Positions 1-64,000 are shown, counted from the first letter of the stretch. The stretch is DNA of 64,000 nucleotides from Macrostomum lignano (GCA_002269645.1 NIVC01000433.1:62001-126000), one strand, 5' to 3'. The notes: generated by a model not told the origin, from the sequence alone. Program-made: numbers and translations.

Positions 1-320
1 GCTAATATAATAAGCTTTATGCTTAACGTATAATAAGCAATTACCGATCGGTTTTTTAAAAGCCGCCCTACAACGGAAGCAAAATGAAGATATTTTTTGT
101 CTTAATTATAAAAACTTATGTCTGCTATACATGTAAATTTTAAATCGGCTCAATTTTATAACAGTATATTTCAATTACTAAAAACTTTCTAGATATGCTT
201 TACCATATAGCCGGTCATATTTTTTTCCATTGAATACTTTTTGCGAACAATACTACTGTAGACACTACTAAATAGTAGCAAAACAGGTAAATTTAAGCCA
301 TGTCGCAATTTTCATTCCAG

Positions 321-404
321 CTCGTCAGAGAGATGGAGATTATTGACAAGAAGCGCAACGAAGAGCTGGAACGAATGATGAGGGCGGAGCGGAGCGGTCA
401 GTAG
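321..404 (+). CDS. Probable terminal coding exon of a gene starting left of the window (LVREMEIIDKKRNEELERMMRAERSGQ*)
   Basis: Acceptor ttttcattccag at 309-320 is followed by 27 open codons of charged, helix-like sequence and TAG at 402-404. No family recognised. Confidence 0.5.
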   Translation, partial: LVREMEIIDKKRNEELERMMRAERSGQ

Positions 405-847
405 GGAACTTCCAGCCTGCCTAAGTCTGAGTGCCTTGATCGCAAGCTGACATCATCACTGCCAACTGCTTTTAAATTGATTGTGTTTATCTGACAAGAG
501 CATGGATAAGGGAAGTAGGAGCCGACAGCCGCACTCTTGCAACTCTAAAATGAAAATGAAACAATTTTATGTTTTGTCCAAACGTTGGTTGACATGTTTA
601 TCAAGTTTAGCCATTTAAATGCGACAGGAGATTAGGAGCAAGTAAGAAAAAGGTTCGAGTGAAATTTCTGCTTTTCCTGGCTCTTGATTGTATTTTTTTC
701 CGATGATTTCTGTAGAAGATTATGCATGGTTTTTAGGGTTGTATTTGTTGTAAGTTAAAACAAACTGTAGAAACCATGCATTACCTCAATTAAATCCCTG
801 CTTTCAAACTCCGGGATGTATTCAGATACAACCCGCAAAACAGTTTA

Positions 848-959
848 GACCATAGACACTGAATGCAGTGCAAAGAGGGGTCAAGTGGACGCAGTTCCTG
901 TGCGGGTGTACGGGCGGAGCCCCACATGTAGCATCTCACTTTATTAAATGTCTATGGTC
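848..959. mobile_element. Short MITE-like element with GACCATAGACA/TGTCTATGGTC terminal inverted repeats
   Basis: Perfect 11-bp inverted repeat at 848-858 and 949-959. The internal GC-rich motif (gggtgtacgggcggagccccacat) recurs at ~1047-1072. No TSD seen. Confidence 0.45.
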
Positions 960-1346
960 CGCTTTCATCTCGGAAAGTCGACTAGAAAGGATTTAAGCGA
1001 AACATGGGAGAAGTATTAAGATATTCTATGGTTGAAGTTGGGGATGGGGGTGTGGGGGCGAAGCCCCCACATTCTTTCCATAAACAAAATACGAGCTATT
1101 ATTAAGAAATTTCTCGAGTCACGAAGGAAGAGAAGAGAGAAGCTCGCTTATTTAGATACATGCAATAATCCTTGCAATATGTCCGGGAAAGTGATCGATT
1201 AAATCCCGCAAAATAAAATCTATGTCAATAATAACCTCCCTGAAAGTGAGCTTTAAAGTGGTTTAAAATTCGTTGTTTAGTTTTGTGAGTAGGTGAACTG
1301 CGGAAACTTATGTGGAAGTTAAATAGAGATAAAACAAAGAACACCA

Positions 1347-1505
1347 AAAGTGCATTTTCTAAGGTAGTTGCAAGTACTTTTTGACCATAGACGGCAGTTA
1401 GCCAAGTACACAGAAGTTTACTTGGTGATTTAGCGCAAGAAGAAGCTTTAGCTTTGGCAGCTTAGGTCTGTGGTCAAAAAGTGAATACCTGAAAAGATGC
1501 ACTTT
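1347..1505. repeat. Imperfect foldback inverted repeat built around ACTTTTTGACCAYAGAC
   Basis: 1376-1392 and 1466-1482 match at 16/17 as inverted repeats. Weaker complementarity (aaagtgcat...ggta) extends outward. Confidence 0.5.
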
Positions 1506-2238
1506 CAACTTCATGAAGTTGGCATTCTATCTTATTCTCTGTATTCTTGGGGATAAACCTGTCAATCAGTTTTGAGAACAGAACCTGCACAAAAATTCTG
1601 AAGTTCAGATATCTTTAATTTACAACTCGCTCGGTTTTAAAGTGTTAGGCGTCCAGCTACTCCCAACTGTTCATATAGACCTGAGATGGACTTTGTACTA
1701 ATTAGTTGTTTATTTTAGTCCGTCCATTGAATCTGCAATTTAATTCTTTTAACAATTATACAATGTAAAAATGAACTAATGAACTACTCTTGAACTGCAT
1801 AGTATTGTGCATGCACCGTTCTTTGTTATTCGTTTTAAAACTGTTCTATTGGGTATAGTTGTAATTCTCACCTGATAGCATCAAGTCGAATAATAATTAA
1901 TTAATGAAAAAGCAAATAAAATTCGGATCAAGTCCCGTTGTTGAGATTTAGTCTCCGAAACACTATAAAATCGTCAAGCTGCTTTTTTAGTAATTGCTTT
2001 TTACGGCCAGTTTGGGCTTACCACCATACATCTTACTCGTATATTCCCATAGATAGGCTGCTCTCAATGCATTCAATAGAAAAAGACCGACCACGCAAAT
2101 TGCAAGAAAAAATTAATCAAGCCGACAGCGTTTAAGACAATTTAGAGGTCAGTAGCTTGTGGGACAGACATATATTTCTGCCGTGGTTACCATCAAACAA
2201 ATGGGCAAAATAAATGCTGAAAATACAGCTCATGACTG

Positions 2239-2481
2239 CAGGCCATGGAAAGGAAATGAGAGAGGAAAATAGAAAGGATAAAAGATGAGAGGTGAGATGA
2301 GAGAAAATGGGAGAGTAGAGAACGGAGAGACGGAAGAGAGAGAGGAGAGGTGAGAGAAAGAGAAAGAACTGCATGAGAAGAGACACAAACCTTGAGCGGG
2401 CCGGATTGCTATTTCTAAGTTTCAAAAGACCCGCGAGGGCCGGATTGAGAGGCTTCACGGGCCGCAGATTGCCGAGCTCTG
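2239..2481 (-). mobile_element. hAT/Charlie-like MITE, copy 1 (GA-rich core)
   Basis: 2385-2481 aligns with 16207-16317 and with the reverse complement of 41674-41770. The end TTGCCGAGCTCTG resembles the CAGGGxTCGGCAA Charlie-type TIR. The left boundary is uncertain. Confidence 0.6.
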
Positions 2482-2731
2482 CTCTATGGGGCATGCTTGT
2501 GGTCGCTGAGTGGCTTATTTAGGGAATATAAGATCTATATAGGCTTACCTGAATTGAATTTAATCCAAGATATGTTTGCCAGAGTAACGGAGCTTTTGTC
2601 TATAGTAGAAATTGGACCGGGGCACAGCAGCATTTAATTTGGTCCAGCAAGCATCGCTTTGGTCCATAGCGGCTCCATAGCTTCAACTCTTAGAGTTCAT
2701 TTGCAACTGCATGCAGATTCGTGGACCCCTG

Positions 2732-3207
2732 GGGGGGTCTTTCTCGAAAGCAACTTACGATCGGCCATGGACGTAAGTTGGGTAAGCTACACTTGCGGGT
2801 TGCTCGAAGTGCTCGGAGTGTGAATGTGATCGGAGGAAATAAACGTACAGGCGAAGAATGTAGGAAGAAGTGGTGCGACGTGAAGTCCAACGTCAAAGCA
2901 AAGACAGCCCTAGTACGGAAAGACAAAATGGCTACTGGCGGGCGGTGTACAAAAAGAATCTATATAACTAAATCTAAATCTTCTACAGAATTCGTTATAG
3001 TCTAATTGCTAGTATATACTGAAGCAGACAAAAACCATTGGAATCGTTGCCCACTTCGGCCATAGACAACATTTTTCGCTTTGCGATAACTTGCGAACTG
3101 CGTAAGTTGCGAGAACTCTAGGTTGGCTTCGAGAAACGCAAGCGCAAAGTTCTGACTTACGCCTGCACTTACCATAGAACTTACAATAGTTTCGAGAAAG
3201 ACCCCCC
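2732..3207 (+). mobile_element. Internally deleted PIF/Harbinger element with a Myb/SANT-like (Myb_DNA-bind_5-type) gene fragment
   Basis: Perfect 18-bp TIR GGGGGGTCTTTCTCGAAA at 2732-2749 and 3190-3207. Internal fragment VNVIGGNKRTGEECRKKWCDVKSNVKAKTALVRKDKMATGG (~2820-2945) fits the Harbinger Myb-like motif RT..ECRKKW.D.K...TGG. No transposase is present. Confidence 0.8.
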
Positions 3208-4540
3208 AGATTATTGCATTGCATTTTCAGATTGAATTTTTGACGTCACCTTGTATTGGAATGGAACAGTGATCAAAATTGATGTACATCTGATTGACAG
3301 CGAGCTAATATTCCTTTATCCATGGCTTAAACTATCAACTAAACTGACAAAAGCGGCAGACTTTGACTGGATTTTAGCTAAATCCAATTAAAACATTGGG
3401 TGTCTCCGAGCGCTCTTTGACTGCAGATGAGCCGCTCGCTAACTTAGAGAAGTTCCAATTCTTAGTAGAAGCCATGATAAAAGTGCGCAGACAAGCGTGC
3501 GCGCCAGCTACATTATATATACTTTCTTTTACAAATTGAACTTTCTCAGAACTGTACAGCGCTCGCGGAGTGTAAAATATAGGACCTCTCGGATCGCTGC
3601 ATCGGCACTGTGCGTCTCTGTTAATGCATAGCCAAGCGTGTCTGCAATGGTAAGGGAGGCTGTGAGTCGGCTACAAGCCGACAAATTCATCATCTGCGAG
3701 TGGAATCAATATATATATATATATATATATATAACTGTGAAGCTTCACATGGAGCTGGCTGTCAATAAGATTGCATTTACGTCCATAACAGTAAAGTCAA
3801 GAGGTCTATAGCCTGCTCTAGCACCAGACTTATTTGCTTCTGTGTAGGATTCGACTTTTTCTCGCGGGTGACGATAGATCCTTTTCGTCAGCTAGGAAAC
3901 AACAGGCGCTAACTACTTCTGCGTCTCCATTACACACACCGCATACAGACACACACACGCACATGCACCGTTCTACCAAGTCTTTAGTTCGTCTTGCTAT
4001 ATGCATGTAACTATCCTTGACAGGTCGCGCTCTCCTAGGCTGCTTGATTCGTCTCAGACGTAGGTCGACTTAATTGTAAAAGTTTTTTAATGCCTGATAA
4101 TTTTTTAATGCTTGTTCAGCTCACCAATAAGTTTAATAATTGCAGCCAAGCAAAGCAACCTGTGACACAGAACTCTCTGCATGGGCCAGCTAACCAATTT
4201 TCCATGGACTCCTAAGCATCCCTGGATTGGAAGTCAGCGAAATAAACAGAAATTAGAAATCGACGACTGGAAGAACCCACCAAACTGTTGTGGTTTTCAT
4301 TGATACGTTAAAAACCATGAACTTTAATTCAGTCAAGCCTAATATGATCATGAATAAACAACATTACAGTAGCTGAACATTTAAAGGTCACTGTTGAACA
4401 AATGTTAGCTAAGTATTGAATTATTGATTATGGGACAACTTCGGTTAATTCAAACGATGAAAAAAATAGTTTAATCGGTTGGTTCAATGCATTGTCAGAA
4501 GTACACTTGTTAAAGGCTTAAAAATTGTATTGTCCACCTC

Positions 4541-5171
4541 AATACGAATAAAATCTACTTGACAATGACCAATTTGAGAGGCCATATTTAAACCCCACCA
4601 ATACGAATAAAATCTATGACCAATTTGAGAGGCCATATTTAAACCCCAATACGAATAAAATCTACTTGACAATGGCCATTTTGAGAGGCCATATTTAAAC
4701 CCCAATACGAATAAAATCTACTTGACAATGACAATGGCCATTTTGAGAGGCCATATTTAAACCCCAACACAAATAAAATCTACTTGACAATGAATGACAA
4801 TGGCCATTTTGAGAGGCCATATTTAAACCCCAACACAAATAAAATCTACTTGACAATGACAATGGCCATTTTGAGAGGCCATATTTAAACCCCAATACGA
4901 ATAAAATCTACTTGACAATGACAATGGCCATTTTGAGAGGCCATATTTAAACCCCAACAAAAATAAAATCTACTTGACAATGACTAATTTGAGAGGCCAT
5001 ATTTAAACCCAAATACGAATAAAATCTATGACCAATTTGAGAGGCCATATTTAAACCCCAATACGAATAAAATCTACTTGACAATGGCCATTTTGAGAGG
5101 CCATATTTAAACCCCAACACAAATAAAATCTACTTGACAATGGCCAATTTTAGAGGCCATGTCTAAACCCC
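4541..5171. repeat. Minisatellite, ~50-65-bp unit (aatacgaataaaatctacttgacaatggccattttgagaggccatatttaaacccc)
   Basis: About 11 tandem copies with small indels, read directly. Confidence 0.95.
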
Positions 5172-5946
5172 GAATAGATTGGGCAGCCTATTTTCGAGCT
5201 CGCTACCACTCTCTACCTGAGAATTGTTGAAGATTACCTGACGAATTACCCAATATCGTTGTCCATCGAGTTTCACACGGTCAAATGTCTGTCGATATAG
5301 CATAATAATTAATTCACCATTCTGCTACTCGTATATTGACACCGGAAGACTGCTGGTTTCTGACACACTGGCTGCAAAAGCAAATGGTTTCTTGTGTACT
5401 TCATTATTATCGTCCCGGACTATATGTAATGAGCGTAGTAAGTGCTATAAGCTCCATATGCATACATGTAGAGCGCCAAGCAGCCAGTGTGCAACTGCCG
5501 CCTAGCATTTCAGAACTGCCATGGCCGAATGGCCGACCTTTTGGACTGCCGAGCGCCAACTCTGTAGGGGCTGGCTGGAGGTTCTGTTCTGCAGGGCGGG
5601 AGAATTATTAAATCGTAACATTCGGTTACTTAGGATATGCTGGATCGCTGTCGAACTCTCAGTGGATTTGTCCTCCTCAATGAGCAAAGAAATCCTTGTT
5701 TGTGTTATTCCTATTCAACGCGGAAATAACAACAATTTTTAACAAAACTTATTGACACGTTTGACACAAATAACTCAATTTACGCAATTTTTACGTTCTG
5801 TGCACGTTGATTCATATTTCTAGTTTGTTTTATGCTTAACAGTATCGAAATTCCACTATTTGGAATGCACTGACTGTATGGGACGCATCGCTGTGTCCAT
5901 ATTCTCTATTGCTCTCTCGTTATCTGCCATTCTCTATCTGCGTGTC

Positions 5947-6692
<746 letters not shown>

Positions 6693-7177
6693 CGCTCGCA
6701 GATGCGACTTTCTGCTGTAGCGTCCATGTATGTCCTATAGTCAGCTTCAGCTTCTTTATTAAGGTGTTATATTCATTTCAAGGTGTCGGAACGCGAAAAT
6801 TCGATATCAAACAGCGCGCCCTGTTAGCGGCACTACAGCGCTACCGCTAAAGCGGAGTTTAACACATCCAAACCCTCGTTCTGGTTGACTAAGAGAGAGA
6901 GAGAGAGAGAGACCAGGGCCAGCCAATGGCGGGGCAGCTAGTAACAATACTCTGACTACGATTGCACCATTCGATAAAGCTCACAGTTTCGCTCGAAAAC
7001 ACGGTCCCGACCGCTAGGAGCAAGGCCAGCTTTGCAGCAGAAAGGAGCTTACAGACGGATTTCCACATGAGAGCAGCCGGTGTTTCACTGAAATTTTGGA
7101 TTGACAACTTTCAGAATTTTAACTGCTCTGTTCACAAGTACCAGTAGATCTTTAAATAAGCAACTACAACCCGACAA

Positions 7178-10100
7178 ATGTTCCAACCTTATTTGGGTAA
7201 GTGTTTCCACTCTCCTAAACGCCTATTTCAATTTCTTACCTAGTAATTTATACTGAAAATCTGCGCGCTAAAAACTTTCGCAGCTACTAGAAGAAGAAGA
7301 AGAAGCGGTTCGATTTCTGATTGCCGGCACCATCGCCGGAAGCATCAGCAGCTACTTCTGCTACTGCTCTGGCTGGCCGCCTGTCTGACTCAAACCAAGG
7401 CGGCGGCGATTTCGGACAACCGGCTGTCCCTGACGAGAACGGAGAGGATTCTGCAGCGTGGGAAAATTGTGCGACTGGCTGACGCGCTCAACAGGCAGCT
7501 GCTGTTCAACTTGCACAGCAACAGGTGAGTGGCTTTGAGCACTGCCGCAAGTCAAGGCCCCTGACTTTCCAATCGCCAGGCATTTAGCACTCACTGGGCC
7601 TTGGGCAGGCGCGTCGCCACCGGGGGGACAGGGGGACATGTCCCCCCCCCAGTAAAAGCTCTGGGGGGGGACATGCCAGTGCTTTGTCCCCCCCCACACT
7701 CCACCTTGTAAGTCGTTGTGGTAATCAATAATTTTTCTTCAGGGCGCCAAAATATAGCGGCTGCGGCGCCAAAATGAGTGCCTGCGGTGCCAAAATGAGT
7801 GCCTGCGGCGCAAAAATGAGTGCCTGCGGCGCCAAAATGAGTGCCTGCGGCGCTAAAATGAGTGCCTGCGGCGCCAAAATGAGTGCCTGCGACGCCAAAA
7901 TGAGTGCCTGTGGCGCTAAAATGAGTGCCTGCGGCGCCAAAGTGAATGCCAAAATTTAGTCATGTGCATGTACACGTCAAATTCTTGGCTTTGTCCCCCC
8001 CACCATAAAATCGATAGGGATGTCCCTGACGAATCGATAGGGATCGATAGGGATTGCTACGAGTAATTTTCGTCAGCTAGCGCCAAATTTATGCGCGCGG
8101 AATCGAGCATAGCACAAGATTGCATTAAAACCGCGAAAGCAAAATCAAATCGACTTCAGCTTCTGCAAATTTGATTCCCAAATAATGAGAGCCCATGAGT
8201 AGATCTCTTCCCCGTGCACTGGCTTTTGGTGCCTGGAAAGAAACGAGACAAGTGCATTGCCTGGATGTAACAGACTTTCTCGTTAGCCGCACCTGGAGGC
8301 GATTAATAATTGTTAGGGATTGGCCGAAGTCAAAATTTTAGGACAGAAAGGGGGCAAGAAAGCGTTGCGGAGGGTTAGGAAAGTCGGCAAGAAAAAGTGG
8401 AAAGTCCCATCAGTATGCGGTTGTCCACTCTGGAAGCGTGTATCATCCGGGACGTACGAGCATCTAATTCCACTACTGTGTCTGGGGCGCCTCCCCAAAC
8501 CGCCCACCCCATCCCCACACTCATTTCACTTTTTTGGCCAGAAATTAGGGGATGAAGAGAATTGAGGGCGGCGGCGGCGGCGCCTAGTTTTCAAAAGCGG
8601 CCCAGGAAACAGAAGAGCAAAAAGAGGAAGAGGGGAGAGAGAGAGACAGAAAGAGGAAGCCCGAAAGAAAACTAGCTTAGGTAGAAAAATGACCAGAAGA
8701 CAGAAGGGCATCAGCTGCGTTTTGGCATCGGGCAAGCGACGTCTCGTTGCCAAGGGGCTTGTGATCCACTTCTCCGTAGCCGCTGCCTCCCCGCCCCGTT
8801 CTGACAACGTCAAAAGATGCCGCCTCGGCTGGTCAAAGAGGTCCAGCCTGCATTGGGGGTATACGCTGTCCTTTAAAACAGGCGGCGGGCGAAGGTTGAA
8901 CGAGTCTGTGTGTGTGTGTGTATTGCGAATACGTCTGGAGGAGAGGAGAGGTTGCCTCTTCTCCATCCAGGGGCTATATCCGATTCTTTTCCTCTCTGTT
9001 TCCCGGGACAGAAACTCCGGGCGGAGGGAGTTTGGTGGGTTCTTCAAGCCTTGTCTTCTTTGCTACCCTACACATTACCGTTTAGGCCCACAACCTAACT
9101 ATTACATTGCTACAATGCTGCACATACACGCGGTCTCTGTGTGAGCCTCCCCCCTCTCTGACCTTTATTAGTTCATCTGTCGGTCGGGTCGCTCTGTGTG
9201 TGCGCGCGCGTGTGTGACGATTTTCTCCTCTAAATTTTGGACGAATTAGTTTTCTAGATGGGAGCGACAGAGAGAGAAATCGGTATTATTTTTGTATTAC
9301 CTTTAAACCCGATGGATACAGCGATTGCTAGACGGGGTTGAGGGTGCACAGTACAAGGGGGGAGGCTAAAACCGCGTCTGTCACTTTGTGTCCTGTCAAT
9401 GTAGTAATAATGAGTTTCTAGGGTCCCTCGGCAGTGATCGGTTAGTCAGTGCCCTGGATGCAATTTCTCTGCTGGAATAAGCTGAACGGTGAGGCTAAAT
9501 TGTTTTTCTTACCAGAGTTTTAAGTATCAAATTTGAAGTACGGTCTGCAAAAATGATCAACGCTGGTGGTCATTAGAGTTTGGGTTGGTGAAGTGTCTGG
9601 TCGGTGAAGTGTCTGGTCGGTGAAGTGTCTGGTCGGTGAAGTGTCTGGTCGGTGAAGTGTCTGGTCGGTGAAGTGTCTGGTCGGTGAAGTGTCTGGTCGG
9701 TGAAGTGTCTGGTCGGTGAAGTGTCTGGTCGGTGAAGTGTCTGGTCGGTGAAGTGTCTGGTCGGTGAAGTGTCTGGTCGGTGAAGTGTCTGGTCGGTGAA
9801 GTGTCTGGTCGGTGAAGTGTCTGGTTGGAAAAGTTTCTGGTTGATGAAGTGTCTGGTTGGTGAAGTGTCTGGTTAGTGAAATTTCTGGTTGGTGAAGTGT
9901 CTGGTTGGAAAAGTGTCTGGTTGGTGAAGTGTCTGGTTAGTGAAATTTCTGGTTGGTGAAGTGTCTGGTTGGAAAAGTTTCTGGTTGATGAAGTGTCTGG
10001 TTGGTGAAGTGTCTGGTTAGTGAAATTTCTGGTTGGTGAAGTGTCTGGTTGGAAAAGTGTCTGGTTGGTGAAGTGTCTGGTTGGTGAAGTGTCTGGTTGG

Positions 10101-13100
10101 GAAAGTGTCTGGTTGGGGAAGTGTCTGGTTGGTGAAGTGTCTGGTTGGTGAAGTGTCTGGTTGGTGAAGTGTTTGGTTGGTGAAGCGTCTGGTTGGGGAA
10201 GTGTCTGGTTGGTGAAGTGTCTGGTTAAAGAAGTTTCATCCTGAGACTGAAATCGAAAAGCATTTACGACATAAATCGTCAATATGAACAGCAGCAAGTC
10301 AGGAATTGACTTCCCCTACAATAAAATTTCTGCTGGAGGAGTCTGCAATGTCAGAATATCTTACGCTGAAAGGAGAAGGGGTGCAGAAAACTCTCTCGGA
10401 AAGTGATTATCGTCCAGGGTTTTGTGCGCGACTCTGTCCTGTCTGCCTGCCTGTCGGCCATCACATTGAAGATAACAGGAACTCCTACCGGAGAAAAATA
10501 AGTTTGACTCAAATCTGAAGGACGACCCACTTAGGCTGCCGCACTGCTGATCTAATCAGTCTGAGAGCATCCTGGATGCAAATTGAATTGCTCGACTGAG
10601 ACGCCAACCGACTGGCAAACCAAGTCCACCCAGGGACAGAGTGCAGGGATACCAAATTGCGGTACCTCGGGACGGGTCAGAGTACAAAACAAATTGACGC
10701 TTACTAGCTCATAGCTTGCACTGTTGTGAGAGACATTGGCGCCGTATAAATTTCATTGGAGCCTTCTTGGCCATGATGGACTTGGCTGATGGGCTCCTTT
10801 AAAATTTAATAGCCGGCTCTTTAACTGCACACAGTTCGAATTCACGAGCGAGATAGTGCGCTGGGTAGATGACTGTTAATTGAGTTACCAAGAGACTTCA
10901 GTGAAAGTTGGGAAAAATCTTGGAAGAGGTTGGCGAGAGAGAAGATGTTGGTGGTTGCGTCGAATTTCAAAGAGATGAAAAGCATGAAGATGCAACAGAC
11001 AGAACAATGGCAGCAGTGTTGATTGGCACCGGAACCCCTGCCGATCATAGCTATATTTCAAACTGTCAAATACTCGTAAAAGACAAATTTCAGGTGCGGA
11101 TTTTATGACGGCGGCAAAACTGATAATAGAGAGCGTCATAAAAAGGCGCCGGTTGTTACCCCAACCCACCCCCATCCAACCGTTTTTTTACGCTTCGCAG
11201 ATGGCTGCAAGGCCCCTGGATGTGCGCAGAATCCCCGACCCAGGCCCCCGTCCCGCCTCCCAGTCAACATCATCATGCAGCTCCGCTGCCCACCTATGGC
11301 GAAAATTGGATCGGAGAGAAATCTATATATATATATAGACACTTTTTACTCATTTGACGGCATCAAATGAGAGTTGAACGACTAGCTGCCATGGCACCCA
11401 CCGAGCAGCATGTCGCCTCCTTATAGCTATAGCTTTAGCGGCTATATTTTATTCATAGCAAAAGTCTGGATTCAATACTATAATCCAGACAGGCTGGTAG
11501 ATGCAGCAAAAATCGAGGCAGCAGCGAGCGGGTGAGCGGGACAGGCGCTTTTTTTTTTTTTTTAAAAAAGCTCGAATGCACCAAAACAAAGTGCTGATGC
11601 AGGCAATTGAAGCCGCGCTCTGCACAGGCCGGAATAGTAAACACAGAAAAAGTAAGTGCGTCTATTGTGACTCATGCAAAGCCGAAAACGACAGACGCCA
11701 GCAAAGTTGCCAGACTAGTAATTCGCGGCCAAGTTCATTTGGTATTGGGATTTAAAACTGGTAGCCATTGGGGCTGCTAGTCTTTTGTGAGGCTAACCCT
11801 TCCCCTAATTCTCTAGATGATTTTGGAAGACGTTGCTTGACAATGCAGCAATCAAAACATTCATTCCGTTTGACTCCAGCCACTCCGACTTCTAATAACC
11901 CCCAATTAAGAATACGGTGCTTGACACTTCAGCCACCCCAACCCCCCAATTAAGAATACGATGCTTGACACTCTAGCCACCCCAACCCCCAATTAAGAAT
12001 ACGGTGCTTGACACTCTAGCCACCCCAACCCCCCAATTAAGAATACGATGCTTGACACTCTAGCCACCCCAACCCCCGATTAAGAATACGGTGCTTGACA
12101 CTCTAGCCACCCCAACCCCCGATTAAGAATACGGTGCTTGACACTCTAGCCACCCCAACCCCCGATTAAGAATACGGTGCTTGACACTCCAGCCACCCCA
12201 ACCCCCAATTAAGAATACGATGCTTGACACTCTAGCCACCCCAACCCCCAATTAAGAATACGGTGCTTGACACTCCGGCCACCCCAACCCCCGATTAAGA
12301 ATACGGTGCTTGACACTCCAGCCCGCCCAACCCCCGATTAAGAATACGGTGCTTGACACTCCAGCCACCCCAACCCCCAATTAAGAATACGGTGCTTGAC
12401 ACTCCAGCCACCCCAACCCCCAATTAAAAATACGGTGCTTGACACTCTAGCCACCCCTAAACCTCCATTTGACATGACTCCAGCCACTGACGCCACATCT
12501 TGCGGGGGCAGCGCAGTGCTCTAATTTTAGTCCAGTTGGAACGAAAATCCGATTAAAATAATTTGTGTTTACATCGCAGCAGAAAAATGTGCCCGCTAAG
12601 CTTGCACTTTAAATTTGGTTGAGAAGGCTAGGACGAGAGACAAATTGCCCAGGGATTATTCAAATTTTTGATGTAGCAAAGTGCCACAGCACTGAATGGC
12701 CTTTAATATAATCGCATGGGCCGTTTTGTGTGGCTAGGGCGAAAATTTATTCAGAAAAACCGGCCAGACAGACTGAAAAATCTCTAAACCCAGCCCCCTA
12801 AAGCGTGGGCGTTAGCGACCACGGTAATTCGAGTATTGGATGGACGCGCTGGTGCTTTTTATTCTTCAGCTCGAACCGGCTCAAACGGGTTGTGTTGTTT
12901 TAACGCGATCAATTTTTATTCTGTAGAGATGGAGCAGACTGCATGGCGTCCCGGGCCATAATTAATAATTGATGATCGGTTGCTGTTGCTGTTGCCGCTC
13001 AGGCGTTTTTCCGCTTCAAGGGATTTCTGCCCCGGCGGGAGCAAAAAAGAATAGGCAGCGCGCGTACTCCACTTAGCTCGGGTTATCAACCAGTTCGACT

Positions 13101-16100
13101 CGGAGATTACTGTACAGGTAATAAGGCTGCGGACGAATTCCTAAATTGGAGCAGGAACTGGCGTTCCTTCGAACACTCTGCATCCGGGTAGGAGGATTTA
13201 AGCAGCTTGTCTGCGCGTGGGCGAAGAATTAATTGGTTGAATAGTGAGGAAAATGGAGCTTCTTATCGGTCTCCATCTCTCCTCTCCTCTCTGCTGTTTC
13301 AACTCGAGTATTAATAGAAGCGTTTATTAAGTGCAATTATTTGTGTCCTGCTGTGGCAAAGCAAAGACAAATCTGAAAAATTAGACACTGAATTTTATAT
13401 TTTTTTCAACAATGATGTCTGTCTATAATGATTGATGTCGTTGTCGGTTATTGCATGGCAACATGAATGCCATGCCATGTGGTTATCAATAAATTGATTG
13501 GGAAAATATTGGGACCCCCTGGATCCTCGATCCAGTTAGTTTAAGCTACTGCTTGATATACTTTTAAGCTATATAACTTGTAAAAGGTGAACGATTTTTT
13601 CCTGTTAACTGGGGACCCCATTGACCCCCATCCCCTGGATTGGGCAAGTGTATGAAACCGATTAATTTGGGAAACGGAAAAATATGCTTTATAATGGGGC
13701 AGATATGGGGAATTTTCTGAGACCCTGGGAGTTTGAATTGGTTGCAGTAAGGCATCGGGAAATTAATAAGAGGAAGAGGGAATTTCTGACAGGACTCGGC
13801 CCGAATATTTACCTGTTGGCTGCAGTTGGCATTTTGAGTAAAGAGTCTCTGCTTCTGACTTTCGATGCCTGTCCGCCGCTTCTAATTGATTCAGACAAAC
13901 ACCGGCCACGGCTCGGGGTCGGGGGGGGGGGGGGTCGGAGAGGGGCGGGGCTGCCAGACTCCCCAAATTTGGCTCAGCGCGGTCCTAACTTGGAAAGAGA
14001 ATGATTTTCTTACCTGTTCAGTCAGAGCTGAAACTTATCAGCCAAGCCTGGCCGGGACAGGCTCGGCCCGCCCACACACGCACACCCGCCATCTACAAGC
14101 GGCAGTTACTCCTTACAGCGCTTTGCATATGCTTAATTGCTGGCCCCAGTAAATTATGCAACACCGGCTGAATTAATGTACATAGCCTTCTCCTGCCCCC
14201 TACCTCTGTGCCTCTCCATAGAATTCTGATCTGACCCGAGTCAGTTCTGCAGCTCTCCGCTGTCTGTTCTCTTTGATCTGCTGTCAGCTCGCCGTCTGCG
14301 AACACTTGCTAGAATTGAAATGCTGATTGAATGCTAATTACTGTGGAGAAAAAGATTGACGCGAAAAAATACACAGAGAAAAAAAGAAAGTCAATCTGTG
14401 TTATGATAGATAAAGTCCAGAACGACTACCTTGTACTAGATTAAAGCTATCAATCTAAAACTTATTTTTCTTTAGGTAATGAGGGACTTTGCTTGATAAA
14501 TTTGAAGTCATTTACGCATTTTAACTTGCTACTCATGAGGTTCTTAGTAGTATAATGCAAAAATTAAAATTAAAATACAATACAGTCCGTCACAGAAGTC
14601 ATTTTTTACGTTTTCATCCTGCTAGCCTGACGAATTCCCCATTCTGCTGGCCAGTCAACCCCTCATTCTGCTGGCCAGTCAACCCCTCATTCTGCTGGCC
14701 AGTCAACCCCTCATTCTGCTGGCCAGTCAACCCCTCATTCTGCTGGCCAGTCAACCCCTCATTCTGCTGGCCCGTCAACCCCTCATTCTGCTGGCCAGTC
14801 AACCCCTCATTCTGCTGGCCAGTCAACCCCTCATTCTGCTGGCCAGTCAACCCCTCATTCTGCTGGCCAGTCAACCCCTCATTCTGCTGGCCCGTCACCT
14901 CCCCATTCTTCTGGCTCGCCAACCCCCCATTTTGCTGGCTCTCTGTCTCTGAATCTCTAAATTAAATTATTTGACTGCAACACTTATTTACAAAATATAT
15001 TCCCTTAAAAATTGCAGTTTGGAGCAGCTGTCGATTCTGTCGGACCAAGAGGAGACTCCAGCGATTCTGTTTGCCACAGTGACGCCCTGCCTGAGCTCAG
15101 TGTCAATCAAATTCACCCAAGGCTTAATGGGAACCGGTGGCAAAATTTCGCCAATTAATAGTACCCTGATTAACAATCACCTGTTGATGTCGAGTTCAGG
15201 TAAGCTATTAAAATTCTAATCGAATACTTTTGTTAATAGTATCGGATAATCCATAATAAGGCATAAAATAGTAGCTACACCAGGAGTTGGCGAGGAAATA
15301 AAGAAGAATATAGGAGACGAGAGGAGAGGAAAGACGAGAGGAGAGAGGAGAGAAGAGAGAAGGGAGAGGAGAGAGGAGAGAAGAGAGAAGGGAGAGAAGA
15401 GAAGAGAGGAGAGAAGGGAGAGGAGAGAAGAGAGAAGGGAGAAGAGAGAAGAGAGAAGAGAGAAGGGAGAGGGAGAGAGGAGAGAAGGGAGAGGAGAGAA
15501 GAGAGAAGGGAGAAGGGAGAGGAGAGAAGAGAGAAGGGAGAGGAGAGAAGAGAAAAGAGAGAAGGGAGAGGGAGAGAGGAGAGAAGGGAGAGGAGAGAAG
15601 AGAGAAGAGAGAAGGGAGAGGAGAGAAGAGAGAAGAGAGAAGGGAGAGGAGAGAAGAGAGAAGGGAGTGGAGAGAAGAGAGATAAGAGAAGGGAGAGAAG
15701 AGAAGAGAGAAGGGAGAGAAGAGAAGAGAGAAGGGAGAGGAGAGAAGAGAGAAGGGAGAAGGGAGAGGAGAGAAGAGAGAAGGGAGAAGAGAGAAGAGAG
15801 AAGGGAGTGGAGAGAAGAGAGATAAGAGAAGGGAGAGGAGAGAAGAGAGAAGGGAGAGGAGAGAAGAGAGAAGGGAGAGGAGAGAAGAGAGAAGGGAGTG
15901 GAGAGAAGAGAGAAGGGAGAGGAGAGAAGAGAGAAGGGAGAGGAGAGAAGAGAGAAGGGAGAGGAGAGAAGAGAGAAGGGAGTGGAGAGAAGAGAGAAGG
16001 GAGAGGAGAGAAGAGAGAAGGGAGAGGAGAGAAGAGAGAAGGGAGAGGAGAGAAGAGAGATAAGAGAAGGGAGAGGAGAGAAGAGAGATAAGAGAAGGGA

Positions 16101-18448
16101 GAGGAGAGAAGAGAGAAGGGAGTGGAGAGAGGAGAAGAGAGGGGAGAGGAAAAGAGAGATGAGATCAGAGAAGAGAGAGACGAAAGAAGAGAGCTGAGAA
16201 GACACCAACCTTAAGCTTGGCCGGATTGCTATAGCGAAGTTTCAAAGCACCCGAGGGCGGGACAGAGAGGTTTCGCGGGCCGCATGTGGCCCGTGGACCG
16301 GAGGTTGCCAACCACTGAACTAGACAGTAGTCCGAGTAGTTTTTATTCTAATCCATACTCCATCGCTGACGATGAACGCTTTCCATTGTTAATGCCAAAT
16401 AATCCCAAACAAAATCAATACTCGAATCCCCAATGTCGACATCCGCAGACCTGACCAGCTATGATCGAGAACAGCTCACTCTCAACCGGAGCATCACCTA
16501 CAAGCTGATAACCGCAGGCACCAACAGCCTGCAGCTTCGGCTCAAGCGTCTCTACCAACAGGGCTCAACGAGTGCCAGCAAAGTGCTCATAAAACTGTCC
16601 ACCTTTTATCCCGGAGTCGAGTTGGGCTCCGGCAAGTACAAGCTGCACATCTGCGCAGCCAATTCGAGCCGGCCGCATCTGGTCCGAGTGAAAATGAGTC
16701 ACGTGTTATCAATCGACTCGCGCCACGAGTCGGCCTACTCGATCTGCGTTGTCATCAACACGGTTGGGCCGCTGTACGAGTTCTGCGACGCCCAGATCAG
16801 TCTGGGCGGCGACCAGCTGCCGTTTCAACGCTCCACACTATTCGATGGGTTGAGCAGTTCGACCAGGCTGCCTAATGGGACTCACGCCTTTACCTGCGTG
16901 AACTACTCCAGCCTGTGGAGGAGCTACCCCACCGTTGACATCTCTCAACTGCTGCGTCGGAATCCCCAAAAGCTCTACGTGAACGCTTATATAATGAAAT
17001 CTGACGATGGTGAGTGCTTTTGGTTTTCTCCCTAAAACTGATAATCGAATTCTGGTCATGGATTTCTGATCCCCGATCCCAGATCCCAGATTTTCGATCC
17101 CAGATCCCCGATCCCAGATCCCCGATCCCAGATCCCAGATCCCCGATCCCAGATCCCCGATCCCAGATCTTCGATCCCAGATCTTCGATCCCAGATCTTC
17201 GATCCCAGATCTTCGATCCCAGATCTTCGATCCCAGATCTTCGATCCCAGATCTTCGATCCCAGATCCCCGATCCCAGATCCCCGATCCCAGATCCCCGA
17301 TCCCAGATCCCCGATCCCAGATCCCCGATCCCCGATCCCAGATCCCCGATCCCAGATCCCCGATCCCCGATCCCAGATCCCCGATCCCAGATCCCCGATC
17401 CCAGATCCCAGATCCCCGATCCTAGATCCCCGATCCCAGATCCCCGATCCCAGATCCCCGATCCCAGATCCCCGATCCCAGATCTTCGATCCCAGATCCA
17501 TGATCCTAGATCCCAGATCCCCGATCCCCGATCCCCGATCCCAGATCCCAGATCCCCGATCCCCGATCCCAGATCCCCGATCCCAGATCTCCGATCCCAG
17601 ATCCATGATCCTAGATCCCCGATCCCAGATCCCAGATCCCAGATTTCAGATCCCCGATTCCAGATCCTAGATCCTCGATCCCAAATTCCAGATCCCCGAT
17701 TCCAGATCCCAGATCGCAGATCCCAGCTGAATCCAGATCCATGATTCATGGTCTCCGATCCCAACTAGGATTCAGGAATCTTCGATTCCAGATTTCAAGC
17801 TCAGGTATTAGATCCCAAAACTTCCAGCAGGTCGGATATTCCCCAGATCCTAGATAAGGCTATCCAATATCCAAATGAATGATTCCAGACGGCCAGGCGG
17901 ACGCCACAGCCTGGGAGACGCTGGTGTACTATCGCACGGATCCTCAAAAGGGCAGCACAATGAACATAGTCAACTGCGACAGCCAGTTCACAGGCGAAGG
18001 CGAAGTCGCCCTCTCGCCTAACGCAGAATCCCAGCCGACGGGCTCCTACTCGGCGGAGTTCACCCTGCAGCTGCCGCCGAACGCTTCGCTGCTGGTGCGG
18101 CCAACGAGGCTGGACCTTCTGGCGCCGATGCTGACAGCGGAGCTGACGCCCTACAGCGGCCAGTCAATGTCGATGGAGCGGCTGGCCAATAAGCTGAACT
18201 GCTCAGGCGGCGACGAGATTTGGGCCTACGGCGGAGTCATCTGCGGCGGGGCCGGCCGCCACATCTGCGTGTCTGGCGACGCTGACGCCTGCCGCTACGA
18301 CACGTTTCGGGTGCGGCTGCTGGTGCAGCGGAAACTGCTGAATGGAAGCCGGAGAGCTCATGGCTATGAGGATCTGGACAGCTGGGGTGAGTGTGCGGAT
18401 GGACACTAAGATAGACAAACAGACAGACAGATAGACAGACAGACAGGC

Positions 18449-18531
<83 letters not shown>

Positions 18532-18628
18532 TAGACAAACAGACAGATAGACAAACAGACAGACAGACAGACAAACAGACAGATAGATAGACAGGCAGAC
18601 AGACAAACAGACAGACAGATAGACAGGC

Positions 18629-18705
<77 letters not shown>

Positions 18706-20266
18706 GTCAGACAGACAGACAGACAGACAGACAGTCAGACAGACAGACAGACAGTCAGTATAAAGCATTATGCACCTCCCTCAGGCGGTGTGCCATACGT
18801 CAAGCGAGTCACCGTGCAGTGGCAGTTTGTACAGCCGGGCCCCCTGCCCGATCAGATCATGCCGGCCATCGGTCGGGTCAAGGACGCCCTGCGGCACTTG
18901 AAAAATGGCGTCACTCAGGCCGAAGCAATGATGAGGAGGCAGCATAATAGCAATAAGATCAGAAGTTATAATAGTTTAAAGGAAGATAAAAAGTTCACGC
19001 GAAAGGTAAATATAGGCTACTTTTGTGTTGTTTAATGATGATGGCGTAGGCGCCCACTGGCATTTGGCAATGGGGAGTTGCAGTTCCGGAGCTGAAAAAT
19101 CTCGTTCATTGATTTTGTCTACTCATCTGATACTTGCGATATGACAGCTGAAACGTATTCTATAATAGTTTGGAATTTAGATGCATAAAAGTTTGTTCTT
19201 GTTAAAAAGTTGGACAAGGGTACTTGGCTTCTCTGCCAAGATTCTCTGCAGATTTAGCGGTTAATAGTTTGTCATGGGAGGGAACTTTTACCCAATTGAT
19301 AGTATGTAGCTTTGTTCATACTAAATTCAACTAAACAAATTTCAGTTCAAGCGAAAGGAAGCCGTCCTCCAGGCTTGCAAGGAGACCCTACGGCAGACGC
19401 AGTTCGCAGACGCCACCGACAAGCTTATCCGACTGTCAGTCAAGTGTCAGCATCAGCTGCTCAAATCGCACCTGTCCACAGAGAAGCGCCGATCTGGCCT
19501 ATTCATCGAAGAATTCACCGATGTGAACTTCAACGTTCAAATCGAGTCGCCGGCAACTTCGAGTTTCGCGGCGGTCTACTCGCCCCTGGTGAACCGATTT
19601 CGCTGTTTGGTGTTCAGAGTCCAATTGTCTGACCCGTTCGCTACCAAACTGACCAAGCTGATGACTGACTCGTTCAATCAACGAATGAAACACAGAAGGC
19701 GCTCAACTAAGAAAGTTTATCGATTAGTGAAGAAGCTGATTGAGACCAGGCTATTGGCTACACTGTCCATGACAGAACTGCCTACCAACGCCAGACAGGG
19801 CTTCGTGAAGTTCATACCGCGAACCAACGGTACTCAATCGGCAATGAGGCCAATCTCTACCAGGCCGCAGCGTCGCAGCTTCGGTCGGCGACGGCGGCGG
19901 CGGCCGCTGCGGCACAGGCAGCGGCGATTCAGAAAAAGGCTAAAAAAGTTTTTAAAAAGACACACAATGCTGCAAGACGTCATCAGCGAACTGCAGTTAG
20001 AGTTTGATAGCTTCAATAAAAGCTTGTCAGACAGCTTGTCCGGTTCAAGGACTCCCAACAGCGAGGCCACTGGTTGGACGCCAAGATTTTCGATGGACTT
20101 GAAAACAGATCCGATCAATCCGCTGCCAATGGAGTACCTGGCTGTGTACGTTTACGCGGCGCCCGTGTCTCGGTTGAGTCGGCCGGGGCCGCACCGGAGA
20201 CCCTACTCGCTGTTTGGCTTTAAAATTGATGGATACATTTCTTCGGCAAAACTGAGACGCATGTGA
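7178..20266 (+). CDS. NDNF: 7-exon gene for a ~880-aa secreted NDNF/Nord-like (fibronectin type III) protein
   Basis: Exons: 7178-7196, 7284-7524, 15018-15199, 16449-17009, 17889-18386, 18785-19005, 19346-20266. All introns are GT-AG and the phases chain (1,2,1,1,1,0). Total 2643 nt = 881 codons with no internal stop. A hydrophobic signal-like segment ([17 protein letters not shown]) is present. The motifs [42 protein letters not shown] and YLAVYVY match, in order, the NDNF motifs I recall (TPLSVTVTPC, YCVVINKEHNFKSLC, TVAW, LLDVYV). The family call is from memory. Confidence 0.72.
7606..8028. mobile_element. MITE-like element (CAGGCGCGTCGCC... end) carrying a 21-bp tandem array at ~7757-7950
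   Basis: Starts caggcgcgtcgccaccggggggacagggggacatgtccccccc. A degenerate complementary end (ttgtccccccc...gggatgtccctg) lies at 7991-8028. About 9 internal copies of gcctgcggcgccaaaatgagt. Confidence 0.55.
9585..10225. repeat. 16-bp minisatellite (ggtgaagtgtctggty)n
   Basis: About 40 tandem units. The 246-aa minus-strand ORF is its translation. Confidence 0.97.
11900..12465. repeat. 39-40-bp minisatellite (aattaagaatacggtgcttgacactccagccaccccaaccccc)
   Basis: About 14 tandem copies with no unique spacers. Confidence 0.97.
14625..14940. repeat. 24-bp minisatellite (ccctcattctgctggccagtcaac)
   Basis: About 12 near-identical copies. It produces the 8-aa repeat ORFs on both strands. Confidence 0.97.
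15281..16317 (-). mobile_element. hAT/Charlie-like MITE, copy 2, with a ~900-bp expanded GA-rich repeat core
   Basis: Termini CAGGAGTTGGCGA (15281) and TTGCCAACCACTG (16317). Subterminal GGGCCGCATGTGGCCCG. Flanking 8-mers agctacac/aactagac match at 6/8, consistent with an aged 8-bp TSD. Confidence 0.7.
17060..17760. repeat. 7-bp unit array (gatccca/gatcccc/gatcttc) filling NDNF-like intron 4
   Basis: Read directly. Confidence 0.96.
18408..18760. repeat. (GACA)n microsatellite filling NDNF-like intron 5
   Basis: Read directly. Confidence 0.98.
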
Positions 20267-20552
20267 GGCAGTGACAGACATTGCAATCCGCACGCGCTCA
20301 AAGGGATTTTTTGATTAGGCGAGCTGCTGAATTTTATGAACCTTAGAAACTTTGGATGTATGAAAACTGAAATGGCTGAAAGGTAGGGCATCTGTTAAAG
20401 TCAGGAATAAAACTCAGATGTTATCAGCAGCAGACTGTTGGTTACACCAAGGACAGAATGAACTCAGATATACTCTGAGGGAACTTGCTGTGCATATATT
20501 TATATACACAGCATGAACACAACGATGCTACCTTTGTGCAGTTAGCCATGAA

Positions 20553-20825
20553 GGGGTTGTAACCTAGTGATTAGAGCGTCAGACTCACGACTGAAACGTC
20601 GGGGGTTCGATTCTTGACCCACCCAGGACAATTTAGACAACTTAACTTTGCATTGCTTCAGTTCACCCAGCTGTAAAATGGGTGCCAGCATTAGCTGGGT
20701 TAATTGAGGGGGTGTGAGGCGACCCCCCAGCCCTCGGACTGAACAGCCGTACACAGCCTTCAGATGCGCAGCGCAATAGCTGCGGCTGAGCTGTCGATTG
20801 CACATCTGCCCATTACTGCCCATAC
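20553..20825 (+). mobile_element. tRNA-derived SINE with a CORE-like domain
   Basis: tRNA-like head with an A box (TAACCTAGTGA) and a B box (GGTTCGATTC, 20604-20613). It is followed by cttaactttgcattgcttcagttcacccagctgtaaaatggg (20641-20682), which resembles the CORE-SINE consensus as I recall it (cttaacctctctgagcctcagtttcctcatctgtaaaatggg). The 3' end is approximate. Confidence 0.75.
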
Positions 20826-22717
20826 TTAGTTCGTATATACTTTAGCTGAAAATTCTGTAGTTAAGCATTTTTTCCGTTTGAAAATTTTATCTTTAATGAC
20901 GATTCGGCAGCAAGTCTAACTCAACCCCTGAAGTGTAATGCAACTTCAGATTTTCCGTACATTCGTGCGCACGAAACCATGTTGCGTCTGAAACTGTAGA
21001 GCAGTTTTTGCGCCAAGTTTCACCTGCGGCACTTGCATATAACCTCCCCAACGGACAGCAGCAAATCGTTAATGAATTCCGGTGAATGAAAAAAATTGAC
21101 ACATAAAGCAACCGAGCGACGCACTTTTGAACAAAGTGGATAAAAAATTAACATTTCAGCAACTCCTGTTGTTTTAGCCACTTTCCCGTAAAAGTACATA
21201 GTTTTAGTTTCCTCATTGACGTGTCTAACAAAAACTGCTTCAAGTTGATCGCGCGCATTGTTCGATAATCTAGTTATCCATTCAAAGTTTCCATTGGCGT
21301 TTAAAGCTTTGTATTTTTTTATTAATATCATTTTGAAAGGAAAAATTATGTTTTTGGTAGATCTTCCAGGGGAGAACTACTCGTAATAATTCCCGAGAAT
21401 AGTTGCCGACGACCAAGACACAATTATGAATGAGCTAAAATTTTGTTGTTTCGTCAATGCTACCTTTATTTTTGTGTTATTACTCGCGCATTATATTATC
21501 TCGCTCTTGTTTCGGAATTGTAACCGCATTTGCATTTTTGTCGATTACATTTAAATTTCTATATAATGCCTCCCCGCAATGCCGTGCATACGAATACAAA
21601 TTTCCTGAAAACAGCCATCCGTATTGACTTTTTGTGAAACAATCGACCTAGACTGGCTACTACCTCAATCGCGCTTGCGAAAATGCATACGTGTTTTTGT
21701 GAACTCAGTTAGCTATATTATATGAATAGTTATGCAGTGTGCAGTAACGTTGAATTTTGAGGATTAAAAGAAGCCGGGAAAGTCACGATAGATAATTCAA
21801 CTCTTAGAAATAATTATAGAACGTCTAAACTGTTTTTTATCATTTTTACTCTTTTTATTCCTAATGAGAATCGTTTATACAATCAATTTTCAAGTATTTT
21901 TCGCAGCCGCTTTTGTGTGTGATTGAAACATTTTTTAAAATTCTCGTAAAGAAACTGTTTCAGTTGAGAACCAGAGCCTCGGGTTCAAGCGGATCTTTAA
22001 GTAATACGACGGCCCTATGCACTCTTGCTAATGTCAAAGGGATGTAGCAGCAGCAGCAGCATCTTACATGTAATAATTTTACTATATTTTCGTTCTTTTG
22101 CTCTTTTCGCTTTTTTGCGCCCCGTATTAAAACAAACCGGCTTTGTGTTGCCGCTTGCAGCGAACCAGTGCGCAAGCGATTATAAATAAATGCATACAAT
22201 AATAACCCATTGTCATGTGCATATGCAGCATTAATTTCATAGAATTTCTCTGTTAATCTGCTCATTTATCATTGTTCATAAATTGAGATTCAAACACGGA
22301 GTTTAGCTTGTTAAAGATTAAGGATCTGTATGATGTATTGTAGCTACGCCACCATAAATTGTAAAAAAATGATGATAAAGACGATTGGTAGTTTAGTAAA
22401 AGTACTTTTGTTTAGAAAGCGGTGAATAGAGCATGTCAAGAGTTTAGCCAGTGCGTTAGTTCCAAGTTTATTGCTGTTTTCACAAATAGAATTGGGATAA
22501 TAAAATATGCGACAATACAGCTGCCAAGTATGTGACGTTCGGTGTACGCAGAAATAAAATTACATAGATTTTACTGTAGGTGGGTACTTCGGGGATAAAT
22601 TGACGACAGAATATACGGATTGCAAGCTGGAGAACCGATCGACATTCGTTGCGGGACTTCTATTAATGTTATTAATCGTTTTTCGTCCATCTAGTCATCG
22701 CCACGATTCGACACGCA

Positions 22718-25322
22718 TCAGCGCCGACGATTTGATTTCAATCTTCGACTTCTATCGGTTTCGTACTCCAACTGCAGGTCGGACACAGACATGAGCTCCC
22801 TAGTTTGCGGCTGGTCGGCCTGACTCGATTGCGCAATTGGACGATTCATTTGAAAAGCGGAATTATTAGACAGGCTAGCGGCCGATTTTCCAGCAGTTGT
22901 TGAAGAGACCAGACTAGCCGAACTCCGGGAATCGGCGGCGGCTCTTTCCAGTCTGGAACGGCGCGGGTCCAATACGGACAGCAAAGCCTCGAGATTTTGC
23001 ACCACCATTGCTAGAGAGCCGGGTGGCAGGTCGGAAGATGACTGGCCTGCGTTCGGATCAGATGAGATTATTTTTGCGTAACACTAATAATTAAGCAGAA
23101 CGCGTGAACAACTCTGCCCTGAACATATTCAAAGAGAGAATCTAGTCATGGATGATGTAAAAAATAAAAACTAACCAGATCTGTGTTCAGAAGCTCGAGG
23201 CCGACGAAAATCTTTGCGCAGTTTAGACGCGTTGGAATATTGCGATTGACGGCGCAACTCGTGGCGACTATCGACACCAATGCTTGGCTTGTTGGAGAAA
23301 TTGCTGCGACTGTCTTTGTGTACTAGAGATGGATACAGTGGTGTGCATCTATAAAGTTTGTAAAGCTAAGCGGCACATGGTTAACGGTTATTTCCAGGGC
23401 AAGATCGGATATTAATTTCAATGGCGATCGTTCAGCACACGAAACAAGGAGTTTTCTCTGGACAAGATTGCATGTATATTATTCTTCTTGCTTCTTATCC
23501 AAATCATCTGGCTACTTGGGTCATTTCAGGGTATTTGCAGGTAAAACAGGAAAGAAGCGCCTCTAGACGACTTTAAAACGACGAGATGTCACGCTACAAG
23601 TCGCCAAAAAGTCGTTAGAGTCGCCCAAGAGTCAATTGGAGGCGTTTTTTTGTCTGCGATTTTAGGCGTGCTAGAGTGGCTTTAGAATCACTGGGTTGCG
23701 GCTAAAGTGCAGCTGCGTCTTTATTAATTAGAATCGCATTCCGCATTTATAACAACTCCATCTAGTCTACTTGAGTTAGTAGAAGGCTAAGCGCTAATAC
23801 AGCGACACAGTGATGCTCTCATGACTCAACAGTCGCATTACAGTCGTTGGAGTCGTTAAAAAGTCACAAGAGTCACCCCAGAGTAATGAGCTGTTTGCAA
23901 TGACTCTTTAGCGATTCTTGTCACGGTAAAGTTTTAAACAGGTTAATGTTCATTAAGACCCGGTTATTACTTTTCATTCCTAATTCCTGTGCAGCAACCT
24001 ATATCGACCGACGTTTCCAAAATCTCGACGTCGCTGGCAAATTGGTACTTCTACAACATCGACAATTACAATTGCACCGACGTTCGGTCGACCTATAATG
24101 TTGTTATGCGTCGGCATAGTGTAAAAATACTTTCATTTGCCAGCGACGTCCATGTACGTTGTCATCGTCGGAATGTTGCACAAAATTGCAGATGCTATGC
24201 AGGACTACACAGTAACAATAGAATATGCGTTAATGCATCAGCTACCTCTCGAGGATTTAGAAGTGCGACCAACGCCGAGTTTGCTCCAACTGCATCCGGT
24301 AACAGCGTCGCGATTGTTGTTATCCTTGTTCAAATCGGCGGCCTTCGAGACTTGCGCGTTAGATCTCGCTGGCAATTCAACACCTGTGATTTTTGCATTA
24401 GCCGGAACGGGAGACTCCGAGATGGAATCGGCTCTGCTTTCGGTGCCTGGAATTTATCGAAAAAATTTACGACTAAGCCATACTCATATGAATAGATTTC
24501 TACTGAGAAATGTGTAGCTATTTAAAAAATACTTGTTTTTGTTTAGGTATCAGAATCCGTCGAACATCTGACAGAAAGACTCCCGGAAGACCACAGAACA
24601 GTTAAAGCATGTTGACGGACCCTATAAACGAAGCTCTAAATGCAGCACCCTAACAGACTGCTAATAATGCAGTCTTAATGTCTTTAAATCGTAGATAATC
24701 TAGATTACGAATTCTGCTCACTAAGGATCTTACTGAATCTATAGGCACCAGTTTATATCCTATCGGCAAGTAAATTTACATCAAAAGAGCAGCATAATAG
24801 CATAACTAGATATAATACCATAACACTGCCAAAACAATACTAAGATTAAGACGACAAAAACCAGGAAAGCAAAAGCTACTGACATATGTCGGCCGCATCC
24901 AAGATCAGTTGAGGTTTTCTTCGAGAGCTAGCAGCGCGATTACAATCGGGACTCTCAGACGTTTCCGCGCGATAATCGGGCACAGTTCGAGCGCAATTGT
25001 TTCGACCTAGATTTTGACTGTCGCCTTGTACTTTTGGTTTGTCAACAGCCCGCAGTACCGGGTGCAGAGTAAGCCGGCCGCACCGGTCATGAGTGGCAAA
25101 CACGGACAGGTCAAATCCAATCGACAGAGGCACGCTGCTCAACTTGGTGCTCCAATTATCTGCCGATAAATCTGCTTGATGATGCTGTTTTTTTTCGCTG
25201 CTCTGCGTCTGCTGCTGCTGCTGGTGGTGTTGCTGCGCAGAAGGCGGCTCTTGATTTGAAAACGACGAGCAAGACAGTTCAGCGTCCTGCTTTGCTCTAC
25301 CGCTTTCAACTAGCGCGGTCAT
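22718..25322 (-). CDS. Putative 2-exon gene, 255-aa uncharacterised Q/S-rich protein
   Basis: Exons 25322-24884 (ATG preceded by an in-frame TAA; donor GTCAGT) and 23046-22718 (acceptor ccgaacgcag). The phase-1 join is in frame and the total is 768 nt. No family recognised. Confidence 0.55.
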
Positions 25323-25814
25323 CTTTTATTGTTGTCTCTTAGCTAGTTGCCGGTTAAAGTGCACTTGGTTCGCGCTATACTGATAGTTCAACCTCAGGTC
25401 GCTCTTGTAGTCTTTTTTACGTAGAGATCAGAGCTTGATTTCTTTTATGCTAAAAATCTATACTGGAAGAAATGTCTATGGTATAAATCATATGTATTTA
25501 CGTTTTCCCTGATTTTACAAAGAAAAATGAGTGAGACGGTCGGTCAAGTGGGCAGAAACAGTATCGATTTAACAGCATGCGAAATATATAACAGCAGACT
25601 CGTTCACACCGTTCGCCGTCAAATGCGGTCATTTTTCTGTAATCACACAGCCTGTAAATTTTTTTCATAAATTTCTATAGCTATCAGTCGTACAATTTGA
25701 TTACCACTTTTAACAATCCTTAAGACTATAAAATGCACTTTTGATCCTAAAACTAGGTTGTACTGACTCCTGAAACTTAGACTCTTATGGTGGCTATGCA
25801 ATCGTGACCACTCT

Positions 25815-27010
25815 ATGCACCTGCACAAATGGCTTGGTGTCTTCGCTGACTTTGTAGAAAACAAAGGCTGGGACGGGGTACAATCTGCTTCGAAGCTGAA
25901 GCCGAAGCTGTTGCATGATAAAGCCCAGATCTGCGTTTGGGATCTACCGGGATCTGATAGGAAAAGCTACAAAAAGATAAAAGCGGTGCAACAAAAGCAG
26001 TTTGGTGGAGCAAGTAGTCAGCATCGCGCCATGGAAGAGTTCCAAGATCGACGGAGAAACAGCGCAGAAACACTGCAAGAGCTTTCGTATTCCTTAAAGC
26101 TGCTGTACATGACAGCCATCAGACCATCAGGCTGCTTTCGGTGCGACAAGGAAGGTCACATCGCTCGCCGGTGGCCTGCTGGCGGATCTCAGGGCCGAGG
26201 TCACTGCTCCAACTGGTCCGGCTAGGGTCACAGCGCGGCCGTCTCTCCATCAAAGGTTTGGCCGTCGGGAAACTTCTGAAGGTTAGTGGCGAAGAGCCAG
26301 CTCCAATCCGCAATCAAGTGCCCAATGAGCACTCTCCATCTTCATGCAAGCAGTGGCTGCAAGCGACATCACTGCCGTCGAGGCCATGGGATACGGTCCA
26401 GATCAATATCAAAGGTCCGCTGTCAAGGACGCCACAAGACAACATTAATGTGCTGAGCAGGTGGCCGACGCTCTGGTCAGGCAGGTAGGGCTTCGGCAGG
26501 GCATTCCAGACGCAATCCACAGCGACTAAGGGTGTCAATTCGAAAGCCAACTGTTCCTGTCTCTGTGCCAGCGGCGCGGCATGCAGAAAAGCCACACTTC
26601 GATTTTCTATCTCAGCGGCGGTTGTGGCCGAGGATTAAGACGACCTTTATCAACTCGCCTTTGTCACGTGGCCCTTCAACAGCTCAGTGCACTCTAGCAT
26701 GGGTCTGTCGCCGAACCAGACGCTGCACGGATGGCCACAAAGGCTGCCAATCGACGCCAAGCTGCACAGCACGACTTCACTGATGCGCTGGACTTTGCAG
26801 AGGCAACTCAGCCGGGCGCATGTTTATCAGCAGCTGCAGGGGTTACAGGCCGAGCGCAACGAGCGTAAAACATGGAAACTCGGTTCCGACCGTACAGGAG
26901 GGCGACCTGGTGATGCTGAGCTGCAAGGTGGTGAAACCTGACAGATCGAAAAGCCTCAGTAACGGCTAGACCGGGCCGTCATCATCTTGAAGAAGGTACT
27001 CGCACGTGGA
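25815..27010 (+). mobile_element. Heavily deleted Ty3/Gypsy LTR-retrotransposon remnant (gag and integrase fragments)
   Basis: Gag-like ORF with a zinc knuckle CFRCDKEGHIARRW (last Cys lost). Integrase-start motif LQATSLPSRPWDTVQINIKGPLSRTPQDNINVL at ~26355-26455. Integrase C-terminal-like sequence follows to ~27000. No RT and no LTRs found. Confidence 0.8.
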
Positions 27011-27089
27011 TTTTAGAGATGCCATCCATTGCAGCAAAGGTTTATTTTGGCGAAAGCAAGTTATCACCACTTTTTACGAAAATCTGAAT

Positions 27090-27760
27090 CCATTTGCTGC
27101 CATTTAGGTTGTGCATTAATATGCCTGCCAGGCTCGGAGAAATGCAGCAATCGAGTGCCCACTCTCAAGTGTCGGCAGAATGTCTCAAAGCTCGCATTCA
27201 CTGGCGCGTACCTAGCATGCACTTGTGGTGGGGTGGTGGGTGACAGGTTGGCCTTGGTGCACTTGCTGCTTCAGATGCTGCACCCGCTCTGCGTCACGCT
27301 AAAGTGCGGTCAGCAGAAGATAGAAATTCGGCACTTTCTCACCACGCTATTTGAACTGCGCATGCCAAGCCTAGGTGGCATAACTGCAGGGCTGTCCCGG
27401 AGGGGACACAGCGGGAAGGCGCGGGCGCCCATTCCGCTAACCTAGGTGGCATTGTTGTCATTGTGTACTGTTCAGACGCAAATGGCATCCCGGTCCCACA
27501 TAGGGTACTGTAGTCAGGTTGCATGCACATATTCTGTCAGCTCTAACAAGGCGCTGATTCGCTCTTGCCATTGCTGCAAGGCCATCCAGCATGCAAGGAA
27601 ACGGCGGACAAGGAATCGAAAGCAGCATGCGTACCAATAACTTGAATGCAGGGGTAGTTGCATACTGCACCTGCAATCCAATGGTCTGGGCTTGCCTAAA
27701 AACAGCCCAATAATAATGACAAAAACTACCACAGACTTGGGCTGCCAAATAAAATGGCTT
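27090..27760 (-). pseudogene. Degenerate MULE/Mutator transposase fragment
   Basis: VCGSFCHYYWAVFRQAQTIGLQVQYATTPAFKLLVRMLLSIP fits the MULE GC.FH..QAV.R..Q..GL...Y motif. Downstream frames give LLELTEYV and PNFYLLLTAL, with stops and frameshifts. Confidence 0.7.
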
Positions 27761-28949
27761 GCCAGGTGGCCTACTCAAAGTTGCAAATAAGTTGGACAGG
27801 TGCATTACCTATCAACTCCCATACCTGCTGGAATCAGGCCTGGTAGTCAGCCTGAGCCTTATCTGACATCAGAAAAAATGTCAATGGTACCAGGCACTCT
27901 TGGTTATCAAAGCGAATAGCTGTACAACTGAATTAAAGTATAGCAGAATGCATCCAGAGGACAGGATCTCACACTGTTACAGACATGAAGACATGCTGTC
28001 TATTTGTTTCTGGCATAGTAACGTCTTGCAAATGAAACTCTCTAAGGGCGCATGCTTTGGATCAACCTGAAAAAAATATTAGGTGACTCCATAGGGTGGC
28101 TTTTTGCAGTAATAATTAGAATTGTAACTTAACGAATTAACATTAATCACTATCTACACTTATTGTCAGAGTTCTCTTGCTTTTTTCTCAGTGATAATGC
28201 GAGCAGATTTGAATTGTACTCACTTTGCTTCCACTTTTACCTCAGCTGCCATACATATTTTTTTCAACTGGCTGATTAACTGGATTGCAAGTGTGCTTTT
28301 TCAAGGTGTCAATGGTTCTATTTAGGCATATAGCAGCTAGGCCCAGGCATTTTGGTGCAGTTTTGTTGCAATGGTAACAGGTGTTGCCATTTTGCTGGCT
28401 CTTGACATGTATCAATCAGTCAAGATTATGCCCAATAAACTGCACTAGCAAGTCTGTCTTATTGAAAGGGTTGATTTGATTTTGAAGATAAAGATCCAAA
28501 GGAGGTAGAAGAAAAACTCTGTATTTTGTAAAAATGCAATTTATTCTTTTTTAGTCTTTACCAAAAGAGAGGCAATTGCCTATCTTACTTTTCTTTTAAG
28601 ACCTAGGTATATCTTATACTTAATAAATATTATATTATAGCCAGCCAGGCTTCTCTATATTTAAGCTTTTTAATTAATTATCCATTTTATTATAGTTTAA
28701 AAGTTTAGGCTAAATAACATACTTGTCATTTTATCTTATATATTAGAATGGTGCAAGTTTTGAAGAAAATTAGTTAAGTGGTTTTTTTCTGAAATTGATC
28801 ATATAAAAAGTCATAAGCAAACCATTTTTAGTATATGGACTGGCAATCTTCGCCCCCAATGGGGGACATCTGGATAGAATCTTTGTTCTTTACAAGTAAC
28901 AAAGAGATAATGAAAAAACAACAGAAATTTCCTCTAAAAAGAAAACATC

Positions 28950-29185
28950 CCAAGATAGCAAGCATCCCCAGATAGCATGCCAGCATCTCCCAGATAGCAA
29001 GCATCCCCCAGATAGCAAGCAAGAATCCACCAGATAGCAAGCATCCCCTAGACAGCAAGCATCTCCTAGATAGCAAGCATCCCCCAGATAGCAAGCATCC
29101 CCCAAATAGCAAGCATCCCCCAGATAGCAAGCATCCCCCAGATAGCAAGCATCCCCCAGATAGCAAGCATCACCTAGATAGCAAC
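28950..29185. repeat. 18-bp minisatellite (cccagatagcaagcatcc)
   Basis: About 12 tandem copies. Confidence 0.95.
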
Positions 29186-30462
29186 CCCTCCCCCTAATAA
29201 TATAGCAATTTAGTATATGGATATTAAAATATGAAATAGGGCCTAGTTAAATTACTTAATCAAAAAACTTTATAAGCTTTGGTTTAAATAAAACAATTTG
29301 CTAGGCCAATAGAAAAATGAAAAACAATTAGGCCTAGAATTATGACATTAAAAGATGACAAACATTGAAAAATGTTGTATAAGATGTTTGTGGCAAAATA
29401 ATAGGAAACATATAATGCCATTCTTATACATATTAAACAGAATCATCTAGGCCAATGTGTACCAACAATAAGTATACATAAATTTAAAATTATAGTTGGT
29501 TTCAAGATGGCCATGCATTAAATACTTAGGCCTAGGCCTGCTTCTAATCTTAAGCAGTAATTATCATAACTGAAGTCTGGAGCTTTCAAATTATCATTTC
29601 GACTAGGTTTTTAGCTATTGACTAGCTACAAATAGACAATTACTGTATCTGGAATCTGGTCATTTGGATACAGGATACTATGTAGGCCCTATTTTGTTGC
29701 TTTTAAGTTTCAGTAGACAATAGCCTAAAGCGTAGGTACCATAGTAAGCCAAATTCAGGTTAATCAAATGAGTGATAATTTAATTTATTACCTCACTCTG
29801 CTTACCTCACAATTATAGAGATAGGTTCTGAATCACGTTACGCAGTAACTTAGTGTCACAGCATGCATTCGCGATTCACATATCATCTCGAAAAGACACG
29901 CGAGCAAAATGTGAAACCAATTTAATCTGACGGACCAGTCGACTTGAATACAAATTAACAAAATTAGGTTTAAGCTTAAAGTGAACTACAAAGAAAAAAT
30001 CCCAAGTTTTTACAACTATGGTGAAAGGGTTCATGACTTAAGCGTCTAGAACATTTATGCTGTATCTGTTGGAATACTTCTAGGCCCACTAGTGTGCAGC
30101 AGGACATCTATCGGTTTACGTTCTAAAATATCGCTACGCAGGTTAGGTCCCGTCACAAATCCCTACTCAGTCCTTCCTTCCCTATTCCAAATCCAAACAT
30201 AATTGGCTACCCAAACCAAACGGAGTAATAAATTAACGTTAAATACGTGGCGCTCACCTTCGACTGGTGCTGCTGCTGGAGCACCCACTACTGTTACGTA
30301 GTATACTACATTTATACATTCTTAGATGTACATTATACAGAAATACTAAATTATACATTAAAAGCATTATTACAATAATGCTACAATATATAGTATACTA
30401 CAATACTACAGTCCTTGGTTCCGTGACTCCTCAGACAGCCAAATCTCATCAAGATAATAAAT

Positions 30463-33400
30463 ACATAGACCGCGCGTTGGGTGAGGGAAGGCCGGGTTAG
30501 AGAAAGGGGTGGCAGCCAGGTCAAAGCCAATACGGTTGCGTGGGTGAGACGACAGAAATGAACGAGATAATACAACAAAAACAGAAACAAAATACGCGAC
30601 CCCGCATGCAAAGTCGCGGTAACGTGAGAGGGCGCGTCAGATGGCGCGCCGCAGAGCCTGGGAGCGAACGAAGTCCGCGCGCTCCGTTGGCAGTGTCGGG
30701 CGCCCTAGCGTCGCACAGCAGGCAGTCCACGTATCGACGGGTTCGGGCCTGACCCCGCCTGAACGGGCCCTGCAAGGTGAGCAGCAGGACGTCCTGAACA
30801 GGCTCGGGGCAGTAGCCCTCGGCCCGGATCACGTTGCCCGCCAGTTGTAGTCGCCGCCGGCGCAGGATGGTGGACGGGCGCTGAAGCTTGGCCCGATCGT
30901 ACAGGGCTTCGGTCCCGAGGCTCTCGTCAGATCGAAAGGCCGCACGGAGCAGCCCTGAGTGCGCCGAGTCCAGCTGCCGTTCTAGCGTAGCCGTCAGCGT
31001 CCGAGTCTCGGCGTTGTACAGCAGGACGTTTTCCACCACCGCCTGCCAAAGTCGAGCCCTCTCGCGGTCGGGCAGCGTTTCGGACTGGACGACGGCCCGG
31101 ATTGAACACAAGGCCGCCCAGGCAAGTCCTCTGCGCCGCCGGAGGTCCTCCTCCATGTGGGGCACCAGACCGCCGAGGTAGGTGAACCGCTGGCAGCGTG
31201 CGAGCCTGGTCGTCTGCCCGTCTCCGCTGGGATGTCGGCCGGCACAGTCAGCACCTCGGTCTTCAGCGTGTTGACAACCAGACCGACGCTCGATGCCAAC
31301 TCGACCAGCCAGTCGATTTGGCGCTGGGCATCTTCAAGGGACGAGGACAAGGGCGAGGTCGTCGGCGTAGCCAAGCACGCCCAGGGGATTTTCGCTGTAG
31401 CGGTGACCGATGCATCTGCGCAGCAGGAAGCCGTCGTCAGCCGAAGGGAGTGTGGTACTAAGCACCCAGTCCAGCAGCAGCACGAAGAGGAACGGCGCCA
31501 GCGTGTCGCCCTGAAGAACTCCTGATGAAGTGTCGAACAGGTCAGTGTCGCAATACAGCGCCATGACAGCGTCAACTAGTTGCTTGGGTACCCAGTAAGC
31601 TCGAAGGACAAAGGGAAGCGCGGCTCTCAACACCGAGTCAAACGCCTTTCGAAAGTCAACGAAGACAATGATCAGCGTAGACTGGCGGATGCGCGCCTCC
31701 TCGATGACACGGCAGAGTGCAAGGATCTGTGTCACTGTATCACGTTGTGGCCGGAATCCGTTCTGCTAGTACCGCAGGTACGGGTCCAGCACCGACTGCA
31801 GACGATCGAGCAGCAGCCGGTTGAAGAGCTTCGCGGTGCAGGATATCAGCGAAATCCCGCGGTGGTCTTCTTTCCACGTTGTCCCTGCCTTCTTCGGGAT
31901 CGGCACGTTGTGCGCGACGGTCTACTCGGTGAGCGCGGGGGCGCTGGCGAGCACGCAGTTCATGACGCATGTGACCTGGGAGGCCACACAGCAGATCCGC
32001 AGCGCCTCGACCGGGACTTCGTCGGGACCGAGCGCCTTGCCGCCTGATGTTTTCCGAGCGAACAGCACAACGTTCTTCGTGGTGACTGGTCTGGTGCAGA
32101 AGTTCTCCTCAGGCTAAGAGCGGCGTGTTCAGTGAGAGCTAAAAGCTGGCGGGCAGCGGCGACGCAGGTTCCCTCACGATGCCGGCAAAGAAGTCGCGCA
32201 ATTTATTTCTGCGCTCCTCCGGGGTGTCACCGGCTTTTTGCGCCCCATCAGAGTCCGGACGGGCGTCCACACTGCGCTCTTCATGCCTGTGCCGGCTGCA
32301 GTGATGGACATAACGGCGTCGTCGACAGCGGCCTGCTGCCGCTCGTCTAGAAGCCGCTCAAACGCGTCTTCAGCGTCGCCCGTGGGCCGCCGGTTCCTGC
32401 GGAGTCGCTCGATGTTGAGCCGCGCTTGCCTGATGGTCGGGTCGCTCTGCCAGACAGGCAGCGATTTTTTGCGCTGGCCGCAAAAGCAGCGGGACCGTCT
32501 GCTCCGCAGCGGCTCTAACGGCGGTGCTGATGTCGGAATACTCCGCCTCGCGCTGGTCTCCAAGCGCGCCGACGAAGGCGCCCGCGAATTGACGCTTCAC
32601 GTGGGTGTCCAATAGAGCGCGATAGTAGCGCCGTGGCCGCTGCTTTGGCGGTCGGTAGAGCTGGTCGCGGAGCCGCAAGTCGCAGATCAGGAGTCGATGG
32701 TCTGACCGGAGAGCCATCGGAGCCATGGTATCGCAGTCGGTAACGCGGCGGCGTTCGCGAGTGCGAACCAGCGCATGATCGAGTTGCGCTTGTCTCCTCG
32801 TGGCGTTCCGGGCGCGTGCGTTCCGCCGCCTTCTCTTGCAGCCCGCAAAGGTGACCAGGCGGGCAGGGGGCTTGCAGAACTGGTGTTTGCGGACAACAGA
32901 TACAGCCGGTCAAGCAGGTCCTCCAGTGCGTCGGTGTTGGCGTTCTCGCGTCCCGGACAAAGGGCGAGCGCTCGGACCACCTCCGTGGGACTGGGTTTAG
33001 GTCTCCGAGCACTGCCAGCGTGTCGCGGTTTGGCACCTCTTCCAGCTGCCGAGTCAGGAAGTCGAAGAAGGCACGAGCCTCCTCGGGGTGAGCAGCGGTG
33101 GGTGCATACGCGCAGAACAGCCGGATGCAGCGGGCGCGCAGTCTCAGGTCGACCCGAATCAGTCGCGGGGGCAGCGAGATGCAGTGCACGCTCTGCTGGA
33201 GGCGCGGTCCGATCATCACGCCGACCCCGCCCCGGCCGCGGTTGTCTGTCGACGTGTACAGGAGGCTCCAGCCGGCTCCGAGGTCCTCAGAGTGGAGCCC
33301 CGGCTCAGCCACGATAGAAACCTGCAGCGTGACGAGGTCCAGCTGTAGGTCGTGGGCCAGCTGGACAAGGATGGTGCAACGCCAGGGGGCCTTCAGAGTT

Positions 33401-33659
33401 CGGCAGTTCATCGTGCCGAGTCTGAGGCGGCCACCTGGTACAGCTGGGGCCAGATGGAGGTTGGCCTTGTGGTCCCCGCGGATCCATAGTTGAAGTTGCA
33501 GGGACTGGGGGCGACAGGCGCCCGACCGCGCCACGGAGTCGCCCTCGCCAGTTGCGCTCGCGCCGCCGCTCAGTGCGACGCTGCGCGCTGCGCTGACCTC
33601 TGCGAATCCCTGCTGTGCTGAACTTTGCTGCCGCAGCCGAAGCGCGGCTGTCAAAGCCG
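30463..33659 (-). mobile_element. RTE-type non-LTR retrotransposon (APE endonuclease + RT), frameshifted, with an 11-bp TSD
   Basis: APE motifs LRLGTMNCRTL, GGVGVMI, CAYAPT, VLGDLN. RT motifs FVDFRKAFDSV, GVLQGDTLAPFLF, GYADDLAL. The coding sequence is split over several frames with internal deletions. Direct repeat agataataaat at 30452-30462 and 33660-33670. Confidence 0.92.
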
Positions 33660-34501
33660 AGATAATAAATGCGACGGGAGTGAGGGGGGCTGCCTAGAGG
33701 CGTACAAGTATATAAAAAATATCAGGCTAAAGGGGTTTTGTCTATAGAATGGCTAATGCTGCAAAGTGCACCGCGACACAACTGAATTACAGTTATTTAG
33801 TTAGCTCGGCGAGTTTTACAATTTAGCATACATCAAGTACATGCATGAATACCAGCGTACGTGGTAGTTCAAGTGAAAATAGAGAGCTATATGTAAAGAC
33901 AAATACAAGCTTCTTCTGAAGAGTTTATACGCTAAATAAATAGGATCCAAGCATATTTATTGTAGTTTATATTTTAATTTTTGCCGCCTTTCGGAGACAA
34001 TTTACATCACAATATGTTATTCATATGAGCATTATTATGTATTCATGGCATTTATCTTGTGCATCAATAGTTTAATTACTGTAAGAGTAATTTTCTGAAA
34101 TCCTACAAAAAATATTTCAGGGAAACAAAAATTATATAAGAAGCGTCGAGCATTTTAATAAACAGCTTCTTGAAGTGGGATTAGGAAAAAATTAATTGGA
34201 GAGTCAGTTACAATATAGTAAGAAAATTCAACATTTTCACTTCTGATTTCTAACATGAAGCAATAAATAACACAGAACTTTAACAGTGTAGAAATTACAG
34301 CTCAAATTTTCTAGTACATTACGACAAAAATTTTCTCCACACTAAGGAAACCAATTTTTCGATATTGCTGTCACTCTGCTTAGTTGCTAAACAAACAGAG
34401 TTTGTTTAGGCGTGTCATGAGTACAAAAATGAAGTACTAAACGTAACCTACATTATTAAATTTGCAGCTGATATAGCAAGACTATAGCTCGATGGGCATC
34501 A

Positions 34502-35265
34502 TTAGCGGATTGATGAACCAGAAACTGGAGATGATCTTCTTTGACTTGCCCTGGTGGAAGCTTTCAATGTTGGTTGTGGCTGCTCCTGGGGCAGCTTTTT
34601 CTGCTGTTGCTTTTGCTCCTCCTGCGGCTGCTTCTGCTGCCCTCGACTAGCTGCACCGACAGACTGCCTTCGTGGCTCTTTTAATGGGCCTACGGAATTC
34701 GTACTCAGCCGAGGAGGCGACGACAATGGCGGTGCAGTTGTCCGCGGTGCTTGAGTCGTTGAATCGAGAGGCTGCTGCTGATCGGTGTATACATTGAAAA
34801 ATGGTCCATCGTCCACCAGCTGCAGGCTGTCCCTGTTGGCCATGACGCACATGCTCTGGTTTGAGGCGTCCGATTCGGCTGGATACAAAACGAATTAAAT
34901 GAGTTATTAGAATTTCAGCAGCTTTCAGTTTTACAATTGTAAATCAATTATAAGGGCTAAAAGCGTATCAACGTTCACTGGCAAGTTACTCAGCTGGCAA
35001 AGTTCGTAGAATCTATCTCAAACAAAACAGAGAAGTACCATCAAAACTCACAGGAAGCATCCTTTCCAGCTTCCGAGTCTTGGCTCGAATCGTTGGAATC
35101 AGTTGACACACTACTTTGCTCGAGAGTGTCGCGCTCGCGGCGACGCTTCCTATCGCCATGCAGCTTCAGAACAGCCGGCACAACTAGCAGGCCAAGTATA
35201 ACACCAAATGCTATAGCCGCCACGCACACCACTAAAGCTGCTGCAAGCACATGGAAGTTGGTCAT
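34502..35265 (-). CDS. 2-exon gene, 196-aa single-pass membrane protein with an S/T/Q-rich tail
   Basis: Exons 35265-35052 (donor GTGAGT) and 34878-34502 (CTAAT branch-like site and ttttgtatccag acceptor). Phase-1 join, total 591 nt. An N-terminal hydrophobic helix VLAAALVVCVAAIAFGVILGLLVVPAVL is followed by basic RKRRRER. Confidence 0.7.
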
Positions 35266-35825
35266 TTTTTCTAGACTTATAAGAGATATCTAGCTTCTAT
35301 AGAAAATAGTAGGCAATTAATGCATTTTTCTGAAATAAGAATTCGTTTAATAACTGGTAGTTAAATAGTCTTTTTAATTTCACTTCTCAATAGATTCATA
35401 GCCGCCAAAGTGAATTCTTCAACATAAACTATTTGTTGGGCTGCTGTTTTGCACTTTAGTAACGGCTTTTGGTCCACAGTGAAAAGTTGAGAATCGATGG
35501 CAGCAGTAGATTCGGTCTTGCCCATAGACATAGACGGAAAAAGGCAAGCAAGTAGTTGATAATTCTAACCTTTACTGCATGGAAGTCGATGTTTAATTAG
35601 ATGCTAATTATAGAACTCCTTGGCCTAAGCCCAGCCGAAATGGGAATCGTCTATGGTAAAACACTCAACTCATATGGTACAAATATAACTACACATTTTC
35701 TCGTACAATGTCAACAAAACAACAGTTTTTTTAGTCAAGACATTCTATTTAGACAGTCTATGGTTTGGAGCACTGCTACAAGCATTCAAATTAGACAAAC
35801 TCAAATTCTTTTTAGCCATGTAATA

Positions 35826-36244
35826 TACCTTTTTGCGATTTAGTTTGCCAAGACTGCAATCAATTTTGCCCGCGGAAAAATATCACATAATTTTGCTGTC
35901 TAGGCCAAGTCAGCTCAGTCATGACCAGAGTTTCAGCCACAGTAAATTGTTAAGGGACCTCCGCTTGGCACCTCCGCGAGGCAGAGGCTCTATACGACCG
36001 GTTGCGTTGAATTGTCCAACTATGTAAGTCACGGTTCTTCGTGAGATGCCCAACAGCCTACCGAAATCTTGCCAGTCCTCTCCACCCTGATATGCTTGAA
36101 TCAATCGCTGCCGGTCCTTCACTGAAATCCTGTTATAAGGTCCACGCTGGGCCATTCTTTAATCTTGCTATGTATGTCTGTGGTGTTTTCTTTGCTATGG
36201 GCAAACTAGGTCGCAGTTTTGGCAAACTAGATCGCAAAAAGGTA
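35826..36244 (-). mobile_element. Internally deleted Tc1/mariner element retaining the transposase N-terminal HTH
   Basis: ~32-bp TIR TACCTTTTTGCGATYTAGTTTGCCAARACTGC (2 mismatches) with flanking TA dinucleotides. ORF 36155-35919 MAQRGPYNRISVKDRQRLIQAYQGG...LLGISRRTVTYIV...GRIEPLPRGG is typical of an IS630/Tc1 N-terminus. Confidence 0.88.
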
Positions 36245-37044
36245 TACAATTTGAATGAATTTAATGTAATGTAAGAATGTAAGAACGTAATTTTTGCCTC
36301 TGGGTTAACATTTCACACAACTGGTCATTTCACACCAGTGGTCACCTCACAAAAACCTACATTTTTTTTTTACTTTCCAGCTAGCAGTAACTTTTTGGAA
36401 GAAGCAAAAATACTACAGTTTGAAATATTAAAATTTTCAATAGAAAAAGGCTAATCATGGAAGAAAGTAAAAAACACAAAATGATCATCTGTTTATTTAA
36501 TATTATTACAAAACGCTAACAGGCATACACACCTACATGTAGCGTAACTTCGTGGTAATAAGAATGATCAATTTGACAACAACATCTGAGCAATAATAGT
36601 GTGTCATCAAGGCAAGTTTGAAGCTCTTATAATTTAGATACGAAAATTAATTAACAGGTGATAATAGCCACACGCCGACCTTTCCCGCGACTCTCAGTGT
36701 GCGCATGCATTTGTTTTACACTTGTTATTTGTTACACTGTTTTACATTTTTCGAGCTATGCGAGAGCTTTTACGATCAAAATTTTATTTTGCCTACTATT
36801 CTCAGTAGTCTATACAGCACTGTGAAGATTTTCTATCCAAGAAAAATCAAGACTGCCAAAGAACAGCGTAAGCCATAGAATCACGCGGCCATTTAGTGGG
36901 CATTGTATGTACATTTCTAGATGTACATTTGAACAGACGCTTGGCATCAACCTCTCCCACCTCCGCTGACCCATGAAAGCGACAATAACGAAAGAAATCA
37001 AATTAAGCAACAAGGCACACCTGTTTATAGACCGTTTTTTAGCA

Positions 37045-40000
37045 TCAACGATTAAAACTGTCACGATTAGCCAGCAGCCGCCTGATCATCTCCTGCGGCC
37101 CCAGCGCCAGCGAGGTGACGCTCGGGTCATAATCCGGCCAAAAGTCCGGCTTCAACAGGCTGCTGTGTCCGCCATTCAACCCGTCCAATATTCGGCGATT
37201 AATATCGTCGAAATGGCCGTCTGTCATGCGCAGCAGGAATTGCCAGTAGGCTGGCCGGAGGCTGTGCGGCTCGAATACGGCGCAGTGGAACACGATGCCG
37301 GTTGACAGGGCGTACAGCAGGATGTCGCTGTGCGGCAGGCGCGGCAGCCAGCCGGCTCCCACAGCCGCTGAGCAGGCCAGCTCGGCAGCTTTGCTGGCGC
37401 AGTACATGGCCACGCTGCTGCTGCGGTAAGCCAGCATGCTGCCACCGGCTGCCAGGCCGCTTGCCGCCCACTGCCAAGGCCGTTGGTTGCCATGGCAACA
37501 CCGGATCAGCAGGCAGCCGACAGCCTTGTAGATTGCCGACAGGCCGCCAAGGAAGGCGCCGAACCGCAGGCTGTCCGAATGGAGCAGGGCGTCGCGGATG
37601 GCGCCGACGAGGCTGCGGCGCCGGCGGGCGGATTGAAGCGCCGAGGCGAGCGCCGTGACGAGGCGCAGCGCCGTTTGGAGACCGAAGCCGAAGGCGAACA
37701 TGCGGCCGAATTTCTGGGGGGGGGGGGGTAATGTGGCTGAGGATATAAGGTCTTGTAGATATCCCTCATTATAAGACCAAAAAGTAAGACCGACAGACAC
37801 ACAGACAGACAGACAAACAAATGGATGGAAGTACAGGTAGACACACACAGACACAGTGAGACAGACAGACAGACAGACAGACACTAAGACACTAAGACAG
37901 ACAGACAAATGGATGGAAGTACAGGTAAACACACAGACACAGTGAGACAGACAGACAAGCCAGACGCGGACACAGCGCCAGAGCAACTCACGTAGATGGC
38001 GCTGATCAGACAGCCGTCGTGGTGTCCATTCGGGCACCGCGGGGGGCCGCCACCGCTGCCAGGCAGAGCGCGCAGAGCCGCCTGCGCCCACCTGGGCAGC
38101 CAACCGGAGGGAGACGGCCGCTCCTGGGTAGCTGGCGGCTTCTCCGCAGAGTCGCCAAGAATGAATCTGGGTGGTAAGCCAGGGTGCAAAGTTGGCTTAG
38201 ATTTTAATGCCTTACTCTTCGGTAATCTCTTTTCTTTCATATCATCATTTCTTACTCATCCACATCTACTCTCTCCCTCATCTCCTCCTCTCCCACATCT
38301 GCTCTCTCCCTCATCTCCTTAACTCCCACATCTGCTCTCTCCCTCATCTCCTCCTCTCCCACATCTGCTCTCTCCCTCATCTCCTCCTCTCCCACATCTG
38401 CTCTCTCCCTCATCTCCTCCTCTCCCACATCTACTCTCTCCCTCATCTCCTCCTCTCCCACATCTGCTCTCTCCCTCATCTCCTTAACTCCCACATCTGC
38501 TCTCTCCCTCATCTCCTTAACTCCCACATCTGCTCTCTCCCTCATCTCCTCCTCTCCCACATCTGCTCTCTCCCTCATCTCCTTAACTCCCACATCTGCT
38601 CTCTCCCTCATCTCCTTAACTCCCACATCTGCTCTCTCCCTCATCTCCTCCTCTCCCACATCTGCTCTCTCCCTCATCTCCTTAACTCCCACATCTGCTC
38701 TCTCCCTCATCTCCTCCTCTCCCACATCTACTCTCTCCCTCATCTCCTCCTCTCCCACATCTGCTCTCTCCCTCATCTCCTCCTCTCCCACATCTACTCT
38801 CTCCCTCATCTCCTCCTCTCCCACATCTGCTCTCTCCCTCATCTCCTTAACTCCCACATCTGCTCTCTCCCTCATCTCCTTAACTCCCACATCTGCTCTC
38901 TCCCTCATCTCCTCCTCTCCCACATCTGCTCTCTCCCTCATCTCCTTAACTCCCACATCTGCTCTCTCCCTCATCTCCTTAACTCCCACATCTGCTCTCT
39001 CCCTCATCTCCTCCTCTCCCACATCTGCTCTCTCCCTCATCTCCTTAACTCCCACATCTGCTCTCTCCCTCATCTCCTCCTCTCCCACATCTACTCTCTC
39101 CCTCATCTCCTCCTCTCCCACATCTGCTCTCTCCCTCATCTCCTCCTCTCCCACATCTGCTCTCTCCCTCATCTCCTTAACTCCCACATCTGCTCTCTCC
39201 CTCATCTCCTCCTCTCCCACATCTACTCTCTCCCTCATCTCCTCCTCTCCCACATCTGCTCTCTCCCTCATCTCCTCCTCTCCCACATCTGCTCTCTCCC
39301 TCATCTCCTCCTCTCCCACATCTGCTCTCTCCCTCATCTCCTTAACTCCCACATCTGCTCTCTCCCTCATCTCCTCCTCTCCCACATCTACTCTCTCCCT
39401 CATCTCCTCCTCTCCCACATCTGCTCTCTCCCTCATCTCCTCCTCTCCCACATCTGCTCTCTCCCTCATCTCCTCCTCTCCCACATCTGCTCTCACCCTC
39501 ATCTCCTTCTCTCCCTCATCTCCTCTCCCACATCTGCTCTCACCCTCATCTCTTCCTCTCCCACATCTACTCTCTCCCTATCTCTTCCTCTCTCTCCCTT
39601 ATCTCATCTCCCACATCTGCTCTCACCCTCATCTCCTTCTCTCCTTCATCTCCTCTCCCACATCTGCTCTCTCCCTTATCTCCTCTCTCCCTCATCTCCT
39701 CTTCATCTCCTTCACCTCCTCCTTATCACCTCCTCTCTTTTATCTTCTCTCCCTTATTCCTCCATTTTTTCTTTCTCATCCCACCTCTCCCCCTTTGTCT
39801 CGCTAATTTTCTATCAGCGACTTCCATACAGCGACTGCTTACCTGATACCAGATTTCATGCTTCCACTTATTTTATTGGACCTAAAAAGTGAAAATATGG
39901 TGCATTGTTTAGGTTTTACTATACATCCGCTAATACTGAAGTAGTTCAATAATAGCACCTACTGGTACATGTAGAGAAAAAAGCTCGTTGACACGCTAAA

Positions 40001-42000
40001 GAGAAGAACCTGGAAATTTCGGTACACCAATTGATAATTTATTTTAAAGCATGTCTAGCCACAATAAATAAACGACCGAATTACCTCGCCGTAGGGCAGG
40101 GGTCGAATAAGCTTCCGAGTTTTCAACATCAAATAGATTGTTTCCATTGCCTGAAGAAATTGATTCGTATTTTTAGACAACAAAAAATCTAACTATATAA
40201 TACCTTGCCATTAGTCAAGCCAATGACTGAAACTATCTATGACCCGTACTGTCAATGACCGAAGCTATCTATGACCCGAACTTTCAATGACTGAAGCTAT
40301 CTATGACCCGAACTGTCAATGACTGAAGCTATCTATGACCTGAACTGTCAATGACTGAAGCTATCTATGACCCGAACTGTCAATGACTGAAGCTATCTAT
40401 GACCTGAACTGTCAATGACTGAAGCTATCTATGACCCGAACTGTCAATGACTGAAGCTATCTATGACCCGAACTGTCAATGACTGAAGCTATGTATGACC
40501 TGAACTGTAAATGACCGAAGCTATCTATGACCCGAACTGTCACTGAATGAAGCTATCTATGACCTGAACTGTCAATGACTAAAGTATCTATGACCCGAAC
40601 TGTCAATGACTAAAGCTATCTATGACCTGAACTGTCAATGACTGAAGCTATCTATGACCCGAACTGTCAATGACTGAAGCTATCTATGACCTGAACTGTC
40701 AATGACTGAAGCTATCTATGACCCGAACTGTCAATGACTGAAGCTATCTATGACCCGAACTGTCAATGACTGAAGCTATGTATGACCCGAACTGTCAATG
40801 ACCGAAGCTATCTATGACCTGAACTGTCACTGACTAAAGCTATCTATGACCTGAACTGTCAATGACTAAAGTATCTATGACCCGAACTGTCACTGACTGA
40901 AGCTATCTATGACCTGAACTGTCAATGACTAAAGTATCTATGACCCGAACTGTCAATGACTGAAGCTATCTATGACCTGAACTGTCAATGACTGAAGCTA
41001 TCTATGACCTGAACTGTCAATGACTAAAGTATCTATGACCCGAACTGTCAATGACTAAAGCTATCTATGACCTGAAATGTCAATGACTGAAGCTATCTAT
41101 GACCCATAATGTCAATGACTGAAAACTTACTATGTTTGCCATGTAGACGGCAAGAAGAGACCGACTGAAGAAAAATAGTGAAAAAAGATGAATTTTTCTT
41201 GGAAATTAGGATTTTGAACTGCTCGCAGAAATTAGTAGTTCATTAACAGATAACTACAAAATCTACCTCATCAAATTAGCCAAAGAATTTTACAATACTC
41301 GTATAGACACAATAGTTACAAATATAAAATGATGATATGCTCAATGATGTCAATACCTGTCAATCAAGTTTTTTAATTTTGCGCAAGGTTACTCCAACAT
41401 TCAACCGTGCCTCTTTTGTTCAGTGCGTGTCAAATAAGCAATTAATTTGCGATAGGTGTAGAAAAGCAGTAAAATGATGCATTACTTGACATTTGCTTTA
41501 TTAATTTGAGAACTGAAAATGATTAAAAACACCAACTAAGAGACGAAGTCCAAACATAAAAGCTTAGCATGCGGTTCAACCGGTCTTATCGTGTGAACTA
41601 TTCAATCATCAACCAATCACCAATCAATCTATCAAGCAATATAATCTATTTATCTACCCATCTATCTATCAGTCAGGGCTCGGCAAACTCCGGCCCTCAA
41701 ACCCTCTCTATTCGGCCCTCGGGTCCTTTAAAACTTCGTAATCGCAATCCGGCCAAGCTCAGGGTTTGTCTCTTATCAGCTTTTTCTCTTTCTCTCTCCT
41801 CCTCTCTCCACGTCTGTCTCCTCCTCTCTCCTCTTCTCTTTTTCCTCATCTCTCTCCCCCTCTCCTCCCATCTCCTTACTCCCTCTCTTCTCTCCTCTCT
41901 CCTCTCTTCCTGTCTCTTCCCTCTCTCTCTCCTCTTTTTCTCATATTTTTTTCTCATCTTATCTCTCATCTCTCTATCTTTCTATCTATTTAGCTATCTT

Positions 42001-42037
<37 letters not shown>

Positions 42038-42038
42038 T

Positions 42039-42069
<31 letters not shown>

Positions 42070-42070
42070 T

Positions 42071-42101
<31 letters not shown>

Positions 42102-45100
42102 CTTTTTCTCTAACTTGCTTTGTAAGCACACGGCGGCAGTGGACCAATCAGCATAAATCTAGCTAGTGCACAAAAAATTACTGGCATATGAGCATTGCAT
42201 TTCTATCCGGGCATTACCGCGGCTTCCGCTCAAAGCACACGGACGCTGCTGAGCAGGTGAAGGAAGGCAGGAATCCTGTGTTAACTAGCGTGAGGCTGTC
42301 AGTAACGAGGCGCCTAGAAATAACAAGGAAGAATATTGAAACAATTGAACTAGAACAGTAAACAAATACGATTGGCATTACTGCTTGCATTTCGGATCAC
42401 ACCAGCCTGGTGCAGTCCTACTGGATGTTCTGTTATAACTTGTTTAAAAAAATTCAAAATGGCTTTTTCACAGCATTTAGTAAAGCTCCACAAGGGCCAG
42501 AGCAGAGAAGCTTTGCGTCAGGGTGCCCAGAGCCTTCTTGTGAATGAATTATTATACTCGTATATAAACATTTCCAATGGCTAATTTGATAAAGTAAATT
42601 CAGAGTCAAATTAGGTAAGAAAAAACTAATAAAGTAGATTAGCCGCAAGTTTCAAGTAAAAGATAGTCAGCGATAATGATAATCTAAATTGTAAGAGAAT
42701 TAATGTTATTAGTAAAAGTATACTAGGTTATATGCAGTTTAGAGAGGTAATGAAAAGTTGGATAATTAGGTGCAAATCAGTATATTAAAATCCAAAAAAG
42801 AAAAAGGTTGTGTCATTTAAATAACAAATACATTTTTTAAGAACTATGCAGAATTTTTGGTAAATTTGGCTAAAATATAGATTTCTGGCTAAAATCTAGG
42901 GAGATCTGGCTAAGATCTAGGGAGACCTGGCTAAAATCTAGGGAGATCTGGCTAAGATCTCTGGAGATCTGGCTAAGATCTAGGGAGATCTGGCTAAGAT
43001 CTAGGGAGACCCGGCTAAGATCTAGGGAGACCTGGCTAAGATCTAGGGAGATCTGGCTAAAATGTAGGGCGATCTGGCTAAGATCTAGGGAGACCTGGCT
43101 AAAATCTAGGGAGACCTGGCTAAAATCTAGGGAGACCTGGCTAAGATCTAGGGAGATCTGGCTAAAATCTAGGGAGATCTGGCTAAGATCTAGGGAGATC
43201 TGACTAAGATCTAGGGAGACCCGGCTAAAATCTAGGGAGACCTGGCTAAGATCTAGGGAGATCTGGCTAAAATCTAGGGAGATCTGGCTAAGATCTCTGG
43301 AGATCTGGCTAAGATCTAGGGAGATCTGGCTAAAATCTAGGGAGATCTGGCTAAGATCTCTGGAGATCTGGCTAAGATCTCTGGAGATCTGGCTAAGATC
43401 TCTGGAGATCTGGCTAAGATCTAGGGAGATCTGGCTAAGATCTAGGGAGATCTGGCTAAGATCTAGGGAGATCTGGCTAAGATCTAGGGAGATCTGGCTA
43501 AGATCTAGGGAGATCTGACTAAGATCTAGGGAGACCTGGCTAAGATCTAGGGAGAGCTGGCTAAAATCTAGGAAGTTCTGACTAAGATCTAGGGAGACCC
43601 GGCTAAAATCTAGGGAGACCTGGCTAAGATCTAGGGAGATCTGGCTAAAATCTAGATAGATCTGGCTAAGATCTCTGGAGATCTGGCTAAGATCTCTGGA
43701 GATCTGGCTAAGATCTCTGGAGATCTGGCTAAGATCTAGGGAGACCCGGCTAAGATCTAGGGAGACCTGGCTAAGATCTAGGGAGATCTGGCTAAAATGT
43801 AGGGAGATCTGGCTAAGATCTAGGGAGACCTGGCTAAGATCTAGGGAGACCTGGCTAAGATCTAGGGAGACCTGGCTAAGATCTCTGGAGATCTGGCTAA
43901 GATCTAGGGAGATCTGGCTAAGATCTAGGGAGATCTGGCTAAGATCTAGGGAGACCTGGCTAAGATCTAGGGAGAGCTGGCTAAAATGTAGGGCGATCTG
44001 GCTAAGATCTAGGGAGACCTGGCTAAGATCTAGGGAGATCTGGCTAAGATCTCTGGAGATCTGGCTAAGATCTCTGGAGATCTGGCTAAGATCTAGGGAG
44101 ACCTGGCTAAGATCTAGGGAGATCTGGCTAAGATCTAGGGAGACCTGGCTAAGATCTAGGGAGACCTGGCTAAGATCTAGGGAGATCTGGCTAAGATCTC
44201 TGGAGATCTGGCTAAGATCTCTGGAGATCTGGCTAAGATCTAGGGAGACCTGGCTAAGATCTAGGGAGACCTGGCTAAGATATAGGGAGATCTGGCTAAA
44301 ATCTAGGGAGATCTGGCTAAGATCTCTGGAGATCTGGCTAAGATCTCTGGAGATTTGGCTAAGATCTAGGGAGATCTGACTAAGATCTAGGGAGACCCGG
44401 CTAAAATCTAGGGAGACCTGGCTAAGATCTAGGGAGATCTGGCTAAAATCTAGGGAGATCTGGCTAAGATCTCTGGAGATCTGGCTAAGATCTCTGGAGA
44501 TCTGGCTAAGATCTCTGGAGATCTGGCTAAGATCTAGGGAGACCTGGCTAAGATCTCTGGAGATCTGGCTAAGATCTAGGGAGATCTGGCTAAGATCTAG
44601 GGAGATCTGGCTAAGATCTAGGGAGATCTGGCTAAGATCTCTGGAGATCTGGCTAAGATCTCTCGAGATTTGGCTAAGATCTCTGGAGATCTGGCTAAGA
44701 TCTCTGGAGATCTGGCTAAGATCTAGGGAGACCTGGCTAAGATCTAGGGAGACCTGGCTAAGATCTAGGGAGATCTGGCTAAGATCTCTGGAGATCTGGC
44801 TAAGATCTAGGGAGACCTGGCTAAGATCTAGGGAGACCTGGCTAAGATCTAGGGAGATCTGGCTAAGATCTAGGGAGACCTGGCTAAGATCTAGGGAGAC
44901 CTGGCTAAGATCTAGGGAGATCTGGCTAAGCTATATGGAGATAGGAATGGGACCTCCAAAAAAATTTATATTTTGTTTGTAAAAACAGCAGCAACTTGAA
45001 GAGAACAAGGTAGGCTGAAAACAGCCAGATTAACACACAACAAAACACTGTCATGCACAATAAAAATCAAGCAAAAGCGAATTGATTTACCGATCTGGTC

Positions 45101-47642
45101 TTTCAACAGACAATGATAGCGCTGAGCATGGTGGGGCACAGGTGAGCACTTGATACAAATAGTAGAATGGAAAGCATTTCCTGAAATTGGGGGTCAATTT
45201 TCCAGATTTACATAATAAAAAATATATCAGTCTGTGCTTAAAATATTACTTTTCAAAATAAATAATAAACTGAAAAAATCATTGCCAAATTACTGCTAGC
45301 AAGCTGTTAGTAGTCAATAAATTGATATTGCATTGAAAAATACCTTTAGACTCTAGATCAATAGAAGACTAGCTATTGTATTTGAAAGTTGAATAAAATA
45401 ATGCTTTGGTAAATGATAGATACTTATAGAAGCAATGGTGGTAATTTTATATTAATATAACAACATTTCTTGCAATTAAACCTAGCTCAAGTATGCAAAA
45501 TGAAATGCAAGCAGTATTTGCCATTTGAAACTCTTGAAAAGTACTTTAAATACTTTGAAGACTTACCTCCATAAGCAGAATGTGACAATGAACGTTAAGC
45601 CATTTGTACCAAGGAAAAATGTTGACCTAAGTAGCTCAGGAAACATCTTCTTTAGATCTTGACTGAGCTTGGATTTCTTCTGTTGATTTCTCCTCTTTAG
45701 AAACATTGCCAACTAAAATTGAAGACAAATTTTAAATTCAAGCATAATATATATATAATAAATTTCTTGCATATATATATACAGTTTTAGAACCTAGAGG
45801 CTAGTGTTAGTGAGTATGAATTTGAGCCAACAACTAGCCAATTCATATTTAGTTGTCTATGGCCAAAACCAAGCCCTATGGAAAGTGTTTAATATAGCAC
45901 CCAGCTATCTTTCTTAGTCCTTTTTCTTAGTTTTCTAAGCAGTTATTATGCCATTGTAGACTAGCAAAAAATCAATATTAAAATAAACTTGTTATATTTA
46001 TAATTTTAAGAAAAACTATTGTAGTATTGTTAGGCTAGATAAGATAAATCATTATTATTAAAAATGGGCCCATAGTAATAATCTCAAATCTATTATATGA
46101 TATATTAGAAAAAGTGACCAACTACACAATATTTTCAAGTTTAAGCTAGAAAAACAAATTTACTTGTGATATATATGCTAGGCATTATCAGAAAGTGGTG
46201 CATGACTAAGACTGCCATACACCAAGACCACCATAGCTATTGCTGGCTACTGGTATTGAGGGGGAGCTACCAATATTCTAGCATTGCTATTCCTCTCATA
46301 GGTTCTTTTTTTGCAGCCTTGTCCTACTAGCTCTCTTACCCATAGTGTGGATCATGCTAAGTGCATGCGAGAAACGACCCAAAGCTAATTCCCAAAAGCA
46401 CGCCGACAACAAGCAAATGCACGCCGATGCATGCCAATAAATTAAAATTCAAATTGAAGACAAAAAACATATTTTAAATTGCATTGTGTAAAACAAAGCA
46501 ACAAACGATGTACAAAAGAAATGATATATCTTTAAAAATGTGTATTTTTCATACATTAATTTATTTAACAGTCTTATACACTGTTTATTTACAATAGTTT
46601 TTTTCAAAAGTTAAATACAATAATACATATTTTATGTCTGCTTACCATTGCATTGGCAGCTTTGCCACATCAGGTGCCAGGCACGCGGCACGCGGCGCAT
46701 GCCAGGCATGCTAGTGTATTTATGTAGTGTGCATTATGCACGCCAAATGCATGCCACTTACCGAATTGCACACCGGTGCACGCCACTTTTGAAAATGCAC
46801 GCGGGAAAATTCTCGAGTGCACTACATGATCTACATTATGGTCTCTTAGTCTTACCTACTATCTCCTCTCTAGCACTATCTAATAACACATTAAGTCAAA
46901 TTTCTCACTTAGCTCCCCCAAGTGTGACGGTATTGGTGTGTGGCAGTCTTGGTCCTACACCGTCAGAAAGGCTTTGCAACAATAAAGGACCTTTTTTGTA
47001 TTGTGACAATAAAAGACTTTTCTGATGCAATAGTAAAGGACTTTCTTTCATTATAACATTTTGGTCTTTTGCACACCAACAGCTATGCTATATATCAGCT
47101 CTGTGATGCAATTTTCTACCAAATTGTTTTGTACATATTTTATGCCAACCTTTTTTCATGTCTATTTATTATGTACTGGAATTTTCTGGCATATTTATAA
47201 GATTCATAAGTGGGGAAATCAAATGGATGGGCTGTTTGATATCATACAACTATTTCTCACTGACAAAAATACACTACTAGGCCTATGCTCTAGCTTAAAT
47301 TTTAAAACAACAGTTGTTAACATATGATTCTGATTAAAAAACATAGGCAACACCCAACAGTAAACTTGAAAAGAGAATTTGCAGATTTTTATTAGTTATA
47401 GTTTTATCGTCCTTAATTATGATGATTTAATCATTATTTTGAATGATTATTAGGAAAAATATACATTTTTTAGCTAAACTTACTAGATACAATGGAAAGT
47501 AGATCTTGAAAGCTGTTCTGTAGCTCGCAAAACCCACATCCTTCCATGCCTGAAGGCAGCTGGCAGACCAAGTGTGACCAACTTCGTAGCATGTGAAGCC
47601 ACGAAGGACATATTTATCTGAACACTTACTCAGAACATTCAT
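37045..47642 (-). CDS. TMEM135: TMEM135 (PMP52-type membrane protein), complete 9-exon copy A, 474-476 aa
   Basis: Exons: 47642-47484, 45712-45567, exon 3 (45180-45091 or 42313-42218), 41164-41131, 40150-40085, 40009-39963, 39881-39843, 38166-37992, 37713-37045. All GT-AG and phase-consistent. Motifs CYEVGHTW, PELLRSTFFLGTNG, LLAVYMAN, GEVLLF, LRFGAFLG and LRPAYWQFLLRMTDG follow TMEM135. Confidence 0.93.
38255..39740. repeat. 33-bp CT-rich minisatellite (ccacatctgctctctccctcatctcctcctctc) in TMEM135-A intron 7
   Basis: About 38 regular copies, degenerating after ~39500. Source of the 561-aa and 416-aa repeat ORFs. Confidence 0.97.
40220..41120. repeat. 32-bp minisatellite (gactgaagctatctatgacccgaactgtcaat) in TMEM135-A intron 4
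   Basis: About 28 copies. Confidence 0.97.
41674..41990 (+). mobile_element. hAT/Charlie-like MITE, copy 3 (CT-rich core), flanked by TCTA repeats
   Basis: Starts CAGGGCTCGGCAAACTCCGGCCC. The first ~100 bp align with copies 1 and 2. The right end was not found. Confidence 0.6.
42895..44935. repeat. 21-bp minisatellite (tctagggagatctggctaaga), ~2 kb, lying between the two exon-3 variants
   Basis: About 97 tandem copies with a few recurrent variants. Confidence 0.98.
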
Positions 47643-49273
47643 TCTTCTTTAGGTATTTGTGTTTTTACTACTCTGCACGTACATTCTACCAACGCACTAC
47701 ACCATTTAGCATTTTACAGTGAGCTATAGCCGTGAATCGCGCGAACACATTTCTTAGGAATTCTTGCTGTTTAATTTGATGTTTAAAAAGTGTTTTACAA
47801 GTTAAACAAAAAACAAGTTATTACTAAATAATTACTAATCAATAATTAAAGAGCTTTTAAGTATTCCTTGAATTAAGCTTTTGTTCTTGTTAGATTTTGA
47901 ATATTTACCTTAAATTTCTTTATTTACCCGTGCTTTAAACTAATTAATACAAGTTAACGTCATTGTTGCACACTGCACACTGATTACTCCAGCAGTTTCC
48001 ATGCCTACTGCATGTATTACAACTTGAGGACAGGGAAATTTATTTGCTGTAATAAACAAAAAATCGCTGGAACGCATTTAAAAAAAGTAGAGTACGGACC
48101 ATGGGCACGCAGCGACGTAGGGCAGATAACATATTGCACGTATATTTTAAGATCCAAAACTTCAACACCCTAAGTTCTGCCGCTCATTGCCCAGTCCCCG
48201 CGGATCTCTTTGCTCAAATTAGTTGCTCTTAGTAGTTGCACAATCCCTCCTGCCAAGTTCAACCAATTTTTTATCTTCACACACATGTTAATTGTGTACT
48301 GCAAGTATGTTAAATATGCTGGAAGTACGCGTATACGCTTGTATCTACCCTACCTCTAAATTTGCCCAAATGAGAGCTATTTTATTCAATAAATCCACTT
48401 TCCAAGAATGAATAAAAACCGGAAGACAATTTAACAGATTATTTCGTAAAAGTCTAACAAACCGTTAAACAACTCAAAGAACTAAAAAGATTTATTTGGA
48501 AGTTTAAATAAAGTGATACATGTATAAATCAATTGTTCAACTTAAAAGCCAACAAAATATGAAGTAAAGAAATATTGATTCTGTATTTGAAAATCAATAT
48601 ACATGTAGCTCTGGGAAAAAAATAGCAATTAACTTATAACTACTTGGCAAATTGTACTGATGGAATCGGATCTGCATTCATTGAGAATTCACAAATTAAA
48701 ATTATTCTCATAAAAAGAATTTATATAACACTGCAAAAAGGAATTAGATTTTTTGCAATATTTTTATACCAAGTTGGCTTTGCAGTAACAAAGATAAACA
48801 AATTATGTTTTTACGATACATTTTGTGTATGGGTACGGGCGAAGGTGACATATATGAAAGACAAAAAATATTCTGCAAACATAACAAACAACAATATATA
48901 ATCATCTCGAATGCTGTCGCTATACATAAGACCTACACTTTGTAGTTTTGATTGAAAAATCTATTTTGAGTTACTATTTTAAGCATCTATTGAGCATCTA
49001 TTAATCCGATCAGAATGATATAATGGGTCCACGAGAATTGCCCAGATGGCATATTGCATGGATTAATAGCTTAAAGATGTACCAGAGTAGCATTTGATAT
49101 GCAGAAACGTTTTGATCGGGTAAATCTCTTTAATAAGACACTCCAGATTCTTCTGGATCCTTCTCACTTTTTTAGCTAAATTCTGTCAGGTAAAAAATAA
49201 AACCTTAAACAGAAATTGTCAAGTCCAATCGCCTCTCCTACTCACAGGCTAAACTGAATCAAACCGAGGGCAT

Positions 49274-51724
49274 TCAACGATCCGCTTCGTCTAGCCATCT
49301 TCTAAAGAACTCCTGCGGCCCCATGGCCAGCGAGGTGACAGTCGGGTCATAATCCGGCCAAAAGTCTGGCATAACCAAACTGCACCGGCCGTCGTTCAGG
49401 CAGTCGAATATTCTCCGATTCAACTGGCCCATATAGCCGTCCGTTAGGCGTTGAAGAAAGTGCCAATAGGCCGCTCTCAGGCTCATTGGTTCGAATAGGG
49501 CGAAATGAAACATCACGCCGGTGGACAGGGCGTACAGCAGGATGTCGCTGTGCGGCAGGCGCGGCAGCCAGCCGGCTCCCACAGCCGCTGAGCAGGCCAG
49601 CTCGGCAGCTTTGCTGGCGCAGTACATGGCCACGCTGCTGCTGCGGTAAGCCAGCATGCTGCCACCGGCTGCCAGGCCGCTCGCCGCCCACTGCCAAGGC
49701 CGCTGGTTGCCATGGCAACACCGGATCAGCAGGCAGCCGACAGCCCTGTAGATTGCCGACAGGCCGCCAAGGAAGGCGCCGAACCGCAGGCTGTCCGGGT
49801 GGAGCAGGGCGCCGCGGATGGCGCCGACGAGGCTGCGGCGCCGGCGGGCGGATTGAAGCGCCGAGGCGAGCGCCGTGACGAGGCGCAGAGCCGTTTGGAG
49901 ACCGAAGCCGAAGGCGAACATGCGGCCGAATTTCTGGGGGGGGGTCGAAATTTATAAAAAAATTGGTATTTGAAGACAAGCGCAGAAAAATGCTGCTTTT
50001 TTCTAGCATGCCTACTGACAAGTAGAATTTTGTAAGGTAAGAAAAATGGATAACAAAATTGAGACTAGAAAAAGTAGGTGAGACACATCAGGTGAGACAC
50101 ATCAGGTGAGACACATCAGGTGAGACACATCAGGGGAGACACATCAGGTAAGACACATCAGGTGAGACACATCAGGTGAGACACATCAGCTTAAGATACA
50201 TCAGGTGAGACACATCAGCTTAAGATACATCAGGTGAGACACATCAGGTGAGACACATCAGGTGAGACACATCAGGTGAGACACATCAGCTTAAGATACA
50301 TCAGGTGAGACACATCAGGTGAGACACATCAGGTGAGACACATCAGATGAGACACATCAGGTGAGACACATCAGCTTAAGATACATCAGTTGAGACACAT
50401 CAGGTGAGACACATCAGCTTAAGATACATCAGTTGAGACACATCAGGTGAGACACATCAGGTGAGACACATCAGGTGAGACACATCAGGTGAGACACATC
50501 AGGTGAGACACATCAGGTGAGACACATCAGGTGAGACACATCAGGTAAGACACATCAGGTGAGACACATCAGGTGAGACACATCAGATGAGACACATCAG
50601 GTGAGACACATCAGGTGAGACACATCAGGTGAGACACATCAGGTGAGACACATCAGGTTAAGATACATCAGGTGAGACACATCAGGTGAGACACATCAGG
50701 TGAGACACATCAGATGAGACACATCAGGTGAGACACATCAGCTTAAGATACATCAGTTGAGACACATCAGGTGAGACACATCAGCTTAAGATACATCAGG
50801 TGAGACACATCAGGTGAGACACATCAGGTGAGACACATCAGGTGAGACACATCAGCTTAAGATACATCAGGTGAGACACATCAGGTGAGACACATCAGGT
50901 GAGACACATCAGATGAGACACATCAGGTGAGACACATCAGCTTAAGATACATCAGTTGAGACACATCAGGTGAGACACATCAGGTGAGACACATCAGGTG
51001 AGACACATCAGGTGAGACACATCAGGTGAGACACATCAGGTGAGACACATCAGGTGAGACACATCAGATGAGCCACATCAGGTGAGACACATCAGGTGAG
51101 ACACATCAGGTAAGACACATCAGGTGAGACACATCAGGTGAGACACATCAGATGAGACACATCAGGTGAGACACATCAGGTGAGACACATCAGGTGAGAC
51201 ACATCAGGTTAAGATACATCAGGTGAGACACATCAGGTGAGACACATCAGGTGAGACACATCAGGTGAGACACATCAGGTTAAGATACATCAGATGAGAC
51301 ACATCAGGTGAGACACATCAGATGAGACACATCAGGTTAAGATACATCAGGTGAGACACATCAGATGAGACACATCAGGTTAAGATACATCAGGTGAGAC
51401 ACATCAGGTCATATCAGCTTACATAAATAGCGCTGGCCAGACAGCCGTCAGGGTGTCCATTCGGGCATCGTGGAAAGCCACCGCTGCCACCAGGCAGGGT
51501 GCGCAGAGCCGCCTGCGTCCACCTGGACAGCCAGCCGCTCGGCCGCTGCTCAACCGCAGTTTGAGATTTCTCTGCGTCCTCGCCAAGAAGAAATCTGTTT
51601 AGTATGAATTAGAACTTTTTTTGGAGGCTGGCTTAAAAAAGTTAACCTTAAGTAACCATGGCAACATCGGAGACAAAGCTCTCACCCGATGCCAGACTTC
51701 ATGCTGCCTTGAATCCGGCCGGAT
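49274..51724 (-). CDS. TMEM135: TMEM135 paralog copy B; only exons 7-9 recognised
   Basis: Exons 51724-51686, 51594-51423 and 49933-49274 have the same phases and near-identical sizes to copy A exons 7-9. The frame is open to TGA. Exons 1-6 were not found up to the window end, so it may be a partial gene or pseudogene. Confidence 0.8.
50085..51410. repeat. 14-bp minisatellite (gtgagacacatcag) in the TMEM135-B last intron
   Basis: About 95 copies. Confidence 0.98.
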
Positions 51725-53204
51725 CTGAGGCAAAGAGAGACAAAAATTTGGTCTTAGAAGAAATTCTTTGCAGACAATGAATCAGACTTGGCCTCTGGGA
51801 CGTGGGAGTTTAAAGGGTTGGGCTACATGTCAATACCCTGTCAGTAGGGCACTACAGCAGACGGAACTGGAAGGGATATGAGGGACAGGATCAGCTGGTC
51901 CTCTCGACCTCCCTGTGAATATAAATAAAAACTGATTGAATGAGGTGATTGGCAAATTATAGAAAATTTCAGGTTTCTATTTAGAGGGAAACCTACCAAA
52001 CATCCTTTATTTCCTCTGACGTCTGCTTTGTTAATTCGAAAAAATAATGATCATTCCGAAATAACGTTTTCCTAACAAATAGGATCACGCGGATTAACTA
52101 AATCCTCATTGATCAAACCTACTATCCCAACTTTCATCAGTCTCTGTTGTAATAAGCCTCATTTCCATTTCAACTCCCAAATGCTTAATTGCATTTCTAA
52201 TCGCTTTCTCAAAGCAATTATCATTCTCGCAGAAATATGACAGCTCTGAAGGCAACGCGAATCAAGTCGTCAGTTCAAGGATAAATATGATCAACAGACA
52301 GAACGCTTTTTCAGCGAACAGAGAAAAAGCTTGGGAAAAAAAGGAAGACGATTGCGCATGCATCTATAGACAGAGTTTCAGATTCCCTCCGGGATAAGCA
52401 GACTGACAGACTAAGATCTGGGCTAGTTAAAACAGCGAGAGGTCCAGAAAAAACATGACAGCAGATCAGAGAGGAAGAAATGCCAGGCACCCGGCCTCCT
52501 GACAAGGATGTTTCACAGAATTTTCATGAGACTCTAGTTGGGATCTGAAGACGCGATGAAGATCGGGTCGGTTAAGGGGGAGAGCTAGTACGAGCCAGGA
52601 ACAGATTCTCCAGCGATCGTGTTCAACAACAATCGCCGCTGCATAGTTGGTGAATCTCTACATGAAGCTGTCTCTCTGTACAAGATGCAATTCAGCTAAC
52701 TATATAGCTAGATATATATGGGGTCAATGGCTAACACAAGCCAGATGCTATGCAGGCCTTGATTTCTGTTTCAACAAAACCAAAATCTTGCAATAAGAGA
52801 GGGGGAGAGAGAGATGAAGCTCGATTGCCCCCCATTCACCTATTTTGGTGCGAGCCGCGGTAACCGGGAATTACAGGTGAGGCTGTGCCGCCGCCAGACT
52901 AAGCCCTGACAAGATGATTGACAGGTCCAGCTGCGAGGCAGAAGAGAGGGCCGGGGAGGGGGCACAAAGTGCCCCATCGTCTGCCTTATCACGGCCTCGA
53001 GCCACCAAGCAGCGATGCTGACTGATACAGCCTAATTTAAAGCTCGCCTGTTTCCCATTGGGTCTGCGGGAATTCCAACAGATTACTAATTAGCATTGGG
53101 CTTTTGTGCCCGCTGGTTCGAATAGCCGGGTTGCTGCATTCAAGACCGAATACCGATTCTATGCCACCTTTAATGCCATGCTACACAGGTAGATGGGCTA
53201 GATA

Positions 53205-53779
<575 letters not shown>

Positions 53780-54086
53780 TGTTTCCATCCAAATTCAGAT
53801 ACCAATATCGCAGGGTACCAGGTGACGCCGCGCCATTCACGCCAGACTGACATCTCGATGGATCTGTCATCCCCTAATCGGATGCCTCGCTGGCCGAGCA
53901 TGGCGGTTAGTTCAGCTGGAATAATAGGTTTAGGCTTAGAAAGGAGGCAAGGGAGGCAGCATTTCCGATTTGAAATGCGGAAGCCAGAGTGAGATCTAGT
54001 TGCCAGGGCACGGGTGAAGGGGAGTTTTTAGAAATTAGGCAAGCGCGAGACTGAAGTTCAACAACGGCAAAATTTGGATGGAAACA
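53780..54086. mobile_element. MITE with a 16-bp TIR TGTTTCCATCCAAATT (possibly Harbinger-like)
   Basis: Perfect inverted repeat at 53780-53795 and 54071-54086. The superfamily is tentative and no TSD was resolved. Confidence 0.6.
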
Positions 54087-54264
54087 GAGACAAAGACACT
54101 TCAGCTTCCCGATTCGCATCCCCTGCTGGGTCCGGCCCCTCCTCCATCTGTCGCTAATGGGAAATACAGATTTCCCCCTATCTGTTCATGTATAAGTCGC
54201 CCTCTGCCCAGCTGGCCAGCATTTCAATGCCATCTTTGTAGACTGATGCTGGTGCACCTCTTTA

Positions 54265-54790
<526 letters not shown>

Positions 54791-55362
54791 CCTGCTTGTC
54801 TGACTTAGTGGCTTAGTGTTTAAGTTTCTGTCCGTCTATCTCTCTATCCTGTCCTTCTGTGTCCTGTGCTTGGTACCAGCGTGAATCTCAGTGTATTTTA
54901 TTAGTCCCTGCATGCCTGTGCGCTGTCTGTTGTCAGTCTGCTTTAAAGCTGATTCAAAAGTTGAAGTGCCGATTAAACAAAAAGCCCGGCTTTCATTACG
55001 AAAAAAATCCGCCAGTGAGCCAATTGCAAAGGGTTTAACTACTGGGGACAATAATCGAACGTGTCCATCAAGCTGGTAGACAACATAGCAACCGCTAAAA
55101 AATCCAGGCATCTCCCTCCCAGGCATGGCATCCATTGTTGCGCCGTGCACACAGTCCATACACATGGTACGCGGGAATTCAGTTGAAAATTCCTAAAAGA
55201 AACGATCGTTCGTGCCGACTTGCTGTTTGCCATATTTTGTTAATTTTTTTCTCTCTTCATTCAAGTATCGATGGCCATCGCTCCGGGCTCGCTCTGTTTG
55301 ATCGGGCAGAGTCTGATGCAACAATGGAGGTTAGGCAAACAATGCCGGCTAGAATGAATAGG

Positions 55363-55434
55363 GGGGCCGTAGCCTAGCGGTCTAGCGCAGGCTCTGGTGT
55401 GCCAGCGACCCAGGCTCGATTCCAAGTGGAGTCA
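55363..55434 (+). mobile_element. tRNA-like head (SINE or tRNA pseudogene)
   Basis: GGGGCCGTAGCCTAGCGG (A box) and GGCTCGATTCC (B box) at tRNA spacing. The acceptor stem does not pair, so this is not a functional tRNA. Confidence 0.55.
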
Positions 55435-56045
55435 CATTAATTTGGGGCTGAATTGGAATCTCGGCTTGGCTCTGCTCGTGCAATTAACGGCCTTGAGAGC
55501 CAACCCCCCAAAGCGCAGTGAAGTGTACATGCCTAACGATAAATAAAGTTAGGCCGCTGTACACTCCTGTGTGAGTGTGTGCCTGCGTACGTATCCGCGC
55601 GCTTGTATTGCCTGCACAGTGGAGTCGGCGGAATGGGCAGTAATGCATCTCGCCGGTTGTGTGCTTATGTCGCTTAAAGTGCGCCAGGGTGCACACAACC
55701 CCCCTGCCTCTAATAAAAAAAGAATGATATACACATGATTTTTACACCGAGAGCCATGCCAATCTGGCTATCATTCTTGTCCTGCTGCTCCACGTTTGCC
55801 TTCAAGATCAGTGGATGATCAGACACATCCTTGAGTGTCTCGTTTTACTGCCTTAGTAACAACACTTTATAAGCGCGTTGCTATAAGGATTCTATAATTC
55901 TCTACAAACAGTAATGAACCATATTATGGACATCATACTTGTATTCCTCTGCCAACAGAAGTGATCATATCGAATTAAATATTTTGAATTGTTTCAAAAA
56001 CGGATTTCATGCAGATCAGAGTATAAGTCCAATAGATCAACAGTT

Positions 56046-56071
56046 AGACAGACAGACAGACAGACAGACAC

Positions 56072-56130
<59 letters not shown>
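56046..56130. repeat. (GACA)n microsatellite
   Basis: Read directly. Confidence 0.97.
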
Positions 56131-56837
56131 TACGACTGTCTGTGTGTTTAGCGGGACCTGAGTTATGTTAATGCGTTACGTGGACCACGCAATTCCGGTT
56201 AAAAAATAGAGTCTGTTTTGACAACGCGAAAGGCTAGCTAGGGTTATCTTTTTGTTAACTTGACGGAATAGCCAGTTCGTGGAAACTGTGGTGGTTCACT
56301 AACTACGTTTTGGGGACCGGGTTAGGTGGACCGCAAAAAAACAGTTGGTTTAGTTAGACCTCTTTCGTTGTAGAAAATTTATTGCTTTAAACTGTTCTTT
56401 TGAACTAATTAAAACAGAAATTCTCAAAAAGAACAGATAAAAGGGTTACGACGTCATTTAATGAAAATATCCCAAGTTCAAACCAATTTATTTAGCATTA
56501 TTAATCGGGTTAATCGGGTTAAACAAATGTACGATCGCATTAGTTAGTTGCGTCGCGTGAATACAAGAAGGTGAATGAAAATAAAGCATTTTAAAAATAA
56601 ATACCGAATCATATCAAATACTAACTGTAAACTCATTAAAACTAATTTAGGTCAAAATGTATGCTTCAAATACATGTTAACAAACGTAAGATTCCATTAG
56701 TTAATAAAGGTCATCCGAGTACGAGCCTACAAGAAGTTGAAGGGCATTTTTAATAACGACAAAAGTTACTAAAACTGAAATTAAATTTATTTGACTACAT
56801 CAGTCCTATTATACTGAATGAGTTGGTGAGCAATCAT

Positions 56838-59223
56838 ATGCTACTTACTTACTTACTTACTACTGACGGGGGGCGCAGGCGCCGCGAATAGGCCGCGAGG
56901 CCCCTATCGCAACCCCAAGGTAAAAGAGCACAAGGATTAGCCTTGGGGGTGCGCCCAGTCCCCGCCAGTAGTCGGCAGGTCCGCAGTGGAGGCATCGGCG
57001 ACCCTCATCCGGCCGGAGTCCCGGACGAAGGCGCGGAGGTCTCGGATATTGTCCGCGGTGGTCAGCTCGTCCATCCGCTGGGGGTGGCCGAGGTATTTGT
57101 GCCGCGCCTTGTTGAAGTAAGGGCAGAAGGTGACGTGATGCTCCGCGGTCTCCTCTCCTATGCCACAGAAGGGACAGGTGGGAGGGCAACCGGTTTGCAA
57201 CGATATATGTCTCTGGAAGAATCCGTGGCCGGTTAGGACCATGCACATCTCCCTGAGGTCGGTTCTGTTAAGCGAAATCAGATAATCAGAGACTTTCCTG
57301 TTCAGGTTAGGCATGGCAGAGCGGCTCTGCCTGTACTCGGTGCAGCTGTTCCAGTGGAGCTGGTGCTGCTGATGGAGCCACCTGTTGATATGGCGGGTGA
57401 CTTGCGACCTGGGGGTGGGTAGCCTCATCAGACGGTGGTTGCCGTCTGGGTTGCTGCCCTCCTTGGCGAGAGAGTCCGCGAGCTCGTTGCCCAGGATGTT
57501 GCTGTGACCAGGTGTCCAGATAATTCTAATCCTGTTAAGGACTGAGAGAGATTGCACACTGCGGTGGCATTGAGATACTGTAGCAGCGGAGATATTCTCA
57601 GTGGTTAAGGCCTTAATAGCAGCTTGGCTATCAGTGTAGAAATTAATGTCAAAATTATTAATGTTCGCCTGAAACAGTTGCTGGGCACACTGCTCAATGG
57701 CGCAAATTTCAGCTTGGAAAACTGAGGTGTTCTCACCGAGGTGCAGACTTTCCTGGAGAATCATCTTACCCTCGTGGAAAATGGCAATACCCGCTCCAGC
57801 GCGGCCGTTGAACAGCGAGCCGTCGGTGAAGCAGTGAATGCCCTGGCTGCGCCGGTTCACACCGACATCCAGCGGAATGTTGTCTCGGCCAGGGATGGCG
57901 GTCTTGAAGCCCCTCCTGATGTTGAGGGCGGGAGGTCGACTATCCACATTGCCCAGGTCCATGTGGATGTTGTTAAGGTCGCGGCGGACAAAGTCCATAT
58001 GCGGGATTAATGTTTTCATTGGCATAAAGCCAGAGGGCGCGTTATTTAACGTTTTATCTCTGATAAGCCGGGAGGCAGACTTCATAGCCTCCGCCCTAAT
58101 AAATAGGTGAAGCGGAGGTAGGTTAAGGATAGTGTTCAGCCCCTCGTAAGGGGTGGACGGGTACGCACCTGTGATGGCACGGCAAATGCTGCCCTGAAGC
58201 TGGTACAGCCGCTGACGGGCGGCCTTCTGCTCCAGCACGCTAGTCCAGATGAGACTCGCGTATGTGATACTGGGCCGGATGATGCCGGTATAAATCCAAC
58301 GGACCGTTCTAGGCGAGAGGCCCCAAGTCGGCCCGATGGCTCTGCGCAGCTGGGCAAAGCAGCGTTTTGCCCGACCGATGACGTTATCAAGGTGCTTCGT
58401 CCAGCGCAGGTCATGCGTTAGCGTCACACCGAGGTATTTGACCTCCTTCTTGAAGGGGATGTTTCTGCCATAGACAGTGAGGTTTTTCATCTCCCACTTA
58501 CGGCGCTTGGTGAAAACGACAGCGACAGTCTTAGTGACGCTGATTTTTAGGCCATGCTGTGTAGCCCAGTCGGCCGCCTTGTCGGCGAATTGCTGCATCA
58601 GGTTGCGCAGAGTGGCGGGGTCGGGTCCGCTGACGACCGCGGCAACGTCATCGGCGTAGCCCGCCCTGGTGATACTGCTGGGAATGTCAGCGGTTAGAAG
58701 TTCGTCCATGACGAGATTCCAGAGAAGTGGAGTTAGCACGCCACCTTGCGGGCCGCCTTTCATCACCGCCCGGGTGAGGGTAACGCCCATAAGTGTGGAT
58801 GTCACAAACCTTTTGCGGATCATAAAATAAATCCAGCGAATAATGCTGTGTCTTACATTCCTGCGGGAAAGAGAATTTCTGAAGGAGCGGAAGAGGACAT
58901 TGTCAAATGCTCCTTCGAAGTCAACGAACAACCCGCAAGCGAGTTGTTTGCTAAGGATGGCACTCTCAATTTTGGAGGTAATGGCGTGGAGAGCATGCTC
59001 AGTCGTCCTCCCAGGCTGGAAGGCGTACTGGTACTTACTGACAGGGTCGGAGCGCAGGTCGCACTCTCGAAGCCTCCACAGGATGAGCCTCTCCATCAGC
59101 TTAACACAAAAGGAAGTGAGGCTGATGGGCCGGAAGGATTTCACGTTGGTGTAGTCACCCTTAGCAGGTTTCGGGATGAACACGACTCTGGACATTCTCC
59201 AGATTGTGGGAATGTAACTAAGC
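56838..59223 (-). mobile_element. 5'-truncated LOA/R1-type LINE with an intact RT + RNase H + CCHC frame (752 aa)
   Basis: RT motifs [36 protein letters not shown] and GPTWGLSP. RNase H motifs FTDGS, SVFQAEI, TDSQAA and WTPGH...[11 protein letters not shown]-terminal CPFC...EHHVTFC. A (TAAG)n tail lies at ~56841-56864. Candidate TSD caatcat at 56831-56837 and 59224-59230. No APE or ORF1. Confidence 0.93.
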
Positions 59224-59549
59224 CAATCATTTTACCGACTTTCATCTTTTCGTTCACGCAGATGATGGCTTAATCTTCTTATTTTTTCTACGAAATATTC
59301 TCCTGGACCTTCCCTGCCTCCGTGGTCCGGGACCGCTTCTGTTATTGATCTGTCATTGCCTCTCTCACGAAGTTCAGCTTACTCAGCCATCGAATCCGCT
59401 TTCGTCAGCTCAGCTCTATGATGAACCTTTCTATATTTCTCGTCAATTAGTGGTTTGAATCTTCTTTTAAAGTTCGTTTTAACCTTCATCTCGGTGAAAC
59501 GCAGTCAGTCTCGTCGAGATCAGGCGAACAAAATCAACCACAGGCTCCT

Positions 59550-62500
59550 ACAAGGGTAGAAAATAAAATTAACTGACAATCAAACAGACACAGAAATCTG
59601 TTCCAGTTGTGTCTGTAGGTTATGTGGACCACCTGAGAGCCAGAGCCTCAAACAGACAGAGAAATCTGTTCGAGTTGTGTCTGTAGGTTAGATGGACCAG
59701 CTATTCTACAGCACTTCTAGGCGATAATCTGAGCCAGGAATCTCCAAGAGCCTCTCGTTACACATCCAGATGTTCTGCCTTGATGCTGGACTAGCTCACT
59801 TTCTAGGAATCTGTTCTGATTGCATTCTAACAAACTGAAGCATTCTCGGCACTAAACTTTCTCGGCGGCTCTGAGAGCCAGAGCCTCAAACAGACAGAGA
59901 AATCTGTTCGAGTTGTGTCTGTAGGTTAGGTGGACCAGCTATTCTACAGCACTTCTAGGCGATAATCTGAGCCAGGAATCTCCGAGAGCCTTTCGTTACA
60001 CATCCAGATGTTCTGCCTTGATGCTGGACTAGCTCACTTTCTAGGAATCTGTTCTGATTACATTCTAACAAACTGAAGCATTCTCGGCACTAAACTTTCT
60101 CAGCGGCTCTGAGATCCAGAGCCTCAAACAGACAGAAATCTGTTCGAGTTGTGTCTGTAGGTTAGGTGGACCAGCTACTCCACAGCACTTCTAGGCGATA
60201 ATCTGAGCCAGGAGTCTTCGAGAGACTTTCGTTACACATCCAGATGTTCTGCCTTGATGCTGGACTAGCTCACTTTCTAGGAATCTGTTCTGATTGCATT
60301 CTAACAAACTGAAGCATTTTCTGCACTAAACTTTCTCGGCGGCTCTAAGAGCCAGAGCCTAAACAGACAGAGAAATCTGTTCGAGTTGTGTCTGTAGGTT
60401 AGGTGGACCACCTTCTGAGAAACAAAGCCTCAAACAGACTGAGAGAGCTGCTTCAGTTCTGTCTGTAGGTTATGTGGACCATTTAAGAGCCAGAGCCTCA
60501 AACAGACAGAGAAATCTGTTCGAGTTGTGTCTGTAGGTTAGGTGGACCAGCTATTCTACAGCACTTCTAGACGATAATCCGAGCCAGGAATCTCCGAGAG
60601 CCTCTCGTTACACATCCAGATGTTCTGCCTTGATGCTGGACTAGCTCACTTTCCAGGAATCTGTTCTGATTGCATTCTAACAAACTGAAGCATTTTCTGC
60701 ACTAAACTTTCTCGGTGGCTCTAAGAGCCAGAGCCTAAACAGACAGAGAAATCTGCTTGAGGAGTTGTGTCTGTAGGTTAGGTGGACCACCTTCTGAGAG
60801 ACAAAGCCTCAAACAGACTGAGAGAGCTGCTTCAGTTCTGTTTGTAGGTTATGTGGACCATTTAAGAGCCAGAGCCTCAAACAGACAGAGAAATCTGTTC
60901 GAGTTGTGTCTGTATGTTAGGTGGACCAGCTATTCTACAGCACTTCTAGGCGATAATCTGAGCCAGGAATCTCCGAGAGCCTCTCGTTACACATCCAGAT
61001 GTTCTGCCTTGATGCTGGACTAGCTCACTTTCTAGGAATCTGTTCTGATTGCATTCTAACAAACTGAAGCATTCTCGGCACTAAACTTTCTCAGCGGCTC
61101 TGAGAGCCAGAGCCTCAAACAGACAGAGAAATCTGTTCGAGTTGTGTCTGTAGGTTAGGTGGACCAGCTACTCCACAGCACTTCTAGGCGATAATCTGAG
61201 CCAGGAATCTCCGAGAGCCTCTCGTTACACATCCAGATGTTCTGCCTTGATGCTGGACTAGCTCACTTTCTAGGAATCTGTTCTGATTGCATTCTAACAA
61301 ACTGAAGCATTCTCGGCACTAAACTTTCTCAGCGGCTCTGAGAGCCAGAGCCTCAAACAGACAGAAATCTGTTCGAGTTGTGTCTGTAGGTTAGATGGAC
61401 CAGCTATTCTACAGCACTTCTAGGCGATAATCTGAGCCAGGAATCTCCAAGAGCCTCTCGTTACACATCCAGATGTTCTGCCTTGATGCTGGACTAGCTC
61501 ACTTTCTAGGAATCTGTTCTGATTGCATTCTAACAAACTGAAGCATTCTCGGCACTAAACTTTCTCGGCGGCTCTGAGAGCCAGAGCCTCAAACAGACAG
61601 AGAAATCTGTTCGAGTTGTGTCTGTAGGTTAGGTGGACCAGCTATTCTACAGCACTTCTAGGCGATAATCTGAGCCAGGAATCTCCGAGAGCCTTTCGTT
61701 ACACATCCAGATGTTCTGCCTTGATTCTGGACTAGCTCACTTTCTAGGAATCTGTTCTGATTACATTCTAACAAACTGAAGCATTCTCGGCACTAAACTT
61801 TCTCAGCGGCTCTGAGATCCAGAGCCTCAAACAGACAGAAATCTGTTCGAGTTGTGTCTGTAGGTTAGATGGACCAGCTACTCCACAGCACTTCTAGGCG
61901 ATAATCTGAGCCAGGAGTCTTCGAGAGACTTTCGTTACACATCCAGATGTTCTGCCTTGATGCTGGACTAGCTCACTTTCTAGGAATCTGTTCTGATTGC
62001 ATTCTAACAAACTGAAGCATTTTCTGCACTAAACTTTCTCGGCGGCTCTAAGAGCCAGAGCCTAAACAGACAGAGAAATCTGCTCGAGTTGTGTCTGTAG
62101 GTTAGGTGGACCACCTTCTGAGAGACAAAGCCTCAAACAGACTGAGAGAGCTGCTTCAGTTCTGTCTGTAGGTTATGTGGACCATTTAAGAGCCAGAGCC
62201 TCAAACAGACAGAGAAATCTGTTCGAGTTGTGTCTTTAGGTTAGGTGGACCAGCTATTCTACAGCACTTCTAGGCGATAATCCGAGCCAGGAATCTCCGA
62301 GAGCCTCTCGTTACACATCCAGATGTTCTGCCTTGATGCTGGACTAGCTCACTTTCTAGGAATATGTTCTGATTGCATTCTAACAAACTGAAGCATTTTC
62401 TGCACTAAACTTTCTCGGTGGCTCTAAGAGCCAGAGCCTAAACAGACAGAGAAATCTGCTCGAGTTGTGTCTGTAGGTTAGGTGGACCACCTTCTGAGAG

Positions 62501-64000
62501 ACAAAGCCTCAAACAGACTGAGAGAGCTGCTTCAGTTCTGTTTGTAGGTTATGTGGACCATTTAAGAGCCAGAGCCTCAAACAGACAGAGAAATCTGTTC
62601 GAGTTGTGTCTGTATGTTAGGTGGACCAGCTATTCTACAGCACTTCTAGGCGATAATCTGAGCCAGGAATCTCCGAGAGCCTCTCGTTACACATCCAGAT
62701 GTTCTGCCTTGATGCTGGACTAGCTCACTTTCTAGCATACATGCGCAACAGTCGGCCGAGTCGGCCGATCCGGCCGACCGATTTGGCGGCCAACCAAGGT
62801 AAGTCGCAAAAATGCCCACCCGAAAGAATCATACGTAGTACTAATTAGATGACGAGGCATTTAGCCCTTATAAGACAGTTATAGTTACTCCTGCTGTTTA
62901 CCCAAAATTGCGTTAATTTTGCTTAAGGGTTTCTTTTACAGGTAAGTCGCATTTTTGGCCAAAAACTACGTCGCATTTTTTGTTAAAACTAAGTCGCACG
63001 GCCGACCGAATTTTGGAGGTTGCGCATGTATGCTTTCTAGGAATCTGTTCTGATTGCATTCTAACAAACTGAAGCATTCTCGGCACTAAACTTTCTCAGC
63101 GGCTCTGAGAGCCAGAGCCTTAAACAGACAGAAATCTGTTCGAGTTGTGTCTGTAGGTTAGATGGACCAGCTATTCTACAGCACTTCTAGGCGATAATCT
63201 GAGCCAGGAATCTCCAAGAGCCTCTCGTTACACATCCAGATGTTCTGCCTTGATGCTGGACTAGCTCACTTTCTAGGAATCTGTTCTGATTGCATTCTAA
63301 CAAACTGAAGCATTCTCGGACTAAACTTTCTCGGCGGCTCTGAGAGCCAGAGCCTCAAACAGACAGAGAAATCTGTTCGAGTTGTGTCTGTAGGTTAGGT
63401 GGACCAGCTATTCTACAGCACTTCTAGGCGATAATCTGAGCAGGAATCTCGAGAGCCTCTCGTTACACATCCAGATGTTCTGCCTTGATGCTGGACTAGC
63501 TCACTTTCTAGGAATCTGTTCTGATTACATTCTAACAAACTGAAGCATTCTCGCACTAAACTTTCTCAGCGGCTCTGAGATCCAGAGCCTCAAACAGACA
63601 GAAATCTGTTCGAGTTGTGTCTGTAGGTTAGGTGGACCAGCTACTCCACAGCACTTCTAGGCGATAATCCGAGCCAGGAATCTCCGAGAGCCTCTCGTTA
63701 CACATCCAGATGTTCTGCCTTGATGCTGGACTAGCTCACTTTCTAGGAATCTGTTCTGATTGCATTCTAACAAACTGAAGCATTTTCTGCACTAAACTTT
63801 CTCGGTGGCTCTAAGAGCCAGAGCCTAAACAGACAGAGAAATCTGCTCGAGTTGTGTCTGTAGGTTAGGTGGACCACCTTCTGAGAGACAAAGCCTCAAA
63901 CAGACTGAGAGAGCTGCTTCAGTTCTGTTTGTAGGTTATGTGGACCATTTAAGAGCCAGAGCCTCAAACAGACAGAGAAATCTGTTCGAGTTGTGTCTGT
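59550..64000. repeat. Satellite array of 236-238-bp monomers interspersed with 70- and 68-bp sub-monomers; runs off the window
   Basis: The anchor cagagcct/caaagcct recurs at 59641, 59879, 60117, 60353, 60423, 60491, 60729, 60802, 60870, 61108, 61346, 61582, 61820, 62056, 62126, 62194, 62432, 62502, 62570, 63113 and onward. Confidence 0.97.
62736..63032. mobile_element. 297-bp MITE (hAT- or P-like) inserted in the satellite
   Basis: Perfect 14-bp TIR CATACATGCGCAAC and perfect 8-bp TSD CTTTCTAG (62728-62735, 63033-63040). Neighbouring monomers show the empty site. Confidence 0.95.

Follow-up and report, generated by a model that had tools for sequence, protein, structure and literature searches.

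A conserved pair of alternative third exons in a Macrostomum lignano TMEM135 gene, with candidate intronic RNA helices for choosing between them

A TMEM135 gene of the flatworm Macrostomum lignano contains two versions of its third exon: the annotated exon 3b and, in the intron preceding it, an unannotated exon 3a that sequence comparison identifies as a conserved coding exon and not a chance open frame. Judging from their counterparts in other animals, the two are homologues that arose in an old duplication and form a conserved alternative exon pair. We consider it fairly probable (about 0.72) that they form an ancient functional pair in which 3a is used in a minor mRNA and the choice is biased by RNA helices. 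TMEM135 is a peroxisome/mitochondrion membrane protein that has been studied mainly in vertebrates and C. elegans (e.g., PMC2997067).

The gene, designated gene B, lies in the 64,000-nucleotide stretch of DNA that was analysed (the window; Table 1). Its translation from the window is 100% identical to P0001, and exact spliced mapping recovered all 476 residues of that protein and the stop codon, with GT-AG introns throughout. Either exon 3 version yields a member of the TMEM135 family. On Pfam PF15982, the TMEM135 N-terminal cysteine-rich region with a curated cut-off of 27 bits, full-length P0001 (the 3b form) scored 126 bits and the 3a form scored 119.5 bits. Exon 2, exon 3a, exon 3b, and exon 4 follow one another on one strand with no further coding exon in between. 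Exons 1 and 2 supply 305 nt of coding sequence, after which 3a and 3b both begin, and the two exons end in the same phase. The initial annotation had proposed this matching of phases, had located both exons exactly, with canonical splice sites and open frames, and had correctly named the flanking junctions, with the exon 2 donor at 45567 and the exon 4 acceptor at 41164. The 21-bp array that it reported between 3a and 3b is real and is also found, at a different length, in a second genomic copy (L001).

Table 1. Positions in the window of gene B, its alternative third exons, and associated elements
Feature	Position	Strand	Details
TMEM135 gene B (BOX15_Mlig028198g1, protein P0001)	37045..47642	-	Macrostomum lignano
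Nine annotated coding exons of gene B	47642-47484, 45712-45567, 42313-42218, 41164-41131, 40150-40085, 40009-39963, 39881-39843, 38166-37992, 37713-37045	-	
Exon 2, constitutive	45567..45712	-	Ends ...FCLW + AG/gtaagt; donor common to 3a and 3b
Exon 3a, unannotated alternative exon 3, 90 nt	45091..45180	-	AG/GT sites, open frame; peptide RKCFPFYYLYQVLTCAPPCSALSLSVERPDR
Exon 3b, 96 nt, version in annotated dominant mRNA	42218..42313	-	Exon 3 of P0001; peptide RRLVTDSLTLVNTGFLPSFTCSAASVCFERKPR
Exon 4, constitutive	41131..41164	-	RSLLAVYMANI; acceptor common to 3a and 3b
21-bp minisatellite, 98 copies	42884..44942	.	Occupies most of the 3a-3b intron
H1 5' arm, intron 2	45502..45523	-	~50 nt past exon 2 donor; core UACUGCUUGCAUUUC (45516-45502) + 5-bp extension UGGCA
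H1 3' arm	42373..42393	-	~65 nt before 3b acceptor; GAAAUGCAAGCAGUA followed by A and UGCCA
H2 5' arm	42578..42601	-	About 265 nt before 3b acceptor; GAAUUUACUUUAUCAAAUUAGCCA
H2 3' arm	41259..41282	-	About 95 nt before exon 4 acceptor; UGGCUAAUUUGAUGAGGUAGAUUU

Exon 3a is bordered by the acceptor ...caatttcag/G and the donor CG/gtaaat, and exon 3b by ...tatttctag/G and CG/gtaatg. Read with its split codons, 3a gives the peptide in Table 1, and for both exons the frame listed is the sole open one. To place 3a among possible exons, we collected all open segments of 75-123 nt that are AG..GT-bounded and phase-compatible, 1589 in total over the two strands of the window. A hidden Markov model (HMM) derived solely from 3a-type exons of mollusc and annelid origin, with the M. 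lignano exon left out, ranked 3a first among the 1589 (29.8 bits, E 3.3e-8) and gave 3b 11.2 bits. The best window match of the corresponding foreign 3b-type HMM was exon 3b (27.1 bits, E 2.5e-7), and this model gave 3a -0.6 bits. Thus, type-specific models recognise 3a and 3b as homologous variants.

Exchanging the two exons is predicted to leave the protein fold intact. In PF15982 comparisons of constructs comprising the first ~200 residues, the 3b construct scored 129.0 bits and the 3a construct 122.6 bits, compared with 93.6 bits when exon 3 was deleted and 96.3-101.0 bits for four shuffled versions of 3a, a gain for 3a of 22-26 bits over its own shuffles. Exons 3a and 3b fill identical profile positions, and the alignment of the exon-3-deleted construct ends at profile position 85. 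In the AlphaFold2 (AF2) model, exon 3b encodes residues 102-134, which run from the last part of helix 69-105 through a turn and helix 111-127 to the ERKPR loop. Both isoforms were modelled with the same secondary structure of turn and helix, with pLDDT >90 over the segment (91-97 across the exon 3a segment of the 3a isoform). These models agree with the earlier proposal that the isoforms would differ in one membrane-associated segment. In the N-terminal cysteine-rich membrane domain, each version would provide the hairpin turn, one hydrophobic helix, and the ER..RR loop, and the choice between 3a and 3b would exchange this single helix with fold and reading frame unchanged.

Comparison with other animals points to an old origin of the pair. 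A neighbour-joining tree of exon peptides grouped them by exon type, not by species, and M. lignano 3a was 37% identical to foreign 3a exons but only 24% identical to foreign 3b exons and 26% identical to its own 3b. This is the pattern expected from the initial annotation's suggestion of an old exon duplication, because 3a and 3b group with their mollusc and annelid counterparts and not with each other. Conservation of both exons, which had been put forward as a check, was found in the genomic loci of Mactra (90/96 nt), Physella (90/93 nt), and Paralvinella (90/93 nt), each of which has 3a followed by 3b with AG/GT sites. The order of the pair and the 90-nt length of 3a are therefore the same in three phyla (flatworm, molluscs, and annelid). 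The duplication would then be older than the divergence of the flatworm, annelid, and mollusc lineages, with both versions functional. The Mactra locus also has a third exon variant of 120 nt.

TMEM135-like isoform sets in RefSeq, which are automated models, include both exon types in four molluscs. In Mercenaria (XP_045196901/02/03), X1 has 3b, X2 has 3a, and X3 has neither exon; in Littorina (XP_070190111/13), X1 has 3b and X2 has 3a; and in both Babylonia (XP_076466585/86/87) and Physella (X1-X3), X1 has both exons, X2 has 3b, and X3 has 3a. The earlier statement that no such arrangement was known in TMEM135 consequently holds for the literature searched, which yielded nothing relevant on TMEM135 with mutually exclusive or alternative exons, but not for these isoform models.

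A tandem paralog upstream of gene B has a 3b-type exon only. Its intron between exons 2 and 3 (L001 10715-11047) contains no 3a relic; the sequence is rich in A and T, and every frame is interrupted by stops. A tblastn search of window positions 50000-64000 found no N-terminal exons of the paralog, and the second copy, L001, suggests that these exons sit past the window end. The paralog demonstrates that a 3a-type exon can be lost, and the aftermath of this gene duplication is that one tandem TMEM135 copy retains both exon versions and the other just one.

The dominant M. lignano mRNA joins exon 2 to exon 3b and skips 3a, as shown by the transcript-derived annotation. All M. lignano database proteins, among them P0001, P0003, and P0005, have 3b only. 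No Macrostomum transcript, EST, or protein carrying 3a was found, and protein searches with a tandem 3a+3b model and with a 3a-type profile of the N-terminal half returned no 3a-containing Macrostomum protein. However, the annotation derives from RNA-seq reads assembled with TACO at --isoform-frac 0.75, a setting at which minor isoforms are dropped, and its silence on 3a therefore says little. We infer a minor or tissue-restricted mRNA in which exon 2 is joined to 3a and 3a to exon 4.

The pair has the layout of a mutually exclusive cluster, in that the exons are adjacent between the same constitutive exons, similar in length, and equal in phase. The recognised mechanisms for enforcing exclusivity (steric hindrance by a short intron, U2/U12 incompatibility, and frame shift with mRNA decay) are absent. 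The 3a-3b intron is 2777 nt long, the donors are all gtaagt, gtaaat, or gtaatg, and all four combinations (3a, 3b, both, or neither) are in frame, with the 3a+3b read-through open. Because both exons are multiples of three, exclusivity is not enforceable by frame-shift decay, and the both-exon and neither-exon models of molluscs indicate that it is leaky at best. With frame-shift decay, a short intron, and U12 sites discounted as its source, RNA helices are proposed.

Two long-range pairings between intron segments, H1 and H2, are candidate regulators of the choice. Pairings were scored as ungapped helices against 60 dinucleotide shuffles. The core of the H1 5' arm has a perfect 15-bp complement at 42393-42379, and the extended duplex is predicted at -31.9 kcal/mol; its helix score of 36 compares with 27.1 +/- 2.7 (maximum, 33) for the shuffles, none of which (0/60) reached 36. 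H2 is a 24-bp helix with 4 G.U pairs (duplex, -38.6 kcal/mol) that scored 49, against 31.9 +/- 3.0 (maximum, 41) for the shuffles, with 0/60 reaching 49. Four other intron-pair comparisons did not exceed all 60 of their shuffles. The H1 5' arm and the H2 3' arm are unique within the window. In L001, both H1 arms and the H2 3' arm are identical, and H2 differs by two substitutions (G.U to A-U and U.G to C-G) that keep the pairing, in copies that are near-identical. Support for H1 and H2 thus comes from one species and two near-identical copies, and the introns of Paralvinella, Physella, and Mactra yielded no convincing counterparts. A 195-nt inverted repeat around 3a in Mactra resembles two mobile-element copies. 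In M. lignano, the H1 5' arm also has a weak match to a site just past 3b (42203-42182; 73% complementarity, -21.7 kcal/mol).

Both above-chance helices are placed as looping-out would require, with the arms of H1 flanking 3a and those of H2 flanking 3b. Exon choice may be biased by these two helices: H1 would loop out 3a together with the 2-kb minisatellite and favour 3b, and H2 would loop out 3b and favour 3a. H1 could alternatively be a simple aid to splicing of a minisatellite-swollen intron.

Other explanations of the pair can be weighed against these results. It is vanishingly improbable that exon 3a arose by chance, as an open frame flanked by random splice-like dinucleotides within a long intron. 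The mere 26% identity between 3a and 3b, and a tblastn match between them within the window that is as weak as E about 1.3, would fit such an origin, but a model built without 3a put it at the top of the window segments, it exceeds its own shuffles on the Pfam profile, and three other genomes carry an orthologous 90-nt exon in the same position. The HMM rank, the Pfam gain, and the Physella and Paralvinella loci led us to reject this explanation. It is also quite improbable that 3a is a silent but intact relic of a pair that was functional in the spiralian ancestor, in a lineage that now uses 3b alone. The absence of 3a from the recorded proteins and its complete loss from the tandem paralog are what a relic would predict, as is the 3a acceptor, which has a weaker polypyrimidine tract than those of the constitutive exons. 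However, the exact length, open frame, splice sites, and type-specific residues of 3a would be unexpected in an unused exon unless the loss was very recent, and the annotation pipeline would have removed minor isoforms. Furthermore, 3a has 0/90 substitutions between the two genomic copies, and the introns have 66/1874 (3.5%; P = 0.04).

A somewhat unlikely but more substantial alternative is that 3a and 3b are independent cassette exons, for which all four combinations are made in proportions that depend on splicing factors and on the strength of the splice sites, the two choices being uncoupled. The open read-through of two exons that are multiples of three, the lack of any short intron, U12 site, or frame-shift safeguard, and the both-exon (Babylonia X1, Physella X1) and neither-exon (Mercenaria X3) models are consistent with uncoupled choices. 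On the other hand, a helix would be gained if both exons were included and lost if neither was, so that the Pfam alignment is duplicated or broken and downstream topology should suffer. Single-exon isoforms are modelled in 4/4 of the RefSeq mollusc species, and H1 and H2 are positioned as expected for coupled looping-out. We favour the reading of an ancient functional pair with a biased choice.

With exon 3a, the M. lignano TMEM135 annotation gains a conserved coding exon that it lacked. More generally, spiralian TMEM135 appears to have an old alternative helix-swap isoform system that vertebrates, a priapulid, and a hemichordate are without, and for which no describing paper was found in the literature searched. 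We regard as unlikely the most far-reaching version of these ideas, a spiralian helix switch >500 million years old that produces two functionally distinct TMEM135 proteins and that M. lignano operates with interleaved H1 and H2 spanning minisatellite introns, through RNA structure alone and with no frame safeguard. If it were true, the distinct forms might differ, for example, in organelle targeting or partners. Because M. lignano is transgenic-tractable, its TMEM135 gene offers a compact test case for long-range RNA bridges that set exon choice without a frame safeguard.

Among the closest known parallels are the mollusc RefSeq sets, which share with M. lignano the gene, the two exon types, their order, and the 90-nt 3a, and whose isoforms differ in that segment only. 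Unlike M. lignano, they are automated models from other phyla; the M. lignano annotation is without a 3a isoform, and its introns are filled with minisatellites. Amphioxus (Branchiostoma floridae X1/X2) also has two alternative exon 3 versions, of 90 nt each, in isoforms of equal length (467 aa), one exon having an a-like score and the other a b-like score. However, the order is reversed, with the b-like exon (L005 2999-3088) only 83 nt from the a-like exon (3172-3261). This order and spacing, and the single exon 3 of Priapulus and Saccoglossus, suggest that the amphioxus pair may be an independent duplication. A single bilaterian origin is the other possibility that was weighed, together with the reversed order and the two single-exon species.

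Tandemly duplicated, mutually exclusive exon clusters are known from tropomyosin, voltage-gated Na+/Ca2+ channel genes, and Drosophila 14-3-3zeta, MRP, and Dscam. As in those clusters, the M. lignano exons lie between two constitutive exons, are homologous, 90/96 nt long, and equal in phase, and encode the same structural element, and each copy is orthologous across phyla, which makes the duplication old. They differ in that wrong combinations of exons that are multiples of three escape frame-shift decay, the 2.8-kb intron imposes no steric block, and the splice sites conform to the ordinary U2 type. In relatives, some isoforms are modelled with both exons and others with neither; M. lignano is known with 3b only. 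RNA structures of the docking-site/selector and looping-out kinds steer exon choice in Dscam exon 6, in 14-3-3zeta, and, as long-range pairings, in human genes. M. lignano departs from the docking/selector systems in having one selector-like partner and none before 3a, and in that H1 and H2, pairings known from sequence alone, use different arms and contest no shared docking site. The resemblance to these systems is that an element near the upstream constitutive donor is perfectly complementary (15 bp + 5) to an element shortly before the distal exon, which itself lies within a second helix.

Protein P0001 ("Transmembrane protein 135"; BOX15_Mlig028198g1) was 100% identical to the model of the minus-strand TMEM135 gene in the window and mapped exactly onto nine exons, with all introns GT-AG. 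The initial annotation had proposed that this gene of the flatworm Macrostomum lignano has two homologous versions of exon 3, 3a and 3b, that might be mutually exclusive. Version 3b is exon 3 of the annotated gene. Version 3a is open in only one frame, the one that runs on from exon 2 and into exon 4, and an intron of 2777 nt separates it from 3b. A check of splice sites, frame, and the P0001 mapping found the proposed coordinates, phases, peptides, and junctions of the pair all to be correct. Nearly every long intron of this gene and of its tandem paralog is filled by its own minisatellite, and the array lengths are unequal between the window and L001, a second copy of this locus in the genome. 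In Saccoglossus (L007), the TMEM135 intron after exon 4 contains a 39-bp tandem array (approximately 6583-8529, minus strand) with repeated KRLVRMTAPVYWT translations.

Coordinates of TMEM135 exons, intronic repeats, and candidate RNA helices in the window and of exon 3 versions in other spiralians
Source	Feature	Coordinates	Strand	Details
Window	P0001 exons 1-5	47642-47484, 45712-45567, 42313-42218, 41164-41131, 40150-40085	-	
Window	P0001 exons 6-9	40009-39963, 39881-39843, 38166-37992, 37713-37045	-	
Window	Exon 3a	45180-45091	-	90 nt; within annotated intron 2; borders cag/G and CG/gtaaat
Window	21-bp minisatellite	42884-44942		98 copies; most of the 3a-3b intron
Window	Minisatellites in TMEM135 introns	38260-39701, 40221-41123, 42884-44942, 50076-51409, 41960-42103		units of 33, 32, 21, and 14 bp; also a (TATC)n run
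Window	H1 arms	45516-45502 with 42393-42379		50 nt past exon 2 donor; 65 nt before 3b acceptor
Window	H2 arms	42601-42578 with 41282-41259		second arm 95 nt before exon 4 acceptor
Window	P0004 (BOX15_Mlig028988g1) exons	51593-51423, 49933-49277	-	TMEM135 paralog, directly upstream
Mactra antiquata (bivalve), L002	Exon 2 end; 3a-type; 3b-type	10537; 12541-12630; 15570-15665		90 nt (3a-type); 96 nt (3b-type)
Mactra antiquata, L002	Third variant; exon 4	15830-15949; 19043		120 nt (third variant)
Physella acuta (gastropod), L003	Exon 2 end; 3a-type; 3b-type	~6582; 7776-7865; 9003-9095		90 nt (3a-type); 93 nt (3b-type)
Paralvinella palmiformis (annelid), L004	Exon 2 end; 3a-type; 3b-type	11694; 12076-12165; 14193-14285		90 nt (3a-type); 93 nt (3b-type)

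Three independent tests indicated that 3a is not merely an open frame arising by chance. Profile HMMs were built without any M. lignano sequence, one on 3a-type exon peptides (five molluscs and one annelid) and the other on 3b-type exon peptides, and were searched against the 1589 segments on both strands of the window that were open, bounded by AG and GT, phase compatible, and 75 to 123 nt long. The 3a-type model ranked 45091-45180 first of the 1589 (29.8 bits, E value of 3.3e-8; 11.2 bits for 3b), and the 3b-type model ranked 3b first (27.1 bits; -0.6 for 3a). When constructs spanning the first ~200 residues were scored with the curated Pfam model PF15982, the construct with 3a reached 122.6 bits and that with 3b reached 129.0 bits, versus 93.6 bits with exon 3 absent and 96.3 to 101.0 bits with four shuffles of 3a. 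The M. lignano assembly is redundant (PMC5730564), and comparison of the window with L001 revealed differences at 66 of 1874 aligned intron positions but at none of the 90 positions of 3a (P = 0.04) and none of the 96 positions of 3b.

The same 3a-then-3b arrangement was found in three further spiralian genomes, those of Mactra, Physella, and Paralvinella, with canonical splice sites throughout. Paralvinella 3a (RKIFPFYTYYNGFLVGIPITVLVYHLERGDR) has FPFY and ER.DR in common with M. lignano 3a. In a neighbor-joining tree, the exon peptides fell into two clades, 3a and 3b, both with flatworm, annelid, and mollusc members. The initial proposal of an old exon duplication that gave rise to alternative forms of a single membrane segment has good support. 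Mactra has a third exon 3 variant (RKLAGKKLLGSTFPVYDAYSVAFPPALIGSVVACLCERKSR), in phase and with AG/GT sites, which lies 164 nt past the 3b-type exon and has a 3b-like score of 25.2 bits. The Mactra 3a-type exon is also flanked by a 195-nt inverted repeat (L002 11458-11652 and 13921-14115), probably two mobile-element copies in opposite orientation, which could influence skipping of that exon.

Outside the spiralians, the priapulid (L006) and hemichordate (L007) loci each had one 93-nt exon 3, and a search of these loci for a second, hidden copy found none. Amphioxus (Branchiostoma; L005) has two 90-nt versions (2999-3088 and 3172-3261), the first b-like and the second a-like, which is the reverse of the spiralian order. 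The two are only 83 nt apart, and with so short an intron, steric exclusion may operate between them. The most parsimonious reading has the pair arising twice, by one duplication in the stem of the spiralians and another in cephalochordates; it is also possible that the pair arose only once, earlier, with losses afterwards. In echinoderms, it is the exon 2 segment rather than exon 3 that distinguishes RefSeq isoforms X1 and X2 (Lytechinus variegatus P0020/P0022 and Amphiura filiformis P0044/P0200). These exon 2 versions are similar in length and recognizably homologous, and may form an alternative exon pair of their own within this gene family.

Automated RefSeq models indicate that both versions are used in mollusc relatives. 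There are models with 3b only (Mercenaria X1, Littorina X1, Babylonia X2, and Physella X2), with 3a only (Mercenaria X2, Littorina X2, Babylonia X3, and Physella X3), with both (Babylonia X1 and Physella X1), and with neither (Mercenaria X3). The M. lignano proteins found (P0001, P0003, and P0005) were all 3b-type, and two large protein searches seeded with 3a words recovered no 3a-bearing M. lignano protein. The M. lignano annotation was assembled from RNA-seq data with the genome as guide and then merged in TACO at --isoform-frac 0.75 (PMC5730564), a setting that drops isoforms far rarer than the major one. Therefore, the lack of a 3a protein carries little weight, and the 3b isoform, as the one retained, is the dominant M. 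lignano transcript. From its conservation, we infer that an M. lignano 3a isoform exists. In the UniRef protein P0005, 3b is joined straight to exon 7 (…ERKPRSNKISGSMKSG…), skipping exons 4 to 6, and the frame shifts near the C terminus; an aberrant isoform or a misassembly would account for this model.

The usual safeguards of exclusivity are absent from the M. lignano pair. Both exon lengths are divisible by three, translation stays open when 3a is read through into 3b, all donors are U2-type, and the intervening intron is long. This absence fits the both-exon and neither-exon models of molluscs. Four unique intron segments were scanned against each other for antiparallel helices, with dinucleotide-preserving shuffles as the control, and two intron pairs exceeded the shuffles while four did not. 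Helix H1 (15 perfect bp plus 5 bp beyond a bulge, -31.9 kcal/mol) scored 36 versus 27.1 ± 2.7 for shuffles (maximum, 33), and H2 (24 bp including four G.U pairs, -38.6 kcal/mol) scored 49 versus 31.9 ± 3.0 (maximum, 41). The arms of each are unique within the window. H1 is unchanged in L001, and the 5' arm of H2 has two substitutions there, G.U to A-U and U.G to C-G. A search of the Paralvinella, Physella, and Mactra introns found no counterparts of either helix. H1 encloses 3a and the minisatellite and would place the exon 2 donor beside the 3b acceptor, which would fit 3b as the default; alternatively, it might simply bridge a swollen intron. H2 encloses 3b and would conceal it. Control of exon choice by the two helices is a conjecture from sequence.

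AlphaFold2 models of the 3b isoform (pLDDT, 90.2; pTM, 0.87) and the 3a isoform (pLDDT, 89.5; pTM, 0.86) were both confident and identical in secondary structure, with the exon 3 segment above pLDDT 90 in each, from alignments that were mostly 3b-type sequences. Exon 3 encodes the last part of the long helix at residues 69-105 and, after a short turn, a single hydrophobic helix (residues 111-127 with 3b and 112-127 with 3a), followed by an ER..RR loop before the invariant LAVYMAN helix. The predicted difference between the isoforms is therefore a single helix, together with its hairpin, in the N-terminal cysteine-rich domain.

The last two coding exons of the P0004 paralog are inside the window, and its 5' exons are beyond it. 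In L001 (10001-25076), exon 3 of this paralog is a single 96-nt 3b-type exon (11048-11143) that scored 24.6 bits on the 3b HMM versus 14.8 on the 3a HMM, and the 328-nt intron before it contained no trace of 3a. Following the gene duplication, the alternative pair was retained in one copy and not in the other. The final 4 kb of the window (59633-63876), roughly where L001 spacing would put the paralog 5' exons, is taken up by satellite-like tandem repeats whose period is ~238 bp (376-474 bp on another reading). The gene model of the annotated protein P0002 (BOX15_Mlig022125g1; L001 10001-36022) is apparently chimeric. The upstream paralog supplies its 5' and middle exons, and the downstream gene supplies the last one, which matches 35354-36019 at 100% and 24423-25076 at 87%.

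The TMEM135 exon 3 pair is real. No paper describing it was found in the literature searched, and the M. lignano annotation lacks exon 3a. For molluscs, the automated isoform models of RefSeq already include the pair, and alternative exon pairs are a well-known kind of feature.
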